Program-made: the position numbers and the translations under genes
In this document: positions 1-64,000 of the stretch, piece by piece
How the letters are laid out: each line of letters begins with the position of its first letter
How positions within the stretch are numbered: the stretch's first letter is position 1
Source of the DNA: Corallococcus coralloides
Lineage (GTDB): Bacteria > Myxococcota > Myxococcia > Myxococcales > Myxococcaceae
DNA length: 64,000 bases
Assembly: GCF_004104415.1 (NCBI RefSeq)
Contig: NZ_CP034669.1
Strand: one strand, 5' to 3'
The notes under the pieces: generated by a model
The model's input: only the letters and a program-made list of their open reading frames with translations
What the model was told of the DNA's origin: nothing
Database searches by the model: none

Positions 1-286
1 CAGGTAGCGCTGGGACAGGTCCCACAGCGTGTCGCCCGTCTCCACGGTGTGCACCTGACCGGGCGCGCTCTCACGGCCCTGCGGGGCGCCGGGGGGCAGC
101 GTGACGGAGGTGGGGCGCTGCTCCACGTCGTCGGAGATGTCCTGCCCTTCCGTCTCGGAGGCCGGCTGGGGTTCCTCCTCCTGGGCGTCCTGGGCGAAAG
201 CCGTCCATGCCGGCGCGACGGTGAGGGGCACGAGCAGGGAGGCGAGGATCCGGGAGCGCATCGGACGACGTCCTTTCACAAAAAGC

Positions 287-1162
287 TTACGGCGAGAGCG
301 CGGCGAGCCGCTGCTCCGCCTGCGTGGCGGCGGCCGTCCCCGGGAACTGGGTGACGACGCGGGTATAGAGGGCTCGGGCATCCACGGCCTGGTTCAGCCG
401 CACCCGGCACTCCGCGAGCCTGAGCATGCCGTCCTGGACGGCATCCCCAGCGGGGTAGTTCTTGATGAGCTTCTCGAACGTCTTGGCCGCGCCGGCCGCG
501 TCCTTGAGCCCCATCTGGCCCAGGCCGCTGAAGTACAGGGCGTTGTCGGCGCGGGGGTGGCGCGGGTTCTCCGCCGCGAAGCGCGTGAGCGTCTCCACGC
601 CGCCTTCCACGTTGCCGGTGCGCAGCATGGCCACCGCGCGCTCGTATTCGGCGTCGAGGATGTCCGGGTCCTTCTCCGGCGGCTCCATGCGAGCGGCCGT
701 CGAGGCGCTGCTGGAGCCCACCGACCCGGTCCCGGACGAGCCCTCCACCGGGGAGATGAACATCTCCATCTGGTCCGCGTCCGGCTCCACCACCGCCACC
801 GCCGTGTTGATGCGCGGCGCGGGTTCCTTCTTCGGCTTGAGCCGGACCACCGTCAGCTCCGCCGGCGCCAGCCCCAGCGCCTCGCCCGCTTCCGGCGAGG
901 CGGCCTCCGGCTTCGCGCTCCCTGTGGCCTTCGGGGACGATGCGGCGGGGGCCGGGGCGGCGGCGCGGGCGCGCGAGACGGCGTCGCGGTTCTCCAGCCG
1001 CTCCAGGCGCTCCAGCAGCGACGCCTGGGACGCGCGCAGCGTGCGCACCTCCGCCTCCAGCCGGCCCACTTCCGTCTGCGAAGCAGCGGTGGTGGCGCAG
1101 GCGGTCGGCGCGGACAGCGCGACGGCGGCAAACAGGCGGAAGAGGAAGGGACGCACCGGCAC
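287..1162 (-). CDS. Periplasmic YbgF/CpoB-like protein: signal peptide, coiled-coil, Pro/Ala linker, C-terminal TPR domain
   Basis: ORF 287..1162(-) begins MPVRPFLFRLFAAVALSAPTACA (signal peptide); coiled-coil LEAEVRTLRASQASLLERLERLENRD; C-terminal TPR-like helices (AEYERAVAMLRTGN...YPAGDAVQDGMLRLAEC). This matches the Tol-Pal YbgF architecture. Confidence 0.6.
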   Translation of the reverse strand: MPVRPFLFRLFAAVALSAPTACATTAASQTEVGRLEAEVRTLRASQASLLERLERLENRDAVSRARAAAPAPAASSPKATGSAKPEAASPEAGEALGLAPAELTVVRLKPKKEPAPRINTAVAVVEPDADQMEMFISPVEGSSGTGSVGSSSASTAARMEPPEKDPDILDAEYERAVAMLRTGNVEGGVETLTRFAAENPRHPRADNALYFSGLGQMGLKDAAGAAKTFEKLIKNYPAGDAVQDGMLRLAECRVRLNQAVDARALYTRVVTQFPGTAAATQAEQRLAALSP

Positions 1163-1244
1163 GAGCCTGGACGGAGGGAATTCCAGGTCGAGGATAGGAA
1201 GGCCGGTCGGAGACCGTCAAGAAAACGACCCCGGCGGGCCTCCG

Positions 1245-2003
1245 CTAGAAGCGGTGCAGCACGTAGTTGAGGTGCCGCCCGGTGCGCCCCGCGTCCCGGC
1301 GGTGGGAGAAGAACCGGTCCGGCTCACACGCCGTACAGGCCTGTAGCACGTCCACCTGCTCCGGCTTCAGGCCCGCCTTCAGCAGGGACGCCTTCACTGC
1401 GCGTGGCAGGTCCAGGTGCGGCTTGGCCCCCGCGCGGACGACGCCCGGGCCGAAGCGCGCGCGGAAGCGGTCTCCCAGCTCCGGGGACACCTCGTAGCAG
1501 CACGCCTGGATGCAGGGGCCCACCGCCGCCAGCAGGTCCTCCGGCCGGCTGCCCCGCGCCACCAGCGCCTCCACCGTGCGGGCGCTGATCTCCAGGTCCG
1601 TGCCCTTCCACCCGGAGTGCACCGCCGCCACGCGCCGGGCGCGCGGATCCACCAGAAGCACCGGCACGCAGTCCGCGGTGCCCACCGCCACCCAGCTGCC
1701 CTCCCCTTCCGTCCACAGCGCGTCCGCTTCGCCCAGCGTCGGGCGCAGCACGTCGTCGGCTTCGCCGCGCGCCTCCAGCACCCTGTCGCCGTGCACCTGC
1801 GACACCCGGCAGAGCGCGCCCAGCCGCGCGCCCGCGGCCCGGGCCAGAAGCCGGTGGTTCTCCTCCACCCGGGGGCGCTCGTCGTTCACGGAGAAGCCCA
1901 GGTTCAGCGACGCGTAGGGCCCTTCGGACACCCCACCCGCGCGCGTGGCGAAGCCATGGGGCACCGGCAGCAGCGCGGACGTGAGGAACTCGGGCAGGGT
2001 CAT
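1245..2003 (-). CDS. pgeF: YfiH/PgeF family (DUF152) purine nucleoside phosphorylase/laccase-domain protein
   Basis: ORF 1245..2099(-); the internal Met at MTLPEFLTS gives a start at 2003. Family motifs AAVHSGWKGT and CTACEPDRFFSHRRD are present. Confidence 0.7.
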   Translation of the reverse strand: MTLPEFLTSALLPVPHGFATRAGGVSEGPYASLNLGFSVNDERPRVEENHRLLARAAGARLGALCRVSQVHGDRVLEARGEADDVLRPTLGEADALWTEGEGSWVAVGTADCVPVLLVDPRARRVAAVHSGWKGTDLEISARTVEALVARGSRPEDLLAAVGPCIQACCYEVSPELGDRFRARFGPGVVRAGAKPHLDLPRAVKASLLKAGLKPEQVDVLQACTACEPDRFFSHRRDAGRTGRHLNYVLHRF

Positions 2004-2219
2004 GGGCGGATTTCCTATCACCGGGCCCGGTTTTCGGGAGTGCGCCCACCGTGTCACGGGTACAGCCCGTGAAAACAGGAAACCGCTGGGGATCCACACC
2101 CCCGTTTCAATATTTCGACACCAGTACGTTTGACAGGGCGTGTCATGCCCCTGACAATTTTCAACACTCCGTCACTCGCGGACAGAACGCGAGTGCACGA
2201 AGCACACTGCGCCCCGCAC

Positions 2220-4145
2220 ATGGCCCTCGGTTCCGAGACGATTGGCAGGAAGCTCTTGTGGAGCATCGCGCTGCCCGGGTTGGTGGTGGCGCTCCTGGGC
2301 GTGGGGCACTTCTCACGCGAGGCCCGCCAGGCGGTGCGCGAAGGCACGCACCTGGAGGCGCTCGCGCTGGCGGAGGCCGTCGCGTCCACCTTCACGCAGC
2401 CGCAGGCGCCGGGCGCGGCTCCCCATGGCGCGGTGGCGGAGGTGCTGTCGTCGGACACGCGGCTGTTCCGCTCCGTGGAGGACCTGCGCGTCCTGACGCC
2501 GGAGGGGCGCATCCGCTGGAGCCGGCGGCCGGCCGAGCAGGGGCACACGCACCCGGAGGCCGCGCGGCTGTCCGCGACGGGGCCGGAGACGGCGCGCTCC
2601 AGCGACCACGGCACGGAGGTGGTGCGGCCCCTGGGCGGCCCGGAGTGCTCCGGCTGTCACACCGGCGAGGCCGCGCAGCGCATGGGCGTCCTGCAGGTGC
2701 GCATGGGCGAGCCCGCGCTGACGCGCCAGCTCCAGACGGTGTTCCAGGACGCGCTGGGCGCCATGGTGCTCTTCGTGGGCATCCTGGGGCTCGTCACCTG
2801 GCTGTCCCTGCGCTTCGTGCTCACCGCGCCGCTCAAGCGGCTGAGCGAGGCCATGGGCCGCGCGGCGGACGGCGACCTGCTGGTGCGCGCGGAGGCCCGG
2901 GGCACGGACGAGATTTCGCGGCTGGGCGCGGCCTTCAACCAGATGCTCGCGCGGCTCACCTCCATGAAGGTGGAGGAGATCGACACGCACCGCGACCTTC
3001 AGCTGGTGAAGGAGAAGCTGGCGCTGAAGGACGAGCTGGAGGAGCGCCTGACGGAGCTGTCGCTGCTGTTCGACGTGGCCCGCTCGCTCAACACCACGCT
3101 GGAGCTGGACGAGCTCCTGTCGCGCATCACCCGCATGGTGGTGGAGCGGCTGCACATCCCGGACTTCTCCATCATGCTCCTCAACGAGGAGGGCCTGCTG
3201 GAGGTGAAGCACGCGTGGCCGCGGGGCCGGGGCCTGGAGGGCCACACCTTCGCCATGGGCGAGGGCGCGTGCGGCCGGGCCGCCCAGGCGCGCAAGGCGG
3301 TGTACCTGCCGGACCTGACGGACAGCACCAGCGTCTTCGCGCGGCGCGGGCTGCGCGGCGGCTCGGAGCAGGGGTCGCTGCTGGCGGTGCCCATGGTGCA
3401 CGCGGACACGCTCCTGGGCGTCATCAACTTCCAGCGCCCGGAGACGGCGAGCATCTCCGCGGAAGAAATCGAGCTCTTCACCGCGGTGGCGGATCAGGCC
3501 GCGACGGCGGTGACGAACGCGCGCCTGCACGCGGAGACGGTGAAGCTCACGCTGACGGACGCGCTCACGGGCGTGCCCAACCGCCGCCACCTCTTCCAGC
3601 GGCTGGACCTGGAGCTGGCGCGGGCCCAGCGCTTCGGCGTGCCCATGGCGCTGCTGATGGTGGACGTGGACCACTTCAAGCGGCTCAACGACCTGGCCGG
3701 CCACCGCGCCGGGGACGAGACGCTGCGCCGGGTCTCCGACGTGCTCCGGACGCGCGCGCGCAAGGTGGACACGCTGGGGCGCTACGGCGGCGAGGAGTTC
3801 GTGCTGCTGCTGCCGCAGGTGTCCAAGGCCACGGCGGTGGAGGTGGCGGAGACGCTGCGCCGCGCGGTGGCGGACTCCGTCACGCTCAGCCGTCCGGGGC
3901 TGCCCGGGGGCCACGTCACGGTGTCCATCGGCGTCTCGCACTTCCCCACGGACGCGACGGCGCAGGACACGCTGGTGGACTGCGCGGACTCGGCGCTCTA
4001 TTGCAGCAAGCGGACGGGCCGCAACCGCGTGACGGCGTTCGAGCCCGGCATGGAGGTGCACCCCGGCCGCGAGCGCAGCATCAGCGCGCCGCCCGCGGAC
4101 GCGCCCTCCACCCCGCCCGCGCCCTCCGGCATCGCGAAGGCCTGA
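2220..4145 (+). CDS. Membrane sensor diguanylate cyclase (2 TM, small periplasmic domain with CXXCH, HAMP, coiled-coil, GAF, GGDEF)
   Basis: ORF 2130..4145(+); the likely start is the Met of MALGSETIGRKLLWSIALPGLVVALLGV (TM1). Periplasmic segment carries ECSGCH; TM2 is AMVLFVGILGLVTWLSL; HAMP follows; GGDEF core is RYGGEEFVLLLP with the RHLFQRLDLE I-site region. Confidence 0.8.
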   Translation: MALGSETIGRKLLWSIALPGLVVALLGVGHFSREARQAVREGTHLEALALAEAVASTFTQPQAPGAAPHGAVAEVLSSDTRLFRSVEDLRVLTPEGRIRWSRRPAEQGHTHPEAARLSATGPETARSSDHGTEVVRPLGGPECSGCHTGEAAQRMGVLQVRMGEPALTRQLQTVFQDALGAMVLFVGILGLVTWLSLRFVLTAPLKRLSEAMGRAADGDLLVRAEARGTDEISRLGAAFNQMLARLTSMKVEEIDTHRDLQLVKEKLALKDELEERLTELSLLFDVARSLNTTLELDELLSRITRMVVERLHIPDFSIMLLNEEGLLEVKHAWPRGRGLEGHTFAMGEGACGRAAQARKAVYLPDLTDSTSVFARRGLRGGSEQGSLLAVPMVHADTLLGVINFQRPETASISAEEIELFTAVADQAATAVTNARLHAETVKLTLTDALTGVPNRRHLFQRLDLELARAQRFGVPMALLMVDVDHFKRLNDLAGHRAGDETLRRVSDVLRTRARKVDTLGRYGGEEFVLLLPQVSKATAVEVAETLRRAVADSVTLSRPGLPGGHVTVSIGVSHFPTDATAQDTLVDCADSALYCSKRTGRNRVTAFEPGMEVHPGRERSISAPPADAPSTPPAPSGIAKA

Positions 4146-4183
4146 GCACGGGGCGCCCTGCCCCGCGCCTCCAAGGCCGGGGC

Positions 4184-4777
4184 CTACCGCCGCACGAGCG
4201 TGCGGACCACGGGGAGCATCAGGTCCGCCCACTCCTCGTAGCCCTCCGCGGACGGGTGGAAGCCATCCGAGCAGAAGAAGTCCGGGCGCCGGGGGATCAT
4301 CTCCTGGCTGGCGGTGTAGAGGTCCACCAGGTGGAGCCCGTGTGAGCGGGCCACGGAGGCGATGGCGTCGTTGAACGGCTCGATGCGCCCTTCGTACAGC
4401 GCGCTGGGCACCAGCTTCGCCACCGGCGCGAGCGCCAGGTCCGCCAGGTTCACCACCACCATGGACGCGCCCGTCTGCTTCAGCCGCCGGGCGATGCGGT
4501 CCAGGTCGTCCTGGAACTCCGCCACCTCGGTGCCGCGCCAGAGGTCGTTGGTGCCCACGCCCAGGGTGATGAGCGTGGGCTGCAACGCGATGACGCGCTT
4601 GAGGGCGGTGTTGACGATGTCGCGCACGCGCGCACCGCTCTGCCCCAGGTTGGTATGGCCCACGGGGAGGCCGTCCTTCCGGAGGCGGGAGGCGAGCCGG
4701 TCGGGATAGCCCCCGCCCTGCGACGCCCCCACCCCCACCGCAGTGCTGTCACCCAACGAGACGTAGTTGACGCTCAT
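4184..4777 (-). CDS. SGNH/GDSL family hydrolase
   Basis: N-terminal block VSLGDSTAVG (GDS motif), a GVGTND block and the catalytic DGFHPS (DxxH) motif. Its start lies 3 nt after the DegP stop, so the two are co-transcribed. Confidence 0.75.
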   Translation of the reverse strand: MSVNYVSLGDSTAVGVGASQGGGYPDRLASRLRKDGLPVGHTNLGQSGARVRDIVNTALKRVIALQPTLITLGVGTNDLWRGTEVAEFQDDLDRIARRLKQTGASMVVVNLADLALAPVAKLVPSALYEGRIEPFNDAIASVARSHGLHLVDLYTASQEMIPRRPDFFCSDGFHPSAEGYEEWADLMLPVVRTLVRR

Positions 4778-4780
4778 CGC

Positions 4781-6292
4781 TCAGGGCACGGTCAGCGCGC
4801 GCAGCAGGCGTCCGCCGCCGGGGCCGGCCACGCGCAACAGCAGCGTGCTGCCCTTGGGCGCGGCGCGGATGGCCGCCGCCAGCTCCTTCGCGCTCGCGAT
4901 GGGCTTCTTGTTCGCCTCCACCACCAGCATGCCCGGCGTCAGCTGCGCTCGGTCCGCGGGCGAGCCCGGGACGATGTCCGTGATGAGCGCGCCGGCGCGC
5001 TCGGTGAAGCCCGCCTGGGACGCCGTGCGGGCATCCAGGTCCTGCAGGGACACGCCCACGCGGCGCGAGCTGTCCTGCTCGTCGGTGGCCCCCGGCTTCT
5101 TCTTGGACAGGCCCTCCAGGTCCGGCCGGGTGCCCATGGTCACCTTGACGTCCTGCTTCTTGCCGTCGCGGTAGAGGGTCAGCGTGGCGACGGACTTGGG
5201 CTTCTTGAGCGCCACGGTGCGGGTCAGCTCGCTGTCCGAGCGCACCGGCTTGCCGTCCACGGCCACCACCACGTCGTCCGGCTTGAGCCCGGCCTTCGCC
5301 GCCGGGGAGTCGGGGGTGATCTGCGTGAGGATGGCGCCCTCGCTCACCGACAGCTTCAGCGCCTGGCCCAGCTCGCGCGTGAGGGGCTGGATGCCCACGC
5401 CCAGCCAGCCGCGCGTGACGGCGCCCTCCTTCTGCAGCTGCGGCAGCAGCGCCTGGATGAGGTTGCTGGGCACGGAGAAGCCAATGCCCGTGCCGCCGCC
5501 GACGATGGCGGTGTTGATGCCCACCACCTCGCCCTTCATGTTGAAGAGCGGGCCGCCGGAGTTGCCGGGGTTGATGGCCGCGTCCGTCTGCAGGAAGTCG
5601 TCGTACACGCTGGCGCCGATTTCCCGGGCGCGCGCGGACAGGATGCCCACGCTCACGCTGGAGGCCAGGCCGAACGGGTTGCCGATGGCCAGCACCCAGT
5701 CCCCCACGCGCACGGCGTCCGAGTCCCCCAGCTTCACGGAGGGGAGCTGATCCACCTTCTCCTTGATCTTCACCACAGCCACGTCGGTGAGCGGGTCGCG
5801 CCCCACCACCTCGCCGGTGAACGAACGGCCGTCGTCCAGGCGGATGGTGATGGTGACCGCGTCCTCGATGACGTGGTTGTTGGTGAGCACCAGGCCCTTG
5901 GGGTCGATGATGAAGCCGGACCCGGCGCCCTGGCGGATCTGCTCGCGCTCGCTGCGGCCGCCGCGGCCCCGCCCGTTGCCTCCGAAGAACCGGTCGAAGA
6001 GCGGGTTGTCCTCCATGCCCTCCGGCATTTCGGGACGGGCCTGCACGTCCACGTTCACCACGGCGGACTTCACCGACTCCACCAGGGGCGCCAGCGAGGC
6101 CAGCGACTGGGCCTCACGTGTGGCGGGCTGGAGGTTGCCGGCCTGACCGGAGGCCGCCTGCTGCGTCTTGGGCGCGACCGGCTGGAGAGCGGGAGCCTGC
6201 GCGAGGGCGAGCGTGGGCGACGCCAACACCAGCACGGCGGCCACGAGCTTGCGACGGAACGGAGGGAGCGTGTGGGTCATGGATTTCCTCAA
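4781..6292 (-). CDS. DegP/HtrA (Do-family) periplasmic serine protease with two PDZ domains
   Basis: Signal peptide LVAAVLVLASPTLALA; trypsin-like motifs TNNHV, DVAVVK and GNSGGPL; two C-terminal PDZ-like regions. Confidence 0.85.
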   Translation of the reverse strand: MRKSMTHTLPPFRRKLVAAVLVLASPTLALAQAPALQPVAPKTQQAASGQAGNLQPATREAQSLASLAPLVESVKSAVVNVDVQARPEMPEGMEDNPLFDRFFGGNGRGRGGRSEREQIRQGAGSGFIIDPKGLVLTNNHVIEDAVTITIRLDDGRSFTGEVVGRDPLTDVAVVKIKEKVDQLPSVKLGDSDAVRVGDWVLAIGNPFGLASSVSVGILSARAREIGASVYDDFLQTDAAINPGNSGGPLFNMKGEVVGINTAIVGGGTGIGFSVPSNLIQALLPQLQKEGAVTRGWLGVGIQPLTRELGQALKLSVSEGAILTQITPDSPAAKAGLKPDDVVVAVDGKPVRSDSELTRTVALKKPKSVATLTLYRDGKKQDVKVTMGTRPDLEGLSKKKPGATDEQDSSRRVGVSLQDLDARTASQAGFTERAGALITDIVPGSPADRAQLTPGMLVVEANKKPIASAKELAAAIRAAPKGSTLLLRVAGPGGGRLLRALTVP

Positions 6293-6382
6293 CCTAAAGC
6301 GGAAACGAAGCCCCGCAACCGGAACGACAGTGTCCGGTGACGGGAGGTGAACCCCCGGCCCGGCCGCCTGTTCCCGGACCGC

Positions 6383-7972
6383 TCAACCGGGCCGGTAGAC
6401 GCGGTAGTCCAGCTCGGGGAACAGGTTGTCGCGGCCTTCGACGTGGGACAGCCACGGCTCGTCAACGGTTCCGGCGCGCACCTGGTCGTGCAGGCGCAGG
6501 AAGCGCTGCAGGTGCTCCTGCGTGCGGCGCACGGCGTAGTCCACCATGGTGCCGGTCTTCATGATGAAGGCCCAGTCGGAGGACTGCGCCAGCAGCAGCT
6601 CGCGCGCGGCCTGGTTCAGCGCCCGGCGCTTGAGGGACGGCGCGTCCGGGAAGTCCCGGGCCAGCTCCACCATCTGCCGCGCGGCGTGGTTCAGGTGCCG
6701 GTAGATCCAGTCGTTCGTCCCATCCAGCCACATGTTCGCGTAGCCGCCCGCGCCCCAGGAGGACATGGCCGGCGTGGCCACCTGGTTCTCCGGGTGCTCG
6801 CGCAGGTCGTCCAGCGGGCTGATGAGCGTGAAGCGGCTGGGGTTGCGCGCGGCCTGGCGGATGAGGGCGTCGATGAAGTGGGGGCCCTCGAACCACCAGT
6901 GGCCGAAGAGCTCCGCGTCATAGGGCGCGACGACCACGGGCTTGCGGCCGCCCATGCGCGACGCGAGGTATTCGAACTGGCGCTCGCGGTTGAAGAGGAA
7001 GTTGCCCGCGTGGACCCAGGCGCGCTCGCGGGCGGCGGCCGGGTCGTAGGGCTGCTTGTCGTTCGTCTTGCCGGTGATGCGGAAGTACTTGAAGCCGGTG
7101 TTCTTGCGCTCGCCGGTGGGCTGGATGAAGGGCCGGACGTAGTCCAGGTCCAGGTCCCAGCCGATGTCCCGGTAGAACTCGCGGTAGACGGGGTCGCCGG
7201 GGTAGCCGTGCTCGGTGCTCCAGACCTGCTGGCTGCTCTCCGGGTCGCGCGCGAAGGCCGCGACGCCCGGCTCGGTGAAGATGGGCGCGTAGGGGCCGTG
7301 CAGCGGGCGGGGCGTGGCGTCCGTGAGCGCGTGCGTGTCCGCGAAGAAGTAGCGGATGCGCTCGGCGGAGAGGATGCGCTCCAGGCCCGGGTAGTAGCCG
7401 CACTCGGCCAGCCAGATGCCGGCGGGGTCGCGGCCGAAGTTCTGGCGGTAGTGGTTCGCCGCCACCGTCACCTGCGCGCGCACGGCCTCCGGCGTCTGCT
7501 GCATGAGCGGCAGGAAGCCGTGGGTCGCGTTGCAGGTGAGGATGTCCAGGTGGCCGGAGTCCTGGAGCCTGCGGAACGCCGCCACCAGGTCGCGCCGGTA
7601 GTGGTTGTGGTACGCGAGCCGCAGCGATTCGAAGTGGTCGCGGTGGAAGACGGCCAGCGGGTGGAAGGTGGCGTCATCCCGGGTGCGGTGCACCTCGCGG
7701 GCGCCCAGCTCGCAGAGCGAGTCCAGCCGCCGGGCGTAGCGCTCCCGCAGCAGGTCGTCGTTGAGCATGGACACGAGCGTGGGCGAGAGCGTCATCGTCA
7801 CCCGGAAGGGGACGCGGTCCTCGACCAGCCTGTCGAACACGCGCAAGAGCGGCAGGTACGTCTCGGAGATGGCCTCGTAGAGCCAGTCCTCTTCGAGGAA
7901 GTCTTCGTACTCGGGGTGGCGGACGAACGGCAGGTGCGCGTGAAGGACCAGCGCGAGGGAGCCCAGGCTCAT
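6383..7972 (-). CDS. Glycoside hydrolase family 57 alpha-1,4-glucan branching enzyme
   Basis: ORF 6383..8338(-); the true start is the internal MSLGSLALVLHAHLPFVRHPEYEDF at 7972, the canonical GH57 N-terminus. The ORF's upstream extension overlaps the neighbouring gene. Conserved GH57 blocks run throughout (WLAECGY, DAELFGHWWFEG). Confidence 0.8.
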   Translation of the reverse strand: MSLGSLALVLHAHLPFVRHPEYEDFLEEDWLYEAISETYLPLLRVFDRLVEDRVPFRVTMTLSPTLVSMLNDDLLRERYARRLDSLCELGAREVHRTRDDATFHPLAVFHRDHFESLRLAYHNHYRRDLVAAFRRLQDSGHLDILTCNATHGFLPLMQQTPEAVRAQVTVAANHYRQNFGRDPAGIWLAECGYYPGLERILSAERIRYFFADTHALTDATPRPLHGPYAPIFTEPGVAAFARDPESSQQVWSTEHGYPGDPVYREFYRDIGWDLDLDYVRPFIQPTGERKNTGFKYFRITGKTNDKQPYDPAAARERAWVHAGNFLFNRERQFEYLASRMGGRKPVVVAPYDAELFGHWWFEGPHFIDALIRQAARNPSRFTLISPLDDLREHPENQVATPAMSSWGAGGYANMWLDGTNDWIYRHLNHAARQMVELARDFPDAPSLKRRALNQAARELLLAQSSDWAFIMKTGTMVDYAVRRTQEHLQRFLRLHDQVRAGTVDEPWLSHVEGRDNLFPELDYRVYRPG

Positions 7973-7998
7973 AGGTCGGTCGGAGAGGCCGTGCGGGT

Positions 7999-10401
7999 TC
8001 ACTTCCGTCCACGGCGCGACGGCCGGGACTTGGAGGACTTGGAGGACTTGGAGCCCGGGGGCTTGGGCTCCGGTGGGTTCTGGGCCGCCTTCGGAGGCGC
8101 GGCGGGCGGGGACTTCACGGCGTCCGTCTTGGGAGCCGCGGCGCTCGAAGCCGCCGGGGCCTCCACCTTCGGAGCCTCGACTTGCACGGGTGAGGGGCTC
8201 ACGGGCACGGAGGCCAGTGCGGCCCGTCGCGCGGCCTCGCGAGCCTTGTCGAGGGCACGCTGTTCGGACGCGGAGGGACCGCGCGCCACGCTCAAGGCCC
8301 ACGGGTCCCTGGGAGGCTCGGGCTCCGTGGGCCGCCACGAATCCGTGGAGGCAGCATCCTGGGTCGATGGGCCGGACAGGACCGAAGCCTCGGCTCCCAT
8401 CGGCGTCGAGGTCTCGGCGGGACGCGATGACGGGAGGTCCCGCGCTTCGAGTACGTCCCCTCGTGAACGCGGTGACTCCGGGGACCAGGCATCCGAGCCC
8501 CCGGCCGTACGCACTGCGCCGGGCTGATCCGAAGTGCCCGTGGCGTGATCCGCGGAGAGGTAGCGCTGATCCGAAGCGCCCGCCGCCCGTGGCACCGTCA
8601 GGTATTGCTGATCCGAAGCGCCCGTGGCCCGGTCCATCGACAGGTAGCGCTGATCCGAAGCTCCCGGCGCCCGTGGCACGGTCAGGTACTGCTGGTCCGA
8701 AGCTCCCGCCGCGCGAGGCACGCTCAGATACCGCTGATCCGAAGCTCCCGCGGCGCGAGGCACGCTCAGGTAGCGCTGGTCCGAAGTCCCCGGCGCTCGC
8801 TGCATGTCCTGGGTCCCCTGCCCTCCCGCCACGTACCGCTGGTCCGAAGCTCCCGGTGCACGCGGCACCTCCAGATAGCGGTACTCCGAAACGCCTCCCG
8901 GCAGCAGCGCCTGCCCGTACCGCTGATCCGAAGCACCCGGCGCGCGCGGCACCTCCAGATACGGAGACGCCACGTCATGGCGCTGGTCCGAAGCGCCCGG
9001 AGCCAGCTCCACGGCCAGATAGCGCTGATCCGAGGCCCCGGGAGCACGAGACGGGGCCAGCACCGCGCCCTCACCGAGCGTCGCCTCCCCCACGCGCGCA
9101 TACTGCTGGTCCGACGCACCCGGCGCTCGCGGCGCGCTCTCCAGATACGCCTCTTCCACGTAGCGCTGGTCCGAAGCCCCGGGGACGCGCGGCGCATCGA
9201 CATAGGCCTCGGTGCGCTCCCGGTGGACCTCCGGCACGTCCCCCCCCCCGGCGCTCCCGGGCAGTTGCACCCGGCGCCAGGTGACGTATTCGCGCTCCTC
9301 CACCCGAGGAACCCGCGCGGACGCCGCCGAGGGGACCGCGTCGCGCAGCCGGTCCACCACCGGAGGAGGCGGCATGCGCAGGAACCGGATGGACGTGTCC
9401 GCCGACGGCCCCGCGGGCGGCAGCGTGGCCCGATTGGACGAATGTCCGATGCGGCGTGACCGGCCATCCGAACCGACGAAGTGCGCCTCCACCCGGTACG
9501 TGCGCCCGGGCGTCATGCCCTGCAGATAGAAGCTGCGCGACTCCAGCGCGAAGTCCACCTCGCGCGACACGCCCTCGCCATCGAACACCTTCAGCACCGC
9601 GCGCGGCGCCGGCAGCGCGTCGAGCGCCCGGCTCCGGCTCGCCTCACTGAAGTCCCAGAAGACGAAGAGCGTGTGCGGATCCCTGGCGAGCAGCACCATC
9701 GCGTCGTCCTGGTAGTCCAGGGGCAGCATGGCCAGGTGCTCGTTCCGCTCGGGCGACGCGTCCGCCGGAGGAAGGCGCGGCGCCTGCTCCTCCAGGAGGT
9801 GATGGCGGCGCGCCTCCTTCTCCCCCGCCATCTTCGTCACGAAGAACCCCTCCACCAGGGGCTCGGCGGCATGCGGCGGCTCGCTCGCGGGCGCGGGCTT
9901 CGCGGCGGCGGGCGCGTCCTCCCTGGGAGCGCTCGACGGGCGCGGCGTGGGCGCCTCGGGAGCCAGGGACAGCGTGTCCCCTTCGTCGTCCAGGTCGCGG
10001 CGCGTCTTCGCGCGGGCGGGGAACGTCACCACGCGAGCGGGCCGCGTTCTGGGGCCACCGCTGGGCTCCGTGATGGGCTCCTCGGAAAGTTCTCGTGCCT
10101 GCGGCGCGGCGGCGCTCTCGGGCGGAGGCAGGGGTACGGACCCGGACGTCGAGCCCTTGTCGGAGCGGGAATCCGCCGGGCCGGAATCCAGGACCCGCTC
10201 CTCGCCGCCCACGGCACCGGAGCCGCGCCGGGACGTCGCCAGGCCGGCCATGCGCGCGAGCCGCCCCAGGGCGGGAATGCGCTCGGCCAGCGAGGTGACC
10301 CACTCCCGCCCGCGGGACACGCCAGCTCCCTCCCGGAGATATTTCCGGGCCAGCTGCCGCAGGTAGCTCACGGTGACGCCCTTCCGCTCATCCATGGACA
10401 C
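7999..10401 (-). CDS. Repeat-rich DUF4912-like protein with approximately 15 tandem PRAPGASDQRYL units and a Lys/Pro/Ala-rich basic tail
   Basis: 800-aa ORF. The beta-sandwich-like region (LLARDPHTLFVFWDF...YRVEAHF) fits the DUF4912 family that co-occurs with GH57. The central tandem repeat is (V/A)PRAPGASDQ(R/Q)YL. C-terminus is PKAAQNPPEPKPPGSKSSKSSKSRPSRRGRK. It sits 26 nt upstream of the GH57 gene on the same strand. Confidence 0.6.
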   Translation of the reverse strand: MSMDERKGVTVSYLRQLARKYLREGAGVSRGREWVTSLAERIPALGRLARMAGLATSRRGSGAVGGEERVLDSGPADSRSDKGSTSGSVPLPPPESAAAPQARELSEEPITEPSGGPRTRPARVVTFPARAKTRRDLDDEGDTLSLAPEAPTPRPSSAPREDAPAAAKPAPASEPPHAAEPLVEGFFVTKMAGEKEARRHHLLEEQAPRLPPADASPERNEHLAMLPLDYQDDAMVLLARDPHTLFVFWDFSEASRSRALDALPAPRAVLKVFDGEGVSREVDFALESRSFYLQGMTPGRTYRVEAHFVGSDGRSRRIGHSSNRATLPPAGPSADTSIRFLRMPPPPVVDRLRDAVPSAASARVPRVEEREYVTWRRVQLPGSAGGGDVPEVHRERTEAYVDAPRVPGASDQRYVEEAYLESAPRAPGASDQQYARVGEATLGEGAVLAPSRAPGASDQRYLAVELAPGASDQRHDVASPYLEVPRAPGASDQRYGQALLPGGVSEYRYLEVPRAPGASDQRYVAGGQGTQDMQRAPGTSDQRYLSVPRAAGASDQRYLSVPRAAGASDQQYLTVPRAPGASDQRYLSMDRATGASDQQYLTVPRAAGASDQRYLSADHATGTSDQPGAVRTAGGSDAWSPESPRSRGDVLEARDLPSSRPAETSTPMGAEASVLSGPSTQDAASTDSWRPTEPEPPRDPWALSVARGPSASEQRALDKAREAARRAALASVPVSPSPVQVEAPKVEAPAASSAAAPKTDAVKSPPAAPPKAAQNPPEPKPPGSKSSKSSKSRPSRRGRK
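8540..9220. repeat. In-frame tandem repeat of about 39-42 bp, roughly 15 copies, encoding PRAPGASDQRYL units
   Basis: Visible in the nucleotide sequence as a recurring gcgctgatccgaag(c/t)(g/t)cccg(c/g/t)(c/g)gc... unit, and in the protein as repeated APGASDQRY. Confidence 0.7.
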
Positions 10402-10530
10402 CTCGCCTCGTTATGACGCGGCATACAGGGGGTCAACGCATCCGTCACGGGATGTGTTGTTCCGCCGACCCCCTTCTTCATCCGTCACGCCCGATGACAC
10501 CTCACCCCTGTCCAAGTATCCTGCGACCGC

Positions 10531-13305
10531 TTGAGCGACCTGCCCAGACTTCTCCTGTGCAGCTTTGACGTCATCCCCGGCCCGTCTGGCTCCTCACGCC
10601 GACTGACCGAGTATCTGAAGGCGTTGCCTGATCGCTTCTCCGTGGTGGTGCTGTCGGCGAAGACGCCCGACCACTCCCATATCGAGAAGTACCAGGGCGC
10701 CCGGCTGCTCCGCGTCCCGGTAGGCTCCGGGGACCTGGCGTCGCGCATCCAGTCCTTTGAACGGGCCGTGCGCCGGCAGCTCGAAAGCGAGGACTACGCC
10801 CTCGCCCACTTCACGGACCCCTTCGGCGGGTACGCGCTGTGCGAGCTGAAGGCGGACTACGGCTACCGCCTCATCTATGAGGCGCAGACGTTCCCGTCCC
10901 AGGAGCTGCGCTACACCCATCCCCAGACGGACGGCGACCGCCGCTTCCTGTCGAAGATCCGCCGCCAGGAGCTGTTCTGCCTGATGAACGCGGACCTCGT
11001 CGTCACCGGCTCGCAGACGACGCGCGCGTTCATCCAGGGGCTGGGCGCCGCGGAGGACCAGCTGCGCACGATTCGCGCGCCCGTGGACCTGAAGCCGTAC
11101 GACCCGGAGGTGCTCGGCGCCCCGGACGGTTCGCCGCTTAGAATGATGTACCTGGGCAGCCACGTGGGCTGGCAGGGCCTGCCCACCCTCCTGCGCGCCA
11201 CCGCGCTCGCGGCCCAGCAGGTGGACGTGCGCCTGACGTTGGTGGGCGCGCACCATCCGGACTGGAAGCCCCACCTGGAGGACCTGGTCAACGACCTGGG
11301 CATCAAGGAGAAGGTCGACTTCCAGCCGCCCGTCGCGCACGACGACCTGGTAAAGGTGCTGGCGCTGGCGGACGTGGGCGTGCTGCCGCTGGACGACTCG
11401 GAGCGCAACCGGCTCCAGGGCGGACCGCTGGCCAAGGTCTCCGAGTACCTGGCCGCCGGCCGGCCGGTCATCGCCGCGGACCTGCCCGTCACCCGCGAGC
11501 TGATTCCGAAGGACGCGGCCCTCTTCTTCCCCCCGGGCGACAGCCGCGCCCTCTCCGAGCGCATCCTGGACCTGGCGCGCGACGTGCCCCGCCGCGTGGC
11601 GCTGGGCAAGGCCGGGCGCGCGTTCGCGGAGAAGGTGCTGGACGCGGGCCTCATCCGGGGCCAGCTGCTGGACCTCTACGACTCGCTGCTGGAGAAGCGC
11701 GGCCACGTCCCGGTCGAAGCCGCCAGCGAGCCGCCCGACGTCACGATGACGGGCACGCCCACGAACAGGCTCGCGAGCCTGGGCATGCCGGAGGCGTCCC
11801 AGCCCGCGCCGGCGCCCAGGCCGCCCGCGAAGCCCGCCGTCCAGGCCGGGTCCGGCGAAGCCGCCCCGCCCCCCGCGAAGGACGGCCCGGAGGACGCGCC
11901 CGTGGTGATGGGCATGGCCCTGGACGACGGGATGGACACCCGGCTCGTCAAGACCGAGCCGGACATGCGGCCGGACGAAGTGCCCATGGTCATGGGCCTG
12001 CCGCTGCGCGAGTCCGCCAGCGCCGCGCCGGCCCCCGCGAGCAGGGAAGCCACGCCGCCTCCGGAGCCCGAGGCCGCGCCCCAGAAGACCGACGACACCG
12101 CGAAGACGACGCTCCCCTCCTCCCCCGCGAAGGACCCCGAGCCGGAGCCGCTGGGGGGCCGTGGCTCGGAGCCGGCTCCACCCACGGAGATGGTGACGAG
12201 TCCCCTGGTGAAGGCCCTCGGCTTGAAGGAGCTCAGCGGGGACGACGCCGGGGCTTCGGATTCGGCGGCCCGCGCCTCCGGGGATGGCTCCTCCGGAGCG
12301 ACGGCGGTGGTGCGCCGGCCGGCGGAAGTGGCGGAAGACGACACGAGCACGCCGGCCCCCACGCCCGTCGTGCGCAGGCCCGCCTCCGAGGATGAGGCCC
12401 CCGCCCCCACGCCCGTGGTGCGCCGGCCCCTGCCGGAAGACGAACCGCCCGCGGCCACGCCCATCGTGCGCCGCCCCACCTCCCTCTCCGAGGACGAGGA
12501 GCGGGCCCCCACGCCCGTCGTGCGCCGGGCCGGGGTCATGCGTGAGGAGGAAGAGGCCCCCGCGCCCACCCCCATCGTGCCCATGCGCTCGTTGCTGGCC
12601 GGGGCGCGAAGCACGGGCGCCGGCCGTGCGCAGCGGTCGCAGGACTCCGCCCCCTCTGAACCCCCGCGTCTCTTCCCCACTCCCACTCCCATGGCCGACG
12701 CGGAAAAACCGCCCATCCGTGGCGGCCTCGCCGCGGATCCAGGCCGGCCCGCCTCCCGCCCCCCGGTGCTCTCGGAGTCCGACAAGCCGCCCATCCGCGG
12801 TGGCTCCGTCTCCGACGCGGACCGCCCGCCGCAGCTGCCGCCCCGCGCCGCCGCGCCGCCGCCCGTTCCGCGCCAGGGACCGCCGCCCCGGCTGAGCCCC
12901 ACGCCGCCCGTGCTCAAGCCCTCCGCGTCACCCGACGACGAGCCGGAGGAGATCGCCGCCGACGAGGCCCTGTCCCTGGACGACGACGCCGGCAACACGC
13001 CCTCCAACGCCACCGCGGCGCTGGACGAGGCGGAGGAGATCGCCGCCGACGAGGTCCACGACGCGGACTCGCTCGACGTGGAGGCCGCGGACGCCGTGGA
13101 TGAAGGGCCTCCGCCCGCGCCGCCCGACTCCACCCTCAACCCGTGGTTCGCCCAGTTGGCGCACGGGTACTGTCCCCCCGAGGGCGCCCGCTTCGCCCGG
13201 CCCACCCCGCCCACCAACTTCCCCGGGCGGGAGCCGGAAGCAGGCGCGTCCCCCGGGTCGGTCCCCCCTGTCGGGCAGGGAGCGGTTCGCGGCAAGAACT
13301 CGTGA
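10531..13305 (+). CDS. GT4-family glycosyltransferase (approximately 400-aa catalytic domain) with an approximately 520-aa Pro/Ala/Glu-rich disordered C-terminal extension
   Basis: The N-terminal domain has a GT-B/GT4 layout (FDVIPGPSGSS..., a LYEAQTFPSQEL-type block, and a C-terminal Rossmann EYLAAGRPVIAADLPVTRE). The tail carries APTPVVRRP x5, KPPIRGG x2 and EEIAADE x2 repeats. The only in-frame start is TTG at 10531. It is divergent from the DUF4912 gene. Confidence 0.75.
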   Translation: MSDLPRLLLCSFDVIPGPSGSSRRLTEYLKALPDRFSVVVLSAKTPDHSHIEKYQGARLLRVPVGSGDLASRIQSFERAVRRQLESEDYALAHFTDPFGGYALCELKADYGYRLIYEAQTFPSQELRYTHPQTDGDRRFLSKIRRQELFCLMNADLVVTGSQTTRAFIQGLGAAEDQLRTIRAPVDLKPYDPEVLGAPDGSPLRMMYLGSHVGWQGLPTLLRATALAAQQVDVRLTLVGAHHPDWKPHLEDLVNDLGIKEKVDFQPPVAHDDLVKVLALADVGVLPLDDSERNRLQGGPLAKVSEYLAAGRPVIAADLPVTRELIPKDAALFFPPGDSRALSERILDLARDVPRRVALGKAGRAFAEKVLDAGLIRGQLLDLYDSLLEKRGHVPVEAASEPPDVTMTGTPTNRLASLGMPEASQPAPAPRPPAKPAVQAGSGEAAPPPAKDGPEDAPVVMGMALDDGMDTRLVKTEPDMRPDEVPMVMGLPLRESASAAPAPASREATPPPEPEAAPQKTDDTAKTTLPSSPAKDPEPEPLGGRGSEPAPPTEMVTSPLVKALGLKELSGDDAGASDSAARASGDGSSGATAVVRRPAEVAEDDTSTPAPTPVVRRPASEDEAPAPTPVVRRPLPEDEPPAATPIVRRPTSLSEDEERAPTPVVRRAGVMREEEEAPAPTPIVPMRSLLAGARSTGAGRAQRSQDSAPSEPPRLFPTPTPMADAEKPPIRGGLAADPGRPASRPPVLSESDKPPIRGGSVSDADRPPQLPPRAAAPPPVPRQGPPPRLSPTPPVLKPSASPDDEPEEIAADEALSLDDDAGNTPSNATAALDEAEEIAADEVHDADSLDVEAADAVDEGPPPAPPDSTLNPWFAQLAHGYCPPEGARFARPTPPTNFPGREPEAGASPGSVPPVGQGAVRGKNS

Positions 13306-13404
13306 GGCAGCCGACCGAGCACCGCTCGGAAACTTCCCAAGCCTTGCGCCCGCCCGATAGGATGTGGCGGTTTTCACTGCACTTTTTGCTGGGTGAAGGG
13401 CTTC

Positions 13405-16400
13405 ATGGAGCGTCGCGTCCTCATCGTCGAAAGCCAGAACGACTTCGCACTCAGCATGGCCTCCGTGCTCAAGAGCGCGGGCTACAACACGGCCATGGCC
13501 ACCACTGCGTCAGACGCGCAGCGGGAATTGGAGAAGCGCCGACCAGACCTCGTCGTCGTGCGCGCGGAGCTGCCGGACCAGTCCGGCTTCGCCCTCTGTG
13601 GGCAGATCAAGAAGGGCAAGTGGGGCCAGAACCTCAAGGTCCTCCTGCTCTCCTCCGACTCCGGCGTGGAGGGTCTGAACAAACACCGTGAGACGCCGGC
13701 CGCCGCGGACGGCTACCTCGTCATCCCGTTCGAGATGGGCGAGCTGGCCTCCATGAGCACGGGCATCGTGCCGCCCGGCTCCGACGAATCCGACGCGGAC
13801 CTGGACGCCGCGCTCTCCGGTGCGCCGCGTGAAGCCCCGCCGCCCATGCCCGGCGTGCGCACGGGCGCCCCGCCCAAGCTGCCCAAGCGCGAGCGCCGCA
13901 GCGCGATGACGGACGAGGACAAGTCCTTCATGGACCGGGCCTTCTCATCCATCGCGGACCGCAAGGCGGAGCTGCTGGCGGAGTCGCGTCAGCTGAAGCG
14001 CCCGCCCCCGCGCCGCGAGCTGATGGGCACGCCCGAGGGCAAGATTCAAATCCTCCGGGACGAGCTGAAGACGCGCGAAGCCCAGCTCGCGCGCCTGTCG
14101 GAGATCTGGAGCGTCCGCGAGCGCGAGCTGCTCTCCGTCGAGGACCGCCTCCACGAGAAGGACGTGGAGCTGCAGGGCCTGAAGATGCAGGTCGACGACC
14201 TGCTCAGGCGCTTCAACGACGCGCAGCAGTCCATCGTCCAGAAGGAGCGCGAGCACGGCGCCACCGTGGACGACCTGCTCCTCCAGAAGTTCTCCTCGGA
14301 GAAGGACCTCATCGAGGTCGTCGCCTCCAAGGAGAAGGACATCAACGTCCTGCGCAAGGAGGTCAACCTCCGCGACGAGGAGCTGGCCCGGCGCGGCGCG
14401 GATCTGGAGTCCTGGCGCAACGAGTTCGACAAGCTGGAGAAGCACCTCGGCGTCGTCACGCTGGAGTTCGAGGTCAAGGAGCAGAAGCTCCAGGACACCG
14501 TCCGCGCCAACGAGGCGGACATCCTCCAGCTGCGCGAGCGCGGCGATCAGTTCGAGTCCGAGCTGGCCCGCACCGTCAGCGAGCGCGACCAGCGCTATGC
14601 CGAGCTGGACGGCGAGCTCCAGGCCCTCCAGGAGCGGCTGACGCAGACGGAGCAGGAGCGCGACGCCACCGTGCGCGGCCTGGAGGCCCGGGCCACGACG
14701 GCGGAGGAGCACGCCAGCCGCTCGGACGCGGAGATTGAGCGCCTCAACGCCGAGCGCGCCGCCCTGGAGCAGCGCCTCACGCAGCAGGTGGCGGACCTGG
14801 AGTCCGACATCGCGCGCGTCACCGGCGAGCGCGACCAACTCCGGCTGGACAAGGACGCCCTGGAGGCGGACCTCACGCAGCGCGTGGAGGAGCGGGACGC
14901 GAAGCTCTCCGCGCTCGACCGCGAGCTGCAGGAGGCCATCGCCCGCAACGAGAACAGCGAGGCGGAGCTCAACGCCACCATCCAGCAGCACCGCGAGCGC
15001 ATCGGTGAGCTGGAAGGCGAAGTCGAGGCCGTCAAGACGCACCTGGAGGACCGCGAGAACGAGCTGACCGCGGAGCTCCAGGCGCTGCAGCAGGCCAAGG
15101 ACGCGCTGGAGCAGGACCTCACCAGCCAGCTGGAGGACCTGCGCGCGGCGAAGGACGCCCTGGAGGCGGACCTCAACGGCCAGATTCAGGCGCTCACCGA
15201 GCAGCTGGACGCGTCCCAGCGCCAGGGCGAACAGCTCTCCGCGCGCGTGGCCTCGCTCGAGGACACCGTCGCCCAGCGCGACGGCACCATCGAGGGCCTG
15301 CAGACCGACGTCTCCGACCGCGACGCCCGCATCGCCGAGCTGACCGGCAACCTGGAGGCCACGAGCCAGCAGCTCTCCGAGACGCAGAACACGCTCTCCA
15401 GCACGGAGGCCACCCTCGCGGAGACGCGCGGCGAGCTGGAGGCGACGAGCCAGCAGCTCTCCGAGACGCAGGGCACGCTCTCCAACACGGAGGCCACCCT
15501 CGCGGAGACGCGCGGCGAGCTGGAGGCCACCAGCCAGCAGCTCTCCGAGACGCAGACGCGCCTGGCCCAGACGGAGGAGACGCTCTCCACCACGCGCGGC
15601 GAGCTGGAGGCCACCAGCCAGACGCTGGCCACCACCGAGGCGACCCTCGCGGACACGCAGGGCACGCTGGCGCGCACGGAAGGAACGCTCGCCGACACGC
15701 AGGCGACCCTGTCCAGCACCGAAGGCACGCTGGCGGAGACGCGCGGCGAGCTGGAGGCCACCAGCCAGACCCTGGCGGACACCCAGTCCAGGCTCGCGCG
15801 GACGGAGGAGACGCTCTCCACCACGCGCGGCGAGCTGGAGGCCACCAGCCAGACGCTGGCGGACACGCAGGCCACGCTCTCCAGCACGGAGGGCACGCTC
15901 GCGGAGACCCGTGGCGAGCTGGAGGCCACCAGCCAGACGCTGACGGACACGCAGGCGAAGCTCGCGCAGACGGAAGGGACGCTCGCGTCCACCCAGGGCG
16001 AGCTGGAGGCCACCAGCCAGACGCTGGCCACCACCGAGTCCACGCTCGCGCAGACGCAGGACACGCTGGCGCGCACGGAAGGAACGCTCGCCGACACGCA
16101 GGCGACGCTGTCCAGCACGGAGGGCACGCTCGCGGAGACGCGCGGTGAGCTGGAGGCTACCAGCCAGACGCTGACGCAGACCCAGGAGACCCTGGAGTCG
16201 ACGCGCGCCGACCTGGCGAAGGTCACCTCGCACCGCGACGAGCTGGACGCGGAGCTCAACGAGACGCGCGACATCCTCCAGGAGACCAACGGCCTCCTCG
16301 CCCGCACCACCGAGGAGCGCGACGCGCGCATCGCGGATCTGGCGGCGCTCAACGCGGCGAAGGACGCGCTGGAGCAGGACCTCACCGGCCAGATTGGCCA

Positions 16401-18000
16401 GCTGCGCGCGGACCTGTCGGAGACGCAGGGCCTCTACGACGCGGAGCGCACCGCCCACGCGGCGCTCGCGGAGGAGACCACCGCGCGCATCCACGCCCTC
16501 ACCGGCGAGCGCGACAACCTGACCGCGGAGCTGAACGCCACCTCGCAGCAGCTGGCCGACACGCAGGGCCAGCTCGCCAGCACCCAGGACGCGCTGGCCC
16601 GCGAGGAGCAGGCCCACGCGCAGTCCCGCCAGGCCGCCGCCAGCGCCCAGGCGGAGCTCACGCGCCAGCTCACCGAGGCCCAGGCCAACGGCGAGGACCT
16701 GGCCGAACAGCTCATCGTCACCAAGCACGAGCTGGGCACGCGCGTGTCGGAAGTCACGCAGCTGTCCTCCACGCTCGCGCAGACGGAGGACGCGCGGCAC
16801 CACCTGGAGGACCGCCTCCAGACGCTCACCCACGAGTCGCAGCGCCGTGAGGAGCTCCTCCAGAACGAGGTCGACACCAAGGGCAAGGAGCTGTCGGACA
16901 CGCTCCGCAAGCTCACGCACGTGACGCAGGAGAAGATGCGTCAGGCGGAGGTGCTCAACCGCGAGGTCTCCACCCGCACGGAGCAGGTGAAGCAGCTGGA
17001 AGGCCAGCTGGAGCACCAGGCCTCCGAGGCGAAGAAGCAGGCGGACGCGCTCCACCAGCAGCTCGCCAACGTCTCCGGCGAGCTGGACGGGGCGCGCAAG
17101 GCCATCGCGGACCGCGACGGACAGCTGCAGCAGGCCGCGAACCAGCAGAAGAAGCTCACCAGCGAGCGCGACGGACTGGCCGGGCAGCTCCAGCAGGCCC
17201 AGGCCCAGGCGCAACAGCAGGCCCAGCAGGCCCAGGCCGCCGCCGCCGAGGCGAAGAAGCAGGCGGACGACCTGGCCGCGAAGCTCGCGAAGGCGGACCA
17301 GCGCATCGCGCAGCTCTCCCAGGAGGCCCAGAAGTTCGCCGCCGACACGGAGGCGAAGCTCAAGGACGCCCAGGCCCAGCTGCAGACCCGCACCAAGAAG
17401 GCCCAGGACCTGGAGCTGGCGCTGGAGAACGCCCAGAGCACCCGCGCCCGCGCGGAGAAGGACCTCAACGCGCGCGTCGCCGCGGCGGAGACCAAGGCCA
17501 ACGAGGCGGCCTCGAAGCTCGCCACGGCGCAGAAGGACCGCAAGGACCTGGAGGCCCGTCAGGCCAAGGAGCTGGAGGACCTCAACGCCAAGCAGAAGGC
17601 GGAGCTCGAGCGCCGCGAAGCCATCAAGGCGCAGGAGGTCGCCCGCCTCCAGACGTCCGTCCAGGAGAAGAGCAAGGCGCTCAAGGTCGCCGAGCTGGAG
17701 CTGGCCCGCTACAAGTCCAAGGCCCCGGCCGCCGCCCCCGCCGCGAAGGCCAGCGCCAAGGCCACCGAGGACGAGCACCTGGCCGCCACCGTCCAGGCGA
17801 ACCCGGTCATCCCGGCCGCCGCCAAGCCCCCCGCCAAGGCCACCGCCAGGCCGGCCGCGAAGAAGGCCGCTGCCGCGCCCACCCCCGTCCCCGTGGACGA
17901 GGAGGCCCCGGAGCGCACCATGGTGATGCAGCTGCCCACCGCCCCCGAAGCCGGTGGTGAGGACGACTGGACGGCGCTCGTCGACGAGCTCGACAAGTAG
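13405..18000 (+). CDS. aglZ: AglZ/FrzS-family gliding-motility protein: N-terminal pseudo-receiver domain plus a coiled-coil of about 1350 aa
   Basis: The N-terminus aligns to the FrzS receiver (RRPDLVVVRAELPDQSGFALCGQIKKGKW against FrzS RDRPDLVVLAVDLSAGQNGYLICGKLKKD); an Arg sits where the phospho-acceptor Asp is expected. The rest is heptad-rich coiled-coil with 28-aa repeats. Start is ATG at 13405, with an alternative GTG at 13393. Confidence 0.7.
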   Translation: MERRVLIVESQNDFALSMASVLKSAGYNTAMATTASDAQRELEKRRPDLVVVRAELPDQSGFALCGQIKKGKWGQNLKVLLLSSDSGVEGLNKHRETPAAADGYLVIPFEMGELASMSTGIVPPGSDESDADLDAALSGAPREAPPPMPGVRTGAPPKLPKRERRSAMTDEDKSFMDRAFSSIADRKAELLAESRQLKRPPPRRELMGTPEGKIQILRDELKTREAQLARLSEIWSVRERELLSVEDRLHEKDVELQGLKMQVDDLLRRFNDAQQSIVQKEREHGATVDDLLLQKFSSEKDLIEVVASKEKDINVLRKEVNLRDEELARRGADLESWRNEFDKLEKHLGVVTLEFEVKEQKLQDTVRANEADILQLRERGDQFESELARTVSERDQRYAELDGELQALQERLTQTEQERDATVRGLEARATTAEEHASRSDAEIERLNAERAALEQRLTQQVADLESDIARVTGERDQLRLDKDALEADLTQRVEERDAKLSALDRELQEAIARNENSEAELNATIQQHRERIGELEGEVEAVKTHLEDRENELTAELQALQQAKDALEQDLTSQLEDLRAAKDALEADLNGQIQALTEQLDASQRQGEQLSARVASLEDTVAQRDGTIEGLQTDVSDRDARIAELTGNLEATSQQLSETQNTLSSTEATLAETRGELEATSQQLSETQGTLSNTEATLAETRGELEATSQQLSETQTRLAQTEETLSTTRGELEATSQTLATTEATLADTQGTLARTEGTLADTQATLSSTEGTLAETRGELEATSQTLADTQSRLARTEETLSTTRGELEATSQTLADTQATLSSTEGTLAETRGELEATSQTLTDTQAKLAQTEGTLASTQGELEATSQTLATTESTLAQTQDTLARTEGTLADTQATLSSTEGTLAETRGELEATSQTLTQTQETLESTRADLAKVTSHRDELDAELNETRDILQETNGLLARTTEERDARIADLAALNAAKDALEQDLTGQIGQLRADLSETQGLYDAERTAHAALAEETTARIHALTGERDNLTAELNATSQQLADTQGQLASTQDALAREEQAHAQSRQAAASAQAELTRQLTEAQANGEDLAEQLIVTKHELGTRVSEVTQLSSTLAQTEDARHHLEDRLQTLTHESQRREELLQNEVDTKGKELSDTLRKLTHVTQEKMRQAEVLNREVSTRTEQVKQLEGQLEHQASEAKKQADALHQQLANVSGELDGARKAIADRDGQLQQAANQQKKLTSERDGLAGQLQQAQAQAQQQAQQAQAAAAEAKKQADDLAAKLAKADQRIAQLSQEAQKFAADTEAKLKDAQAQLQTRTKKAQDLELALENAQSTRARAEKDLNARVAAAETKANEAASKLATAQKDRKDLEARQAKELEDLNAKQKAELERREAIKAQEVARLQTSVQEKSKALKVAELELARYKSKAPAAAPAAKASAKATEDEHLAATVQANPVIPAAAKPPAKATARPAAKKAAAAPTPVPVDEEAPERTMVMQLPTAPEAGGEDDWTALVDELDK
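15340..16215. repeat. In-frame tandem repeats of about 84 bp (28 aa) inside the aglZ-like coiled-coil
   Basis: Protein repeat ETRGELEATSQ(Q/T)L(S/A)(E/D)TQ.TL(S/A).TE(A/G)TLA iterated at least 10 times. These are coding repeats, not a CRISPR array. Confidence 0.6.
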
Positions 18001-18023
18001 CCGTCACCCCCGCTGGAAACGAC

Positions 18024-18058
18024 AAGGGCCCGCGCACTCCGTGGAGTGCCGGGCCCTT
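18024..18058 (+). terminator. GC-rich hairpin immediately downstream of the aglZ-like stop (putative intrinsic terminator)
   Basis: aagggcccgcgcactcc-gtg-gagtgccgggccctt forms a near-perfect stem of about 16 bp, 24 nt after the TAG at 18000. No U-tract follows, which is common in high-GC genomes. Confidence 0.35.
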
Positions 18059-18090
18059 CGTCCATCTCAGGACCGTCCTACGCCGGCGGG

Positions 18091-18315
18091 TTACAGCGCC
18101 GTGGCCGCCCGTGCCTCACGGATGAGGTCCCGGAAGTGCAGCGCGCCCACCACGTCCCGCACCACCGACACCGGACGGCCCTGTTCCCGGGCCTGCGCCT
18201 GGGCCACCCGCCAGCGCTCCAGCAACGTCCGCGTCGCGATGTACGCCAGCACGAGGGGAAAGCCCCCCGGCATCACCACCACCAACACCGCCATCGCCAG
18301 CTTCAGCCACGCCCA
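18091..18315 (-). CDS. Small hypothetical membrane protein (about 75 aa)
   Basis: MWAWLKLAMAVLVVVMPGGFPLVLAYIATRTLL... contains one TM helix and shows a strong GC3 codon bias. The N-terminal extension up to 18396 has weaker bias. Confidence 0.35.
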   Translation of the reverse strand, partial: WAWLKLAMAVLVVVMPGGFPLVLAYIATRTLLERWRVAQAQAREQGRPVSVVRDVVGALHFRDLIREARAATAL

Positions 18316-18499
18316 CATGACCCGCGACCTCGTCGTCCTGAGATACGCCCGCTTAGATGCACGGTGCATGCCCGCGGTGCGAAAATAGTTACGCACTCTG
18401 ATTCCGCAGGGTTACAGCTCCCACGGTCCTCAAGAGTGCGGACGGCGCCCCCACAACCCTGGCATTTTTGCCGCAGTCGGCGCGAAACCGTCGGTTAAG

Positions 18500-19450
18500 T
18501 TGACGGGCGTGAGCCCCCCTCGACTGACTTCGGAGATCCGCTCGTTCACCAGCGTGGAGGACGCGGCGCGTCGCCTGGAGGCGGTGGGCTACCTGTCGTC
18601 TCCTGAAATCGCCACGGCGGTGTTCCTGGCGGACCGGATGGGCAAGCCCATCCTGGTGGAGGGCCCGGCCGGCGTGGGCAAGACGGAGCTGGCCAAGGCC
18701 CTGGCGCAGGCGCTGGATCGGACCTTCCTCCGGCTCCAGTGCTACGAGGGCCTGGACGAGGCCAAGGCCCTCTACGAGTGGGAGTACGCCAAGCAGCTGC
18801 TCTACACGCAGCTGCTCAAGGACAAGATTGGCGAGCTGACGCAGGGCACGGCCACGCTGGCGGAGGCCGCGGACCGGCTCGCGTCCGGCGACGCGGTGTT
18901 CTTCTCCGAGCGCTTCCTCCTCCCCCGCCCCATCCTCCAGGCCCAGCTGTCGGACACGCCCGCGCTGCTGCTGGTGGACGAAATCGACAAGGCGGATCCG
19001 GAGTTCGAGGCCTTCCTCCTGGAGGTCCTCTCTGACAACGCTGTCACGGTGCCGGAGCTGGGGACCATCAAGGCGAAGCATGTCCCGCGCGTCATCCTCA
19101 CCAGCAACAACGCCCGCGAGCTGTCGGACGCGCTCAAGCGCCGCTGCCTGCACCTGCACATCGACTTCCCGGACCGCGAGCGCGAGCTGAGAATCGTCCG
19201 CTCGCGCCTGCCGGAGGTCCCCCAGGTGCTGGCCGAGCAGGTGGTGGAGGCCGTCGCCGCCATCCGCGCGCTGGACTTGAAGAAGGCCCCGTCCATCAGC
19301 GAGACGCTGGACTGGGCGCAGAGCCTGGCGCTGCTCAACGCGGAAGCCCTCAGCGCGGACGTCGTCGCCGCCACGCTCAACCTCGTCCTCAAATACGAAG
19401 GCGACATCGAGAAGGCCCGCGCCAACCTGCCCACCATCGCGCAGGCCTGA
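18500..19450 (+). CDS. MoxR-like AAA+ ATPase
   Basis: Walker A GPAGVGKT, Walker B LLLVDEIDKA, sensor VILTSNN, and the MoxR/CbbQ-type C-terminal helical domain. TTG start at 18500 (GTG at 18509 is an alternative). Confidence 0.75.
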   Translation: MTGVSPPRLTSEIRSFTSVEDAARRLEAVGYLSSPEIATAVFLADRMGKPILVEGPAGVGKTELAKALAQALDRTFLRLQCYEGLDEAKALYEWEYAKQLLYTQLLKDKIGELTQGTATLAEAADRLASGDAVFFSERFLLPRPILQAQLSDTPALLLVDEIDKADPEFEAFLLEVLSDNAVTVPELGTIKAKHVPRVILTSNNARELSDALKRRCLHLHIDFPDRERELRIVRSRLPEVPQVLAEQVVEAVAAIRALDLKKAPSISETLDWAQSLALLNAEALSADVVAATLNLVLKYEGDIEKARANLPTIAQA

Positions 19451-19574
19451 CGCAGAGCGCCGCGGATAAAGGACACCGGACAGGCGATCGTTGGCGTTTC
19501 ACGCTTTGCGCTCCCGGTGTGCCTGGGTACAAGTTCCTCAGCTGTCCCACCCCTAGCCCGAGAGGAACACCCCG

Positions 19575-20525
19575 ATGAGCTCGACCTCATCCACCGTGCT
19601 GCGCGCCGAACACATCTGGCTCGATGGGAAGCTGATGAAATGGGACGAGGGCAACGTGCATGTGATGACGCACGCCCTCCACTACGGCCTCGGCGTCTTC
19701 GAGGGCATCCGCGCCTACAAGACCCATGATGGCCGACTCGCCGTCTTCCGGCTGCGCGAGCACATCCGCCGCCTGCTCGACTCAGCGCACATCATCATGC
19801 TGCAGATTCCCTACAGCGAGGATGAGCTGATCGAAGCCACGGTGGACCTGCTGCGCAAGCAGAAGCAGCAGTTCGCCAACGGCGCCTACCTGCGCCCGGT
19901 GGCCTTCATGGGCGACGGCGCCATGGGCCTGGGCGCGGTGAACCCCACCCGCGTGGGCATCACCGCCTGGGACTGGGGCGCGTACCTGGGTGACAAGGGC
20001 ATCAAGGAGGGCATCCGCGCCAAGGTCAGCTCCTTCACGCGCAACCACGTGAACGTGAACATGGTGCGCGGGAAGATCACCGGCCAGTACGTGAACTCCA
20101 TCCTCGCCAAGCGCGAGGCGGTGATGGCCGGCTACGACGAGGCCATCCTCCTGGACATCAGCGGCTTCGTCGCGGAGGCCTCGGGCGAAAACATCTTCAT
20201 GGTGAACAAGAAGGGCATCATCAAGACGCCGCCCCTCTCCTCCCCCGTCCTGGACGGCATCACCCGCGACACGGTGCTCAAGCTGCTGAAGGACGCCGGC
20301 CACACCACCATCGAGGAGGTCACCGTCACCCGTGACGCCCTCTACATCGCCAACGAGGTCTTCTTCACCGGCACCGCCGCGGAGATCACCCCCGTGCGCG
20401 AGGTGGACAACCGGCAGATTGGCGACGGCAAGCCCGGCCCCATCAGCAAGTTCGTCCAGGACATGTACTTCCGCGTCGTGCGGGGCCAGGAAGCCCGCTA
20501 TGCGGACTGGCTGACCTACGTTTGA
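19575..20525 (+). CDS. ilvE: Branched-chain amino acid aminotransferase
   Basis: Full-length class IV aminotransferase with the canonical IlvE blocks (HALHYGLGVFEGIRAY, the region carrying the PLP lysine, and TGTAAEITPVREVD). Confidence 0.9.
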   Translation: MSSTSSTVLRAEHIWLDGKLMKWDEGNVHVMTHALHYGLGVFEGIRAYKTHDGRLAVFRLREHIRRLLDSAHIIMLQIPYSEDELIEATVDLLRKQKQQFANGAYLRPVAFMGDGAMGLGAVNPTRVGITAWDWGAYLGDKGIKEGIRAKVSSFTRNHVNVNMVRGKITGQYVNSILAKREAVMAGYDEAILLDISGFVAEASGENIFMVNKKGIIKTPPLSSPVLDGITRDTVLKLLKDAGHTTIEEVTVTRDALYIANEVFFTGTAAEITPVREVDNRQIGDGKPGPISKFVQDMYFRVVRGQEARYADWLTYV

Positions 20526-20584
20526 GGACAGTCGGCGGACGTGAAGTCCCGGCGGACGGGGGAATCGGGTAGAACCCGTACCCG

Positions 20585-21922
20585 ATGCCTCCCGCCGGCT
20601 ACGCGTACGAAGACAATCCCTTCAAGCTGGAGAACCCGTCCGTCCTCGACATCGCTCCAGGTGAGCCGAAGTCGCTGGAGGACACGGGCCTGAGGATGGG
20701 CCTGCTCGCGGACCTGGGCCTCAAGTTCCTCTACTACGCCGGCACCGGGACGGGCGTGGCCATCGCCGAAAGCATGTGCCTGCCCTGGTCCGGCGTGGTG
20801 GAGCACGTGGTGGACTTCCTCGCCGCGGAGAAGCTCGTGGACCTGCGCGGCGGCAAGGGCTTTGGCCGCGCGTCCGTGGAGTTCGCCCTCACGGAGAAGG
20901 GCCGCGAGTACGCGCGTGACGCCCTCACCCGCTCCACCTACGTGGGCCCCGCCCCCGTCCCGATTGAGCAGTACAACGCCCTCATCAGCAGCCAGACGGA
21001 GGAGACGCCCGTCGTGGGCCAGGAGGACCTGGTCTCCGCCCTGGGCCACCTCACCGTCTCCGCGGAGCTGATGGACAAGCTGGGCCCGGCCGTGAACTCC
21101 GGCCGCTCGCTCTTCCTCTATGGCCCGCCGGGCAACGGCAAGACGAGCCTGGCGGAGGCGATTTCCCACATGTTCGGCGGCGAGGTCTTCGTCCCGCACT
21201 GCCTGGAAATCGACAATCAGATCATCAAGGTCTTCGACCGCATCATCCACACGCCCGTGTCGCTGGAGGCGGGTCGCGACGCCAACGGCCGCCGGCAGAC
21301 CTTCGAAATGGACAAGCGCTGGTCGCTCTGCCGGCGCCCCGCGGTGGTGGTGGGCGGCGAGCTGACGCTGGAGACCCTGGATCTCATCTACTCGGAGAGC
21401 ACCCGCTTCTACGAGGCGCCGTTCCAGGTGAAGGCCAACGGCGGCATGCTCCTCATCGACGACTTCGGCCGCCAGAAGGTCCACCCCACGGACCTGCTCA
21501 ACCGCTGGATCGTCCCCCTGGAGAAGCGGGTGGACTTCCTCACCCTGCACACCGGCAAGAAGTTCGAGATTCCGTTCGATCAGCTGCTCGTCTTCTCCAC
21601 CAACCTGGACCCCAAGGAGCTGGTGGACGAGGCCTTCCTGCGGCGCATCAAGTACAAGATTGAAGTGGGCAACCCGGATGAGGAGTCCTACCGGGAGATC
21701 TTCCGCCGGGTGTGCGAGGCGGCGGGCATCCCCTACGTGGACCAGGCCATCACCTACCTGGTGGAGCACTACTACAAGCCGCGCAGCATGGAGATGCGCT
21801 CCTGCCACCCCCGCGACCTCGTGTCGCTCATCCGGGACGCCGCCCGATACCGGCAAATCCCGCCAGCCCTTTCAAAAGACCTGCTGGACCAGGCGTGCGA
21901 GGTGTTCCTGGTGAATCTCTAG
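20585..21922 (+). CDS. AAA+ ATPase with an N-terminal winged-helix-like domain (function unknown; DnaC/IstB-like Walker B)
   Basis: Walker A GPPGNGKTSLAEAI, Walker B MLLIDDFGRQ, sensor-1 LLVFSTN, Arg-finger region FLRRIKYKIEVG. The N-terminal approximately 150 aa are predicted helical. Confidence 0.7.
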   Translation: MPPAGYAYEDNPFKLENPSVLDIAPGEPKSLEDTGLRMGLLADLGLKFLYYAGTGTGVAIAESMCLPWSGVVEHVVDFLAAEKLVDLRGGKGFGRASVEFALTEKGREYARDALTRSTYVGPAPVPIEQYNALISSQTEETPVVGQEDLVSALGHLTVSAELMDKLGPAVNSGRSLFLYGPPGNGKTSLAEAISHMFGGEVFVPHCLEIDNQIIKVFDRIIHTPVSLEAGRDANGRRQTFEMDKRWSLCRRPAVVVGGELTLETLDLIYSESTRFYEAPFQVKANGGMLLIDDFGRQKVHPTDLLNRWIVPLEKRVDFLTLHTGKKFEIPFDQLLVFSTNLDPKELVDEAFLRRIKYKIEVGNPDEESYREIFRRVCEAAGIPYVDQAITYLVEHYYKPRSMEMRSCHPRDLVSLIRDAARYRQIPPALSKDLLDQACEVFLVNL

Positions 21923-22042
21923 TCGGGTTTTATTTGTTCCAACCGCGCGGAATTTCTAGACTCCGCGTGCCGTTGTACCTCCCGGCGCAGCCTCTGAGAA
22001 CCAGCGCCCGGGGCGGGCCGGAGCGAGAAGGAGCCGCAGTCC

Positions 22043-22882
22043 GTGAAGGAACGCTACCAGGACATCGACGAGAAGAACGAGCAGCTGCGCGAGTACCTTG
22101 AGATCTACAAGGGCAAGCCGCCAGCGCGTGAGTACCTCGACCGCTTCGAGATGTCGTGGATCTACCACGACGCCGCGCTCGAAGGCGTCGTGTACACGCA
22201 CCAGGAGCTGATGGCCGCGCTCTTCCCGGAGCGCACGGCGGCGGAAGCCTCCATGATCCCGGTGGTGCTGGAGATCCGCAACCACAAGGCGGTGGCGGAC
22301 TTCATCCGCGAGGAGGCCGCGGGCGCGAAGAAGCAGTCCGCGCTCACGCTCACCACCATCAAGCGGATGCACGACCTCTTCCTGGGCAACACGCCGGAAG
22401 CCCTGGCCGAGCGTGCGCGCATGGAGCGCCGCGAGCGCACGGAGAAGGAGCTGGCCAAGGAGCGCGACCGCGCGGGGCTGCGCAAGGACATGCCCCTGCA
22501 CCGCACCTACTTCCACGACATCACCCAGCCCGCGAAGATCCAGGCCCGGCTGGAGAAGCTCGTGGACCACACCGCCAGCGCGGAGTTCCGCGAGTTCCAC
22601 CCCATCAAGCAGGCGGCGGTGGTGCAGCACGAGTTCCTGCAGATCTTCCCCTTCACCGAGCACAGCGGGAAGGTGGGGCGCATGTGCAGCAACCTCATCC
22701 TGCTGCGCAACGGCTACATGCCCGCCGTCATCCACTCCATCGACCGGCAGCGCTACTACGAGTCCTTCCGCGCGCCCGTGGCCACGTTCCGCACGGTGCT
22801 GATGGACGCGATGGAGAACTCGCTGGACAACGGCGTGAAGTACTTCCGAGACCTCGGCCGCAAGTACAAGACGGTGGAGTAG
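22043..22882 (+). CDS. Fic/Fido-domain protein with a non-canonical active-site motif (FPFTEHSGKVGR)
   Basis: Aligns to the Fic core (IHPFxDGNGRxxRLLxNLLLLRxGY against IFPFTEHSGKVGRMCSNLILLRNGY). The catalytic His is replaced by Phe. GTG start at 22043. Confidence 0.75.
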   Translation: MKERYQDIDEKNEQLREYLEIYKGKPPAREYLDRFEMSWIYHDAALEGVVYTHQELMAALFPERTAAEASMIPVVLEIRNHKAVADFIREEAAGAKKQSALTLTTIKRMHDLFLGNTPEALAERARMERRERTEKELAKERDRAGLRKDMPLHRTYFHDITQPAKIQARLEKLVDHTASAEFREFHPIKQAAVVQHEFLQIFPFTEHSGKVGRMCSNLILLRNGYMPAVIHSIDRQRYYESFRAPVATFRTVLMDAMENSLDNGVKYFRDLGRKYKTVE

Positions 22883-23071
22883 CGCGGCCCGGGGCGGCGT
22901 GCCCCCGGAGGACTGGCGAGGGAGCAAGCCTCCCACCCGTCCTCCGCCGCGGCGTGAAGAACGCGCGGCACGTCGACACCATTGGGATGTTGGAAACACC
23001 CCTGGAACGTCATGGGGAGGACATCCGACTTCTCGAATCCCCGTGGCGGAGGAAGTAAAAGAAGAGTTCCC

Positions 23072-24193
23072 ATGCCCGTGACCCCGTCCCTCCAAAGCCG
23101 CCGCGCCCAGCTTCCCGCCGGGAGCGAGCTCACGGAGCCTCCGCCAGCGCGGTTGGCGAAGCTGCCCGCCGCCGACAAGCTGGCCCGCCTGCTCCAGGTG
23201 GCCAAGGGTCACCGCCGGGCGCTCATCCTCACCCACGACAACCCGGACCCGGACTCCATGGCGGCGGCGGTGTCGCTCGCCCATCTGCTGGAGCGCAAGG
23301 CCGGCATCGAGGCCCACGTGGGCTACGGCGGCATCATCGGCCGGGCGGAGAACGTCGCCTTCGTGCGCGTGCTCCGGCTGCCGGTGTCGCACGTGTCGCA
23401 GATCGACTTCAGCCAGTACGACCTCTTCGGCCTGGTGGACACGCAGCCGCCGGTGCGCAACCACTCGCTGCCGGCGCGCTACCGCGCGGACCTGGTGGTG
23501 GACCACCACCCGCTGCGCGAGGAGAGCCTGCTGGCCCCCTTCGCGGACGTGGGCGGCGACTTCGGCGCCACCTCCACCATGCTGGCGGAGTACCTGCGGG
23601 CCGCCCGGCTGGAGCCGTCCGTCGAAATCGCCACCGCGCTCTTCTACGGCATCAAGGCGGACACGCGAGACCTGGGCCGTGAGACGACCCAGACGGACGT
23701 GGACTGCTACCTGTGGCTGTTCCCCCGCTGTGACAAGCAGCTCTTGGGACAGATTGAGCACCCGGAGCTGCCGGCGCGCTTCTTCCAGCTGTTCCACACG
23801 TCCATCGAGAAGGCGAAGGTCTACGGCACCGCCATCATCACCGACCTGGAGGAGGTCTACTCCCCGGACCTGGTGGCGGAGGTCGCCGAGCGGATGATGT
23901 ACCTGGAAGGGATGAAGTGGTCCCTGGCCTACGGGACGTACCGCAACCAGCTCTTCTTGAGCCTGCGCGTGAAGGACCGGCGCATGAACGCGGGGCGCCT
24001 CATCCGCGAGCTGTGCGAGGACCTGGGCGGTTCGTCCGGCGGCCACGGCAGCATGGCGGGCGCGCGGCTGCCCCTGTCCGGCAGCGCGAGCAAGCGCAAG
24101 GCGCTCAAGCGCGAGGTGGTGTCGCGCTTCCTCGAAGCCTTCGGTGTCTCCGAGGAGCGGCCGAAGTCGCTGCTGTCCGCGCAGGACACGTGA
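23072..24193 (+). CDS. DHH/DHHA1 family phosphoesterase (NrnA-like nanoRNase/pAp phosphatase)
   Basis: DHH motifs LILTHDNPDPDSMAAAV and VVDHHPL; DHHA1 motif GGHGSMAG. Start taken at MPVTPSL (23072), which has a good RBS; the ORF track's upstream extension is unlikely to be translated. Confidence 0.75.
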   Translation: MPVTPSLQSRRAQLPAGSELTEPPPARLAKLPAADKLARLLQVAKGHRRALILTHDNPDPDSMAAAVSLAHLLERKAGIEAHVGYGGIIGRAENVAFVRVLRLPVSHVSQIDFSQYDLFGLVDTQPPVRNHSLPARYRADLVVDHHPLREESLLAPFADVGGDFGATSTMLAEYLRAARLEPSVEIATALFYGIKADTRDLGRETTQTDVDCYLWLFPRCDKQLLGQIEHPELPARFFQLFHTSIEKAKVYGTAIITDLEEVYSPDLVAEVAERMMYLEGMKWSLAYGTYRNQLFLSLRVKDRRMNAGRLIRELCEDLGGSSGGHGSMAGARLPLSGSASKRKALKREVVSRFLEAFGVSEERPKSLLSAQDT

Positions 24194-25335
24194 TCTACTG
24201 GGACCACAACGCCGCCGCGCCGGTGCGCGCGGAGGTGGGCGCGCTGCTCGCGAGGGCCTTCACGGAGGGCGGCTTCGGCAACGCGTCCAGCGTGCACGGT
24301 GGCGGACGCGAGGCCCGGGCCCGGCTGGACGCGGCGCGAGCGAAGGTGGCGCGCGTCCTGGGCTGTGAGCCGAAGGAGCTCACCTTCACCGCGTCAGGCA
24401 GTGAAGCGGACGCGCTCGCGCTGGTGGGAGCGTACGCGGCCCGCCCGGTGAAGGACCGCCGCCGCGTGGTGTCCACCACGGTGGAGCACCCGTCAGCGCT
24501 GGGCGCGCTCACGCAGTTGGAGAAGGACGGCGCCCAGGTGGTGCGGCTGGCGCCTGATTCCAACGGCCGGGTGCCGCTGGAGGCCGTGCTGGAGGCGCTC
24601 ACGCCGGACACCGCGCTGTGTTCGCTGATGTGGGCCAACAACGAGACGGGCGTGCTGCAGCCGGTGGCGGAGACCGCGCGCGCGTGCCGTCAGCGCGGCA
24701 TCCTCTTCCACACGGACGCCGTGCAGGCCGCGGGCAAGGTGCCGCTCACCTTGCGCGAAGTGGACGCGGACCTGCTCTCCCTCTCCGCGCACAAGTTCGG
24801 GGGCCCCCAGGGCGTGGGCGTGCTCGTGGTGCGCAAGGGCGTGGACGTGCGGGCGCTGACCCCCGGGCACCAGGAGGGAGGCCGGCGCGGAGGCACGCAG
24901 AACGTGCCCTACGCGGAGGCCCTGGCCCTGGCCCTGGAGCTGGCCGCCGCGGAGCAATCCAGCACCGCCGCGAGGGTCGCGGCCCTGCGAGACACCTTCG
25001 AACAGCAGGTGCTCCAGCGGCTGCCCGGGGTGACGGTGAACGGCGCTGGCGCGCCCCGGGTGCCCAACACCAGCAACCTGCGCTTCGAGGGCGTGGAGGG
25101 GGAAGCGCTGCTGATGGCGCTGGACCTGGAGGACATCCGCGTCTCGTCGGGTGCGGCCTGCGCCTCCGGCACGCTGTCCCCGTCCCACGTGCTGCGCGCC
25201 ATGGGCCTCTCCCCCGCCGAGGCGCGCTCGAGCCTGCGCTTCAGCCTGGGCCCCAGCACCACCGGCGCGGAGGTCTCCCGCGTCGTGGACGCGCTGTGCA
25301 CGCAGGTGCCCCGGGTGCGCGCCCTCGGAGGCTGA
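24190..25335 (+). CDS. Cysteine desulfurase (IscS/NifS-like class V aminotransferase)
   Basis: The track ORF 23917..25335 is over-extended. A GTG at 24190 (VIYWDHNAAAPV, the IscS-like N-terminus) overlaps the DHH stop as GTGA. PLP lysine is in SAHKFGGPQG; catalytic Cys is in SSGAACASG. Confidence 0.8.
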   Translation: MIYWDHNAAAPVRAEVGALLARAFTEGGFGNASSVHGGGREARARLDAARAKVARVLGCEPKELTFTASGSEADALALVGAYAARPVKDRRRVVSTTVEHPSALGALTQLEKDGAQVVRLAPDSNGRVPLEAVLEALTPDTALCSLMWANNETGVLQPVAETARACRQRGILFHTDAVQAAGKVPLTLREVDADLLSLSAHKFGGPQGVGVLVVRKGVDVRALTPGHQEGGRRGGTQNVPYAEALALALELAAAEQSSTAARVAALRDTFEQQVLQRLPGVTVNGAGAPRVPNTSNLRFEGVEGEALLMALDLEDIRVSSGAACASGTLSPSHVLRAMGLSPAEARSSLRFSLGPSTTGAEVSRVVDALCTQVPRVRALGG

Positions 25336-25368
25336 GGCCCGCGCCTGGAAGCAGGCCTCGGGGACGGC

Positions 25369-25542
25369 TCACCACTTCTGGTCCGGCAGGTTCTTCTCGC
25401 GGACCTCGGGGTCGGGCTGGCCGTAGCCGGGGATGCCCTCCCTGGCCTCATCGGGCTTGGGCGGGAGCCGCTCGTCGCCGTGCCGCGTCTCGCGGGTGGG
25501 CTGCTCCTGCTCGGGCTGCTGCTGCTTTCGCTCGGTCGCCAT
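25369..25542 (-). CDS. Small hydrophilic hypothetical protein (57 aa)
   Basis: MATERKQQQPEQEQPTRETRHGDERLPPKP... preceded by GGGAGGAG, with near-uniform G/C at codon position 3. It lies downstream of the kinase on the same strand. Confidence 0.4.
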   Translation of the reverse strand: MATERKQQQPEQEQPTRETRHGDERLPPKPDEAREGIPGYGQPDPEVREKNLPDQKW

Positions 25543-25650
25543 GGACTCCTCCCGGTGCATGTTCGCGGGAGGAAAGGTCATCATCCAGGGCAGGCGCCGC
25601 AGCGGGCTCCACCGGCTGGGAGCCCACGCGACAGGGCCCTGCCCGCCCGG

Positions 25651-26646
25651 CTACCCGTTGTCGTCAGAAGAAGGGCCGTTGGGCGGAGCGCCCCGGTACG
25701 CGGGCATCTCGTCCGTGGTGCCGAACAGGCCGCGCACCACCGCCGCGATGGCCAGCGGCGTCCCCACGTTCTCGTCGAAGTGCGGAGACAGCGCCTTCGC
25801 GTACTCCTCCGCGGACGAGAAGCGGTCCTCGGGGTTCTCCGCGAACGCGCGCGCCAGCACGTCGTCCAGCGCCTGCGGGATGTCCGGACGCACCGAGCGC
25901 AGGAGCCGGTACTTGCGCGACAGGATGCCCGCGAAGACCTCCTCCGGCGTCGAGCCCACGAAGGGCCGGCTCAGCGTGAGCAGCTCGTAGAGCACCACGC
26001 TCGCGGCCCACAGGTCCGCCTCCGGCGTGACGGCGCCCTGCAGCGACTCCGGGGACAGGTAGTACGGCTTGCCCAGCACCTCGCCGCCCTGGAGCTTGCC
26101 GTCCACCAGCACGCGCGACACGCCGAAGTCGCCCAGCTTGATCTCCCCCACGCGGGAGATGAACAGGTTGGACGGGGACACGTCGCAGTGGACGATGCCC
26201 AGCGGCTTGCCGTCCGGGCCGGTGGCGGTGTGCGCGTACGCGAGCGCCTCCAGCAGCACCTTCGCCAGGTACACCGCGAAGTCGACGGGGAGCGGAATCC
26301 CGCGCGCCTTGCACCGGCGCAGGATGTGGCCCAGGTCGCGCCCGTCCACCAGGTCCATCACCAGGAAGGACACGTCGTCCAGCATCCCGGCGTCCAGCAC
26401 CTTCACGATGTTCGGGTGGTCCAGCTGGCGCGACAGCTGCGCCTCGCGGCGGAAGAGGTCCACCGACGCCGGGTCGCGGGTGAGCGCGGGCAGCAGCCGC
26501 TTGAGCGCGACCGTCCAGCCTTCGTAGGGACCGGAGCGCACGCGCGCGCGGTACACCTCGGCCATGCCGCCCTTGCCCAGCAGCGATTGGATTTCGTAGT
26601 TGCCGAAGACGCGGATGGGCTTCGGCACGGGAGTCGGCGCGTTCAC
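25651..26646 (-). CDS. Hanks-type Ser/Thr protein kinase with an atypical catalytic loop (HCDVSPSN; non-RD, lacks the loop Lys)
   Basis: Gly-loop LGKGGMAEVY, VALK lysine, DFG (LGDFGVS) and SPE are all present. The catalytic loop reads HCDVSPSN instead of HRDLKPxN. Confidence 0.8.
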   Translation of the reverse strand: MNAPTPVPKPIRVFGNYEIQSLLGKGGMAEVYRARVRSGPYEGWTVALKRLLPALTRDPASVDLFRREAQLSRQLDHPNIVKVLDAGMLDDVSFLVMDLVDGRDLGHILRRCKARGIPLPVDFAVYLAKVLLEALAYAHTATGPDGKPLGIVHCDVSPSNLFISRVGEIKLGDFGVSRVLVDGKLQGGEVLGKPYYLSPESLQGAVTPEADLWAASVVLYELLTLSRPFVGSTPEEVFAGILSRKYRLLRSVRPDIPQALDDVLARAFAENPEDRFSSAEEYAKALSPHFDENVGTPLAIAAVVRGLFGTTDEMPAYRGAPPNGPSSDDNG

Positions 26647-27644
26647 GGGCTGGCGCTTCCAGCTCCTTGCGGATCACGGCCCTGGACCCGCCTGCGGCCG
26701 CGGGCCTGCTTCAACTGCGCCTCGTACACCGTTCCCTCTTTGGCGAACTGCTGGAGCTCGCGCTCCACCAGCACATTGCCCTCCGGCGGAGACCAGCCTT
26801 CCGACAGCGCCCGCCGCAGCGCCTCCTGGGCCACCCGCGGCTCCCGGGCCGCGCGCTTCACGCACGCCATCCAGAACCAGGCCTCCGCCCGCGCCGGTCC
26901 AGGGCCCACGCTGCGCGCCTGCTCCAGGTACCTGAGCGCCTCCGGCTGCTGATTCAGCAGGAAGTGCGACACGCCCATGCCCGTCAACGCCCAGGCGTTG
27001 TTCTTCTCCTTCTCCTGCGCCAGCACCAGCTGGAACTGCCGCGAGGCGGCGATGGGGTTCTGGGCCAGCAGGGACTGCCCCTGCTTCAGGGTCGCCGCCA
27101 CGTCCACCGGCTCCAGCCGGCGCTGCGCGGCCACCTGCGCGGCCCCACCGGACGGAGGAGGCACGGGAGCCTGCGCCTGACGCTGCTCGGGTACCTGCGC
27201 CGACACGGGCGTCAGCGTCGGCGTCAGCGCGGCCCCCTGCTCCGCCGCACGGAGCACCAGCATCCGGTTCTTGGGCAGGGCCGGGGACTCGCAGCTGTCC
27301 TCCAGCTTCACCACGCCGCCCAGCGCCCGCTCCTCCACGTTGTAGACGAGCATCACCGGGAAGCTGCGGGACGGGGTGCAGGTGTCCCCTGTCTGACAGA
27401 GCGTGAGCTCCCCCAGGAAGACGTTGCCCTGGAAGTCTCCCGTCAGGATCTGCTCGGCGACCGGGCGCTGGCAGGGCCCCCCGGCCGGCGCCGTGCCGAC
27501 GAGATGCTCCCCGTCCGAGCGCAACTCGATGGGGCCGAAGGCATCCGCCTGGTAGGTACTGTTCATCTGCGGACCCGCCCAGGCGAATCCGGAGGCGAGG
27601 CAGGCTACCGCCGCGAGAGCCAATGTTGGGGTCGGGAGCGACAT
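26643..27644 (-). CDS. Secreted protein with a Cys-containing N-terminal domain and C-terminal TPR-like repeats; translationally coupled to the kinase
   Basis: Start at MSLPTPTLALAAVACLASGFAWAG (signal peptide) at 27644. Five Cys lie in the first 120 aa; helical repeats lie in the C-terminal half. Its stop overlaps the kinase ATG (ATGA). Confidence 0.6.
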   Translation of the reverse strand: MSLPTPTLALAAVACLASGFAWAGPQMNSTYQADAFGPIELRSDGEHLVGTAPAGGPCQRPVAEQILTGDFQGNVFLGELTLCQTGDTCTPSRSFPVMLVYNVEERALGGVVKLEDSCESPALPKNRMLVLRAAEQGAALTPTLTPVSAQVPEQRQAQAPVPPPSGGAAQVAAQRRLEPVDVAATLKQGQSLLAQNPIAASRQFQLVLAQEKEKNNAWALTGMGVSHFLLNQQPEALRYLEQARSVGPGPARAEAWFWMACVKRAAREPRVAQEALRRALSEGWSPPEGNVLVERELQQFAKEGTVYEAQLKQARGRRRVQGRDPQGAGSASP

Positions 27645-28015
27645 GTCGGGGACCCGGGCATCATAGAAGTCCACGGGGCGGCTTGTAAACGCGCGAGGAC
27701 GGCTTGACCGCACGCTTCTCCATCCTTATCATTTTTCCAGAACGCCCTGGGATTTTCCCAGTGATTCTAAGGACTTGTAGCGAGCTTTGAAGCAGTAAAG
27801 GTCTGTTCCCTGCGGGGTGCGTGATGCCCAGCAGAAATTCGAACCGATACGTCCATTCCGGGGTCCGTTTCGGTCGCCATGTGCAAGCCCTCCCCCTTCA
27901 CCGGGGATGAGGGAAGCCTGCGGTGACATGATTTCGGTCCCCACCTGGCTTCTAAGGGTTCAATGGACGCTGGACACACGGCTCGGCGGGGGACTCTTTC
28001 TTTGGAGCGGCGGCG

Positions 28016-28648
28016 GTGAGCGAGACGGCGGCGGATACGGTGGCGGCGGCGGCGGAGAAGAAGGTAACGCTTCGTGAGGAGCTGACGGCGCGCCGCAAGG
28101 CGATGACCAATGACCTCATCGACGAGCGTGGCCTCAAGGTCCAGTCTCGATTCCTGGCATCGCCCTACTATCAGAATGCGCGGACGGTAGCCCTCTACGC
28201 CCCCATCCGGGGCGAGGTGCCTACCCGGGACATCCTCATCGCGGCGCTGCAGGACGAGAAGATCGTCTGCTACCCGCTGTCCCACGTGCACGGGCGCATC
28301 CTGGCCTTCCGGGCCATCAAGTCGGAGAGCGAGCTGGAGCCGGGACGCCTGGGCGTCCGGGAGCCCACGAACTCCTCGGATTTGATCGCGGTGGATCAGA
28401 TCGACCTGTTCGTGGTGCCCGGCCTGGGCTTCAGCCCGGACGGCAAGCGGCTGGGGCGCGGCGGTGGCTACTACGACGCCACCCTCAAGGCGGCCAGCTC
28501 GCGCAGCCGCCGGGTGGGGCTGGCCTTCAACGACCAGATCGTCCAGGTGCTGCCCACGACGAGCGACGACGTGGACATGGACCAGATCGTCACGGAGAGC
28601 CAGACGCTGCGCGGCCTGTGCCGCAGCTTCGACTTCCTGGACACCTGA
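28016..28648 (+). CDS. 5-formyltetrahydrofolate cyclo-ligase (MTHFS/YgfA family)
   Basis: Family blocks are present (YAPIRGEVP, FVVPGLGFSPDGKRLGRGGGYYD). GTG start. Confidence 0.8.
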   Translation: MSETAADTVAAAAEKKVTLREELTARRKAMTNDLIDERGLKVQSRFLASPYYQNARTVALYAPIRGEVPTRDILIAALQDEKIVCYPLSHVHGRILAFRAIKSESELEPGRLGVREPTNSSDLIAVDQIDLFVVPGLGFSPDGKRLGRGGGYYDATLKAASSRSRRVGLAFNDQIVQVLPTTSDDVDMDQIVTESQTLRGLCRSFDFLDT

Positions 28649-28752
28649 CCGGTACCTGAGCCGCGGGACAGGCGGGGTGACAGCCACGGGTGGGGCGGAC
28701 ATGGAAGTCCCGCCCTGCCCGTCGTCTTTTTTGGGCTAGTGTCCGCGGCGCC

Positions 28753-30015
28753 ATGAACCCGGACGCACTGCGCAAGGCGACCCCCGAAGAGCAGTTCGAA
28801 GAAGTCACTCGCGGCACCGTGGATCTGCACGTGCCGGAGGACCTGAAGAAGAAGCTCCAGCGCTCCTATGACAAGGGCAAGCCGCTCGTCATCAAGGCGG
28901 GCTTCGACCCCAGCCGTCCCGACCTGCACCTGGGCCACACGCTGCTGCTCACGCGCATGCGGCGCTTCCAGGAGTTCGGCCACACGGTGGTGTTCCTCAT
29001 CGGTGACTTCACCGCCCTCATCGGAGACCCGTCCGGCAAGAACGCGGCGCGGCCTCCCCTCACCCGCGAGCAGGTGAAGGTCAACTCGGAGACGTACAAG
29101 CAGCAGGTCTTCAAGGTCCTGGACCCGGACAAGACGGTGGTGAAGTTCAACTCGGAGTGGCTCGACGCGCTGGGCACCGAGGGGATGATCCGCCTGGCGG
29201 CGCGCTACTCCGTGCAGCGCATGCTGGAGCGCGACGACTTCAAGAAGCGCTACCGGGAGAACACCTCCATCGCCATCCACGAGTTCCTCTACCCGCTCCT
29301 GCAGGGCTACGACTCCGTGGCGCTGAAGGCGGACGTGGAGCTGGGCGCGACGGATCAGCTCTTCAACCTGCTCGTGGGCCGGCAGCTGATGAAGGAGGAG
29401 GGCCTGGAGCCGCAGGTCATCATGACCGGTCCCATCCTGGAGGGCCTGGACGCGAAGCTGGTGGACGGCGTCATCACCGGCTCCAAGATGTCCAAGAGCC
29501 TGGACAACTACGTGGGCATCGACGAGCCGGCGGACAACATCTTCGGCAAGTTGATGAGCATCACGGACGACCTGATGTGGCGGTACTACAAGCTGCTCTC
29601 CGCCATGCCGCTCAAGCAGGTGCTGGAGCTGGAGGAGCAGACGAAGTCCGGCGCGGCGCACCCCAAGGCCGCGAAGGTCGCCTTCGCCCAGGAGATGGCC
29701 GCGCGCTTCCAGGGTGAGGAGGCCGGCCGCAAGGCGGCGGAGGACTTCGAGAAGCGCTTCGCCAAGAAGGAGCTGTCCACGGAGGACCTGCCGCTCGTGG
29801 AGATTTCGCTCGCGGGCGCGGAGAAGCTGCTCGTCACGAAGCTGCTGCCGGAGACGAAGTTCGTCGCCTCCGCCACCGAGGCCCGCAAGATGATGGGCCA
29901 GGGCGGCGTGAAGGTGAACGGTGAGAAGGTCACCGACCCCAAGGCGGAGCTGGCGGCCGGCGAGTACACCGTGCAGGTGGGCAAGCTGAAGGTCACGCGG
30001 GTGAAGCTGTCCTGA
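28753..30015 (+). CDS. tyrS: Tyrosyl-tRNA synthetase
   Basis: Class I signatures HLGH and KMSKS, plus a C-terminal S4-like domain. Start at MNPDALRK (28753). Confidence 0.9.
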
Positions 30016-30046
30016 CGTGCCGCGACGGACGCCGCCCGGGCCTGCT

Positions 30047-30871
30047 TCAAGGCGCGGGCGGCTCCTTCGGCAGCGCGCCTTCGTACAGCGCGGCCGAGCG
30101 CCCCATCATGAAGCCGTGGGGCAGCAGCTTCATCAGCGTCGCGAGGAAGCGGTTGAGGACGCCGGGCACGCAGAGCTCGCGGCGGTGCACGAACGCCTCC
30201 ACGGCGATGCGCGCGCAGGCCTCCGCGGACATGATGCCCACGTCGCCCGCCTTGAACTTCCGGTCCAGGCCGGACACCGACAGCATCTCCGTGGCGATGC
30301 CGCCGGGCGCGAAGACGGTGACGGACACGCCCGCCTTGCGCAGCTCGTAGGCCAGGCCCCGTCCGTAGCTGATGACGAACGACTTCGTGGCCGCGTAGGC
30401 CGTCTGGTACGGCAGCGGCGCGAAGCCCGCCGTGCTGGCGACGAGCATCAGCGCCCCGCCTCCGCCCTGCTTCGCGAAGTGCGCCCCGAAGCGCTGGGAC
30501 ATGCGCACCACGCTGGTGATGTTGGTGGCGAGCATCGCGTCGAAGGACTCGGGCGGCTGCTCCAGCGCGTGGCCGAAGTAGGTGACGCCCGCGTTGAGGA
30601 TGACGCCGTCGACGGTGCGGCCGGACGTGGCGGTCTCGAAGACGCGCGCGGCGTCACCAGGCCGGGTGAGGTCCGCGGAGAGGGGCAGCACCTGCACGCC
30701 GTGCGCGGACTCCAGCTCCGCCTTGAGCGCGGTGAGCCGGTCCTCGCGGCGGGCGACGGCGATGATGTGGGCGCCGTGCTCCTTCGCGAGCAGGCGGGCC
30801 ATCTCCAGCCCCAGGCCGGACGACGCGCCGGTGATGAGCACCCAGCGGCCTCGGAAATTCATCGGTTTCAT
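30047..30871 (-). CDS. Short-chain dehydrogenase/reductase (SDR)
   Basis: TGASSGLG NAD(P)-binding motif and YAATKSF catalytic YxxxK. Start at MKPMNFRGRWVLITGA. Confidence 0.8.
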   Translation of the reverse strand: MKPMNFRGRWVLITGASSGLGLEMARLLAKEHGAHIIAVARREDRLTALKAELESAHGVQVLPLSADLTRPGDAARVFETATSGRTVDGVILNAGVTYFGHALEQPPESFDAMLATNITSVVRMSQRFGAHFAKQGGGGALMLVASTAGFAPLPYQTAYAATKSFVISYGRGLAYELRKAGVSVTVFAPGGIATEMLSVSGLDRKFKAGDVGIMSAEACARIAVEAFVHRRELCVPGVLNRFLATLMKLLPHGFMMGRSAALYEGALPKEPPAP

Positions 30872-30957
30872 ATCGGGCGCGTTTATTTCGCGGCGCGGCG
30901 CCGGGCGCAACCGGGGAACAGCGGGCTTCGGGCGCCCCTGTTAGAGTCCGGCGCACC

Positions 30958-32061
30958 ATGCGCCTCTCCGGGTCGCTCGCCTGCTTCTTCCTGGCCCTCT
31001 CCACTGCCCCCGCCGCCTTCGCGGGGAGCGGCGTCTTCGTCACCGAAGAGGCCGTGGACGCGGTGGACCAGCCCGAGTCCTCCAAGGTCGTCTTCTCCGT
31101 GCAGCCGGGCGTGTCCTATCCGCTCATGAAGAAGGGGGGCCCCGAACGCGCGTGGTGCAAGCTCCAGGGGCCCAAGGCCGAGGGCTGGGTGCTCTGCGAT
31201 GGCACGCCCACGGATGCCGTCCAGAAGGCGCCGGGCACGGACGCGCTCGTGCGCGCGGACCATGAGAACACGCGCCAGCAGCAGGCGGCCCGGGTCGATA
31301 AGGCCGCGGATGTTGATGAAGAGACGGTGGCGGTGCGCGCCCCCGCGGGCCGCGCGGCGGCTCCGGGCGACGCGGCGGCGTGCGCGAGCACGTGTGAGCA
31401 ACCGCCCCTCTTCGCCAAGGCCCCGGCGCTGTCCGCGATGGACCGAGAGGTGCTGGATTTGTGCCCCGCGCGCCCCGACGCGAGCGTGAGCGCCGGGGAC
31501 GTGCAGCGCTTCTTCGCGAAGCACTACGACGACGCGCGGGTGCAGCGCGCGCTGTCCGCGGCGGGCCGTCCGGGCTCGCGGCAGGCGAACCTCGAATGGC
31601 TCACGAGCCTGTGGGTGAGCACCGGTCCGCGCAACGCGTTCACGCACGTCTTCTGCGGGGACGACTGGCAGCGCGGCCCGATTGGCGGCCTCCACTTCCT
31701 GCCCCGCTACGCGCAGCTCGAGGCGGAGGGAAAGGTCTGCTACCAGGGCCCGGTCCGGGGCGAGGACGCGGTGCGCGGAGAGCAGTACCTCATCCGCTTC
31801 AAGGGGCTGTCGCCGTGGTCCTGCGGCGTGAAGCGCACGGGCGGCTTCTCCACGTCACAGGACGCGGTCTCCATCGCCGCCATCGGCACCCGGGCGTTCG
31901 CGCGCTGCTGTGCGCGCGGCGGGGCGAAGAAGGAGGGCGGCGTGTACTCGGCGCCGGACGTGGGTGGCGGCAACTGGCGCATCTGGTGCGGCACGCGCAA
32001 CGGCACCTACGGCATCGCCACGCTGCACCCCACCGACGAAGCCGCCACCTGCGCGGAGTAG
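30958..32061 (+). CDS. Secreted protein with a C-terminal EndoU-like (XendoU/PP11 family) putative endoribonuclease domain
   Basis: Signal peptide MRLSGSLACFFLALSTAPAAFAG. C-terminal block NAFTHVFCGDDWQRGPIGGLHFLPRY resembles the EndoU FEHVFxGE ... GFHNW catalytic His motifs. Confidence 0.6.
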   Translation: MRLSGSLACFFLALSTAPAAFAGSGVFVTEEAVDAVDQPESSKVVFSVQPGVSYPLMKKGGPERAWCKLQGPKAEGWVLCDGTPTDAVQKAPGTDALVRADHENTRQQQAARVDKAADVDEETVAVRAPAGRAAAPGDAAACASTCEQPPLFAKAPALSAMDREVLDLCPARPDASVSAGDVQRFFAKHYDDARVQRALSAAGRPGSRQANLEWLTSLWVSTGPRNAFTHVFCGDDWQRGPIGGLHFLPRYAQLEAEGKVCYQGPVRGEDAVRGEQYLIRFKGLSPWSCGVKRTGGFSTSQDAVSIAAIGTRAFARCCARGGAKKEGGVYSAPDVGGGNWRIWCGTRNGTYGIATLHPTDEAATCAE

Positions 32062-32062
32062 C

Positions 32063-32091
32063 GGACCGGCGCCACGACGGAGCGCCGGTCC
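32063..32091. terminator. Perfect 10-bp GC hairpin between the convergent EndoU-like and A2M genes (putative bidirectional terminator)
   Basis: ggaccggcgc-cacgacgga-gcgccggtcc lies directly after the TAG at 32059-32061 and 17 nt before the A2M stop. Confidence 0.35.
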
Positions 32092-32107
32092 CCTGCCCTG
32101 CTGAAGC

Positions 32108-35100
32108 CTACTGGGCCTTGTCCACGGTGAACATCGTGCCCGTGGAGTACGCGGTGAACTCCGGCGCGTACATGGACTGCACCGTCGCCGGGCCCACGCG
32201 GAAGGTGCCCGCCATGTTCGCGCGCAGCCGGTACTTGAAGTTGTACTCACCGGCCGGCAGCGACTCGAAGAAGAAGTTCGTCCCCGAGTCGCGCGTCTCC
32301 TCGTACCAGACGATGCCCAGGTCCCACTTGTGGCGGGACCGCGCGTTCTCCGGCTCCAGGCCCGCGGCGCGCGGGTCCCTCAGGTGCACGTACTCCGCCG
32401 CGTGCTTCGTGCGCAGCGACAGCTGCACCTCCACCTCGTCGCCGGGCCGCAGCCGCGCGCCGTCGGACAGCGGACGCAGCAGCGTCTGGTTGCCTTCGCG
32501 GATGCGCACGAAGTAGCGGCGCGACACCTGGAAGAAGTCACCGCGCTCCTCCCTGGGCAGCTGCTCCGTGGAGAAGTGCCACGTGGCGGACGCGATGGCG
32601 AAGCCCGGCGTCGTCTTCTCCACCACCGTGGTCGCCGTGGCGGCGTTCACCTCCGGACCGGGGACGACCACCTGGTTCTTCTTCCCCGTGTACACGTCCG
32701 GCGAGAAGCTCAGGGTCACCGCCCTGGAGCCCACCGTCACCTTCAGCTCCTCGCGCGCGGACAGCGAGCCCTCCGCCTCCATGTAGTTCACCAGCGCGTA
32801 GAGCGCCTCCGCCGTGGCGCGCGTGGACTTCCAGTGGTTCACCTTCTTGTCCAGGAGCAGCCACTGCACCAGGCCCGCGCGGCGGGGGTCCTTCGGGCGC
32901 AGCTCCGACAGCGTGCGCAGCGCGAAGGCGTGCGTCTCCGTGGAGTCGTTGTACCAGAGCCAGCTCCGGTCCTCGGGCGCCCAGTACGTGCCCAGGTCCT
33001 GCGTCGTCTTCGCGGAGTCCATCACGCTGTCCCAGACCTTCTGCGCGTCCTTCGCGCGCTTCGCCCGGTTCAGCGTGAGGGCCAGGTACCCCTTGAGGTA
33101 CGGCGAGTGCTGCTTCCAGTGCTTGAAGGAGAAGTCGAGCATGCGCTGCCGCTCGGCCGCCGTGAGCGCCTCGCCCGTGTAGCGCGCGTCCGGATACGCC
33201 GACGCCACGAAGTTGAGGAACGTGAGGAACTCCCAGCCCAGGTCCTTCTTCATCAGCCGGTTCGCGTAGTCGTCCCGGAAGTGCTTCGCCAGGTAGCCCC
33301 ACGCGGGCTCCGTCATGTTGGGCGACACCTCCACCCCGTGCTCCATGGCGCGCGACAGGCCGTGCAGGATGTAGAGCGTCATGTACGGCGACGACGGGCC
33401 GCCCGGCCACCAGGGGAAGCCCCCGTCCGCGTTCTGCGCCTTGCGCAGCTTCTGCTGGGATGAAATGCGCTGGGCCTGGGCCACCTTCGGATCCAGCACG
33501 CGCAGGAGCGCCGGGTCGGACTCCGCCCCGCCCTTCGCCTCGTTGAGCCAGGGCGTCTCCTCCAGCGTCATCTTCCGGTTCGGGTCCACGTCGTCGAAGG
33601 TCTCGAAGCGCGTGCTGCGCTCGCTCAGGTCCCTGGCCACCTTCGCCACCGCCGGATACTTGCTGAAGAGGCTGGAGACGATGCCCGTGGACACGAAGCG
33701 GTTGAGCGTCTGCTCCGTGCACTCATAGGGGTAGTCCACCAGGTACGGCAGCGCCTGGAGCACGGAGTAGAAGAGCTGCGCGTCCACCGTCACGACGAGC
33801 TGCTCGTTCACCCGCGTGGGGTCATCCGACTTCTTCAGGTCCTCGAACGTCAGCGTGCGGCGGTCCTGGTTGTTCAGCATGGCGAAGCGCGACTGCGACA
33901 GGTGCATGCGGCCGGGCAGCACCGGCAGGGGCCGCAGCTCGCCGTCGCTGAACGCGCCCGTCTTCGCGACCACGCGGAAGGCCACCGGCCCCACCCGCGC
34001 GGGCGTGGTGATGGGGAAGCGCAGGTTCGTCCCCTTCCCCGCCGCCACCGTGAAGGCCTGCGCGGCCGTCTTCACGCCGAACTCCGCGAGCAGGCTCTTC
34101 TGCGTGTCCGGGTCCACGATGTCCAACGTGAGCTGGCCCTGCTGCGGCTGGGTCCCCGCGTTGTTCACCACGACCTCCAGCTCCGCGCGGTCGCCCTCGC
34201 GCAGGAAGCGCGGCAGGTACGGGCGCACCATCAGCTCCTTCACGCTGCGGGCGGCGCGCTGCGTGGAGCCCCCGCGCAAGTCCCGCGTGAGCGCGTGCAC
34301 CCAGACGTCCCATGCCGTCACCGAGTCCGGCACCGTGAACTCCAGCACCGCCGCCCCGTCCGGCCCGGTGAGCAGCTGCGGAATCCAGAACGCCGTCTCC
34401 GCGAAGTTGGAGCGCAGCGGCTCCTCCGGCCCCTCCCCCGGTTCCGGGGCGCCGGGAGCGCCCTTGATGATCTGGATGATCTCCCGCCGCTTCTGCTCCA
34501 GCACCCGGCCGGTCTTCGGCGCGGACTCCGCGGTGGACGGCGCGGGCGACGGGGGCGGGGGCGGGGGCGGCGCACCGTCCGATTCCCGCTGGACGGCCCC
34601 GGGCTTCATGGCGCGCAGGCGGCGGCCGCCGTAGGAGTTGCGGTAGCCCGGACCGCCCAGCCCGTAGCCCTCGCCGAACCTCAGCGTGTCGTCGTGGAGC
34701 TCCGGCGCGGAGGGGCCCCCCCGGAGGAGCTCGTCGAAGAGCCAGTCCGCGCCGAAGACGCCACCAGAGGCCCGGAAGTCCACGTACACCGTCTGCTGCG
34801 GATACAGCTGCGCCACCCGCGGCGGCGTGTGCGGTCCGAAGACGTTGAGCGACTGATCGTACATGTACGCGAGCAGCTCCGCGGCCCCCGCCTCCAGCTT
34901 CGCGCCCTTCGGCCCCTTCACCGTCACGCGGAAGGTCTCCTTCGCGCCGGGCCGCAGCGTGTCGCGGAACGTGGCGAACTCCAGGCTCAGCTCCTTGTCA
35001 TCGAAGGGCACGGCCACCGTCTGCTGGAAGCTCAGCGTCTGCCAGTCGCGCACCATCGAGAGCACCACCGTGAAGCCGCCGCGCAGGGACTCCGTCACCG

Positions 35101-38100
35101 GAAGCTCCACCACCGCGCGCCCCTGCCCCGCCGTCAGCTGGCGGTGCTCCACGCGATTGCGTCCCTGGTACACGTCCATCACCAGCGGCTGGCCCTCGAA
35201 GCCGGAGGCCACCATCAGCCGAGCCACCTCGCCCACGCGCACGGAAGCGCGCTCCGCCGCCAGCACCGCGGGCAACCCCGCCGGGGCGCGCGCCCCCGCG
35301 ACCACGAAGTCCCGCTGCGCGGTGGCCTTCTGGCCAAACGCATCCGTCGTCTCGTAGCGCAGGCGGTACGTCCCCGCGCGCAGCGCCGGCAGCTTCACCG
35401 TGGCGACACCGTCCGCGCCATGCGTCACGGCCGCCTGCGCCAGCTCCGCGCCGTCGTCCCAGCGTCGCAGCGTCTGCTCCACGTCATAGGCCGTGTCCCA
35501 GCGCCCCTTCTGCGCGTCCCCCGGCGTGGGCGAAGCCTCCCGGGCCGGCTGCGCGCCCGCGTCCAGGGGCCTGGGCTGCTCCACCGGAACCTCCGACGGC
35601 ATCAGCGGACGCCCCGGCGCCTTCAAGGCGATGAGCCGCCAGCGGCCCGCGCCAGCCTGCGGCGCGCCATCCAGGTTCGAGCGCACGAGCCGCACCTCCG
35701 ACGGGAAGTCCTCGCGGACGAAGCCCACGTCGGAGTCCACGCGGCCCTCCACCGACACGAAGCCCAGGCGGAAGGCCCGGCTCGCGGAGCGGGTCTCACC
35801 GCCCTCGTCCGTCAGGTCCGCCTCCACGCGGTAGCGCCACGACATGCCCTGGGCCTTCGCGAGCCGCTCGTCCGCTTCCGGCGTGAAGGCCACCGTGAAG
35901 CCGCCGTCCTCGCCCACCGTGGCCGTCCCGGAGGCCACCAGCTCCGTGGTGGCCGGGATGCGCTCCCAGAACCACCAGCGCGGCAGCACCGGCTCGCGCG
36001 ACACGCGCCACTTCACCGCGCCGCGCGTCACCGGCAGGCCGAAGTAGTAGCGGGCCTCGCCCTTGAACGTCGCGCGGCGGTTGAGCCGCAGCGCTTCCGG
36101 CGCGTCCTTCAGCGTCACCTCGAAGGTGGGCCGCTTGTACTCCTCCACGCGCACGCCCGCGTAGCCGCTGGGGCTCGTGCGCACCGTCCAGTGCCCCAGG
36201 GCCCGCCCCCCGGGAAGGTCGAACTCGCCCGCCGCCGACCCGAACGTGTTGGTGCGCACCTCGCGCTTCGCCACCTCCTGGCCATTGGCGTCCACGAGCG
36301 ACACCGTCACCGCCGAATCCGGCAGGACGCGGTAGCGCTTCGACGCCTCCTCCGGACGGTAGGCGACCACCTTCCACAGCAGCTTCTGCTGGGGCCGGTA
36401 GACGGAGCGGTCCGTGTAGATGAGCGTCTGGTCCTGCGGGGCCCACTCGTGGAGGGGGGACAGGTAGAGCGAGCCCGGAAGCAACATCACGCCCCGGCCC
36501 CGGCCCAGCACCAGCTCCAGGTCCTCGTAGCGGTCGGCGTTCTTGCCCGTGAGCAGCAGGTCGCCGTTCGCGTCCGTGCGGCGGCTGACGGTGGTGAAGC
36601 GGCGGGTGCCGTAGTCCGACTTCACCAGCCGCACCTCCACGTTCGGAGCGGCCGCCCCCGTGGCCCCGTCCACCACGTGGATCTCCGCCTGGTTGGGGCT
36701 CGCCTTGCGCACCGTCACCGCCCAGGGCGACACGGACATCGGCAGGGAGAGGATGCGGCTGTTCTTCTTCGCGAAGTCCTGGCGCGTGGACAGGACGATG
36801 ATGTACGCGCCCGCCTTGAGCGCCGGTGGGGTCACGAACGTCTGGTGACGCTGGAAGTCCGGCGTGGGCGGCAGCGCCATGCTCCACGAGGCCTCCGGCT
36901 TGCGCGACGCCACGATGCGGAGCATCTCCGCGGAGGAGGGGTACAGCGACAGGTCCTCGCCGGGCTTCGCGAGCCGTGCCTCCACATCCAGCGCGTACGC
37001 CCGGAAGTACACCGTGCCCACGTTGCGGTGGCCCACCAGGATGGAGCGCTTGCCCGGCCCGTCCACCTGCATCCCGGTCGCGAACAGCTCCGGCGCCTCC
37101 AGCCTGCCCACCAGCGCCGCGCACTGCACGCCGCCCACCGACTTCGGCCACGCCTCCGCGCCCGCCTTCGCCAGGGCATGCGCGGTGATGGCGCGGCCCG
37201 CCTTCTCCTCCAGCTCCGCGAGCTGGTTCTGGCCCTTGGACCACCACGGCACGTCCCGGAAGCCCTTCAGGTGCGCGGCCAGGTGCTCCCGGATGCGCCG
37301 CTGATCCGCGGCGTCGGTGAACGACGTCGTCAGCACTTCGTAGCGCCGCAGCCGCGCCTCCAGCGCCGCCTCGCGCCGGCCCGCCGCCAGGTGCCACGCC
37401 TCCAGGTCCCCCAGCACCGCCGCCACCTTCATCAGCGGGTGCGCGGAGGGGTCCTTCAGCTCCACCTTCGGCGTGCCCTCCAGCAGCGCGCCCAGGTCCA
37501 GCCGGTACACGCCCTGCTCCTGCTCCGGGCGCCACAGGTCCGTGTCGTCCAGCGAGTCCACCCACAGGTACGTCACCGCGTCGCGCACCGTGGAGCGGAT
37601 GCCCTCCGGATACGTGTTGGGCTGGAGGTACTCGGACAGCCCCTTCACCGGCTCGGTGCCGAACTTCCGCCGCGACTCCCAGACGGCGGCGTACGTGCGC
37701 TGGATCTCCGCCGAAAGCTGATCCTTCGTCCACGCCTTCAGGTCCACCGGCCCGGAGGACACCACCTGCTCGCGCTGGCCAATCTCGTAGCTGTACGCCT
37801 GCTGGTATTTCGCGAGCACCGCCGCGTAGAACAGGTGGAGCGTGGCCTGCTGCCGCAGCCCCTCCGGCCAGGGCTGCTCGCGCAGGAAGCGCACCGCCGT
37901 CTCATAGCCGTGCAGCCGCGTGCGCAGCTGCACCGTGCGCACCAGCGCGCGCGTCCACTCGTCGGCGTCACCCTGGGCCTTCGCCGCGGCGAGCCGGGCC
38001 TCGGCCCCCTGCGCGGCGGACTCGACCTTGTCGTCCTCGACGAGCGCGTCGATGGCCTTCCACGCCGGGGGCGCCTTCGCCGCGGGGGCCGCCACGGACA

Positions 38101-38170
38101 CGGAGGACAGCGCGAGGGACAACAGGCACAGGACGACGGCGGCGGTACGCGGGCGCGGTGGAGAAGACAT
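32108..38170 (-). CDS. Bacterial alpha-2-macroglobulin (YfhM-type, thioester-containing), 2020 aa
   Basis: Signal peptide; MG/A2M domains; intact thioester motif CTEQ in PYECTEQTLNRF; C-terminal receptor-binding-like domain. Confidence 0.85.
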   Translation of the reverse strand: MSSPPRPRTAAVVLCLLSLALSSVSVAAPAAKAPPAWKAIDALVEDDKVESAAQGAEARLAAAKAQGDADEWTRALVRTVQLRTRLHGYETAVRFLREQPWPEGLRQQATLHLFYAAVLAKYQQAYSYEIGQREQVVSSGPVDLKAWTKDQLSAEIQRTYAAVWESRRKFGTEPVKGLSEYLQPNTYPEGIRSTVRDAVTYLWVDSLDDTDLWRPEQEQGVYRLDLGALLEGTPKVELKDPSAHPLMKVAAVLGDLEAWHLAAGRREAALEARLRRYEVLTTSFTDAADQRRIREHLAAHLKGFRDVPWWSKGQNQLAELEEKAGRAITAHALAKAGAEAWPKSVGGVQCAALVGRLEAPELFATGMQVDGPGKRSILVGHRNVGTVYFRAYALDVEARLAKPGEDLSLYPSSAEMLRIVASRKPEASWSMALPPTPDFQRHQTFVTPPALKAGAYIIVLSTRQDFAKKNSRILSLPMSVSPWAVTVRKASPNQAEIHVVDGATGAAAPNVEVRLVKSDYGTRRFTTVSRRTDANGDLLLTGKNADRYEDLELVLGRGRGVMLLPGSLYLSPLHEWAPQDQTLIYTDRSVYRPQQKLLWKVVAYRPEEASKRYRVLPDSAVTVSLVDANGQEVAKREVRTNTFGSAAGEFDLPGGRALGHWTVRTSPSGYAGVRVEEYKRPTFEVTLKDAPEALRLNRRATFKGEARYYFGLPVTRGAVKWRVSREPVLPRWWFWERIPATTELVASGTATVGEDGGFTVAFTPEADERLAKAQGMSWRYRVEADLTDEGGETRSASRAFRLGFVSVEGRVDSDVGFVREDFPSEVRLVRSNLDGAPQAGAGRWRLIALKAPGRPLMPSEVPVEQPRPLDAGAQPAREASPTPGDAQKGRWDTAYDVEQTLRRWDDGAELAQAAVTHGADGVATVKLPALRAGTYRLRYETTDAFGQKATAQRDFVVAGARAPAGLPAVLAAERASVRVGEVARLMVASGFEGQPLVMDVYQGRNRVEHRQLTAGQGRAVVELPVTESLRGGFTVVLSMVRDWQTLSFQQTVAVPFDDKELSLEFATFRDTLRPGAKETFRVTVKGPKGAKLEAGAAELLAYMYDQSLNVFGPHTPPRVAQLYPQQTVYVDFRASGGVFGADWLFDELLRGGPSAPELHDDTLRFGEGYGLGGPGYRNSYGGRRLRAMKPGAVQRESDGAPPPPPPPSPAPSTAESAPKTGRVLEQKRREIIQIIKGAPGAPEPGEGPEEPLRSNFAETAFWIPQLLTGPDGAAVLEFTVPDSVTAWDVWVHALTRDLRGGSTQRAARSVKELMVRPYLPRFLREGDRAELEVVVNNAGTQPQQGQLTLDIVDPDTQKSLLAEFGVKTAAQAFTVAAGKGTNLRFPITTPARVGPVAFRVVAKTGAFSDGELRPLPVLPGRMHLSQSRFAMLNNQDRRTLTFEDLKKSDDPTRVNEQLVVTVDAQLFYSVLQALPYLVDYPYECTEQTLNRFVSTGIVSSLFSKYPAVAKVARDLSERSTRFETFDDVDPNRKMTLEETPWLNEAKGGAESDPALLRVLDPKVAQAQRISSQQKLRKAQNADGGFPWWPGGPSSPYMTLYILHGLSRAMEHGVEVSPNMTEPAWGYLAKHFRDDYANRLMKKDLGWEFLTFLNFVASAYPDARYTGEALTAAERQRMLDFSFKHWKQHSPYLKGYLALTLNRAKRAKDAQKVWDSVMDSAKTTQDLGTYWAPEDRSWLWYNDSTETHAFALRTLSELRPKDPRRAGLVQWLLLDKKVNHWKSTRATAEALYALVNYMEAEGSLSAREELKVTVGSRAVTLSFSPDVYTGKKNQVVVPGPEVNAATATTVVEKTTPGFAIASATWHFSTEQLPREERGDFFQVSRRYFVRIREGNQTLLRPLSDGARLRPGDEVEVQLSLRTKHAAEYVHLRDPRAAGLEPENARSRHKWDLGIVWYEETRDSGTNFFFESLPAGEYNFKYRLRANMAGTFRVGPATVQSMYAPEFTAYSTGTMFTVDKAQ

Positions 38171-38221
38171 AGGGGCGGCACTCTAGACGCCGCCCGCGCC
38201 CGTGGCGTTCCCTTCGCTGTT

Positions 38222-38842
38222 TCAGGCCGCCGGGGGCGCCGGGGCCCGGCGCCGCAGCCCCACCACGTAGACCTCCATGCTGGCGCCGCGCGTGGCCTCC
38301 GGACGGACGATCTTCACCTCTTCGAAGTGCTTGCGCACCTCGTCACGGAAGGCCTCGAAGTCGCCCCCCATGAAGACCTTGGCCACGAACGTGGCGCCGG
38401 GCCGGCCGCGCGTGGCGGCCACCTCCAGCGCCTTGCCCGCGAGCCGCAGGCTGCGCGCCTCGTCCGTGCCCTTGATGCCGGACGTCTTGGGCGCCATGTC
38501 GGAGATGACCGCGTCGTAGGGACCGTCGTACAGCGCGGCCAGCTTCGCGTCGAAGTCGTCCGCGAGCACGTCCAGCACCGCCGTCGTCACCCACTTCTGG
38601 GAGAAGGGCCGGATGGCCGCGATGTCCACGCCGATGACGCGCCCGTTCATCCCCACGGCGTCCGCCAATATCTGGAGGAACCCGCCCGGCGCCGCGCCCA
38701 GATCCAGCACCGCCGCGCCCTTCTTCACGGACCCGGGGAAGCGCTTGAGGATCTCATCGACCTTGAACGCGGAACGCGCTCGCAGTCCCTCTTGCTTGGC
38801 TTTCTGGAAATAGTGGTCTTTAGGACGGTAGGGCTTGCCCAT
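38222..38842 (-). CDS. rlmE: 23S rRNA (uridine-2'-O)-methyltransferase RlmE (FtsJ/RrmJ)
   Basis: SAM-binding VLDLGAAPGGF and VISDMAP motifs. Start is MGKPYRPKDHYFQKAK (38842) or seven codons upstream (38863). Confidence 0.8.
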   Translation of the reverse strand: MGKPYRPKDHYFQKAKQEGLRARSAFKVDEILKRFPGSVKKGAAVLDLGAAPGGFLQILADAVGMNGRVIGVDIAAIRPFSQKWVTTAVLDVLADDFDAKLAALYDGPYDAVISDMAPKTSGIKGTDEARSLRLAGKALEVAATRGRPGATFVAKVFMGGDFEAFRDEVRKHFEEVKIVRPEATRGASMEVYVVGLRRRAPAPPAA

Positions 38843-38944
38843 GTCAGAAGCCGTCCCTAGCATCCGCTACTGTCTTCGGAAAGCCGGAGCAGTCGCGGCC
38901 TGTAGGCTGGCCGCGCCCACGGACTTCACCGGAGGGTTGGTGGC

Positions 38945-39352
38945 ATGGGCACCCGGAGCGTGACAGCGGCCTTGTGCATCTCCCTGCTCTTCGCGGGCGG
39001 GGCGGCGTTCTGCTACGCACGCGCGGAGGCCCTGCAGGCGGAGGGGCGCTGGCTGATGGCCCGGGGCAGCGCCCAGGCCTCCGACTTCGCCCAGAAGCTG
39101 GACGGCACCTCCGTGGACGCCCAGTTGAAGACCTTCAAGGAGCGCCGCGGCGTGATGGAGCAGGCCCACCGCTGGCAGCGCGGCATGCTGCTGGGCATCA
39201 TGGCCGCCGTCCTGTCCGGCCTGTCCGCCTACGTCCTCTTCCTCCTCAAGCGGCTGGACGACCAGCTCCTGGACGCCACCGGCGAGCTGCGCCGGCCCCA
39301 GGAAGCCACCTCCCTGCCCACCCCGGCGTTCGCGCCCAGCGTCCAGCGTTAG
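38945..39352 (+). CDS. Hypothetical two-TM membrane protein
   Basis: TM helices ALCISLLFAGGAAFCY and LLGIMAAVLSGLSAYVLFLL, with strong GC3 bias. Confidence 0.45.
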   Translation: MGTRSVTAALCISLLFAGGAAFCYARAEALQAEGRWLMARGSAQASDFAQKLDGTSVDAQLKTFKERRGVMEQAHRWQRGMLLGIMAAVLSGLSAYVLFLLKRLDDQLLDATGELRRPQEATSLPTPAFAPSVQR

Positions 39353-39404
39353 GCCCGGACTCTGGCAGGATGCCCCCGTTACCGTCCTGACGGGGAGGAC
39401 CGCC

Positions 39405-39692
39405 ATGCCCGGCTGCGCGCACTGCGGACACGCACTCGACATCATCGCGAATCAAGTGGGCCGGCGCGACACGTGTCCCGGCTGTGAAGAGGACCTGCGC
39501 TCGTGCCGCAACTGCCGGCACTTCGACGAGTCCGTGGCCAAGGCCTGCAAGGAGCCCTTCGCGGAAGCGCCCCGCGACAAGGACGAGGCCAACTTCTGCG
39601 AGCTCTTCCAGCTGGGCGAAGGCGGCCTGCACCAGAAGGCCTCACGCGACGCGATGGTCAGCGCCGCGGAGGCCCTCTTCGGCAGGAAGTAG
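39405..39692 (+). CDS. FmdB-family zinc-ribbon protein
   Basis: CAHCGH...CPGC...CRNCRH Cys pattern typical of Zn-ribbon_8/FmdB. Good RBS (GGGGAGGA) and strong GC3 bias. Confidence 0.55.
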   Translation: MPGCAHCGHALDIIANQVGRRDTCPGCEEDLRSCRNCRHFDESVAKACKEPFAEAPRDKDEANFCELFQLGEGGLHQKASRDAMVSAAEALFGRK

Positions 39693-40832
39693 CTAGAAGC
39701 CGTACAGCTTGGAGATGATCTCCTTCATCACCTCGGACGTGCCGCCGCCGATGGTGATGAGCCGCACGTCGCGCCACATCCGCGCGATGGGCGTCTCCTC
39801 GATGTAGCCCATGCCGCCGAAGAACTGCTGGCAGTCGTAGGCCACGCGCTGGGACAGGTCTCCGGCGAACAGCTTCGCCATGGAGATCTCCTTCACCGGG
39901 TTCTCCTTCCGGTCGTAGAGGTCCACCGCGTAGTAGTTGAGCCGCCGCGCCGCCTCCACCGCCGTCAGGTGCTCCACGAACTTGTGGCGCCACACCTGGA
40001 ACTTGATGAGCGGCCGGCCGAACGCCTCGCGCTCGTTGCCGTACTGGAGGGCGTCCTCCAGCATCCGGTCCATGCCGCCCACCGTGGTGATGGCGCCCAC
40101 CAGGCGCTCACCCTGGAAGTTGGTCATGATGTGGTAGAAGCCCTGGTTCTCCTCGCCCAGCACGTAGCGCGCGGGGATGCGGCAGTCCTCGAAGTAGAGG
40201 ATGGCCGTGTCCGAGGACAGGTTGCCAATCTTGTCCAGCTTCTTGGAGACGCCGAACCCCTTCACGTCCGTGGGGAACGTCACCAGCGAGATGCCGCCGT
40301 AGCCCTCCTCACCCGTGCGCACCGCCAGCGTGATGAAGTCCGCGCGCGTGCCGTTGGTGATCCACATCTTGGAGCCGTTGATGACGTAGTCGTCGCCGTC
40401 CCGGCGCGCCGTCGTCTTGATGCTCGCCACGTCCGAGCCGCACCCCGGCTCGCTCACGCCCAGCGCCGCGATGCGCTCGCCCTTGAGCGCGGGCTCCAGG
40501 AACTCGCGCTTCTGCTCGTCGGTGCCAATCTCGTTGATGATGGGCGTGGCCATCTGGCTCTGCACCAGCAGCGCCATGTTCACGCCCGCGTTGCGGCTGC
40601 GCGACAGCTCCTCCGCGAACGCCGTCACGTACCAGTAGTCCAGGCCGCTGCCGCCGAACTTCGGGTCGTGGTTGATGCCCAGGAAGCCCAGCTCGCCGCA
40701 CTTCTTGAACAGCTCGCGGGGGAAGATGCCCGCCCGGTCCCACTCCAGACCGTAGGGCGCCATCTCCTTCTCCACGAAGGCGCGCACCGTCCTGCGAAAC
40801 GCCTCGTGCTCCTCGGTGAACGGGTTGAGCAT
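39693..40832 (-). CDS. Acyl-CoA dehydrogenase
   Basis: Full-length ACAD with conserved blocks: the [11 protein letters not shown]-type region, the FAD-binding middle domain, and the C-terminal GGMGY...IGGGTSEV region. Confidence 0.9.
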
Positions 40833-41061
40833 CGCGAGTCCTTGGGGGTTGTCCCGCTGCGGGTTGATTCGCGAGTCAATAACAGGCGCCCGCCGTCAGC
40901 CACAAGCGACGCGCCCCGTCCCCACCCCGCCCGACGCCCGCCTTCCTGGTGACGCAGCGCGCTGGCCCCGGTGTTGTGAAGAAGCTTGAAGGCCTGGAGG
41001 GCAGGCCGCCAACCCCGCGGGATGACTGGGGAGTGGATAGTCCGCACTCCGGAGTATCCTC

Positions 41062-41089
41062 TTGACAGATAATCGAGCGTCGGTAATTT
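41062..41089 (+). promoter_or_regulatory. Sigma70-like promoter candidate for the MFP-RND-MarR operon
   Basis: TTGACA (41062-41067), 16-nt spacer, TAATTT (41084-41089). It lies about 75 nt upstream of the GTG start at 41165 in an unusually AT-rich patch. Confidence 0.3.
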
Positions 41090-41164
41090 CTAGGCCACAA
41101 AGAATTAGCCGGAGCAGGAGCCAGGGCGGGTGTCCCGCCGGCGACCCGGCAGGAGTTCGGACGC

Positions 41165-42265
41165 GTGAATCAGCGAATCTTGGCTGCCGTGGTGGCCGTG
41201 GCGGTGTCGACGGCGGGGTGCTCGAAGGCGGGCGCGGAGAAGGCGCAGCTTCCGGCTCAGCAGGAAGGCTCCAGCGCGCTGGGCGTCAAGGCCATCACCC
41301 CGGCCACGGAGCTGGAGCAGAACGTGACGCGGGTGACGGGCCAGGTCCGCTCCAAGCAGGAGGCCGTGCTGGGCCCCCAGGCGACGGGGACGCTCGCGAA
41401 GGTGAACGTCCGGGTGGGCGACAAGGTGAAGAAGGGCGACGTGCTGGCGCAGCTGGACACGTCCAACGTGTCCATCGCGGTGGACCAGGCGAAGGCGGCC
41501 AGGGACATGGCGGAGGCCGCGCTGCAGCTGGCCACCAGCAACCTGGAGCGCACGCGCAAGGTGGCCGAGTCCGGCGGCGTCGCGGCCAACGCGCTGGAGC
41601 AGGTGGAGATCGGCCAGAAGCAGGCCGCGGCCCAGGCGGCGCAGGCCGGCGCGGCGTACCGGCTGGCGGTGGAGAACCTGCGCGACCACAGCATCATCGC
41701 GCCCTTCAACGGCATCATCACCGCGCGCACCAAGAACGTGGGTGACTCCGTGGCGATGACGCCCTCCACCCCGGTGTTCTCCATCGTGGACACGGACGGG
41801 CTGGAGATCCGGATGCTGGTGCCGGAGTCCGTCATCGACAACGTGACGCCGGGCATCGTGACGCCGGGCACCGTGAACCCCAGCGGCATGCGCTTCGAGG
41901 CGAAGGTGGCCAACGTGGGCGCCGTCATCGACGCGCAGAGCCGCACCGTGGAGGTGCTGGCGGACGTGACGGGCAAGACGGAGCACCCGCTGCGCCCCGG
42001 CGCGCTGGTGGAGATGGACTTCTCCAAGGCCGCGGGTGACGCGGGCAACGGCCTGTTCCTGCCGGCGCAGGCCGTCAGCAGCAAGGGCCAGGACGGCTTC
42101 GTGTGGGTGGTGCAGGACGGCACCGTGCGCAAGCGCGACGTGCGCGTGCAGCGCGTGCTGCCCGGCTACGTGAAGGTGCTGCAGGGCCTGACGGCGGAGG
42201 AGCGCGTGCTCGCCGACGCCTCGCTGGACGTCAAGGAGGGGACCGCCGTGCGCGTCGCGCAGTAG
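41165..42265 (+). CDS. RND efflux membrane fusion protein (periplasmic adaptor lipoprotein)
   Basis: Lipobox VSTAGCS; biotinyl-lipoyl-like domain (VRVGDKVKKGDVLAQLD); coiled-coil hairpin; beta-barrel domain. Confidence 0.85.
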   Translation: MNQRILAAVVAVAVSTAGCSKAGAEKAQLPAQQEGSSALGVKAITPATELEQNVTRVTGQVRSKQEAVLGPQATGTLAKVNVRVGDKVKKGDVLAQLDTSNVSIAVDQAKAARDMAEAALQLATSNLERTRKVAESGGVAANALEQVEIGQKQAAAQAAQAGAAYRLAVENLRDHSIIAPFNGIITARTKNVGDSVAMTPSTPVFSIVDTDGLEIRMLVPESVIDNVTPGIVTPGTVNPSGMRFEAKVANVGAVIDAQSRTVEVLADVTGKTEHPLRPGALVEMDFSKAAGDAGNGLFLPAQAVSSKGQDGFVWVVQDGTVRKRDVRVQRVLPGYVKVLQGLTAEERVLADASLDVKEGTAVRVAQ

Positions 42266-42301
42266 CGGTCCCTCCTCCCCTCTTCTTCCCTGGGTACCTG
42301 A

Positions 42302-45450
<3,149 letters not shown>

Positions 45451-45451
<1 letters not shown>

Positions 45452-46014
45452 TGCGCCGCCCCACCTCCATCACCTCCCCCCCGGAGTCCGACGTGCGCTC
45501 CGAGGGGAAGGACGAGGCCGGCGACGAGAAGGCCGTGATGGAGCGCCTGCTCCAGGAAGGGGACCAGTCCACGCCGGACTCACGCCGCTTCATGGGGCTC
45601 ATCCGGGAGCTGGCCCACTTCCGCTCCCTGAGGGACCCGCTGGCGAGCCTCTGCGACGACATGCGGCTGACCCCCACCCAGGTGCACGCGCTGGGGTGGC
45701 TGGGCATGGACGGCCCCATCCAGGTGGGCGTGCTGGCGCAGCGCATCGGCATCACCAAGAAGACCATCACCGGCGTGGTGGACCGCCTGGAGGACATGGG
45801 CATGGTGGAGCGCGGGCGGGACGCGGAGGACCGCCGCGCCGTCACCGCGAAGCTCACCGACCGGGGCTGTGAAATCTACAAGGTCATCCAGCTGATGACG
45901 GACGCGGGCATCCGGCGGTTGATGGGCCTGCTTCCCGAGGATGACCGCGAGGCGCTGTTCGGCATCATCGAGCGGATGCTCGCCCGGATGAAGGCCGCCG
46001 CTCCGCCGCGCTGA
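45451..46014 (+). CDS. MarR family transcriptional regulator
   Basis: Winged-helix MarR core (LTPTQVHALGWL...VERGRDAEDRRAVTAKLTDRG). Its start overlaps the RND stop (TGATG). Confidence 0.8.
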
Positions 46015-46067
46015 AAAGGGCGCCACAGGTGCGTGGACGGGCGCGGGCTGCGACACTGCCCGCGCCC

Positions 46068-47171
46068 ATGCTCCCCTCCTTCGTGGCCCTGCTCGGGCTT
46101 GGCCTGAGCGCCGCTCCCCCGCCCTCCCCCGCTTCCGCGTCCGCGGTGCTCCACGCGCAGTGCCGCGCGCACGCGGCGGATGCCTCCCGCCCCTGGGCGC
46201 TCGCGCACGGCATGGACCTGGACGGGAAGGCCTTCCGCGCGCGGGATGGCCGCGCGGCCTCGGACGCCATCGTCGCGGGGTTCCTGCGCCGCGACGCGCC
46301 CGACGCGGGAGGCACGGCCCGCTACTTCTTCGACGCCTTCACCCCGGACGGCACGCCCGTGGAGCCCCACCCGGCGCTCCAGGTGAAGACCCTCCTGCTC
46401 GCGGGCTACCCGCGCGCGCATGCGTTCCCCACGGCGTGGGGCAAGGTGACGCTGCGGGAGCTGGTGGGCTCGCTCCAGCACGGCTTCCGCCCCGCGCTCG
46501 CCGCGTCGCCGGACGGGGCCTGGGCGCTGGACGCGCTGTCCCACGTGCTGGAGCCCGGGGGCGCGTTCGTCAACGGCGCGGGGGAGACGGTGCGCATGGA
46601 CGCGGTGATGGACACCGCGCTCGCCACCCTGGAGTCCGCGAACGCGGAGCTGCTCCGGGGCATGAAGGCGGGCCTCCCCCAGGTGCCCAAGAACAAGCAG
46701 GGCATCTACGCGCACCCGTGTGGCGGGCTCCACTTCTTCCAGGCCGTCGCGGGGTGGGCGCGCTTCCCCGCCGTGCGCAAGGCGTGGGGCCCGCGGCTGG
46801 ACGCGCAGGTGGACGTGCTGGTGTACCGGCTGGGCTCGGAGGCGAAGCAGTACGAGGCCGCGCTCACCGCCGCGCCCGCGTACCGCGTCCCGGTGCTGGT
46901 GCAGATGGTGAAGTTCTACGGCCACTTCCTGGAGGCCCTGGGGCGCTACCGGGACGAGACGGGCTGGAAGCCCACGCCCGCGCAGGCCCGGGCGGTGGCG
47001 GAGGCGAAGGCCGCGCTGGAGCACGCCACGCAAAGGCTGGAGGCCACGGGCGCCTTCCGCGACACGGAGGCGCTGGCCAGGACGCAGCCCCAGCTCGCCC
47101 TGGACCTGGTGGGTGACGCGTGCCACGCGGCGCGCGGCTGGGACCTGTGGGCCTCCGCGAAGGCCCGTTGA
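46068..47171 (+). CDS. Hypothetical secreted protein
   Basis: Signal peptide MLPSFVALLGLGLSAAPPP; no recognizable domain from sequence alone. Confidence 0.5.
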   Translation: MLPSFVALLGLGLSAAPPPSPASASAVLHAQCRAHAADASRPWALAHGMDLDGKAFRARDGRAASDAIVAGFLRRDAPDAGGTARYFFDAFTPDGTPVEPHPALQVKTLLLAGYPRAHAFPTAWGKVTLRELVGSLQHGFRPALAASPDGAWALDALSHVLEPGGAFVNGAGETVRMDAVMDTALATLESANAELLRGMKAGLPQVPKNKQGIYAHPCGGLHFFQAVAGWARFPAVRKAWGPRLDAQVDVLVYRLGSEAKQYEAALTAAPAYRVPVLVQMVKFYGHFLEALGRYRDETGWKPTPAQARAVAEAKAALEHATQRLEATGAFRDTEALARTQPQLALDLVGDACHAARGWDLWASAKAR

Positions 47172-47180
47172 GACACCCGC

Positions 47181-48932
47181 TCAGGGCCCGTCCTGACGCT
47201 GGCCCCCCGGCTTGAGCCGCAGCAGGCCCGCGGAGAGCGCCGCCTTCCCGGAGGCCATCCACCGGCGGCCCCGCTGCCGCGCGACCATCACCGAGCCCAG
47301 CACGAGCCGCTGGGCGCGCATCTGGAGCAGGTCCGCGCGCAGCTCCATGGGCGTCACGGTGCGGATGCGGCCCTGCTCGTAGGCCTCGGTGATGGCGCGG
47401 CGCTGGAGCTTGCCGCTGCTCGTCTTCTGGAGCTGGCCGTAGCGGATGAAGAGGACGTCTTCTTTCGCGAGCGTCACGCCCACCGTCTCCAGCACCGACT
47501 GGCAGACCTGCTTGCGGCTGTCCTCCAGGCGCTCCAGCGCGGACGGGTGGTTCACCTCCGCCAGCACCACGAGGCGGCCCTTCACCTGGATGACGGCGGT
47601 GCGGCCCGGGCGGATGAAGCCCAGCCGCTCCACGGCCTGCTCGAAATCCCCGGAGAAGAAGCTCTGGCCGTTCACCTTGATGCGGTCGTTGATCCTCCCG
47701 GTGATGAAGAGCTCGCCCTCCTTCTGGAAGCCCAGGTCGCCCGTGGCGTAGAAGCCGTCCTCGCCGCGCAGGGGCCGGTCGTCCAGGAAGTACGACGGCG
47801 CCAGGCTGCCGCCGCGCAGCTCGATTTCGCCCAGCTCGCCCTCGCCGCACAGCTGGCCGTCCTCCGCGCGCAGCCGCACCTCGAACTCCGTCAGCGGGCG
47901 GCCCACGGAGATGGCCGGCTGGCCGTTGGGCGCGGTGATGACGCGCACCGTCTGGCGCGGCGGAACGCTCGCGACCATCAGCACCGTCTCCGCCATGCCG
48001 TAGCAGGGCATGAACACGTCGCGCCGCAGGCCGCACGGGGCGAGGATGTCCAGGAACTGCTCCAGGTTGGGGATGTTGATGGGCTCGCTGCCCAGGTAGA
48101 TGCTCCGCACACGCGACAGGTCCAGCCGCTTCAGGTCGTCCGCGTCCGCCGACTTGAGCGACTTCAGCGCGTAGTCGATGGCGAAGTTGGGGATGACGGA
48201 GCCCATCACCTTCTCGGAGGAGATGAGCTCCAGCCAGCCCAGGGGGTCCATCAGGAACGACGCGGGCTGGGACAACAGCAGATCATTGCCCACCGTGATG
48301 CAGGTGAGCAGCCCGCCGATGAGTCCCATGTCGTGGTAGAGCGGCAGCCAGCTCGTCACCCGGTCCTCGGACGTGCGGCCGTCGTGCCGGATGATCATCC
48401 GCAGGTTCGCGGCCAGGTTCTCGTGGGTGATGGGCACGCCCTTGGGGAACGACGTGGACCCCGACGAGAACTGCACGAACGCGAGTTCTTCGGGCGCCAC
48501 CTCGCGCAGCTTCACGCCGGCACGCTTCGCGCCCGAGGGCGGCAAGGGCAACCGCTCCAGCGGCAGCTCCAGGCCGGACAGGCCAGGCGCGTCCAGGATG
48601 AGTGAGGCGCCGTAGCGCTCGCGGATGCGCGCGAGGAAGTCCCGGTAGGGCCCCTTCGGCGTGCTCAGGATGTACGGCTTCACGGACAGGGGCACCGCGC
48701 CCAGCTCCATCAGTCCCAGGAAGGCGAAGATGACGGACGAGGAGGTTTCGAAGGGCAGCACCACGCACGTGCCCGGCGCCACGCCGCGCGCGCGGAAGTG
48801 CTCCGCCGCCCCGGCCACCCGGGAGGCGAACTCCCGGTAGGGCACGAACTCGGGCGGCCCGACGAAGTCGTCGTAGAGAAACAGGCCGCGCCGCGGATCC
48901 ACCGCCTCCAACCGCTGGATGATGTCGAGCAT
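47181..48932 (-). CDS. Fatty acyl-AMP ligase (FAAL-type adenylate-forming enzyme)
   Basis: Start at MLDIIQRLE (48932), preceded by GGAGGAGGGGAGG. Adenylation motifs FSSGSTSFPKGV and WLPLYHDMGLIGG (the FAAL-typical PxYHDMGL) are present. Confidence 0.8.
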   Translation of the reverse strand: MLDIIQRLEAVDPRRGLFLYDDFVGPPEFVPYREFASRVAGAAEHFRARGVAPGTCVVLPFETSSSVIFAFLGLMELGAVPLSVKPYILSTPKGPYRDFLARIRERYGASLILDAPGLSGLELPLERLPLPPSGAKRAGVKLREVAPEELAFVQFSSGSTSFPKGVPITHENLAANLRMIIRHDGRTSEDRVTSWLPLYHDMGLIGGLLTCITVGNDLLLSQPASFLMDPLGWLELISSEKVMGSVIPNFAIDYALKSLKSADADDLKRLDLSRVRSIYLGSEPINIPNLEQFLDILAPCGLRRDVFMPCYGMAETVLMVASVPPRQTVRVITAPNGQPAISVGRPLTEFEVRLRAEDGQLCGEGELGEIELRGGSLAPSYFLDDRPLRGEDGFYATGDLGFQKEGELFITGRINDRIKVNGQSFFSGDFEQAVERLGFIRPGRTAVIQVKGRLVVLAEVNHPSALERLEDSRKQVCQSVLETVGVTLAKEDVLFIRYGQLQKTSSGKLQRRAITEAYEQGRIRTVTPMELRADLLQMRAQRLVLGSVMVARQRGRRWMASGKAALSAGLLRLKPGGQRQDGP

Positions 48933-48961
48933 GCGAAAAGACCTCCCCTCCTCCGGGTTCT

Positions 48962-49879
48962 TCAGTGCGCGGGCGCCACCTGACGCATCCACGCGAGCAC
49001 GCGGGGCAGCACCTCCGCGCGGGCGCGCTCTCCGCGCACCACGTCGAAGTGGCCCGCGTCCCAGCTCAGCCCCTGCGCGCGCCCCAGGACGAACAGGTCC
49101 TTGCGGGCACTGCCCAGGTGGGCCACCAGCTTCTCCACGCGCTGCGGTGACGCATGGAACGCGTCCGCCGCGCCCACGCCCGCGAACACCGGAAGCGTCA
49201 CGTTGCCCAGCGCGCGCCAGTAGTCCGTCGCCCCATCCGCGCTGCGGAACGCGCCCGTGGGCGCCCAGTCCGTGAACTGCCGCATCACGCCCGCCGGTTC
49301 GTCCCAGGGCCCCTGCTTCAGCGCCTTCGCCGGGAAGCGTCCCAACACCCCCGCCACCGCGGCCGAGAAGCCCAGCTGGAAGCGCTTCTTGAACCCACCG
49401 TCGCTGTAGTCGTTCACCGCCGAGGACAGCGTGCACACGCCGGACAGCGACGCCTGGAGCGAGGGGTCCACCCCCAGGGCCGCCAGCGCCGCGTAGCCCG
49501 CCATGCTGTGGGCCAGGAGGAACAGCGGCCCGGTGTGGCGCGCGCGCACGGCCCGCACCAGGTCCGGGAGGTCGTGGCGCACGTAGGTGTCGAAGCTCCA
49601 GTCGTACGCGCGCTTCGCGGGCCAGCGGCTCCTGCCATGTCCGCGCAAGGAAGCGACATACGCCACGCAGCCCGCGTCCACGAAGGTGCGCGCGGCCCCG
49701 TCGCCCTGCCCGCCCAGGAAGAAGCGGCCGTCGGAGAACAGCCCCGGCACGAAGAGGACGCCGGGCGCGGCGTCCGGCGTCCCGGACAGGCGCGCCTCCA
49801 CGACGTGCAGCGCGTGCTCCTGGGACGTGGGCACCCAGAACTCGCGCGACGCGAGCTCCGGCTTCGCGTTCGTGCTCAT
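48962..49879 (-). CDS. Alpha/beta-fold hydrolase
   Basis: Start at MSTNAKPE (49879). Nucleophile elbow LLAHSMAGYAA (GxSxG). It overlaps the upstream thioesterase stop (ATGA). Confidence 0.7.
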   Translation of the reverse strand: MSTNAKPELASREFWVPTSQEHALHVVEARLSGTPDAAPGVLFVPGLFSDGRFFLGGQGDGAARTFVDAGCVAYVASLRGHGRSRWPAKRAYDWSFDTYVRHDLPDLVRAVRARHTGPLFLLAHSMAGYAALAALGVDPSLQASLSGVCTLSSAVNDYSDGGFKKRFQLGFSAAVAGVLGRFPAKALKQGPWDEPAGVMRQFTDWAPTGAFRSADGATDYWRALGNVTLPVFAGVGAADAFHASPQRVEKLVAHLGSARKDLFVLGRAQGLSWDAGHFDVVRGERARAEVLPRVLAWMRQVAPAH

Positions 49880-50322
49880 GGAAGCGGCTCCTCCACGGGG
49901 GCCACCGGCGCGCGCGCGCCGTCCAGGAACTGCTGCAGCGACGCGAGCGACCGGGCCCGCGCGTCCAGGAAGGCCACGCTCACCAGCGCCTCCACCGCCA
50001 CCGGCCCGTCCGCCGCCAGGAACACGCGCTGACGGAACCGCGCCCGGTAGTTGAGGCCGTCCGGCTCCAGCTCGTCCGCCGCGGGGGACTCCAGCTCCGT
50101 GTGCACCACCACCTCGCCCGGGGGAATCTCCCGGCGGTAGTCCACCTCCACGCGCGACACCACGGCCACCACCGCCCCCCCGCGCGTCAGCCCCTGCCGC
50201 TCCAGCCAGGCCCAACGGCCGGCCTCCAGGTACTCCAGCGTGGTGGCGTTGTTCACGTGCCCCAGGATGTCCAGGTCATTGGGACGCACGCGCAGCGTGA
50301 GCGACGACTCTTCGAAGTGCAC
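49876..50322 (-). CDS. Hotdog-fold (4HBT/YbgC-like) acyl-CoA/ACP thioesterase
   Basis: RVRPNDLDILGHVNNATTLEYLEAGRWAW signature of 4HBT thioesterases. Confidence 0.7.
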   Translation of the reverse strand: MHFEESSLTLRVRPNDLDILGHVNNATTLEYLEAGRWAWLERQGLTRGGAVVAVVSRVEVDYRREIPPGEVVVHTELESPAADELEPDGLNYRARFRQRVFLAADGPVAVEALVSVAFLDARARSLASLQQFLDGARAPVAPVEEPLP

Positions 50323-50361
50323 GGAGGATGTCCTTCGGCTGCCGGGGGGTGACAGCGATTT

Positions 50362-50727
50362 TCAGGGGGACGGAGCGCGCGTCACGATGACCACCGTCGA
50401 GACGAACCCTCCGCTATGCGACAGCGAGACAGCGACCTGCAGGCCCTCGCGCGCCAGGTGCGCCGCGAGCGTGCCGTGAAACCGGAAGCGTGGAGCGTGC
50501 CGGGCGTCGTGGACGAGCTCCGCGTCCGTCCAGAACCACCCGGCGACCGCGGGCAGCGCCTTGAAGAGGGCCTCCTTCGCGCTGAAGCCCGCCGCCAGGC
50601 TCTGCACCGGCTCCGCCGCGCGCTCGAAGTGGGCGAGCTCCGCGGCGGTGAAGAAGACGTCCGGCTCCCGCAGGGCCCGTGCGGCCTCCAGCTCCGAGAT
50701 GGCCTGGAGGTCGTGGCCCAGGCCCAT
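50362..50727 (-). CDS. acpS: Holo-ACP synthase (AcpS-type 4'-phosphopantetheinyl transferase)
   Basis: The 121-aa C-terminal part of track ORF 50362..51441, beginning MGLGHDLQAISELE... AcpS blocks FSAKEALFKAL and VSLSHSGGFVSTVVI are present. Start overlaps the upstream stop (TGATG). Confidence 0.7.
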   Translation of the reverse strand: MGLGHDLQAISELEAARALREPDVFFTAAELAHFERAAEPVQSLAAGFSAKEALFKALPAVAGWFWTDAELVHDARHAPRFRFHGTLAAHLAREGLQVAVSLSHSGGFVSTVVIVTRAPSP

Positions 50728-51686
50728 CAGCACCCGACGAGGTCCATCCAGGTGTCCTCCAGCTCCTCGCGCGAGTTCACCGCGATGCCGGTGATGCGCT
50801 TGAGGGCGTGGAAGATGAGCTGCTCCTTCTTGCGCAGCGCGTCCGGGGAGTAGAAGCCCTCGCGGTGCTCCAGCCGATCCCACCAGTTGACGTGGGTGTC
50901 GCGGCTCTCCACGCGCTCGCGCTTGCTGCCGTGCACCTCGCCGCCGTCGCGCAGGAACAGGTGCGCCACCGCGAACGCCTCCTTCGCCTTGTACGCGCCG
51001 CTGTCCACCAGCGCCTTGGCGAAGGCGATGAAGTAGTTCATGTGCTGCACTTCGTCCGCCGCCACCTGCTTGAACAGCGCGCGCAGGCCCGGGTCCTGGA
51101 CCATCTGCGAGCACTGGCCGTAGTCCACCGCCGCCACCACCTCGGAGATGGACAGGAGCGTGAGCGTGCGCAGCATGTCGTCGTCGGGGAAGACCTTGCG
51201 GAACTCGATGAAGGTGGCGTCGGTGATGGGCTCCATCCCCAGCACCGAGGACAGGCGGTTGAACGCCGTCTCGTGGTGCGCCTCCTCCTCGTTCCAGTAG
51301 CGGCTCCACGTGCCGCACGCCTGCATGATGGCGGCGACGGTGGCGTCCTTCTCCTGCCACCGGCGGCACTCCAAATCCGCCAGCCGCTCCAGCCGGTCCG
51401 CGCCCGGCTTCGTCGTCAGCTCCGCCCGCCCGGCGTTCCACACCAGGTGCCGGTCGGCTTCACGCACGTGCGTGAAGTCCACCTGGGCGAGCATCTCCAC
51501 CACGCTCCAGCGCCGCGACTCGTGCAGGCGCTGCTGCTCCCAGGTGAGGTCCACCAACGACTGGCCCCGCTGGGTGAGGGCTTCGTACAGCTCCCCCTGG
51601 ATGGCCGGGCGGCCTTCGCGCGGGAGGACCTTGGGGGGAGTGACGGTCACTTCTTCGTGCTCGTGGCTGCGCGCCGGGACACTCAT
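50727..51686 (-). CDS. Ferritin-like di-iron carboxylate protein (acyl-ACP desaturase/oxygenase-like)
   Basis: Two ExxH motifs in helices (NEEEAHHETAF and ADEVQHMNYF) plus additional Glu ligands (ISEVVAAVDYGQ). Family assignment is made by motif only. Confidence 0.65.
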   Translation of the reverse strand: MSVPARSHEHEEVTVTPPKVLPREGRPAIQGELYEALTQRGQSLVDLTWEQQRLHESRRWSVVEMLAQVDFTHVREADRHLVWNAGRAELTTKPGADRLERLADLECRRWQEKDATVAAIMQACGTWSRYWNEEEAHHETAFNRLSSVLGMEPITDATFIEFRKVFPDDDMLRTLTLLSISEVVAAVDYGQCSQMVQDPGLRALFKQVAADEVQHMNYFIAFAKALVDSGAYKAKEAFAVAHLFLRDGGEVHGSKRERVESRDTHVNWWDRLEHREGFYSPDALRKKEQLIFHALKRITGIAVNSREELEDTWMDLVGC

Positions 51687-51979
51687 GCCGACTTCCGCTC
51701 CGGGTTCGAGACTTCACCCATGAACACCGCCAGGACCGTGGACACCGGTGTATCCAGGGACAGCGCTGGCAGGCGCACCCTGAGTCCAAAATCCTTGCGC
51801 AACCCGTTGGACGTACGGGCAAAGGCTTCCATCAAGTCCACGCTGTTGGTCATGCGCTCTGAGCGTGTAATCAGCGCCGCGAGTGTGAGGTCCTCGGAGA
51901 ACAACTCCTCCTGCGTGAGACCCACGTTTTCCGCGAATTTCCGTCGGATATATGACTCGAGCTCCTGCGCGTCGGGCAC
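51683..51979 (-). CDS. Acyl carrier protein (stand-alone)
   Basis: 98 aa with the phosphopantetheine-attachment motif TNSVDLMEAF. Its stop overlaps the desaturase-like start (ATGA). Confidence 0.7.
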   Translation of the reverse strand: MPDAQELESYIRRKFAENVGLTQEELFSEDLTLAALITRSERMTNSVDLMEAFARTSNGLRKDFGLRVRLPALSLDTPVSTVLAVFMGEVSNPERKSA

Positions 51980-52125
51980 GGGGGACCTTCCTTCCCAGGG
52001 CTTGAAAGTCGATTTCCCAGTCTAAAACAGGAAAGACTAACTGTGACTCCAGACCTGTCAATCATCAACGGGTCACTTTGGATCCGCGCACGAACCCACC
52101 CTCATGGGTTCGTTTCACGCGTCAT

Positions 52126-53304
52126 TCATGCACTCAGGCGCGAGATTTCCTCAGCCGTGAAACCCGCGTCTTCCAGGATGACGCGCGAGTGCTGTCCGAG
52201 CGTGGGCGGTGGACGCAGTGCGACGTCGCCCATGCGCAGCGGCGTGAGCAGGTGCGTAACGCGGATGCCGCGCTGCGCATCATCCGTCTCCACGAAGAGG
52301 CCGCGCGCGCGCAGCTGCGGATCCGCGAGCACCTCGTCGCCTTCCGCCACCGGCTCCACGCAGAACTCCGCGCCGGAGAGCTGCTCACGCCAGTGCGCCA
52401 GGGGCTGGCTCGCGAAGATGCGGGTGAGCTCCGCCTTCACGCGCGCGCCGTCTTCACCGCCCGAGTACGCGTCCTCCAGCAGCTCCGGCCGTCCCAGCTT
52501 CGCGCAGAGCGCGCCGAAGAACCTGGGCTCCAGCGCGCCCACCGCGAGCCAGCGGTCGTCCGCAGTGCGGTACAGGCCATAGCTGGGATAGCCGCCGTTG
52601 AGCGGCTCGCTTCCGCGCTGGAGCGGCGCGCCCTCCTTCCCCATGAACAGGCGCGAGGCCAGGTGCAGGTGGAGGAACGCCAGCGCGCCGTCCGTCATGG
52701 ACACGTCCACGAAGCGGCCCACGCCGGTGCGCTCGCGCTCGTGCAGCGCGGCCAGGATGCCCACCAGCGCGAAGAGGCTGCCTCCGCCGATGTCCGCCAT
52801 CTGCACGCCCGGGAACGCGGGCGCGCCCCCGGCCTCGCCGCCGTAGCCCAGCAGGCCCGCGCGGGCCACGTAGTTGAGGTCGTGCCCCGCCTTGAGCCGG
52901 TCCGGCCCCGTCTGGCCGTAGCCGGAGATGGCGCAGTAGATGAGCCGCGGGTTCTTCTGGCGCAGCACCGCTTCGCCCACGCCCAGCTTGTCCATGACGC
53001 CGGGGCGGAAGCTCTCCACCAGCACGTCGTAGTGGGACACGAGGCGCAGGAGCGCGTCACGGCCTTCGGGCGTCTTGAGGTTCAGCGTGAGCGAGCGCTT
53101 GTTGCGGTGCAGCCCGTAGTAGAGCGCGCCCTCCCCGTCGCGGTGCGGCGGCATGTGGCGGGTGGCGTCCCCCACGTCCGGCTCCTCCACGGTGTCCACC
53201 GTGGCGCCCAGGTCCGCGAGCACCAGCGTCGCGTACGGGCCGGGCAGCAGGCGCGACAGGTCCAACACCCGCAGGCCTGCGAGGGGGGAAGACGGCTCGG
53301 ACAT
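52126..53304 (-). CDS. Family III CoA-transferase (CaiB/BaiF/alpha-methylacyl-CoA racemase family)
   Basis: LAGLRVLDLSRLLPGPYATLVLADLGA N-terminus and full-length family III architecture. Confidence 0.85.
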   Translation of the reverse strand: MSEPSSPLAGLRVLDLSRLLPGPYATLVLADLGATVDTVEEPDVGDATRHMPPHRDGEGALYYGLHRNKRSLTLNLKTPEGRDALLRLVSHYDVLVESFRPGVMDKLGVGEAVLRQKNPRLIYCAISGYGQTGPDRLKAGHDLNYVARAGLLGYGGEAGGAPAFPGVQMADIGGGSLFALVGILAALHERERTGVGRFVDVSMTDGALAFLHLHLASRLFMGKEGAPLQRGSEPLNGGYPSYGLYRTADDRWLAVGALEPRFFGALCAKLGRPELLEDAYSGGEDGARVKAELTRIFASQPLAHWREQLSGAEFCVEPVAEGDEVLADPQLRARGLFVETDDAQRGIRVTHLLTPLRMGDVALRPPPTLGQHSRVILEDAGFTAEEISRLSA

Positions 53305-53396
53305 GGGAGGGGGGCTCCAGGGGGAGGTGGAGACATGCGGACGGCGCGTCCCCGCCAGGGGTGACGCGCCGTCGGTACGGCAACAGACTCAGAGGC

Positions 53397-53726
53397 TCAG
53401 GCCAGCAGCTTCGCCAGCTTCATGGCGAGGCCCATGTCCATCGGCTTGAACTTGAGCTTGCCCTGCATGGCGGCCATCTGCGGGTTCAGCTTGCCCTCGC
53501 GGATCTTCACGAAGTCGTCGTTGCTGACGGTGACCGTCATCTTCGACGCGCCGTTGAGGCCCTCGGACACCCAGCCCTCCGTCTTGGTGGTGTCCAGCGT
53601 CCACTTGCCGCCACCGTCACCGGAGACGTCGAAGTGGATGACGGCGTTGATGTCCTTCGCCAGCTCCGGCTTCGCCTGAAGCTTCTCGGGAATCTGCCCC
53701 TCGATGATGTCCTTCGCGGTCGCCAT
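53397..53726 (-). CDS. SCP2 sterol-carrier-like lipid-binding protein
   Basis: 109 aa carrying the SCP2 signature (AVIHFDVSGDGGGKWTLD ... MQGKLKFKPMDMGLAMKL). Confidence 0.75.
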   Translation of the reverse strand: MATAKDIIEGQIPEKLQAKPELAKDINAVIHFDVSGDGGGKWTLDTTKTEGWVSEGLNGASKMTVTVSNDDFVKIREGKLNPQMAAMQGKLKFKPMDMGLAMKLAKLLA

Positions 53727-53826
53727 GACTCGCTCCTTGGTTTTCAGCGTTGATTGGTGAATCAGGCCTGCGCGGACCGTAGTGGCGCCCCACCGCCCTG
53801 GTCAAGCACGGCCACGGGCGGCGTGC

Positions 53827-54342
53827 TCAGACGCGCGAGGTGTCCGCCGAGGGGTTGAGGGACTGCCGCACCATCGACAGCAGGTCGTTGAGCTCGAAGG
53901 GCTTGGCCAGGTGGCCCATGGCGCCAATGTCCTTCGCCTTGCTGCCGACGTTGCGGTCCGCGCTGAGGACGATGATGGGGATGCCCGCGAAGTCCGGCTT
54001 CTGGCGCATGCGCTGGGCGAACTCCCAGCCGTCCATCACCGGCATCATCAGGTCCAGGAGGATGAGGTGCGGAGGGTCCGGCTCCAGGCGCTCCAGGGCC
54101 TCCTTGCCGTTGCGCGCACGGCGGATCTCGAAGCCTTCGGCCTCCAGGATTTCGGAGAGCGCCTCCAGGATGTCGGGATCATCGTCCACGACGAGCACCA
54201 CGGGTGCTTCAGCATGCTGTGCGTTGAGCGAGGTCAGAGGTGTCTCCTCGATACCGCTTCCGGAGATGAATCTTCCACCATCACTGGCCCCCCGGGTGCA
54301 AGAAATCAAGGGTCCCGCGGACGGAGCCGGTGCCCGTTGCAA
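53827..54342 (-). CDS. Single-domain response regulator (CheY-like receiver)
   Basis: VLVVDDDPDILEAL, phospho-acceptor in LILLDLMMPVMDG, and conserved Lys in HLAKPF. The N-terminal boundary is uncertain; the ORF begins with TTG at 54342. Confidence 0.75.
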   Translation of the reverse strand: MQRAPAPSAGPLISCTRGASDGGRFISGSGIEETPLTSLNAQHAEAPVVLVVDDDPDILEALSEILEAEGFEIRRARNGKEALERLEPDPPHLILLDLMMPVMDGWEFAQRMRQKPDFAGIPIIVLSADRNVGSKAKDIGAMGHLAKPFELNDLLSMVRQSLNPSADTSRV

Positions 54343-54400
54343 AACCGACAGTCACTGCCCACCCTTCCGTTGATTCGAGGCACGGCCAGGGGAGGTCCGC

Positions 54401-55459
54401 GTGACGTGGATGGGGGAGACGCCTGGAGGCAACGAAACCGCGCCGGGGCTCGCGCTGCTGCCCCGCCAGGGGCCCCCCCGCCTGCTCGGTCCCCTGCTCC
54501 TGGAGTACCTGGGGCTGGAGGCCCTGCCTCCCATGTCGGCCGTGGCGGGCATTGACGGGCTGATGGCCGCCGTGGGCTTCCGCCGCAAGAACGGCGAGCG
54601 CAACCTCTGGGAGCGCCAGGAGCGCATCCTGCTGGTGGGCGAGGAGCCGCTGGAGGACGGCGGACGCCTGGCCTGGGCGCTGCCGGTGCCCTGGAGCACG
54701 GAGCCGGCCTCACCCGGGGTGCCCCAGGCTTCCCCGCCGGGCGAGCGCGTGGAGGACCGCGTGCGCTTCCTGTCGCTCGCGTCGCACGATTTGCGCGGGT
54801 CGCTGGCCAACATCCGCTCGTACGCGGCGCTGCTGCTCAACGGGCGCATCCCGCTGGAGCCCAAGGCGCAGCGCGGGCTGGAGACCATCCTGCGCAACGC
54901 GGACCGGGCGCTCTCCTTCGCGCAGGACTTCTTCGACTCCAGCCGCGCGGACCTGGGCGCGCTGGCGTGTGAGCGCGAGCGCCAGCCGCTGCTGCCCATC
55001 CTGGATGCCGCGGTGGAGCGCACCCGGGCCGCGGCGTCCGCCGCCAACGTGGGGCTGGAGCTGGACACGCTGCCAGAGCTGCCCGACGTGACGGTGGACG
55101 CGGGCCGCATCCAGCACGCGGTGGAGGCCTTCGTGCACCACCTGCTGGCACGCGCGCAGCCGGGCGAAGCGCTCCACGTGCGCGCCGAGCGCCTGGGGCA
55201 CCAGGTGCGGGTGGAGGTGCGCCGCGACGGCGCGGCCGTTCCGGAAGAGGACATCACCGCTGTCTTCCAGTGCGAGGAGCGCGCCTTCCGCGAGCGCAAG
55301 CTGGAGGATCCGCTGCGCGTCTTCCTGGCCCGGCAGGAGGTGGAGGCCCACGGCGGCCAGGTGGGCGCCCAGGCGGACGCGGGCGGCACCACCCTCTTCC
55401 TCACGCTGCCCTTATCGCTGCCAGCGGAACTCGGGCATCCAGCGGGCTGGCAGGCGTGA
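54401..55459 (+). CDS. Cytoplasmic sensor histidine kinase
   Basis: H-box FLSLASHDLRGSLANI, followed by an HATPase-like region whose G-boxes look degenerate. Divergent from the response regulator. Confidence 0.7.
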   Translation: MTWMGETPGGNETAPGLALLPRQGPPRLLGPLLLEYLGLEALPPMSAVAGIDGLMAAVGFRRKNGERNLWERQERILLVGEEPLEDGGRLAWALPVPWSTEPASPGVPQASPPGERVEDRVRFLSLASHDLRGSLANIRSYAALLLNGRIPLEPKAQRGLETILRNADRALSFAQDFFDSSRADLGALACERERQPLLPILDAAVERTRAAASAANVGLELDTLPELPDVTVDAGRIQHAVEAFVHHLLARAQPGEALHVRAERLGHQVRVEVRRDGAAVPEEDITAVFQCEERAFRERKLEDPLRVFLARQEVEAHGGQVGAQADAGGTTLFLTLPLSLPAELGHPAGWQA

Positions 55460-55537
55460 GCCCCGGCCGCCGGAGTTGCTAGCGCGACCCACCTCCCACC
55501 GGTATGCTCCCCCGCGCATTTCGTGAGGAGCGAAGCC

Positions 55538-55774
55538 ATGGGATTGAAGCTTCCTGAGATTCTTCTGATTTTCGCGGCGCTGCTGCTGCTGTTCGGCGGC
55601 TCGCGGTTGCCGCAGCTCGGCTCGTCCCTGGGCAGCGCGCTCCGCAACTTCAAGCGCGGCTTCTCCAGTGACGACGAGAAGGACGACGCTGGCGACAAGA
55701 AGTCCGGCACGCTGTCCGCGTCCACCACCGTGGACAAGGACGTCGCCGCCAAGTCGCCCAGTTCCCACGCCTGA
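55538..55774 (+). CDS. tatA: Twin-arginine translocase subunit TatA/E
   Basis: MGLKLPEILLIFAALLLLFGGSRLPQLGSSLGSALRNFKRGF is the canonical TatA TM plus amphipathic helix. RBS GAGGAG. Confidence 0.8.
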   Translation: MGLKLPEILLIFAALLLLFGGSRLPQLGSSLGSALRNFKRGFSSDDEKDDAGDKKSGTLSASTTVDKDVAAKSPSSHA

Positions 55775-55901
55775 TTGGCCCGTCCGGGTGGGCCCGGGAA
55801 GGCCCCGCCCCTGACGTCACACCCTCACTGAACGCTCGCCCGTGACGCCCGTACCGTGACCGCTCGAAAGCGGCCAGGGACGGGCGTCGGGCTTTGGTGC
55901 G

Positions 55902-57770
55902 TCAGTCCATGACCTTCGCGCCTTCGTACATGGCGTCGATGGTCTTGATGTACTTCTGGCTGGCGACCTTGCGCTTCACCTTGAGGGTGGGCGTGAGCTC
56001 ACCGGACTCCTGCGTGAAGTCCGCGTCCATGACGGCGATCTTCTTGATGCTGGAGTACGGGGGGATCTCCGCGTTCACCTTCTTGATGATCTCCTCGACG
56101 GCCGCCTTGATCTCCGGCCGCTGGGAGTTCTGCGCGTAGGTGCCCACCGCGATGCCCTTGTCCTCCAGCAGCTTGCGCGCCGGGTCCTCGGACACGGTGA
56201 TCAGCGCCACCAGGAACGGCCGCTTGTCGCCGTACACCATGGCCTGGCTGATGAGCGGGAAGGTCTTGAGCGTGTTCTCGATGTTCTGGGGCGCCACGTT
56301 CTTGCCGCCCGCGGTGACGATGATGTCCTTCTTGCGGTCGGTGATGCGCAGGTAGTTGTCGGAGTCCACCTCGCCGATGTCGCCGGTGTGGAACCAGCCG
56401 TCCGGATCCAGCACCTCCGCGGTGGCGGCGGGGTTCTTGTAGTAGCCCTTCATCACGCAGGGGCCACGCACGAGAATCTCACCGTCCGCGGCGATCTTGA
56501 TCTCCGTGCCCGGAACCGGCGGGCCCACGGTGCCGATCTTGATCTTCTCCACGCGGTTGGCGTTGCACGGGGCGCTCGTCTCCGTGAGGCCGTAGCCCTC
56601 CAGGACCTTGAGGTCGAGCAGGTCGAAGAAGTACGCGATCTTCCGGGACAGCGGCGCGCCGCCGGAGATGAAGATGCGCATGTTGCCGCCCAGCTTCTCG
56701 TCCAGGGTCTTGCGCACCTTGGAGAAGACGAGCTTCTTGGCCAGGCTGAACTGGAGCGAGCTGTACTCGCGGCCCTGGCTCTTGGCCTCGGAGTACTCGT
56801 CGAACAGGCCGAAGGCCCACTTGAAGAGCTTGCCCTTCACGCCGGGCGCCGCCGAGCCGTTGGCCACGACGTTGTTGTAGACCTTCTCGAACACGCGCGG
56901 CACGGACGGCAGCACCGTGGGGCGCGTCTCCGCCAGGTTCGCGAGCAGCTTGTCCACCGACTCCGCGATGATGAGCCGGAAGCCCATGGACAGCCACGCG
57001 GCCTTCACCACCTGGGCGAACACGTGCGCCAGGGGCAGGAAGAGCATGACGGAGTCCTCCGGCTTCATCATGCCCATGGCCTGGGTGGCCCTCGCTTCGT
57101 AGGCCCAGTTGCCGTGGGTGAGGATGACGCCCTTCGGGTCGCCCGTGGTGCCGGAGGTGTAGACGAGCATGTTGGTGTCGTCCAACTTCACCTGCGACAC
57201 GCGCTCGGCGAACGCGGACTCGGCGGCCTGGGGGATGCCCTTGCCGGAGGCCACCATGTCCGCGAGCGACAGCTCCTTGTCGCCGGAGATGGGGCCTTCG
57301 AAGACGACGATCTTCTGCAGCGTGGGGATGTCCCCCAGCTTGGAGCGCACGCGGGACAGGCGCCCCGCCTGCTTGGCGTCCTTCTCGTCGTTGTCGACGA
57401 GCAGCAGCTTCGTCTCCGAGTGGTTCAGGACGTAGCGGCACTCATCCGGCGTGTTGGAGCCATAGATGGGCACCGTGATGGCCTGGGCCGCGCTGATGGC
57501 CAGGTCCGCGATGATCCACTGCAAGCTGGTGTTGGCGAAGATGGCGACCCGGTCCCCGGGCTGAACACCCTGGGCGATGAGGCCCGCCGCCTGCGCCTTC
57601 ACGTCCTCCAGTACCTGCGCGAACGTGACGTCCTGCCAGCGCCCGTCCTTCTTGTGCGTCACGCCTACCTTGGAGGCGTTCTGAGCCCGCTGAACGAGCA
57701 ACTGGACGAGGTTCTGCTCCTGCGTCCCGCCCGCCGCGGGAGCCGTCGTGACCTGACTCTCTGCCCTCAC
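55902..57770 (-). CDS. Long-chain fatty acid-CoA ligase (AMP-dependent synthetase)
   Basis: AMP-binding motif YTSGTTGDPKGV and a full-length ANL superfamily layout. Proposed GTG start at 57770 overlaps the upstream stop as GTGA; the ATG at 57812 would overlap the upstream gene by 45 nt. Confidence 0.8.
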   Translation of the reverse strand: MRAESQVTTAPAAGGTQEQNLVQLLVQRAQNASKVGVTHKKDGRWQDVTFAQVLEDVKAQAAGLIAQGVQPGDRVAIFANTSLQWIIADLAISAAQAITVPIYGSNTPDECRYVLNHSETKLLLVDNDEKDAKQAGRLSRVRSKLGDIPTLQKIVVFEGPISGDKELSLADMVASGKGIPQAAESAFAERVSQVKLDDTNMLVYTSGTTGDPKGVILTHGNWAYEARATQAMGMMKPEDSVMLFLPLAHVFAQVVKAAWLSMGFRLIIAESVDKLLANLAETRPTVLPSVPRVFEKVYNNVVANGSAAPGVKGKLFKWAFGLFDEYSEAKSQGREYSSLQFSLAKKLVFSKVRKTLDEKLGGNMRIFISGGAPLSRKIAYFFDLLDLKVLEGYGLTETSAPCNANRVEKIKIGTVGPPVPGTEIKIAADGEILVRGPCVMKGYYKNPAATAEVLDPDGWFHTGDIGEVDSDNYLRITDRKKDIIVTAGGKNVAPQNIENTLKTFPLISQAMVYGDKRPFLVALITVSEDPARKLLEDKGIAVGTYAQNSQRPEIKAAVEEIIKKVNAEIPPYSSIKKIAVMDADFTQESGELTPTLKVKRKVASQKYIKTIDAMYEGAKVMD

Positions 57771-58507
57771 TTGAGCTCCTCCTGGATGTCGGCATCCACC
57801 TTCTTGGCCCACTGCTGCACGCGCTGCCCCTCAGCGGGGTTGTACGCGGTGCTTCCCTGCTTGACCTTCTCGATTGCCGCGCTCGCGTCCTTCGCCTTGC
57901 CGTCCTTCAGCAACGTCTCGGCCAGGTAGTAGTGCGCGCGCAGCGACTGCGGAAACTTGGCGATGGCCTTCTGGTAATACTCGGCGGACTTGTCCAGGTC
58001 GCGCTTGGGCCAGGGCAGTTCATAGAAGTAACGCCCCTTCACCAGCCAGGGACCGCCGTACTCGTACGTGGCGTCGAGCTTCAGCGCGGTGTCCAGGCGC
58101 TCGTTGAACTTGCCCTCCAGCCCGTCCCCCAGCGCCTTCATGATGCCCACGGCCTGCGAATAGGAGCCGATGCCGCAGGCGGCGAAGTAGTAGCCCTCCA
58201 CGCGCGCCGGCTGGAGCTTGGAGGCCTTGTCCCCGGCCTCCCAGGTCTGCTTGCCCAGGACCATCTTGAGCTTCTTCTCCGTGGCGCCGTCCGCCTGCCA
58301 CTGGAGGATGCGCGCCTTGCGCCACGCCAGGTCGAAGTCGTCCGGCGCGGCCTTCAGCGCCTCGGACACCTGCTTGTCCAGCGCCTTCACGGACTCCGCG
58401 TCACCGCGCTTCGCGTACAACGCGTCGAGTTGGTCGAGCAGCGCGGGATCCGCGGCGTTCGCCGGGATGGCCCAAAGCACCCAAAGGGCAAGCAATTTCA
58501 AGCGCAT
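57767..58507 (-). CDS. Secreted alpha-helical (TPR-like) hypothetical protein
   Basis: Signal peptide MRLKLLALWVLWAIPANA; helical-repeat composition. Confidence 0.55.
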   Translation of the reverse strand: MRLKLLALWVLWAIPANAADPALLDQLDALYAKRGDAESVKALDKQVSEALKAAPDDFDLAWRKARILQWQADGATEKKLKMVLGKQTWEAGDKASKLQPARVEGYYFAACGIGSYSQAVGIMKALGDGLEGKFNERLDTALKLDATYEYGGPWLVKGRYFYELPWPKRDLDKSAEYYQKAIAKFPQSLRAHYYLAETLLKDGKAKDASAAIEKVKQGSTAYNPAEGQRVQQWAKKVDADIQEELK

Positions 58508-58654
58508 CGAAAAGCCTTAGCACGCACGCTCGCCTACCATCAACCGAACGTACCAGACGCAGCGCGGCAAAAACGAAGACGGGACCGGCAAGGTGAGAAC
58601 ACCCCGCCAGGTCCCGTCAACGATGCAACAGATGCTGCTTTTGCGCTTTGCGCT

Positions 58655-59395
58655 TCAGGCCGCGTCGGCGGTGGCGGTGTGCTCCTCGTTCTCGTTGAAC
58701 GCGATGAGGTAGCGCTCCAGGAAGTTCTTCGTCTTCAGCTCCACCTGGCGCACGCGCTCGCGCGACACGCCCCAGCGCTGGCCCAGCTCCTCCAGCGTCA
58801 GCGGCTTGTCCTGCGTGAGGCGCTCCTGGAGGATGTCCCAGCCCAGGTCGCCAATGCGCTTGCGCACCTTGGACAGGGCATCCTGGATTTCGGTGTCCTG
58901 CTCGCGGGAGAGGAACGTCTCCTGCGGGGAGGGACCGCCGTCCTCCAGCCGGTCGAGGAAGGTCGTCTCGCCCTCCTCGTCGATGGTGGCGTCCAGCGAG
59001 AAGTCCACCATGCTGCCGCGCTCCGCCTCACCGCCGCGCACCTGGCTGCGGTTGTCCTTCAGGTAGCGGGTGATGTAGGCGCGGATCCACCACACGGCAT
59101 AGGTGGCGAAGCGCACGTTCTTCTTCGGGTCGAAGTGCTCGATGGCCTTCATGAGGCCGACGTTGCCTTCCTGGATGAGGTCGTCCAGGCGGGCCCCGCG
59201 GTTGGCGAACTTCTTCGCCACGGCGACCACGAAAGCGAGGTTGGAGCTGGCGAGCGTCTGTCGGGCGCTCTCGTCACCCTTGCGGGCCTGGCGGGCCAGC
59301 TCGTACTCCTGTTCACGCGTGAGCTGCTGGTGGCCGCCCAGGTGACGCAGGTAATGCGAAAGGCCCTCTGCCGCGAACTTCGTCGAGTTGGCCAT
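58655..59395 (-). CDS. RNA polymerase sigma-70 family sigma factor (group 3-like)
   Basis: Region 2 (YAVWWIRAYITRYL) and region 4 HTH (LEELGQRWGVSRERVRQVE). Start at MANSTKFAAEG (59395). Confidence 0.8.
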   Translation of the reverse strand: MANSTKFAAEGLSHYLRHLGGHQQLTREQEYELARQARKGDESARQTLASSNLAFVVAVAKKFANRGARLDDLIQEGNVGLMKAIEHFDPKKNVRFATYAVWWIRAYITRYLKDNRSQVRGGEAERGSMVDFSLDATIDEEGETTFLDRLEDGGPSPQETFLSREQDTEIQDALSKVRKRIGDLGWDILQERLTQDKPLTLEELGQRWGVSRERVRQVELKTKNFLERYLIAFNENEEHTATADAA

Positions 59396-59625
59396 GATTT
59401 CCCGTCCTTCCGTTCGTAACTGCCGGACGCGATGAATCCCCCGACGAACCGCGTCCATCTGTCACTAGGACGCGCAACGGCGGAAAGGGTTTCTCATTCC
59501 TTCCAAGAAGGGCGTTTTGCCCTCCTCCCCTTGTCAAAAGCCCGTCACGCACTCGCACTTCCGGGCCCTTGGCAGCGCGCGACGCGACGGGTGGGACAGC
59601 ACCTACGTTTCCGGTCACGAAGTCT

Positions 59626-61053
59626 TCAACGCTTGAGCGCGGGGAAGATTTTCTCGGGATTGAGCAGACCTGATGGATCGAAAAAGGCCTTCAGGCGGCG
59701 CTGCAGTTCCAGCAGCGCGGGCGCCTGCTCCAGCGCCAGATATTCCCGCTTCGCGTGCCCCACGCCGTGCTCACCGGTGATGGTGCCCCCCAACTCCACG
59801 GTGAGCACCAGCATGCGGCGCAGCGCCTCGTCCACGAGGGGGCGCTGGCTGGCACCTTCGTACAGGATGTTGGCGTGCAGGTTGCCGTCGCCCGCGTGGC
59901 CATACGTGGCCACGGTGAGCCCCAGCTCCTCGCCCATCTTCTTCAGCCGCTCGATGATCTCGGGAATTTTCGAGCGGGGCACCACGATGTCCTCGGAAAC
60001 CTTGGCGGGCTTGAGCGCGCGCAGCGCCGGGGAGATCACCCGCCGCGCCGCCCACAGCTTCTCGCGCTGGCTGTCGTCCTGGGCCACCAGGGTCTGGGTG
60101 GCCCCGTGCTGGGTGCAGAGGTCCCCCAACAGTTGGAGCTCCGCGAAGACGCCTTCAGCAGTGTTGCCGTCGACCTCGGCGATGAGGGCGGCGCCCGCGC
60201 CCGGGGGGAACTGGAAGCTGCCCCGGTGCACGATGGCCTGGACGGCGACCTCGTCGATGAGCTCCAGGCAGCGCGGCAGGAGGCCGGCGGCGAGCACCGC
60301 GGAGACGCCTCGCGCCGCGTCCAGCACGGAGGGAAACACCACCAGCGCGGTCATCACCTGGCGGGGCAGTGGAATCAGCTGCACCGTGATTTCGGTGGCC
60401 ACGCCGAGCGTGCCCTCGGAGCCCACGAAGAGCCCCACCAGGTCATAGCCGGCCACGCCCTTGATGGTGCGCCGGCCCACGCGCAGCACCTCGCCGTCCG
60501 GCATCACCCACTCCAGGCCGATGACGTAGTCGCGCGTGACGCCGTACTTCAGGGCGCGCGGGCCGCCGGCGTTCTCCGCCACGTTGCCGCCCAGCGTGCA
60601 GACCTCCCAGGAGTTCGGATCCGGCGGATAGAAGAGCCCCTGCGCCTCCACCGCCTTCATCAGGTCGCCCGTCACCACGCCGGGCTCCACCACCGCGGTG
60701 AGGTCCTCCCTGGAGATGGAGCGGATTCTGTTCATGCGCTCCAGGCTGACCGCCATGCCGCCCTTCAGGGGCAGCGAGCCGCCGCTCTTGCCGCTGCGCG
60801 CGCCGCAGGGGGTGAAGGGCACGCCGTGCGCCTGGCACGCCTTGAAGATGGCGGACACCTGCGCGGTGGTCTCCGGCAGGAGGACGGCGTCGGGCCGGTA
60901 CACGCCGCTGTCGGACTCGTCGCGCGCGTAGGCGTCGAGCGTGGCCTCGTCGCGCTTCACCTGGCCCTGGGACAGCACGGTGGTCAGGGCCTCCAGCACC
61001 TTCGCCACGCGCTCGGGCGCCACCCGCTCGAAGGTCTGGGAGGCGGGGTTCAT
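59626..61053 (-). CDS. FAD-linked oxidase (GlcD / D-lactate dehydrogenase family)
   Basis: Conserved FAD-binding PCMH domain and C-terminal cap (HAGDGNLH). Start at MNPASQT (61053). Confidence 0.85.
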   Translation of the reverse strand: MNPASQTFERVAPERVAKVLEALTTVLSQGQVKRDEATLDAYARDESDSGVYRPDAVLLPETTAQVSAIFKACQAHGVPFTPCGARSGKSGGSLPLKGGMAVSLERMNRIRSISREDLTAVVEPGVVTGDLMKAVEAQGLFYPPDPNSWEVCTLGGNVAENAGGPRALKYGVTRDYVIGLEWVMPDGEVLRVGRRTIKGVAGYDLVGLFVGSEGTLGVATEITVQLIPLPRQVMTALVVFPSVLDAARGVSAVLAAGLLPRCLELIDEVAVQAIVHRGSFQFPPGAGAALIAEVDGNTAEGVFAELQLLGDLCTQHGATQTLVAQDDSQREKLWAARRVISPALRALKPAKVSEDIVVPRSKIPEIIERLKKMGEELGLTVATYGHAGDGNLHANILYEGASQRPLVDEALRRMLVLTVELGGTITGEHGVGHAKREYLALEQAPALLELQRRLKAFFDPSGLLNPEKIFPALKR

Positions 61054-61619
61054 CGCCCCGCTCCCGTGCGAGCCCCCAGCCGGGCCCACAGCTCGCGGCG
61101 CAGGGGGCCGTCGCGGCGCAGGCGCCCTTCATAGGCCTCCGCGTGGGTGACGGCGTCGCGCTGGTGGTCGGCCCTCAGCCGCAGACACGCCTGCTCCGCC
61201 TCCAGGATGCAGGCGGTGGCGGGACTGCCGAGCACCCGGGCGAGCGAGCGCGCCACCTGCCGCGCCAGGTCCTCCTGGAGGATGAGCCGGTGCGCGAAGA
61301 GGTCCACCAGCGCGCCGATGCGGCCGAAGCCCACCACGCGTGAACCCGGCACGTAGGCCACGTGCGCGCGGCCGGTGAAGGGCAGGAGGTGGTGCGGGCA
61401 CATGGAGTGGAAGCGCAGGTCCGTCACGACGACCAGCTCTCCGGAGGAGTCCGCGGGCGCGGGGTAGGTCTTCCCGAGCGCCTCCTCGGGCGTGCGGCCG
61501 TAGCCGTCGAGGAAGCCGTTCGCCCACACGTCGGCCACGCGCGTGGGCGTGTCCACCAGGTTCACGTCCTGGAGGTCGAGCCCCGCGGCGGTGAGGAAGT
61601 CGCGGACCGCCCGGGCCAT
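61050..61619 (-). CDS. folE: GTP cyclohydrolase I
   Basis: HSMCPHHLLPF (the CEHHLVPF-type zinc site) and VGFGRI. Start at MARAVRDFL (61619). Its stop overlaps the GlcD start (ATGA). Confidence 0.85.
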   Translation of the reverse strand: MARAVRDFLTAAGLDLQDVNLVDTPTRVADVWANGFLDGYGRTPEEALGKTYPAPADSSGELVVVTDLRFHSMCPHHLLPFTGRAHVAYVPGSRVVGFGRIGALVDLFAHRLILQEDLARQVARSLARVLGSPATACILEAEQACLRLRADHQRDAVTHAEAYEGRLRRDGPLRRELWARLGARTGAGR

Positions 61620-61780
61620 GCCGGCGGGGTCGGGGCGCACGGCGCGAGGGGCCGGGGCCTTGGCGGCGGGGGCGCGGCGACGGGAACGGGAGGGAGGCAC
61701 GGGCGGCGGAACTCCTGGCGCGGTGGGGTGTGGCGGTGGCGCACCCAACCTAACCGATGCGGCCAGGAGGGACGTCCGGA

Positions 61781-61812
61781 ATGAAAACACCGTTCCCTTG
61801 TCGTCGTGTTTC
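61781..61812. promoter_or_regulatory. AT-rich inverted repeat TGAAAACAC-N15-GTGTTTCA in the folE/metal-cluster divergent region, followed by TTGACA-N17-TAAGCC
   Basis: Arms are at 61781-61789 and 61805-61812. A promoter-like -35/-10 pair lies at 61832-61837 and 61855-61860, with the start codon at 61877. Confidence 0.3.
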
Positions 61813-61876
61813 AGCGGCGTCCCCCGCCTGCCTTGACACTCCCGGGGGCCGACAGTAAGCCAGCCGGGACCCTCTG

Positions 61877-62296
61877 ATGCTCTCGCGCGCCCACACCCTT
61901 GCCCGCCTCACCGCGATGCTGCTCGTCGCGCTCTGGGGTGCCCAGCCGCTGGGTCTGGCGCTGCACGTGGAGCAGCACGCGCACCGGTTCTGCCCGCAGC
62001 ACCAGACGTTCGAGGAGGACGCGCGGCGCGCGAACCCCGCGCTGTCCCGCTTCTCCGAGCGCGCCCCTGTCATCGCCTCCGTCCCGCCCGCCGTGGCGGA
62101 CGCGACGGGCCTCAACCACGACACGTGCCCGCTGCTCACGGCCGCCCCGCAGGTGGGGGTGCTCCCGGGCGCGGACGCAGCCTCCGCTTCGGCGTGCGTG
62201 GAGAGCCATCACCCGGCCACCGCGCCGCCCCGCTCCTTCGCGCCGCTCGCCGTCCTCGACACCGCGCCCAAGGCCTCGCCTCCGACGCACGCGTAG
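61877..62296 (+). CDS. Secreted His/Cys-rich hypothetical protein (putative periplasmic metal-binding protein)
   Basis: Signal peptide MLSRAHTLARLTAMLLVALWGA; motifs HVEQHAHRFCPQHQ, HDTCP and CVESHHP; strong GC3 bias. Confidence 0.5.
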   Translation: MLSRAHTLARLTAMLLVALWGAQPLGLALHVEQHAHRFCPQHQTFEEDARRANPALSRFSERAPVIASVPPAVADATGLNHDTCPLLTAAPQVGVLPGADAASASACVESHHPATAPPRSFAPLAVLDTAPKASPPTHA

Positions 62297-62398
62297 CTTC
62301 CGCGTGTCGTGTCGTGAAGCAGGTCATCAGGTCGACGGTCGTCGCGGGGCGCGCATGCGCATGCTCCACGGCCGGCCGGTTCCGAGGAGCCAACATCC

Positions 62399-63736
62399 GT
62401 GTCATCCCTTCCGCGCAGGAATCCCCGCGCCCTCGCCGTCGTGCTCGCCGCGCAGCTGTCCGCGAGCGCCGCGTGGGCCCAGCAGTCCCCCCCCGCGGCC
62501 GAATCCCCGCCCGCTTCCGAGGACGCTCCGGCGCTGAGCCCGGAGGAGATGGAGGAGATTGAGAAGGCGCTGGGCACGGACGCGAGTACGCGCGCGCGTC
62601 CGTCCGGCGACACGTCCCCGGCGTCGCCCACCGCGACGAACGACTCCGGCGTGACGCCGCTCAAGCTGCCCAACGCCATCTCCGGCGGCACCAACTTCCT
62701 CAACCTGAGCTTCATCCTGGACATGGCCCTGGCGGCCTTCTCCAGCAAGGAGCCACTCCAGGGCGGCGCGCACGACCCGACGAAGAACGGCTTCAACCTC
62801 CAGCAGCTGGAGCTGTCCATCGGCTCCGTGGTGGACCCGTACTTCCGCTTCGACAGCAACATCGTCTTCAGCCAGTTCGGCGTGGAGATTGAAGAGGCGT
62901 ACGTCACCACGCTGGACCTGCCCGCCAACCTCCAGGTGCGCGCGGGCCAGTTCCTCACCCGCTTCGGCCGGATCAACGCCACGCACCCGCACGCGTGGGA
63001 CTTCGTGGATCAGCCCTTCGTCATGAGCCGCTACTTCGGCGCGGAGGGCAACCGCGGCCTGGGCGTGGAGGGCTCCTGGCTCACGCCGCTGCCCTGGTAC
63101 GTGGAGGTGATTGGCAGCGCCACCGACGCGACAGGCGAGGCCACCGCGCGCAGCTTCTTCGGCGCCTCCGCCGAGCGCGTGCTGTCACCGCTGGACTTCC
63201 AGCTCACCGGCGCGGTGAAGCAGTTCTTCCCGCTGTCGGACGACCTGTCGCTGCTCTGGGGCCTGTCCGCCGCCACGGGCCCCAACCCCACGGGCTACCG
63301 CAACTCCACCAGCATCTACGGCACGGACGTGTACCTGAAGTTCCGGCCCATCACGTCGCAGAGCTCGCAGCAGCTGGTGCTCCAGGCGGAGGTCCTCTAT
63401 CGCCGCAGGCAGGTGCCGGAGGACGTGCTGTCCGACTGGGGCGGCTACGCGCAGACGGTGTGGCGCTTCTCCAACCGCTGGGCCACGGGCGTGCGCTACG
63501 AGTTCGGCTCGGCCGCGAAGACGCTGGAGGGCCGGGTGGCGAATGATCCGCTCGACCCCGAGTGGATTTCCGACCGCCAGCGCATCACCGCGTCGGTGAC
63601 GTTCTGGCCCACGGAGTTCTCCCGCCTGCGCCTGCAGGCCGCCACGGACCGCGTGGGCTGGCGCGAGTCGCCGGACTACTCGGCCTTCCTCGCCCTTGAA
63701 GTCGTGACCGGCGCCCACGGTGCCCATGCGTTCTGA
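62399..63736 (+). CDS. Outer-membrane beta-barrel protein (putative metal-uptake porin)
   Basis: Signal peptide; alternating amphipathic beta-strand pattern; C-terminal aromatic residue (…AHGAHAF). It is immediately upstream of the ZnuA-like gene. Confidence 0.6.
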   Translation: MSSLPRRNPRALAVVLAAQLSASAAWAQQSPPAAESPPASEDAPALSPEEMEEIEKALGTDASTRARPSGDTSPASPTATNDSGVTPLKLPNAISGGTNFLNLSFILDMALAAFSSKEPLQGGAHDPTKNGFNLQQLELSIGSVVDPYFRFDSNIVFSQFGVEIEEAYVTTLDLPANLQVRAGQFLTRFGRINATHPHAWDFVDQPFVMSRYFGAEGNRGLGVEGSWLTPLPWYVEVIGSATDATGEATARSFFGASAERVLSPLDFQLTGAVKQFFPLSDDLSLLWGLSAATGPNPTGYRNSTSIYGTDVYLKFRPITSQSSQQLVLQAEVLYRRRQVPEDVLSDWGGYAQTVWRFSNRWATGVRYEFGSAAKTLEGRVANDPLDPEWISDRQRITASVTFWPTEFSRLRLQAATDRVGWRESPDYSAFLALEVVTGAHGAHAF

Positions 63737-63758
63737 CACCTTCTTCCGGAGCCCTCCC

Positions 63759-64000
63759 ATGCGTTCCCTTCGCCTGTTCGCGGCCCTGTGCGCCGCCGTC
63801 GTCAGCCTCACCGCCGTTCCCGCTCGCGCGGATTTGAAGGTCGTCGCCACCCTCCCGGACCTGGCTGCGCTGGCCAAGGCCGTGGGCGGGGACAAGGTGG
63901 CCGTCACCGGGCTCGCGCTGCCCACGCAGGATCCGCACTTCGTGGACGCCAAGCCGAACCTGGCGCTCGCGCTCAACCGCGCGGACCTGCTCATCGCCGC
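63759..64000 (+). CDS. Metal (Zn/Mn) ABC transporter substrate-binding protein, ZnuA/TroA family (5' part; continues beyond the window)
   Basis: MRSLRLFAALCAAVVSLTAVPARADLKVVATLPDLAALAKAVGGDKVAVTGLALPTQDPHFVDAKP, the typical cluster-9 SBP N-terminus. Confidence 0.65.
   Translation, partial: MRSLRLFAALCAAVVSLTAVPARADLKVVATLPDLAALAKAVGGDKVAVTGLALPTQDPHFVDAKPNLALALNRADLLIA

What the first reader, a model, noticed from the sequence alone, without database searches (positions are those of the whole stretch)
22043..22882. Fic-domain protein in which the catalytic histidine of HxFx(D/E)GNGR is replaced (FPFTEHSGKVGR)
The fold-defining residues around the motif are conserved (IFPFTE...GR..SNLILLRNGY). 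The invariant His that acts as the catalytic base for AMPylation or phosphocholination is Phe, and GNG is HSG. This points to a nucleotide-binding but non-transferase Fic, or one using a different chemistry. A DAALEG segment near the N-terminus partially resembles the inhibitory-helix (S/T)xxxE(G/N) motif.
Basis: seen in the sequence. Interest (0 to 1): 0.55.

Follow-up and report, generated by a model that had tools for sequence, protein, structure and literature searches.

The report
Histidine-less Fic-fold protein of myxobacteria
This gene encodes a well-conserved myxobacterial relative of the human AMP-transferase FICD that has lost the catalytic histidine, so it probably binds a partner or ligand, or uses a different chemistry, rather than transferring AMP; neither alternative has been tested.

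Summary
Window 22043-22882 (+) is a real 279-aa gene of a Corallococcus genome. It passes the Pfam Fic model, and a high-confidence AlphaFold model superposes on human FICD (TM 0.77). A family profile aligns without gaps to the FICD active-site loop: H363→F202, D367→E206, G368→H207, N369→S208, G370→G209, R371→K210, R374→R213. The inhibitory-helix Glu234 corresponds to E47 in DAALEG. No alternative register supplies a histidine.

This is not a one-off decay. The same altered motif, [FY]P[FW]xxx[ST]G[KR]xxR, is kept in about 265 diverse relatives across both Myxococcia and Polyangia. Synonymous codon turnover shows purifying selection on it. The flap (YRKDxPLHRxYFHE) is nearly invariant.

The gene is chromosomal and not part of a toxin-antitoxin pair. 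It has conserved neighbours only within Myxococcia. In other lineages, Lys/Arg/Ala/Pro-rich tails have been added at least three separate times, which hints at polyanion (nucleic-acid?) association.

The best reading is a non-AMPylating pseudo-Fic binding module. The main rival is a histidine-independent enzyme, as AvrB turned out to be. I found no description of this clade in the papers searched. It is a new variant of a known kind, of moderate interest.

The parts
22027..22033 (+). Shine-Dalgarno-like GAAGGAG, 9 nt upstream of the GTG start
   Evidence: Read directly from the sequence. Orthologs have the same length and N-terminus (MKERYQ...), which supports this start.
22043..22882 (+). CDS of the 279-aa His-less class II (FICD-like) Fic-fold protein
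   Evidence: ORF list. Pfam Fic at 5e-11. AF2 model with pLDDT 92.9. Foldseek top hit is FICD with TM 0.77. Orthologs at 63-99% identity in 78 Myxococcia loci.
22169..22186 (+). Inhibitory-helix motif DAALEG (residues 43-48; E47 corresponds to FICD E234)
   Evidence: In the family, D43 is 89% conserved, E47 94% (the rest Asp) and G48 100%.
22391..22477 (+). Charged helical insertion TPEALAERARMERRERTEKELAKERDRAG (residues 117-145), present in the Myxococcia sequences of alignment A1 (window, P0020, P0123) and in one distant member as a differently composed stretch (P0133)
   Evidence: This is a gap in most other family members in alignment A1. It is the lowest-confidence part of the model, with block pLDDT 66-79. 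Translation.
22478..22522 (+). Flap region LRKDMPLHRTYFHDI (residues 146-160), 2 residues longer than in FICD and nearly invariant in the family
   Evidence: Conservation: R147 99%, P151 93%, H153 94%, R154 93%, Y156 98%, H158 98%. The profile alignment to the FICD flap (residues 311-324) shows a 2-residue insertion (PMC4342408).
22646..22681 (+). Degenerate Fic signature FPFTEHSGKVGR (residues 202-213) in place of HPFx(D/E)GNGRxxR
   Evidence: Family logo: position 202 is F56/Y40/W2, P203 100%, position 208 is S82/T11, G209 99%, position 210 is K73/R17, R213 100%. Codon turnover with the amino acid retained: S208 uses AGC, TCC, TCG and TCA; R213 uses CGN and AGR.
22742..22762 (+). Conserved DRQRYYE segment (residues 234-240), aligned to FICD QRSDYYH
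   Evidence: R235 100%, Q236 94%, Y238 99%, Y239 95%. Alignment.

Best explanation
The gene encodes a member of a previously uncharacterised clade of FICD/HYPE-like class II Fic-fold proteins found across Myxococcota. The clade has permanently lost the AMP-transfer machinery. The general-base His is always an aromatic residue, the Asn of GNG is Ser or Thr, and the Mg2+-binding acid is not conserved (it is Lys in about half the family and Glu in this Myxococcia branch). The fold, the active-site loop conformation (Pro, Gly), a basic residue at R1, R2, the inhibitory-helix Glu and above all the target-docking flap are kept. I infer that it works as a non-catalytic 'pseudo-Fic' binding module. 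In this view the elongated, invariant flap and the cationic remnant of the anion nest (S208-G209-K210...R213, plus R147, R154 and R235) hold a conserved partner or a phosphate-bearing or polyanionic ligand. Nucleic-acid or nucleoid association is the most likely setting, because relatives have repeatedly acquired histone-H1-like Lys/Arg/Ala/Pro tails. Shown: the fold, the register, the loss of catalytic residues, the purifying selection, the distribution, and the tails in relatives. Inferred: that it binds rather than catalyses, and what it binds.
For: Fold and register. The lost residues have established roles: H363 is the general base, D367 binds Mg2+, N369 and R371 bind the diphosphate, and R374 pairs with E234 (PMC6826200, PMC4342408, PMC12974487). 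The substitutions are fixed across the family and not random. In about 265 diverse sequences position 202 is F, Y or W. Only two canonical HPFxDGNGR sequences appear, at the far edge of the hit list (E about 1e-19 to 1e-20). All 120 Polyangia hits have F or Y at this position. Selection acts at the codon level. The gene is chromosomal, vertically inherited and stand-alone. Synteny exists only within Myxococcia and contexts are unrelated in distant members. Plasmids and phages carry only canonical Fic at 23-36% identity. Polycationic low-complexity tails are found at the N-terminus in the main Polyangiaceae/Sorangium clade, at the N-terminus in a separate lineage (P0167/P0170), and at the C-terminus in P0172 and P0188. 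Their nearest relatives are untailed. There is a precedent for a non-canonical FIC domain that acts by binding, namely BepC (PMC8401265).
Against: The former active site keeps an unusually rich set of invariant polar residues (E47, H153, R154, Y156, H158, S208, K210, R213). That pattern is at least as typical of an enzyme as of a scaffold. The Myxococcia branch, including this protein, still has Glu at the Mg2+ position. This protein itself has no polycationic tail, so the nucleic-acid link is by association with relatives only. AvrB, another His-less Fido protein long thought non-enzymatic, proved to be a rhamnosyltransferase (PMC10866546).
Confidence: 0.5

Rival explanations
1. It is an active enzyme with a histidine-independent chemistry. 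The remodelled pocket would supply the catalytic residues: E47, S208, K210 and R213, plus the family-specific flap residues H153, R154 and Y156 and the FICD-shared H158. A Lys would often replace the Mg2+-binding acid. Such a pocket might catalyse a different transfer or hydrolysis on a phosphate-containing substrate, by analogy with AvrB (rhamnosyl transfer), AnkX or Doc.
For: Several polar residues around the former active site are near-invariant. The hydrophobic pocket walls equivalent to FICD V360 and L403 are retained (PMC4342408). The Khater and Mohanty survey argued that selection on variant motifs implies function (PMC4454073). AvrB lacks the His yet is a glycosyltransferase (PMC10866546).
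Against: No candidate general base or acid is conserved at or next to position 202; it is Phe in 56% of the family. The metal-binding position is not conserved within the family (K53, E14, D6). No operon partner suggests a substrate pathway. The segment with FICD's adenine-contacting Asn407 is missing.
Confidence: 0.3
2. It is a regulatory partner of another protein encoded nearby. The candidates are the upstream 445-aa AAA+ ATPase (20585-21922) and the downstream DHH/DHHA1 phosphoesterase (23072-24193). The pseudo-Fic would act as an adaptor or allosteric subunit.
For: The order BCAT-(AAA_445)-FicL-DHH is kept on the same strand in most of 80 Myxococcia loci. DHH directly follows FicL in most of them, including many that lack AAA_445. 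No terminator-like site was detected in the 21800-23200 region scanned, which includes both flanking spacers.
Against: AAA_445 is absent from many loci. Neither neighbour accompanies the family in Polyangia or in the other metagenomic members examined. Synteny inside one class can be plain vertical inheritance. The one apparent FicL-DHH 'fusion', P0131, is a frameshift read-through.
Confidence: 0.12
3. It is a normal AMPylating Fic enzyme whose histidine is supplied by a local insertion or a different alignment register.
For: H207 lies inside the loop and H196 six residues upstream.
Against: Single-sequence and profile alignments to FICD are ungapped through helix, loop and helix. H207 is H, N or Y among close orthologs, and N, H or D family-wide. 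H196 is Y, F or H. The Asn of GNG is lost as well.
Confidence: 0.02
4. It is a decaying pseudogene, a mis-called ORF, or part of a FicTA toxin-antitoxin or defence island.
For: The motif is degenerate. There is a generic hit to the PADLOC candidate PDC-S04 (Fic-like) at 1e-15.
Against: The gene is full-length with a conserved start and length in 78 loci. Synonymous turnover with amino-acid retention is seen. There is no small antitoxin ORF, and the inhibitory helix is intramolecular. Neighbours are housekeeping genes (BCAT, NifS). No close relative is found on plasmids or phages.
Confidence: 0.02

Closest known systems
Human FICD/HYPE (and C. elegans FIC-1), class II Fic AMPylase/deAMPylase of BiP
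   Same: This is the best sequence and structure match: profile E=9e-40 over about 230 residues, and Foldseek TM 0.77. Both have an N-terminal inhibitory helix with Glu. Both have R2 paired to that Glu. Also shared are the 'RLLMNLxL', 'GYxP' and 'RxxYY' elements and a His at the flap position (H158, FICD H319).
   Different: There is no TPR domain and no membrane anchor. H363→F, G368→H, N369→S and R371→K. The T of the (S/T)xxxE(G/N) motif is D. The flap has a 2-residue insertion. The AANE segment that contains the adenine-binding N407 is absent (PMC4342408). Both FICD activities need H363.
Bacterial class II Fic proteins with a canonical motif (B. thetaiotaomicron BT_2513, PDB 3CUC; C. difficile Fic, PDB 4X2E)
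   Same: Same single-domain size and class II topology. Profile E=3e-29 for 3CUC and 1.5e-15 for 4X2E.
   Different: They keep HPFx(D/E)GNGRxxR.
AvrB/AvrC (Pseudomonas syringae Fido effectors)
   Same: Fido fold without the catalytic His. The small Pro and Gly loop residues are retained (PMC2686095). They show that His-less Fido proteins can still be enzymes, here rhamnosyltransferases (PMC10866546).
   Different: No detectable sequence relationship was seen here. AvrB has a large domain inserted in the hairpin and no inhibitory helix, and it is a secreted effector.
Bartonella BepC and other Beps with non-canonical FIC motifs
   Same: [quoted passage not shown]
   Different: BepC keeps the catalytic His and the PFxxGN core. 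It is class I-derived and is a T4SS effector with a BID domain.
Doc clade D2 (Qx[FY]x[DE][GV]NKR) in the Khater and Mohanty survey
   Same: A clade-wide replacement of the catalytic His that is maintained by selection (PMC4454073).
   Different: It belongs to the Doc subfamily. The replacement is His→Gln, not an aromatic, and the D/E, N, K and R residues are kept.

Membership tests
Fic/Fido domain superfamily (Pfam PF02661) | Significant match to the family HMM above the gathering threshold | tested here: met
   43.7 bits against a cutoff of 24, E=5.3e-11, residues 101-220.
Fic/Fido domain superfamily (Pfam PF02661) | All-helical Fido core with a helix-loop-helix active-site element and a flap | tested here: met
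   AF2 model with pLDDT 92.9 and pTM 0.90. The top 49 Foldseek PDB hits are all Fic proteins, and FICD gives TM 0.77.
Catalytically competent Fic AMP-transferases | Signature HPFx(D/E)GNGRxxR with the invariant general-base His | tested here: not met
   The sequence is FPFTEHSGKVGR. Of the specified positions, P, F, the acid, G2 and R2 match. H, G1, N and R1 do not.
Catalytically competent Fic AMP-transferases | AMP (or other NMP) transfer to a target or to itself | not testable with these tools
   This needs a biochemical assay.
Class II Fic proteins (Engel et al. classification) | Intramolecular inhibitory helix N-terminal to the core, carrying (S/T)xxxE(G/N) | tested here: inconclusive
   The helix is in the right place, and E47-G48 align to FICD E234-G235. 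The first motif position is Asp, not Ser or Thr (D 89%, E 10% in the family).
FICD/HYPE orthologs | TPR domains and an N-terminal membrane anchor preceding the Fic domain | tested here: not met
   The 279-aa protein has only the Fic module. No other Pfam domain was found.
FicTA toxin-antitoxin modules (class I) | Adjacent small antitoxin gene that supplies the inhibitory helix in trans | tested here: not met
   The neighbours are a 445-aa AAA+ ATPase and a DHH/DHHA1 protein. The inhibitory helix is intramolecular.
Doc toxins | HxFx(D/E)GNKR motif and pairing with Phd | tested here: not met
   The motif differs and there is no Phd-like neighbour.
AvrB-like Fido glycosyltransferases | Large 'upper lobe' domain inserted in the beta-hairpin; sequence similarity to AvrB | tested here: not met
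   The flap is only 2 residues longer than in FICD. No AvrB chain appears among the PDB sequence or fold hits listed.
PADLOC defence candidates (PDC-S04, SoFic) | Specific HMM match and defence-island context | tested here: inconclusive
   PDC-S04 at 1.2e-15 and SoFic at 1.4e-10. These are comparable to generic Fic homology. The context is housekeeping.

The most novel reading that the evidence does not exclude
The clade is a histidine-independent enzyme or a specific 'reader' built on the FICD deAMPylase-state pocket. The Glu-Arg2 pair is preserved, a Lys often replaces Mg2+, and the flap is invariant and elongated with H153, R154 and Y156. It could recognise or process a phosphodiester-linked modification (for example an AMPylated or nucleotidylated residue, or a nucleic-acid end) on a conserved target associated with the myxobacterial nucleoid. 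That would be a new Fido activity class and would be conserved across a whole phylum.
Probability: 0.2. Interest if true: 0.8.

Novelty: new variant of a known kind. Interest (0 to 1): 0.5.

Why it matters
Fic proteins are defined by their catalytic histidine. Published surveys list motif variants that keep it or change it to Gln in a small Doc clade. Here a large, vertically inherited clade across Myxococcota, close to FICD, has replaced the His with an aromatic residue. It has conserved the inhibitory Glu, R2 and the target-docking flap even more strictly than canonical enzymes do. The clade may be a pure binding module or may use a new chemistry. In either case it gives a natural experiment on what the Fic pocket and flap can do without AMP transfer. 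It also gives a tractable genetic system, Myxococcus xanthus, in which to find out. The repeated fusion to histone-H1-like tails supplies a concrete, testable lead towards nucleoid or nucleic-acid association.

Tried and rejected
1. Alternative register with a histidine: rejected. The alignments are ungapped and nearby His residues are not conserved.
2. Pseudogene or artefact: rejected on conservation and codon data.
3. Toxin-antitoxin, defence or mobile context: there is no antitoxin and no close plasmid or phage relatives, and the PADLOC hit is generic.
4. Conserved operon partner across the family: not found outside Myxococcia.
5. Pfam domains in the long N-terminal extensions: none. They are low-complexity polycationic tails.
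6. The apparent FicL-DHH fusion P0131 is a frameshift read-through.
7. Promoter and terminator scans around the gene found nothing.
8. Rfam found nothing in the flanking spacers.
9. The first attempt at search for related loci with the 59-sequence alignment failed because no stretch was conserved enough. It was repeated with 15 sequences.
10. The afdb50 fold library was unavailable, so I got no organism names from AFDB.
11. Cluster look-ups returned almost no taxon names. Taxonomy came from named hits.
12. Model coordinates were not exposed. I could not measure distances between conserved residues, map electrostatics or dock ligands.
13. Literature searches for Myxococcus Fic proteins or 'pseudo-Fic' found no description of this clade.

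Full report
**1. What is there**

Window 22043-22882 (+) is an ORF of 279 codons that starts at GTG, 9 nt after a GAAGGAG Shine-Dalgarno sequence. Its product is 98% identical to a 'Fic family protein' of Corallococcus exercitus. It is 72-90% identical, at the same length, to proteins of Myxococcus, Hyalangium, Stigmatella, Cystobacter and Archangium. The window is therefore a Corallococcus chromosome segment and the gene is real.

The protein passes the Pfam Fic model (43.7 bits, cutoff 24). No specific NCBIfam model claims it; the only hits are sub-threshold ones to 'mobile mystery protein B' and SoFic.

**2. The motif register**

phmmer against PDB sequences puts human FICD first. It aligns IFPFTEHSGKVGRMCSNLILLRNGY to [25 protein letters not shown] without a gap, and YHDAALEGV to YHTVAIEGN.

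I built a profile from 59 diverse relatives. It matches FICD at E=9e-40 over about 230 residues with the same ungapped register through helix, loop and helix. The correspondences are:

| Query residue | FICD residue | FICD role |
|---|---|---|
| F202 | H363 | general base |
| E206 | D367 | binds Mg2+ |
| H207 | G368 | anion hole |
| S208 | N369 | binds diphosphate |
| G209 | G370 | anion hole |
| K210 | R371 | binds beta-phosphate |
| R213 | R374 | R2; gamma-phosphate, pairs with E234 |
| E47 | E234 | inhibitory Glu |

These roles are established for FICD (PMC4342408, PMC6826200, PMC12974487).

The closest histidines cannot substitute. H207 is H, N or Y even among close orthologs, and H196 is Y, F or H across the family.

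**3. Fold**

An AlphaFold2 model built on the 59-sequence alignment has mean pLDDT 92.9 and pTM 0.90. The only soft region is residues about 120-150. Foldseek against the PDB returns only Fic proteins at E≤1e-3. It is led by FICD (TM 0.77, about 20% identity), followed by B. thetaiotaomicron BT_2513, C. elegans FIC-1 and C. difficile Fic.

This is a class II Fic fold with the inhibitory helix N-terminal to the core.

**4. A fixed, selected state and not decay**

An exhaustive HMMER scan of 1.84 billion cluster representatives found 2220 relatives at E≤1e-3, 388 at E≤1e-10 and 93 at E≤1e-30. Among the best 150, every sequence with an alignable, intact motif lacks the His except two canonical HPFxDGNGR proteins. 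Those two lie at the far edge of the list, at E about 1e-19 to 1e-20.

Conservation in about 265 diverse members:

| Element | Position | Residues (%) |
|---|---|---|
| Signature motif | 202 | F56, Y40, W2 |
| | 203 | P100 |
| | 204 | F48, W45 |
| | 206 | K53, E14, D6 |
| | 208 | S82, T11 |
| | 209 | G99 |
| | 210 | K73, R17 |
| | 213 | R100 |
| | 217 | N97 |
| Inhibitory helix (W-I-Y-H-D-x-A-L-E-G) | 42 | H98 |
| | 47 | E94, D6 |
| | 48 | G100 |
| Flap (Y-R-K-D-x-P-L-H-R-x-Y-F-H-E-I) | 147 | R99 |
| | 153 | H94 |
| | 154 | R93 |
| | 156 | Y98 |
| | 158 | H98 |
| Post-core segment | 235 | R100 |
| | 238 | Y99 |

The flap is the most conserved element. It carries a 2-residue insertion relative to FICD.

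In 78 Myxococcia loci the motif residues are kept while codons turn over. S208 is encoded by AGC, TCC, TCG and TCA. R213 is encoded by CGC, CGG, CGA, AGG and AGA. That is direct evidence of purifying selection on the 'degenerate' motif.

**5. Distribution**

- Named hits to the window protein are Myxococcaceae and Archangiaceae.
- A profile of distant members retrieved 1340 proteins at E≤1e-10. Almost all are unnamed metagenomic sequences; one is labelled Polyangia.
- The Fic domain of a long-form member retrieved 2105 proteins at E≤1e-20. Among the best 120 listed, the named ones include Sorangium cellulosum, many Sorangium spp., Polyangiaceae and Sorangiineae. All 120 listed carry F (103) or Y (17) at the His position, with the motif [FY]PFxxDSGKV[AS]R.
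- A scan of one genome per species found more than 587 loci. The best 80 are all Myxococcota, apart from one record labelled Comamonas that is clearly Myxococcus-like.
- tblastn against plasmids and phages found only Fic genes at 23-36% identity.

The clade is therefore chromosomal, vertically inherited and present in both major classes of Myxococcota. I could not determine whether it occurs outside the phylum.

**6. Genomic context**

In the window the + strand order is as follows:

| Coordinates | Gene product |
|---|---|
| 13393-18000 | receiver plus long coiled-coil protein |
| 18046-18498 | small ORF |
| 18500-19450 | MadB-like AAA ATPase |
| 19575-20525 | branched-chain aminotransferase |
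| 20585-21922 | 445-aa AAA+ ATPase |
| 22043-22882 | the Fic-like gene |
| 23072-24193 | DHH/DHHA1 phosphoesterase |
| 24193-25335 | NifS-type cysteine desulfurase |
| 25480-26952 | 490-aa ORF with no family hit |

The BCAT-(AAA)-FicL-DHH block is kept in most Myxococcia loci. DHH follows FicL in most of them, including many where the AAA gene is missing.

In distant members the neighbours are unrelated. They include nitroreductase, OEP, patatin with TPR, a Ser/Thr kinase, and a ribosomal and tRNA-modification cluster. There is no antitoxin-like small ORF and no defence-island signature. The gene behaves as a stand-alone housekeeping-type gene. A partnership with the DHH or AAA neighbours remains possible but is supported only by synteny within one class.

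**7. A lead from domain architecture**

About 10% of diverse members (23 of 225) carry N-terminal extensions of 100-430 residues. A few carry C-terminal ones. These extensions have no Pfam domain. They are Lys/Arg/Ala/Pro/Ser/Thr-rich, typically 17-39% K+R (usually with few acidic residues), and have AKK/KKTAKK-type or Arg/Glu-rich repeats reminiscent of histone H1 tails. Sorangium versions contain tandem DKPQRAS/DRPQRAS repeats.

The main N-tail group is one clade, Polyangiaceae/Sorangium. P0167/P0170 (N-terminal tail) and P0172 and P0188 (C-terminal tails) have untailed nearest relatives. The tails were therefore acquired at least three times.

Repeated addition of a polycationic tail at either end suggests the Fic-like module works on or next to a polyanion such as DNA, RNA or polyphosphate. 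The window's protein has no such tail. It has only a charged helical insertion (residues 117-145) that most other family members in the alignment lack.

**8. Mechanistic reading**

Shown: the general base is gone. The Asn that binds the diphosphate is now Ser or Thr. R1 is Lys or Arg. The Mg2+ ligand is not conserved family-wide. The FICD segment that contains the adenine-contacting Asn407 has no counterpart (PMC4342408). Canonical AMP transfer and FICD-type deAMPylation both need H363, so both are very unlikely.

Also shown: the loop-shaping Pro and Gly, R2, the Glu that pairs with it, the hydrophobic pocket walls (equivalents of FICD V360 and L403) and the flap are all under strong constraint.

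Inferred (confidence about 0.5): the protein is a pseudo-Fic that uses the flap and the cationic nest to bind a conserved partner or a phosphate-bearing or polyanionic ligand. BepC offers a precedent for a FIC domain acting by binding (PMC8401265).

The main rival (about 0.3) is a histidine-independent enzyme. The density of invariant polar residues would fit that reading. AvrB, a Fido protein without the His, was recently shown to be a rhamnosyltransferase (PMC10866546).

**9. Comparison with the literature**

The large in-silico survey of Fic and Doc proteins lists five motif classes. Four keep the His. The fifth is a 45-member Doc clade with Gln in its place. No F/Y-for-His Fic clade is described (PMC4454073). 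The C. fetus 'degenerate' Fic2 and the Bartonella non-canonical Beps keep the His. Searches for Myxococcus Fic proteins or pseudo-Fic returned nothing relevant.

Within the limits of the searchable library, the clade is annotated only as 'Fic family protein' and is uncharacterised.

**10. Verdict**

'Non-transferase' is well supported, 'nucleotide-binding' is unproven, and 'different chemistry' remains open.

The finding is a new variant of a known kind: a conserved, His-less, FICD-like Fic clade spread across a phylum. Interest is moderate (0.5). Pseudoenzyme branches are common in large families. However, this one is unusually large, is ancient within its phylum, is close to the medically relevant FICD, and comes with a concrete testable lead.

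Noticed in passing
window 27804-27996 (+): A full-length 6S (SsrS) RNA match: Rfam RF00013, 68.3 bits against a gathering score of 46.4, E=2e-11. It is the only Rfam hit in the window, and no tRNAs are present. It overlaps a mechanical ORF on the minus strand (27767-28702).
   Followed up: no
window 13393-18000 (+): A 1535-aa protein with an N-terminal response-regulator receiver domain followed by about 1400 residues of coiled coil (crescentin/SMC-like hits). This resembles the Myxococcus gliding-motility protein AglZ. That identification is from memory of AglZ's architecture. The locus tag MXAN_2991 was only seen in PMC4546325. The gene is conserved upstream in many Myxococcaceae loci.
   Followed up: partly
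window 18500-19450 (+): A 316-aa AAA ATPase that matches NCBIfam 'MadB family AAA-type ATPase' at E=7.5e-105 (350 bits) but falls below the curated cutoff of 475. It is preceded by a 150-aa ORF with no family hit. A literature search for MadB in Myxococcus found nothing relevant.
   Followed up: partly
window 20585-21922 (+): A 445-aa AAA+ ATPase directly upstream of the Fic-like gene. It is more conserved than the Fic-like gene itself (74-99% identity across loci). It gives only weak partial hits to the anti-phage ATPases IteA/IetA and to TRIP13. It is absent from that position in a number of lineages.
   Followed up: partly
window 25480-26952 (+): A 490-aa ORF with no Pfam, NCBIfam or PADLOC hit. 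It is conserved in the synteny block. In three divergent Cystobacterineae-type MAG loci (L077, L078, L080), a weak homolog (27-30% identity) lies directly downstream of the Fic-like gene.
   Followed up: no
window 24191-24195: The stop codon of the DHH/DHHA1 gene and the start of the NifS-type cysteine desulfurase overlap by one base (DHH ORF ends at 24193; the NifS translation starts at 24193). This suggests translational coupling.
   Followed up: no
L013 (BNCN01000003.1, titled Comamonas sp. KCTC 72670): This record carries the complete Myxococcus-type synteny block, with an 87%-identical Fic-like gene. The genome record is probably mislabelled or is from a myxobacterium.
   Followed up: no
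P0131 (649 aa, metagenomic): This looks like a Fic-like plus DHH fusion. However, the C-terminal 400 residues are out-of-frame-looking Arg/Pro-rich sequence with patches of DHH similarity (37% over 245 aa). It is most likely a frameshift read-through and not a true fusion.
   Followed up: yes
P0196 (788 aa, 4.2-kb metagenomic contig): YjeF_N and carbohydrate-kinase (NAD(P)HX repair, Nnr-type) domains lie N-terminal to a long linker and a His-less Fic-like domain. This is a single example. It could be a genuine fusion or a merged gene call.
   Followed up: no
P0441, P0458, P0514 (Sorangium orthologs): The N-terminal tails contain tandem heptad repeats DKPQRAS/DRPQRAS, with 3 to 12 copies in different strains.
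   Followed up: no

Follow-up and report, generated by a model that had tools for sequence, protein, structure and literature searches.

The EndoU Gene and Its Neighborhood

The gene described here lies at positions 30958..32061 (+) of the window, which is the whole 64,000 nucleotide stretch of Corallococcus coralloides DNA that was analyzed. Its ATG at 30958 is the most upstream start possible in the open reading frame listing, and the full gene encodes a 367 amino acid protein that is predicted to be secreted. By exact-sequence look-up the protein is identical to WP_128797972.1 / QAT86379.1 (EJ065_4837) of C. coralloides, which RefSeq and UniRef already label as "EndoU domain-containing protein", and 162 homologues were found with E <= 0.001. 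Searches of the protein against NCBIfam and against the PADLOC defence models gave no match. No sites were found in a scan for sigma-70 promoters at the gene, and the one terminator-like match, within the stretch that codes for the signal peptide, is no better than expected by chance. We found no literature study of the myxobacterial family when EndoU was looked for in Myxococcus, myxobacteria, Corallococcus or secretome contexts. The protein is a real yet fairly ordinary, uncharacterised enzyme and not a new type of system.

Downstream of the gene, and convergent with it, is an alpha-2-macroglobulin (A2M) gene of 2020 amino acids at 32108..38170 (-). It had been named as the neighbor in an earlier note on this DNA and is confirmed, with Pfam matches to A2M, MG2, bMG10, A2M_BRD and TED. 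The EndoU gene is separated from its neighbors by 47 bp on the upstream side and 46 bp on the downstream side, too little for a small open reading frame to fit beside it. The gap between EndoU and A2M holds a perfect 10-bp GC-rich hairpin, GGACCGGCGC...GCGCCGGTCC (32063..32091, not assigned to either strand), with a predicted folding energy of -24.2 kcal/mol (z = -2.7 versus shuffles) and no T-tract. The hairpin is likely to be a bidirectional transcript end, a terminator function that is suggested by its sequence and folding.

In order to place the gene in its genomic context 77 related loci were compared. The EndoU gene is single-copy and vertically inherited, adjoining tyrS across Myxococcaceae and Archangiaceae; tyrS takes this conserved position in 49 of the 77 loci, which belong to several genera. 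The only recurrent neighbors are tyrS, SDR, A2M, SRAP and Lhr, none of them immunity-like, and wherever genes are inserted between EndoU and A2M they are singletons. The earlier note suggested a search for a small immunity gene in related genomes, and no recurrent one exists in the 77 loci; its description of a stand-alone, secreted protein that lacks an adjacent immunity gene thus holds in the window and across these loci.

A2M is the neighbor in only 42/77 loci and is absent from Archangium, Cystobacter and the distant clade. In Archangium and Cystobacter it is replaced by SRAP, a DNA-damage-response protein family. Within the 77 loci a downstream SRAP gene was detected in 13, all of them of the Archangium/Cystobacter type or from related metagenome-assembled genomes. 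SRAP was considered as an immunity gene in Cystobacter and rejected on the grounds of this family and this restricted distribution. A functional tie between EndoU and A2M was also rejected, since the two genes adjoin in just 42/77 loci, are often split by unrelated singletons and are separated altogether where SRAP takes the place of A2M. The A2M adjacency is a lineage-restricted synteny and gives no evidence of a functional link.

Export and Domain Layout

The EndoU N-terminal, MRLSGSLACFFLALSTAPAAFA|GSG, combines a single basic residue with a hydrophobic core (Kyte-Doolittle maximum 2.19) and an A-x-A site. It reads as a Sec-type (SPI) signal peptide of residues 1-22 (30958..31023, +) with a predicted cleavage at AFA|GS. 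The N-terminal is likewise signal-peptide-like in all 21 aligned homologues, whose hydrophobic cores have Kyte-Doolittle maxima of 2.19 or more, and this supports the Sec signal peptide that was proposed earlier. The N-terminal contains neither a twin-arginine motif nor a canonical lipobox. A lipoprotein modified at Cys9 was considered as well and rejected; besides the missing lipobox, this cysteine is just 8 residues from the start and is not conserved.

Following the signal peptide, the predicted model shows an SH3-like β-barrel (residues 24-81; 31027..31200, +) with the conserved cysteines C67 and C80. The assignment of this domain as SH3b-like rests on the predicted fold, as no Pfam SH3 match (SH3_3 or related) was obtained for the protein at E <= 10 and such matches appear in just 2 of 21 homologues (E = 0.007). 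It is predicted to be of the type that binds peptidoglycan or the cell wall, and a wall polymer is its putative ligand. The domain was absent from the earlier note.

The SH3b-like domain is connected to the rest of the protein by a low-complexity linker (residues 82-139; 31201..31374, +), with pLDDT < 50 at residues 82-94 and 118-138 of the predicted model. The linker is poorly conserved and its length differs among genera; across 21 aligned homologues its mean identity is 20%, versus 70-73% for the catalytic domain and 73% for the C-terminal core. The EndoU domain begins with a helical N-terminal extension (residues 140-224; 31375..31629, +) that carries a CxxxC...PLF motif and C169, and in which the model places helices at residues 160-219. 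This extension is the counterpart of the helical bundle in XendoU and human EndoU. It is followed by the EndoU catalytic core (residues 225-367; 31630..32058, +). Altogether 192-198 residues of the domain align structurally to XendoU (2c1w) and human EndoU (9ftw), and the profile alignment spans human EndoU residues ~179-316. The catalytic domain, of ~228 amino acids, is thus of the long XendoU type that includes the helical extension, and not a ~130 amino acid toxin tip.

Assignment to the EndoU Superfamily

The protein matches Pfam PF14436 with E = 8.7e-07 and 29.8 bits, versus a gathering score of 25.3, and the same family is matched by 21/21 sampled homologues. The earlier note had expected the match to come from PF09412 (XendoU/EndoU). 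A significant EndoU match does exist, by way of PF14436, but PF09412 itself reaches just 11 bits against a gathering score of 32.3; it appears at sub-threshold level in 8/21 homologues, with a best E of 6.7e-06. When the window domain was aligned with 39 distant relatives (alignment A2, 40 sequences), 39 of the 40 sequences matched PF14436 and 8 matched PF09412. The profile built from this broader alignment found human EndoU (9ftw, E = 8.4e-10) and XendoU (2c1w, E = 1.6e-05) among the PDB sequences, where a single-sequence phmmer search and the close-family profile (A1) gave no match at all. The distant relatives include fusions to TIR or metallo-beta-lactamase domains.

The predicted model has the EndoU fold. 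Foldseek ranks 9ftw and 2c1w first and Nsp15 after them, so that the structural comparison with XendoU, which the earlier note had called for, gives a strong match to both XendoU and human EndoU. The C-terminal block that was read there as a two-His EndoU signature (AFTHVFCGDDWQRGPIGGLHFLPRY) is such a signature and not a chance resemblance, given the PF14436 match and the conserved residues. As counter-evidence the same note had named a missing EndoU match by HMM or by structure and a lack of conservation of the motif residues among homologues; the two matches were found and the residues are conserved. These computational results show that the gene product belongs to the EndoU superfamily in its long XendoU-like form, with a predicted endoribonuclease activity.

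Active Site

The active-site hairpin AFTHVFCGDDWQRGPIGGLHFLPRY (residues 227-251; 31636..31710, +) was identified by HMM alignments to 9ftw and 2c1w and by its conservation. In these alignments H230 corresponds to XendoU H162 and human H285, D235 to E167 and E290, and H246 to H178 and H300. Among 121 sequences H230 is conserved in 115, D235 in 120 and H246 in all. The predicted catalytic lysine, K292 (31831..31833, +), corresponds to XendoU K224 and human K343 and is invariant (121/121); more distant bacterial relatives have a conserved Lys 3 residues later. From His to His to Lys the distances are 16 and 46 residues, exactly those of XendoU (162/178/224), at an overall identity to XendoU and human EndoU of only ~18%.

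A further likeness to these enzymes is the Thr-x-Tyr/His of the last strand. Codons 355-357 (T-L-H; 32020..32028, +) correspond by profile alignment, in which 'ivTfYPd' pairs with XendoU 'IGTAYP', to T278-x-Y280 of XendoU and T341-x-Y343 of Nsp15. Of the 121 sequences, 97 have T and 24 have S at position 355, and at position 357 Tyr occurs in 89 and His in 32. The computational evidence indicates that a catalytic triad of H230, H246 and K292 is in place, together with D235 at His+5 and T355.

The specificity of the enzyme is less clear. The position of XendoU S229, which belongs to the Tox-EndoU signature H, H, [SNT], [SNT], is aligned by the HMM to an invariant F297, possibly owing to an alignment shift, and the adjacent position 298 varies among S, P, A and T. 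Because S229 aligns to F297, uridine specificity of the Corallococcus enzyme is uncertain. The uridine-selecting S294 of Nsp15 also has no conserved counterpart in the family. The nidovirus enzymes Nsp15 and Nsp11 differ in other respects, as they are viral, cytoplasmic and hexameric and have other N-terminal domains.

In a Stigmatella-like subclade (5 sequences) H230 is replaced by Tyr. Therefore the family may tolerate a loss of canonical catalysis or may have a role beyond RNA cleavage. One can take this substitution, the apparent lack of a conserved Ser/Thr at the S229 equivalent and a PF14436 score that is just modestly over the threshold as signs of a catalytically dead, non-nuclease EndoU fold that binds RNA or glycans or serves as a structural matrix component. 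However, H246, K292, D235 and T/S355 show no or almost no variation and H230 is kept in 115/121, and constraint on exactly the catalytic positions is the pattern of an active enzyme. We consider a dead enzyme very improbable.

Cysteines, Calcium Ligands and Metal Dependence

The catalytic domain contains 10 cysteines, each present in at least 120 of the 121 sequences, and the two cysteines of the SH3b-like domain are conserved in 117/121. The catalytic-domain cysteines are missing in the eukaryotic enzymes, as seen in the hairpin motif, which is HVFCGDD here and HVFSGE or HVFVGE there. The 12 conserved cysteines would form about six disulfides. Co-occurrence of the cysteines across homologues points to pairs, and a family-wide C169-C233 link probably ties the helical extension to the catalytic hairpin.

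The Ca2+ ligands that are essential in human EndoU are replaced in the Corallococcus family. E284 of site 1 is T229 here, with T in 121/121 sequences, and D179 of site 3 corresponds to about S144, with S, T or R among homologues. The acidic relay residue at His+5 (human E290) is present as D235, and the E290D variant of human EndoU is active. Given the replacement of the Ca2+ ligands, one should not assume that the Corallococcus enzyme depends on Mn2+.

The helical N-terminal extension has been regarded as a feature confined to eukaryotes and as the element that underlies Ca2+ switching in human EndoU. A possible reading, which we put forward tentatively, is that the myxobacterial clade represents a bacterial long-form EndoU in which the extension is locked to the hairpin by the C169-C233 disulfide and not by Ca2+ sites, making it a constitutively active, cofactor-independent extracellular RNase. 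If this is true, secreted bacterial enzymes were the origin of the complete XendoU-type domain, and the covalent lock was exchanged for a Ca2+-regulated one later, in eukaryotes. A disulfide-rich long-form EndoU from bacteria is also a natural comparison for EndoU enzymology. Since the helical extension and the acidic relay are retained in it and the human Ca2+ ligands are missing, it could be used to test if the metal dependence of EndoU is allosteric. The family also bears on the origin of the eukaryotic EndoU domain and of secreted disulfide-stabilised RNases in general.

Comparison With EndoU Toxins

The best Pfam match of the protein, PF14436, is the family of the Tox-EndoU toxins, such as CdiA-CT of E. 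coli STEC_O31 (PDB 5hkq), with which it shares the superfamily, the two-His chemistry and a bacterial origin. Each of these toxins forms the C-terminal ~130 amino acids of a very large delivery protein. Immunity genes lie next to them, and they differ greatly from strain to strain. The Corallococcus protein, in contrast, has 367 amino acids, stands alone, is predicted to be exported by Sec, is vertically conserved and has no immunity gene. None of the features of a polymorphic toxin, namely a large delivery protein, an adjacent immunity gene and a hypervariable C-terminal, is seen in it.

An antibacterial effector should still be weighed. Such a protein would be exported by Sec and possibly released by T2SS or in vesicles, the SH3b-like domain would bind the prey wall, and the EndoU domain would enter the prey and cut tRNA or mRNA as CdiA-CT EndoU does, with self-protection coming from the export itself or from an immunity protein that is encoded elsewhere. 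PF14436 is known mostly from polymorphic toxin systems, lysostaphin and endolysins are directed by their SH3b domains to the walls of other bacteria, Corallococcus is itself a predator, and the TIR and metallo-beta-lactamase fusions of distant relatives suggest conflict-related contexts. Yet the protein contains no translocation or receptor-binding module and no delivery domain, and no adjacent or recurrent immunity gene was found in 77 loci. The C-terminal shows no polymorphism, and conservation is highest in the catalytic domain. The gene is inherited vertically amid housekeeping genes, and in fold the protein resembles the housekeeping-type EndoU of eukaryotes far more than the CdiA-CT toxin. 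An antibacterial effector is therefore unlikely.

Proposed Role and Relation to Other Secreted RNases

The explanation that we prefer, with a probability of about 0.6, is that the gene encodes an exported, periplasmic or extracellular EndoU RNase which digests released RNA, and not a delivered, immunity-paired polymorphic toxin. Myxobacterial predation uses secreted or vesicle-borne hydrolases, including nucleases (PMC10849154). The enzyme is most likely one of the hydrolases by which predatory, lysis-prone myxobacteria digest RNA from prey or from lysed kin, as far as its role can be read from the sequence. We suggest that Sec exports the protein in an unfolded state, that it acquires its fold and about six disulfides only after leaving the cytoplasm, and that it would be inactive in the cytoplasm of the producer. 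Folding only after export would therefore explain why no immunity gene is needed; we infer both the pairing of the cysteines and this replacement of immunity from the conserved sequence features. Single-stranded RNA would then be cleaved in the periplasm, on vesicles or in the medium by metal-independent 2'-O-transesterification, as in RNase A and EndoU, giving 2',3'-cyclic phosphate and 5'-OH ends. Through its SH3b-like domain the enzyme is probably anchored or directed to a cell-wall or matrix polymer.

The sequence would fit a periplasmic as well as an extracellular location. This raises the alternative of a housekeeping RNase that resides in the periplasm like E. coli RNase I, held by its SH3b-like domain on the cell's own peptidoglycan, and that degrades RNA reaching the periplasm or acts after lysis in development. 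Such an enzyme would agree with a signal peptide that is accompanied by no recognisable signal for outer-membrane passage, with an SH3b-like domain of the peptidoglycan-binding type, with a conserved single-copy core gene and with a convergent A2M, a periplasmic protease trap, in 42/77 loci. The sequence would, however, fit secretion as well as periplasmic retention, the A2M adjacency does not extend to Archangium, Cystobacter and the distant clade, and the difference from an exported RNase that digests released RNA lies only in location and in the source of the substrate. We regard such a periplasm-resident housekeeping enzyme as quite unlikely. As a conserved, probably extracellular and never-studied RNase, the protein is a candidate member of the enzyme set with which the predators digest prey, and its practical value is modest.

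By analogy, the protein may be a bacterial functional counterpart of secreted RNase A or RNase I. Vertebrate RNase A and E. coli RNase I, the latter a T2-family enzyme, are examples of secreted or periplasmic RNases that are stabilised by disulfides. With RNase A and RNase I the protein would share export by a signal peptide, multiple disulfides, the lack of a dedicated adjacent immunity gene and the 2',3'-cyclic phosphate product, and with RNase A also the His-His-Lys acid-base chemistry. This likeness is one of lifestyle and mechanism, with no demonstrated sequence homology and with differences of detail in family and topology. An evolutionary link between RNase A and EndoU has been reported (PMC7297114).

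Among the EndoU proteins themselves, XendoU and human EndoU (PP11; PDB 2c1w, 9ftw; PF09412) are again comparable, as animal EndoUs likewise have a signal peptide and disulfide-rich accessory domains, although the accessory domain of the eukaryotic enzymes is somatomedin-B and here it is SH3b. Stand-alone bacterial EndoU proteins with predicted Sec secretion were reported in Wolbachia and Ehrlichia by Zhang et al. (2011; PMC3113570). Compared by their description, they resemble the Corallococcus protein in standing alone, in having a signal peptide and in lacking an immunity-gene context. They belong to intracellular symbionts and pathogens, and their proposed targets are host transcripts (PMC3113570), whereas the Corallococcus family comes from free-living predatory Myxococcota and has an SH3b-like domain.

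The EndoU gene and its product

The open reading frame at 30958..32061 (+) starts with ATG, encodes 367 aa and has no in-frame start farther upstream, exactly as placed in the earlier note; the window around it has a G+C content of ~70%. Its product is identical in sequence to WP_128797972.1 / QAT86379.1 (EJ065_4837) of Corallococcus coralloides, listed in RefSeq and UniRef as 'EndoU domain-containing protein'. It is a previously annotated, uncharacterised EndoU protein of a known kind: a stand-alone, Sec-secreted bacterial EndoU was predicted in 2011 in Wolbachia and Ehrlichia (PMC3113570), and our literature search found no paper on the myxobacterial EndoU family.

The sequence supports the Sec signal peptide that had been proposed: MRLSGSLACFFLALSTAPAAFA|GSG at the N-terminus follows the n-, h- and c-region arrangement of the Sec/SPI type. 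In each of the 21 aligned homologues the N-terminus is signal-peptide-like and includes a hydrophobic core (Kyte-Doolittle maximum of at least 2.19), with a mean identity of just 33% in this segment, and we infer an export signal on the protein. The earlier note recognised the EndoU domain; it did not notice the disordered linker of variable length (aa 82-139, mean identity 20%), the helical segment at aa 140-224, which is part of an EndoU module of ~228 aa, or the non-conserved Ca2+ ligands described below.

Fold and active site

The proposed EndoU identity was borne out by PF14436 (Bacterial EndoU nuclease), which matches residues 225-316 with E = 8.7e-07 and 29.8 bits (cutoff 25.3). The model that had been named for this purpose, PF09412 (XendoU), gives only 11 bits for the window protein. 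PF14436 is matched by 21/21 sampled homologues, among which weak matches to XendoU (8) and coronavirus Nsp15 (12) also occur. An exhaustive phmmer search with the C-terminal 228 aa against 1.84 billion cluster representatives gave 69 clusters in total at E <= 0.001, and 39 of these were aligned with the window domain. In this distant-relative alignment PF14436 is found in 39 of the 40 sequences (best E = 2.9e-30) and XendoU in 8 (best E = 1.6e-13), and its profile finds human EndoU (9ftw, E = 8.4e-10) and XendoU (2c1w, E = 1.6e-05) from sequence only. For an AlphaFold2 model based on 21 sequences the mean pLDDT is 77, with about 76-97 in the catalytic domain, and the best Foldseek PDB matches of this predicted structure are 9ftw (E = 9e-08), 2c1w and MERS Nsp15. 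These computations show that the protein has the EndoU fold; by Pfam it belongs to the bacterial EndoU family, and in fold and active-site geometry it is like XendoU and human EndoU.

In HMM alignments H230 corresponds to XendoU H162 and human H285, H246 to H178 and H300, K292 to K224 and K343, and D235 to E167 and E290, while T355-x-H357 matches XendoU T278-x-Y280; the spacing H-16-H-46-K is the same as in XendoU. All 121 family members have H246 and K292, and 120 keep D235; at position 355, 97 have T and 24 have S, and at position 357, 89 have Y and 32 have H. The Lys placement of the myxobacterial clade is eukaryote-like, and its more distant bacterial relatives have their conserved Lys 3 residues farther on ('KGY'). 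By computation the catalytic constellation is thus intact and conserved, and a non-catalytic binding protein is disfavoured. What a simple enzyme reading mainly leaves unexplained is position 230, which is His in 115 members, Tyr in five Stigmatella-like ones and Arg in one sequence that is apparently damaged. The Stigmatella-like orthologues (P0081-P0084, P0088) carry Tyr in FTYVFCGDD and keep H246, K292, D235 and all cysteines; H230Y is a lineage-specific active-site change of this subclade. The published Tox-EndoU signature includes a Ser equivalent to XendoU S229 (PMC3482391). This position is aligned with an invariant Phe in the myxobacterial family, and uridine specificity should therefore not be assumed.

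Helical extension, Ca2+ ligands and cysteines

Sequence and structure alignments match the helical segment to the N-terminal extension of XendoU and human EndoU, which was termed eukaryote-specific and linked to Ca2+ activation by Malard et al. (PMC11275989). In the same work the Ca2+ ligands E284 (site 1) and D179 (site 3) were essential in human EndoU (PMC11275989). The alignments place T229 of the window protein, Thr in 121/121 sequences, at human E284, and S, T or R of the homologues at human D179, indicating that neither essential ligand is conserved in the myxobacterial family.

The mature protein has 12 conserved cysteines, a pattern that by computation is of the extracytoplasmic type: each of the 10 in the EndoU module is present in at least 120/121 sequences, and C67 and C80 of the SH3 domain in 117/121. 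Among the distant relatives C318/C344 co-occur strictly (both in 13, neither in 27), as do C146/C289 (both in 4, neither in 36), and C169 in the extension and C233, 3 residues past the catalytic H230, are each present in 39/40 sequences. This pattern suggests disulfide pairs, one of which would join the extension to the catalytic hairpin throughout the family. It is possible, although we consider it rather doubtful, that bacteria are the source of the "eukaryote-specific" extension and that, in this family, the Ca2+ switch has given way to a disulfide lock.

The long-form EndoU module also appears in other architectures among distant metagenomic relatives (P0133-P0188), whose pattern is C..PFFDD..AFDRAVL..CG..GFxHVFCGE..IGGLHF.GRY..KGY..TFYPD. 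It is fused to an N-terminal TIR domain and a membrane segment in P0151 and to metallo-beta-lactamase-fold domains in, for example, P0187, is membrane-anchored in P0135 and P0141, and stands with a signal peptide and a possible SH3-like domain in P0136.

Homologues, synteny and the immunity question

At E <= 0.001 we found 162 homologues, the best 120 of which are at least 50% identical across most of their length. They come from Corallococcus, Myxococcus, Pyxidicoccus, Hyalangium, Archangium, Cystobacter, Melittangium, Stigmatella, Aggregicoccus and related MAGs. The 72 loci from the scan (one genome per species) are all myxococcal save one Comamonas-labelled record. This locus (L060; BNCN01000003.1, Comamonas sp. 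KCTC 72670) has tyrS-EndoU-A2M in the synteny typical of Myxococcus, its EndoU protein is 65% identical to that of the window, and the assembly looks mislabelled, contaminated or myxobacterial.

In the window a divergent short-chain dehydrogenase (SDR) gene (30047..30910, -) lies 47 bp upstream, and the convergent gene for a 2020-aa alpha-2-macroglobulin (A2M) that had been noted is confirmed at 32108..38170 (-), 46 bp downstream. Neighbour genes were classified across 77 loci: tyrS precedes the EndoU gene on the same strand in 49, A2M is convergent and downstream in 42, and an SDR gene lies between tyrS and the EndoU gene in 14, all of Corallococcus type (e.g., L005-L016, L029), where it is an insertion. 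In Myxococcus, Pyxidicoccus, Hyalangium, Archangium and Cystobacter the EndoU gene directly follows tyrS on the same strand, and since the gap goes down to 25 bp in called genes of Cystobacter, co-transcription is suggested there. SRAP replaces A2M downstream in 13 loci of Archangium and Cystobacter, and 19 more distant loci lack both tyrS and A2M beside the EndoU gene, with an Lhr helicase upstream in 10/19. The A2M adjacency is thus a lineage-restricted synteny.

The lack of an obvious immunity gene, noted for the window, holds across the 77 loci, where no small ORF family recurs beside the EndoU gene; the ORFs within extra EndoU-A2M DNA are unrelated singletons, and PADLOC gave no match. 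Sequence identity declines in parallel with taxonomy, and the catalytic domain is the best-conserved part (70-73% identity), contrary to the pattern of a polymorphic toxin tip. We conclude that the stand-alone exported EndoU is vertically inherited and has no cognate immunity gene. Compared with polymorphic and CDI toxin systems, the protein fails every defining feature tested; a toxin that enters prey, with the producer protected through export, is disfavoured.

Proposed function

The most plausible role is the digestion of RNA freed from prey or lysed kin. Myxobacteria depend on secreted and vesicle-borne hydrolases, including nucleases (PMC10849154). The protein would be exported through Sec and would then fold oxidatively outside the cytoplasm; an immunity protein would be unneeded because the enzyme would never fold in the producer's cytoplasm. 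It would cut RNA by His/His/Lys 2'-O-transesterification, leaving 2',3'-cyclic phosphate ends, which is the chemistry of RNase A and EndoU (PMC3482391, PMC11275989, PMC7297114). With Ca2+ ligands missing and disulfides apparently present, the enzyme is probably cofactor-independent, and its SH3b-like domain probably serves as an anchor to a polymer of the wall or matrix. Another explanation, a strictly periplasmic RNase I-like enzyme, fits the evidence equally well and remains beside the digestion of released RNA.

Other features of the window

The 46-bp gap between the EndoU and A2M genes contains a GC-rich inverted repeat (32063-32091) with perfect 10-bp arms and a 9-nt loop; the hairpin has -24.2 kcal/mol (z = -2.7) and no T-tract. 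The A2M product (32108-38170, -) has a signal peptide and a thioester-type CTEQ motif (YPYECTEQT). Thioester A2Ms are often accompanied by a pbpC-type partner gene; here the A2M gene is flanked by the EndoU gene on one side and by a gene for an FtsJ/RlmE methyltransferase (38222-38863) on the other, with no pbpC-type gene immediately beside it. Beyond the FtsJ gene are two small ORFs, 38945-39352 (+, 135 aa) and 39405-39692 (+, 95 aa), for which Pfam gave no match. Called genes of ~137-140 aa and exactly 95 aa lie at matching positions in Myxococcus and Cystobacter (L001-L003), and the two are conserved hypothetical genes; the 95-aa product is Cys-rich with CxxC motifs.

Farther away, the ORF at 13393-18000 (+) encodes 1535 aa, with a receiver-like response-regulator domain at the N-terminus and, after it, a very long coiled coil that contains many tandem copies of a ~30-aa unit (...TEGTLAETRGELEATSQTLADTQATLSS...). 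The product is reminiscent of AglZ and FrzS, two motility proteins of M. xanthus, and the ORF explains why the AT skew is so extreme (0.38-0.48) between 14 and 18 kb.

Follow-up and report, generated by a model that had tools for sequence, protein, structure and literature searches.

In the mycobactin mbt-2 locus (FadD33/MbtM, the ACP MbtL, the acyl-ACP dehydrogenase MbtN, and MbtK), a FAAL charges a dedicated ACP, and the chain, still tethered, undergoes desaturation before it is used; this step is carried out by the flavin acyl-ACP dehydrogenase, and an acyltransferase passes the chain on. Precedents for a FAAL and an ACP combined with an ACP-dependent di-iron enzyme are CylA/B/C and NocL/M/O (PMC12101540, PMC8406957). 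CylA/CylB/CylC and NocL/NocM/NocO are cyanobacterial sets of a FAAL, an ACP and a dimetal-carboxylate halogenase, for which the cognate ACP is required (PMC12101540). They resemble the Corallococcus coralloides locus described here in having a stand-alone FAAL, a dedicated ACP and a ferritin-like di-iron enzyme, which in those systems functionalises the fatty acid that the FAAL has put on the ACP and is driven by ferredoxin, reductase and O2 (PMC12101540). The logic proposed for the locus (private ACP loading, tethered desaturation and release by a dedicated thioesterase) is that of the JamA/JamB/JamC alkyne cassette and of polyyne clusters in bacteria (PMC8406139, PMC11837247). Stearoyl-ACP delta-9 desaturase and mycobacterial DesA1/DesA2 (PF03405) share the superfamily of the oxidase, its six metal ligands and an expected ACP-tethered substrate. 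No published description of the cassette itself was found.

The locus occupies positions 47181-51979, on the minus strand, of a 64,000-nucleotide window (the whole stretch analysed) from contig NZ_CP034669.1. Six co-directional, translationally coupled ORFs lie there, all where the preliminary description had placed them: an ACP-like carrier (51683-51979, 98 aa, GTG start, ribosome-binding site GGAAGGAAGG upstream), a di-iron protein (50727-51686, 319 aa), an AcpS-type PPTase (50362-50727, 121 aa), a 4HBT/YbgC-type hotdog thioesterase (49876-50322, 148 aa, GTG start), an alpha/beta hydrolase (48962-49879, 305 aa) and a FAAL-clade ligase (47181-48932, 583 aa). The touching and overlapping boundaries read as claimed, with ATGA overlaps at the ACP/di-iron and hotdog/hydrolase junctions and TGATG between the di-iron and PPTase genes. 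The gap containing GGAGGAGGGGAGG 5' of the ligase gene, 29 nt long, is also present, and a 39-nt gap between the PPTase and hotdog genes had gone unmentioned. GC3, scored for the frames of three of the six genes, supports those of the di-iron (0.95) and hotdog (0.93) genes, and is 0.82 for the long frame containing the ligase gene. The motifs reported earlier (PLYHDMGL, NSVDLME and two ExxH) were all found.

The order ACP, di-iron protein, (PPTase), hotdog, (hydrolase), ligase was found in 64 loci with protein identities of 45-75%, spanning Myxococcota, Actinomycetota, Acidobacteriota (Pyrinomonadaceae) and Gammaproteobacteria (Thiohalocapsa), and is thus conserved well beyond the Myxococcales. 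Such recurrence, in 64 independent loci from several phyla, is far beyond chance: the six genes make up a genuine, self-contained cassette common to distant bacterial phyla. A divergent copy in Nostoc (27-37% identity) keeps the order and adjoins an integrase, and in a distant Pseudomonas clade the di-iron protein is again linked with a hotdog protein, a PP-binding ACP, a FAAL and a second hotdog protein. The core genes are those for the ACP, di-iron protein, hotdog and ligase; the PPTase and alpha/beta hydrolase are optional. All six genes of the module proposed earlier are present here, but these two are absent from some other loci. The PPTase gene is at the same position in most loci and missing from several Kitasatospora and Frankia loci. 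The hydrolase is an accessory gene replaced by a crotonase-family gene in other genomes, the two being mutually exclusive (35 loci with hydrolase, 14 with crotonase, 0 with both). Conservation is highest in the di-iron protein, with 58-75% identity where the ligase has 45-60%. Kitasatospora and Streptomyces share the ACP/di-iron ATGA overlap, and in Hyalangium the ACP and di-iron genes have been duplicated together (about 59% identity), and this favours the two proteins being specific partners.

Genes for a CoA-transferase, an SCP2 protein and a long-chain acyl-CoA ligase lie within 6 kb of the cassette on the same strand, and had been taken to indicate a lipid-remodelling neighbourhood. These neighbours are kept beside the cassette in Corallococcus, Citreicoccus and Hyalangium, as would be expected of one lipid-remodelling locus; Myxococcus xanthus, however, has the identical backbone (TPR-FACL-TatA-HK-RR-SCP2-CoA-transferase, then a homologue of a 380-aa protein, MarR and an RND pump) with nothing between the CoA-transferase and the 380-aa homologue, and so no cassette. 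A PKS occupies the equivalent spot in Archangium violaceum, and the cassettes of other Myxococcota, actinobacteria, Nostoc and Thiohalocapsa are without these neighbours. Since M. xanthus keeps the backbone without the cassette, the three genes are no sign of a lipid-remodelling neighbourhood but belong to a conserved backbone, and a single joint locus is very improbable. Two further features between the CoA-transferase and ACP genes, both on the minus strand and read from the sequence, would also speak against it. The first is a hairpin (52091..52112) with a perfect 8-bp stem and 5-nt loop (CGAACCCA-TGAGG-TGGGTTCG), 14 nt past the CoA-transferase stop codon; no T-run follows, the terminator scan did not report it, and as a lead it might mark off the cassette from the gene upstream. 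The second is a promoter-like TTGACA-N16-TAGTCT (52034..52061) in the relatively AT-rich 146-nt spacer 5' of the ACP gene. Its -35 hexamer is perfect, but its -10 fits only 3/6 positions, under the scan threshold.

The carrier matches no Pfam family, PF00550 included, and a PDB sequence search detected no relative of it. Its structure model has the ACP fold, and Ser46 is invariant within the invariant motif N-S-[VIL]-D-L-M-E. The dedicated ACP claimed earlier is thus upheld by fold and attachment serine but is invisible to PF00550, and the protein models as a divergent stand-alone ACP. The proposed PPTase was borne out by matches to PF01648 ACPS (41.6 bits) and TIGR00556 (46.8 bits, cut-off 45.35). 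The ligase matches PF00501 (165 bits) and PF23024. Among NCBIfam models it fits PRK07768 (long-chain-fatty-acid--CoA ligase) and PRK09192 (fatty acyl-AMP ligase) best; MbtM follows lower in the ranking (199 bits), and all score below their cut-offs. Its best PDB matches are mostly FAALs (7r7e, 3pbk, 3kxw, FadD23, FadD32, FadD28). Its A5 and A7 motifs lie 86 aa apart, where the neighbouring FACL has 69 and canonical FAALs have 113, and there is a Corallococcus-specific C-terminal tail of ~50 aa. The earlier FAAL assignment agrees with the grouping with FAALs, but the FAAL-specific insertion is only partial, for which reason the ligase could also use CoA. It is predicted to load the carrier protein, and its substrate is assumed from family resemblance to be a fatty acid.

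The di-iron protein scores just below the PF03405 cut-off (21.7 bits, cut-off 22.7). It aligns with PF03405-positive proteins at an hhalign probability of 99.2%, the relatives closest to it in sequence all hit the acyl-ACP desaturase family, and DesA2 (1za0) gives a weak but direct alignment. Identity to soluble acyl-ACP desaturases is 11-19%, and in structure comparison it is equally close to R2lox, RNR R2 and desaturase. R2lox (14% identity) has no ACP, ligase or thioesterase context, and as its function is unknown the comparison gives no mechanism. The protein is no Dps or rubrerythrin but remotely homologous to soluble acyl-ACP desaturases, so the desaturase-like character first proposed holds at the level of a remote relative. 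The six predicted 2-His/4-carboxylate ligands (E89, E135, H138, E182, E212, H215; motifs EEEAHH and VAADEVQH) are all invariant. The protein is probably a ferritin-like di-metal oxygenase. Its clade is small, tightly conserved, unnamed and previously undescribed, with remote homology to the soluble acyl-ACP desaturase superfamily.

Because ferritin-like di-iron enzymes catalyse desaturation, hydroxylation, epoxidation, halogenation, N-oxygenation and C-C cleavage (PMC12101540, PMC12704756), sequence cannot give the reaction type. Desaturation ranks first among the likely outcomes, followed by hydroxylation. The same architecture might instead serve oxidative C-C cleavage of the kind seen in BioE or aldehyde-deformylating oxygenase, or else epoxidation, acetylenation or halogenation, and so yield a dicarboxylate, a shortened acid or aldehyde, an alkyne or a halo-acid. 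The clade is isolated: it comprises only about four full-length clusters at 50% identity out of 1.84 billion representatives, and its next relatives begin at E ~1e-9; small, extremely conserved clades often mark a specialised reaction, and acyl-ACP cleavage is known for the ferritin-like di-iron enzyme BioE (PMC12704756). However, the uniformly desaturase-family relatives and a ligand set of the type found in C-H oxidising desaturases and hydroxylases make such chemistry unlikely. Halogenation in particular is countered by the absence of the CylC signature (PMC12101540): CylC has QExxH + HxxDExxH (3 His/3 Glu) with an open halide position, whereas EExxH / AADExxH is found here. Pfam and PDB searches did not place the protein with the CylC-like AurF-type oxygenases, CylC being set apart by motifs and not by direct alignment.

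The hotdog protein matches PF13279 4HBT_2 (56.7 bits), and aligns best in the PDB with 2fuj and E. coli YbaW/FadM (1njk), the Asp included. This residue, Asp18 in VRPxDLDxLGHVN, is at least 95% conserved among 45 homologues, suggesting a thioesterase of the 4HBT / YbgC / FadM class. The GxSxG hydrolase of the preliminary description is an alpha/beta hydrolase (PF12146 at 46.4 bits, PF00561), but its nucleophile elbow is AHSMAG and not a strict GxSxG. The triad columns (Ser125, Asp239, His277) are conserved in 30 homologues, and no PDB sequence relative was found.

On balance, the locus is probably a horizontally mobile, self-contained cassette in which a fatty acid is modified while bound to the cassette's own carrier protein. 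Family calls and synteny support the dedicated, non-housekeeping module envisaged earlier, with ligase, own carrier, own PPTase, di-iron enzyme and hydrolases. Gene structure, family and fold assignments, catalytic-residue conservation and gene co-inheritance were established here, and from them we infer each biochemical step, substrate and product. The PPTase would convert the carrier to its holo form at Ser46, and the ligase would activate a free carboxylic acid (a fatty acid being the likeliest) by adenylation and pass the acyl group to the phosphopantetheine thiol. The di-iron enzyme would then dock on the acyl-carrier and oxidise the tethered chain with O2. No ferredoxin or reductase gene is encoded within the cassette, so electrons are proposed to come from a host ferredoxin; N-terminal ferredoxin domains in remote relatives of the di-iron protein are consistent with ferredoxin-driven turnover. 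The hotdog enzyme would cleave the thioester, giving a modified free acid and recycled carrier. The alpha/beta hydrolase, a replaceable accessory, may edit the carrier, offer a second release route or supply the substrate acid from an ester lipid. With two or three hydrolase-type genes, more than one could encode the releasing enzyme.

No PKS, NRPS, condensing or acyltransferase gene consistently adjoins the cassette across the 64 loci, flanks varying by lineage, and hydrolytic release is thus the simplest ending. The modified acyl-carrier might instead be a starter or donor for an enzyme encoded elsewhere (a PKS, an NRPS condensation domain or a lipid acyltransferase), with no free acid and the hotdog protein as an editing thioesterase or dehydratase, as in the mbt-2 locus or lipopeptide initiation. 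Lipoinitiation classically pairs a FAAL with a stand-alone ACP (PMC9113097, PMC11837247). A larger pathway is hinted at by genes lying divergently beside the cassette in some 15 actinobacterial loci (a second canonical FAAL and MoaD/ThiS-like, double-hotdog-like and acyl-CoA-dehydrogenase-like genes), and a membrane acyltransferase (PF01757) adjoins the cassette in one MAG. Yet with no consistent partner gene, and with the hotdog protein and its catalytic Asp retained universally as core, this ending is rather improbable. Efflux genes also recur: a DHA2-family MFS pump lies directly upstream in 22 actinobacterial loci, which fits the main reading too, and a MarR-regulated RND pump adjoins the cassette in Myxococcaceae, as if exogenous antimicrobial fatty acids were captured, oxidised on the carrier and released as harmless derivatives for efflux. 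The RND/MarR block, however, is part of the cassette-free backbone, and a secreted product would equally call for export pumps. We know of no precedent for ACP-dependent fatty-acid detoxification, and consider it highly doubtful.

Tethered tailoring followed by hydrolytic release shares its FAAL and dedicated ACP logic with mbt-2, but the cassette oxidase is di-iron and the ending would be hydrolytic. In contrast to the Cyl and Noc systems, the cassette carries a PPTase and a thioesterase of its own and supplies no PKS. The Jam and polyyne desaturases are integral-membrane FADS (PF00487) with rubredoxin partners, whereas the cassette oxidase is soluble, a di-iron protein with a four-helix bundle, and a hotdog thioesterase would perform the release. 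Soluble desaturases use the housekeeping AcpP or AcpM; here the ACP is private and highly divergent, and the di-iron gene sits in an apparently mobile unit with its own loading and release enzymes. The best reading is thus that the cassette would work like CylA/B/C, or like JamA/B/C plus a thioesterase, but with a new enzyme clade.

Six open reading frames, all on the minus strand, are confirmed at 47181-51979 with the boundaries assigned to them in the preliminary description. They encode a 98-aa ACP-like protein with a GTG start (51683-51979), a 319-aa di-iron protein (50727-51686), a 121-aa PPTase (50362-50727), a 148-aa hotdog protein, also with a GTG start (49876-50322), a 305-aa alpha/beta hydrolase (48962-49879) and a 583-aa ligase (47181-48932). 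Three of the junctions are overlaps (ATGA, TGATG and ATGA), and the remaining two are gaps of 39 and 29 nt, the 29-nt gap carrying GGAGGAGGGGAGG. The GC content of the window is around 70%, and third-position GC is 0.95 in the di-iron frame, 0.93 in the hotdog frame and 0.82 in the long ligase frame. The 146-nt spacer that precedes the ACP gene contains two features picked out by eye, a hairpin with a perfect 8-bp stem (52091-52112) and a promoter-like TTGACA-N16-TAGTCT (52034-52061), both of them leads only. A consensus promoter scan returned zero promoter-like sites, and a terminator scan returned one terminator-like site, within the hydrolase gene, which is below the 2.2 expected from shuffles. 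An Rfam scan of 46900-52300, with E up to 1, gave no match.

With the di-iron protein as query and one genome per species, 64 loci were collected, and their gene order was read by tblastn with all six window proteins. The order ACP, di-iron protein, (PPTase), hotdog, (hydrolase), ligase is kept nearly everywhere. The preliminary description had made its pathway interpretation depend in part on synteny in related genomes, and the order recurs across phyla. Hosts are found among the myxobacteria (Corallococcus, with approximately 90% identity, Citreicoccus, Hyalangium and Nannocystaceae) and the actinobacteria (Streptomyces, Kitasatospora, Frankia, Catellatospora, Saccharothrix, Solwaraspora and Actinocrinis), together with Thiohalocapsa and one Pyrinomonadaceae MAG. 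Between Corallococcus and Streptomyces every cassette protein is 60-75% identical, and the most conserved component is always the di-iron protein. The ATGA overlap of the ACP and di-iron genes is also kept in Kitasatospora and Streptomyces. ACP, di-iron protein, hotdog and ligase form the core set; several Kitasatospora and Frankia loci are without the PPTase, and no locus combines the alpha/beta hydrolase, found in 35, with the crotonase-family gene that occurs in 14 others.

Related cassettes occur at greater distance as well. In Nostoc sp. WHI, a copy in the same order shows 27-37% identity (ACP, di-iron protein, PPTase, hotdog and ligase, at 3978-11106 of its locus, L069); it comes right after a phage-type integrase gene, and beyond it come an unannotated 289-aa ORF and the gene of a membrane fatty-acid desaturase (PF00487). 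A Pseudomonas clade carries a 23%-identical di-iron protein with a hotdog protein, a PF00550 ACP, a FAAL (fatty acyl-AMP ligase) and a second hotdog protein. In the Pseudomonas locus L070 (6001-10245) this is a 393-aa ferritin-like protein with 4HBT, PP-binding ACP, FAAL and 4HBT_2 proteins, adjoining an ABC exporter, and the locus resembles a sister type of the cassette. Hyalangium has a tandem duplication of the ACP/di-iron gene pair, with paralogues that are approximately 59% identical (5069-7888 of locus L017, and loci L019 and L020), and both di-iron paralogues retain the WNEEE-x-HH motif. The order kept across phyla, the distant versions and the paired duplication thus argue that the cassette is an old functional unit subject to horizontal transfer.

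Across 30 aligned homologues of the di-iron protein, E89, E135-x-x-H138, E182 and E212-x-x-H215 are invariant, giving the six di-iron ligands E, ExxH, E and ExxH, and these coincide with the E, EE..H, E and DE..H columns that are invariant among PF03405-positive proteins. The relationship to acyl-ACP desaturases raised in the preliminary description is upheld as remote homology, although the family HMM itself scores one bit under its gathering cut-off (21.7 versus 22.7 bits) and matches at HMM positions 95-221 only. With hhalign, 238 columns are aligned to 11 PF03405-positive proteins with the ligands in register (probability 99.2%, E 8.4e-20). Among oxygenases, mycobacterial DesA2 is the sole PDB sequence relative, and a weak one. 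An exhaustive profile search of 1.84 billion representative proteins gave only 44 matches, corresponding to approximately four full-length clusters at 50% identity, and the next relatives beyond this clade all match PF03405, some of them with N-terminal ferredoxin domains. The ligands and the profile homology together point to a very tight clade that stands apart within the soluble acyl-ACP-desaturase superfamily. Identity with Dps, rubrerythrin, ferritin or bacterioferritin was rejected, as the protein has 319 aa versus about 140-190 aa and no Pfam match to these families; the stress-protein alternative of the preliminary description thus gives way to homology with the PF03405 superfamily. 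A CylC-type dimetal-carboxylate halogenase was also rejected. The CylC signature is QExxH and HxxDExxH, with three His, three Glu and an open halide site (PMC12101540); the protein here has NEEEAHH and VAADEVQH, with the Gln and the extra His both absent.

The carrier protein has no Pfam or NCBIfam match, PF00550 included, and PDB sequence searches, including one with a profile of 23 homologues, found no carrier protein. The proposed stand-alone ACP is thus without a family HMM match, but its attachment serine and its fold hold. Ser46, in N-S-[VIL]-D-L-M-E, is kept without exception in the 67 homologues taken from the loci. In an AlphaFold model (pLDDT 86), the protein adopts the helical bundle of carrier proteins, and Ser46 starts the long second helix (46-64), as a DSL-like serine would. 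The invariant serine and the predicted structure point to a carrier. The product of the gene two positions downstream of the ACP gene is an AcpS-type PPTase as first described, a single-domain protein above cut-off with both PF01648 (41.6 bits, cut-off 25) and TIGR00556 (46.8 bits, cut-off 45.35). Its presence is a circumstantial sign that the carrier may be phosphopantetheinylated, and a PPTase of its own fits a carrier that housekeeping enzymes may not recognise.

The ligase has an ANL adenylation domain (PF00501, 165.4 bits) with a DIP2/FAAL-type C-terminal domain (PF23024, 41.8 bits). Its top PDB matches are mostly FAALs (7r7e, 3pbk, 3kxw, FadD23, FadD32 and FadD28). Among NCBIfam models, the CoA-ligase model PRK07768 comes top (271 bits), followed by the FAAL model PRK09192 (258 bits) and MbtM (199 bits), all under their curated cut-offs. 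The spacing from A5 to A7 is 86 aa in all cassette ligases, versus 69 aa in the neighbouring acyl-CoA ligase and 113 aa in canonical actinobacterial FAALs, and 7r7e has about 20-30 more residues in the insertion region. Given this intermediate spacing, the FAAL-specific insertion is only partial; the earlier assignment as a FAAL agrees with the closest characterised relatives. From the gene context, we infer that the ligase loads the ACP. The Corallococcus ligase additionally has a basic C-terminal tail of approximately 50 aa (window 47181-47340, minus strand) that is absent in the roughly 533-aa actinobacterial orthologues.

The hotdog protein is YbgC-like (PF13279, 4HBT_2, 56.7 bits), and its D18, within a conserved VRPxDLDxLGHVN motif, lines up with the corresponding Asp of FadM/YbaW and 2fuj and is conserved across 45 homologues; the domain match and this N-terminal catalytic Asp bear out its description as a thioesterase. 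The alpha/beta hydrolase (PF12146, 46.4 bits) has a conserved Ser-Asp-His triad (S125, D239 and H277), but the GxSxG elbow reported for it reads AHSMAG, and a PDB sequence search gave no relative.

The best-supported model, slightly more probable than not, is a scheme of four steps: priming, loading, oxidation and release. A private carrier would be primed by the PPTase, and a free acid, probably a fatty acid, would be put onto it by the ligase. The tethered chain would then be oxidised by the di-iron enzyme with O2 and a host ferredoxin, with desaturation as the most likely outcome and hydroxylation as the second. The ligand set is of the type typical of C-H oxidising desaturases and hydroxylases; that the same scaffold instead performs another di-iron chemistry is unlikely. 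In a wider reading, which is unlikely, the di-iron protein and its private carrier would be a new ACP-dependent ferritin-like oxidase system whose chemistry is other than simple delta-9-type desaturation, with chain cleavage or alkyne, epoxide or diol formation as examples. Its product would be a small diffusible lipid, a signal or allelochemical shared by distant soil bacteria (myxobacteria, streptomycetes, Frankia and acidobacteria) and made from one exchanged cassette. In the last step of the four-step scheme, the hotdog thioesterase would free the modified acid. The replaceable accessory is the alpha/beta hydrolase here and the crotonase elsewhere. Transfer of the acyl-carrier to an unlinked partner in place of this release is improbable; no condensing enzyme is consistently linked in the flanks of the loci. 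A linked PKS, NRPS or condensing partner was rejected, as the large ORFs flanking divergent loci encode kinases, PEP carboxylase, a radical-SAM methyltransferase and others, and are unconserved.

The cassette is confirmed to have CoA-transferase, SCP2, response regulator, histidine kinase and acyl-CoA ligase genes upstream, and genes for a 380-aa protein, MarR, an RND pump and an MFP downstream. The CoA-transferase gene is vertically inherited in Myxococcaceae and Archangiaceae. The 380-aa protein (window 46029-47171, plus strand) has no Pfam match, is conserved, and is encoded convergently with the ligase, with 9 nt between the stop codons. In M. xanthus the same backbone has no cassette, and the CoA-transferase gene leads directly into a homologue of the 380-aa protein (60% identity), MarR and the RND pump. 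In Archangium violaceum the spot of the cassette, just downstream of the conserved CoA-transferase gene, is taken by large modular PKS genes (10502-19173 of locus L072), suggesting a recurrent integration site for biosynthetic genes. Screening the borders of the cassette for repeats that would mark an insertion gave chance-level GC-rich matches only. The cassette is either an insertion into a conserved backbone or a block lost from cassette-free genera, and in both cases it is not co-inherited with the backbone neighbours. Thus, these do not indicate a joint lipid-remodelling locus, as had been proposed, and a functional tie to the CoA-transferase, SCP2 and acyl-CoA ligase neighbours was rejected given the cassette-free backbone of M. 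xanthus. Elsewhere in the window, a 1564-aa ORF (13306-18000, plus strand) with strongly positive AT skew (0.38-0.48) encodes a response-regulator receiver domain at the N-terminus and, after it, a very long coiled coil, and 32108-38182 (minus strand) encodes a 2024-aa bacterial alpha-2-macroglobulin homologue with MG2, A2M, bait-region, TED and bMG10 domains.

The gene directly upstream of the cassette in actinobacteria encodes a DHA2 efflux pump, which fits a secreted product. Approximately 15 actinobacterial loci have a second gene set divergently transcribed from the cassette (1-4462 of locus L003, and equivalents in L028, L029, L032, L035, L037, L039, L042, L043, L045, L048, L049, L053 and L057). 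It comprises a canonical FAAL (approximately 600 aa), an 88-aa MoaD/ThiS/SAMP-like protein, a 276-aa weakly YbgC-like protein and an acyl-CoA-dehydrogenase-like protein; in these loci a P450 gene sometimes separates the gene of the MFS pump from that of the ACP. It is unusual for a FAAL to be paired with a ubiquitin-like sulfur-carrier protein, and this may be a sign of a larger pathway.

Functionally, the cassette is like CylA/B/C, NocL/M/O, JamA/B/C, the polyyne cassettes with thioesterases and the mbt-2 locus. It differs from these in an oxidase of a different clade, which is soluble and desaturase-like with a 2-His/4-carboxylate site, in a highly divergent carrier, and in being fully self-contained. 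No description of it was found in the literature, with most subscription journals outside coverage, nor in a 2025 FAAL review (PMC11837247). As a genome-mining lead it is solid and can be tested directly, but it is no conceptual surprise. As a compact, portable unit of four to six genes it would probably be missed by PKS/NRPS-keyed genome-mining tools, and for two central proteins, the di-iron oxidase clade and the carrier undetected by PF00550, no family model reaches threshold. Because the cassette encodes its own enzymes for loading, priming and release, it should be directly testable by heterologous expression, and at the same chromosomal position M. xanthus offers an isogenic context that naturally lacks the cassette. 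The di-iron enzyme could serve as a new soluble, ACP-dependent C-H functionalising biocatalyst. For the bacteria that carry it, exchange of the cassette among at least five phyla, with 60-75% identity, implies a strongly selected small-molecule product.
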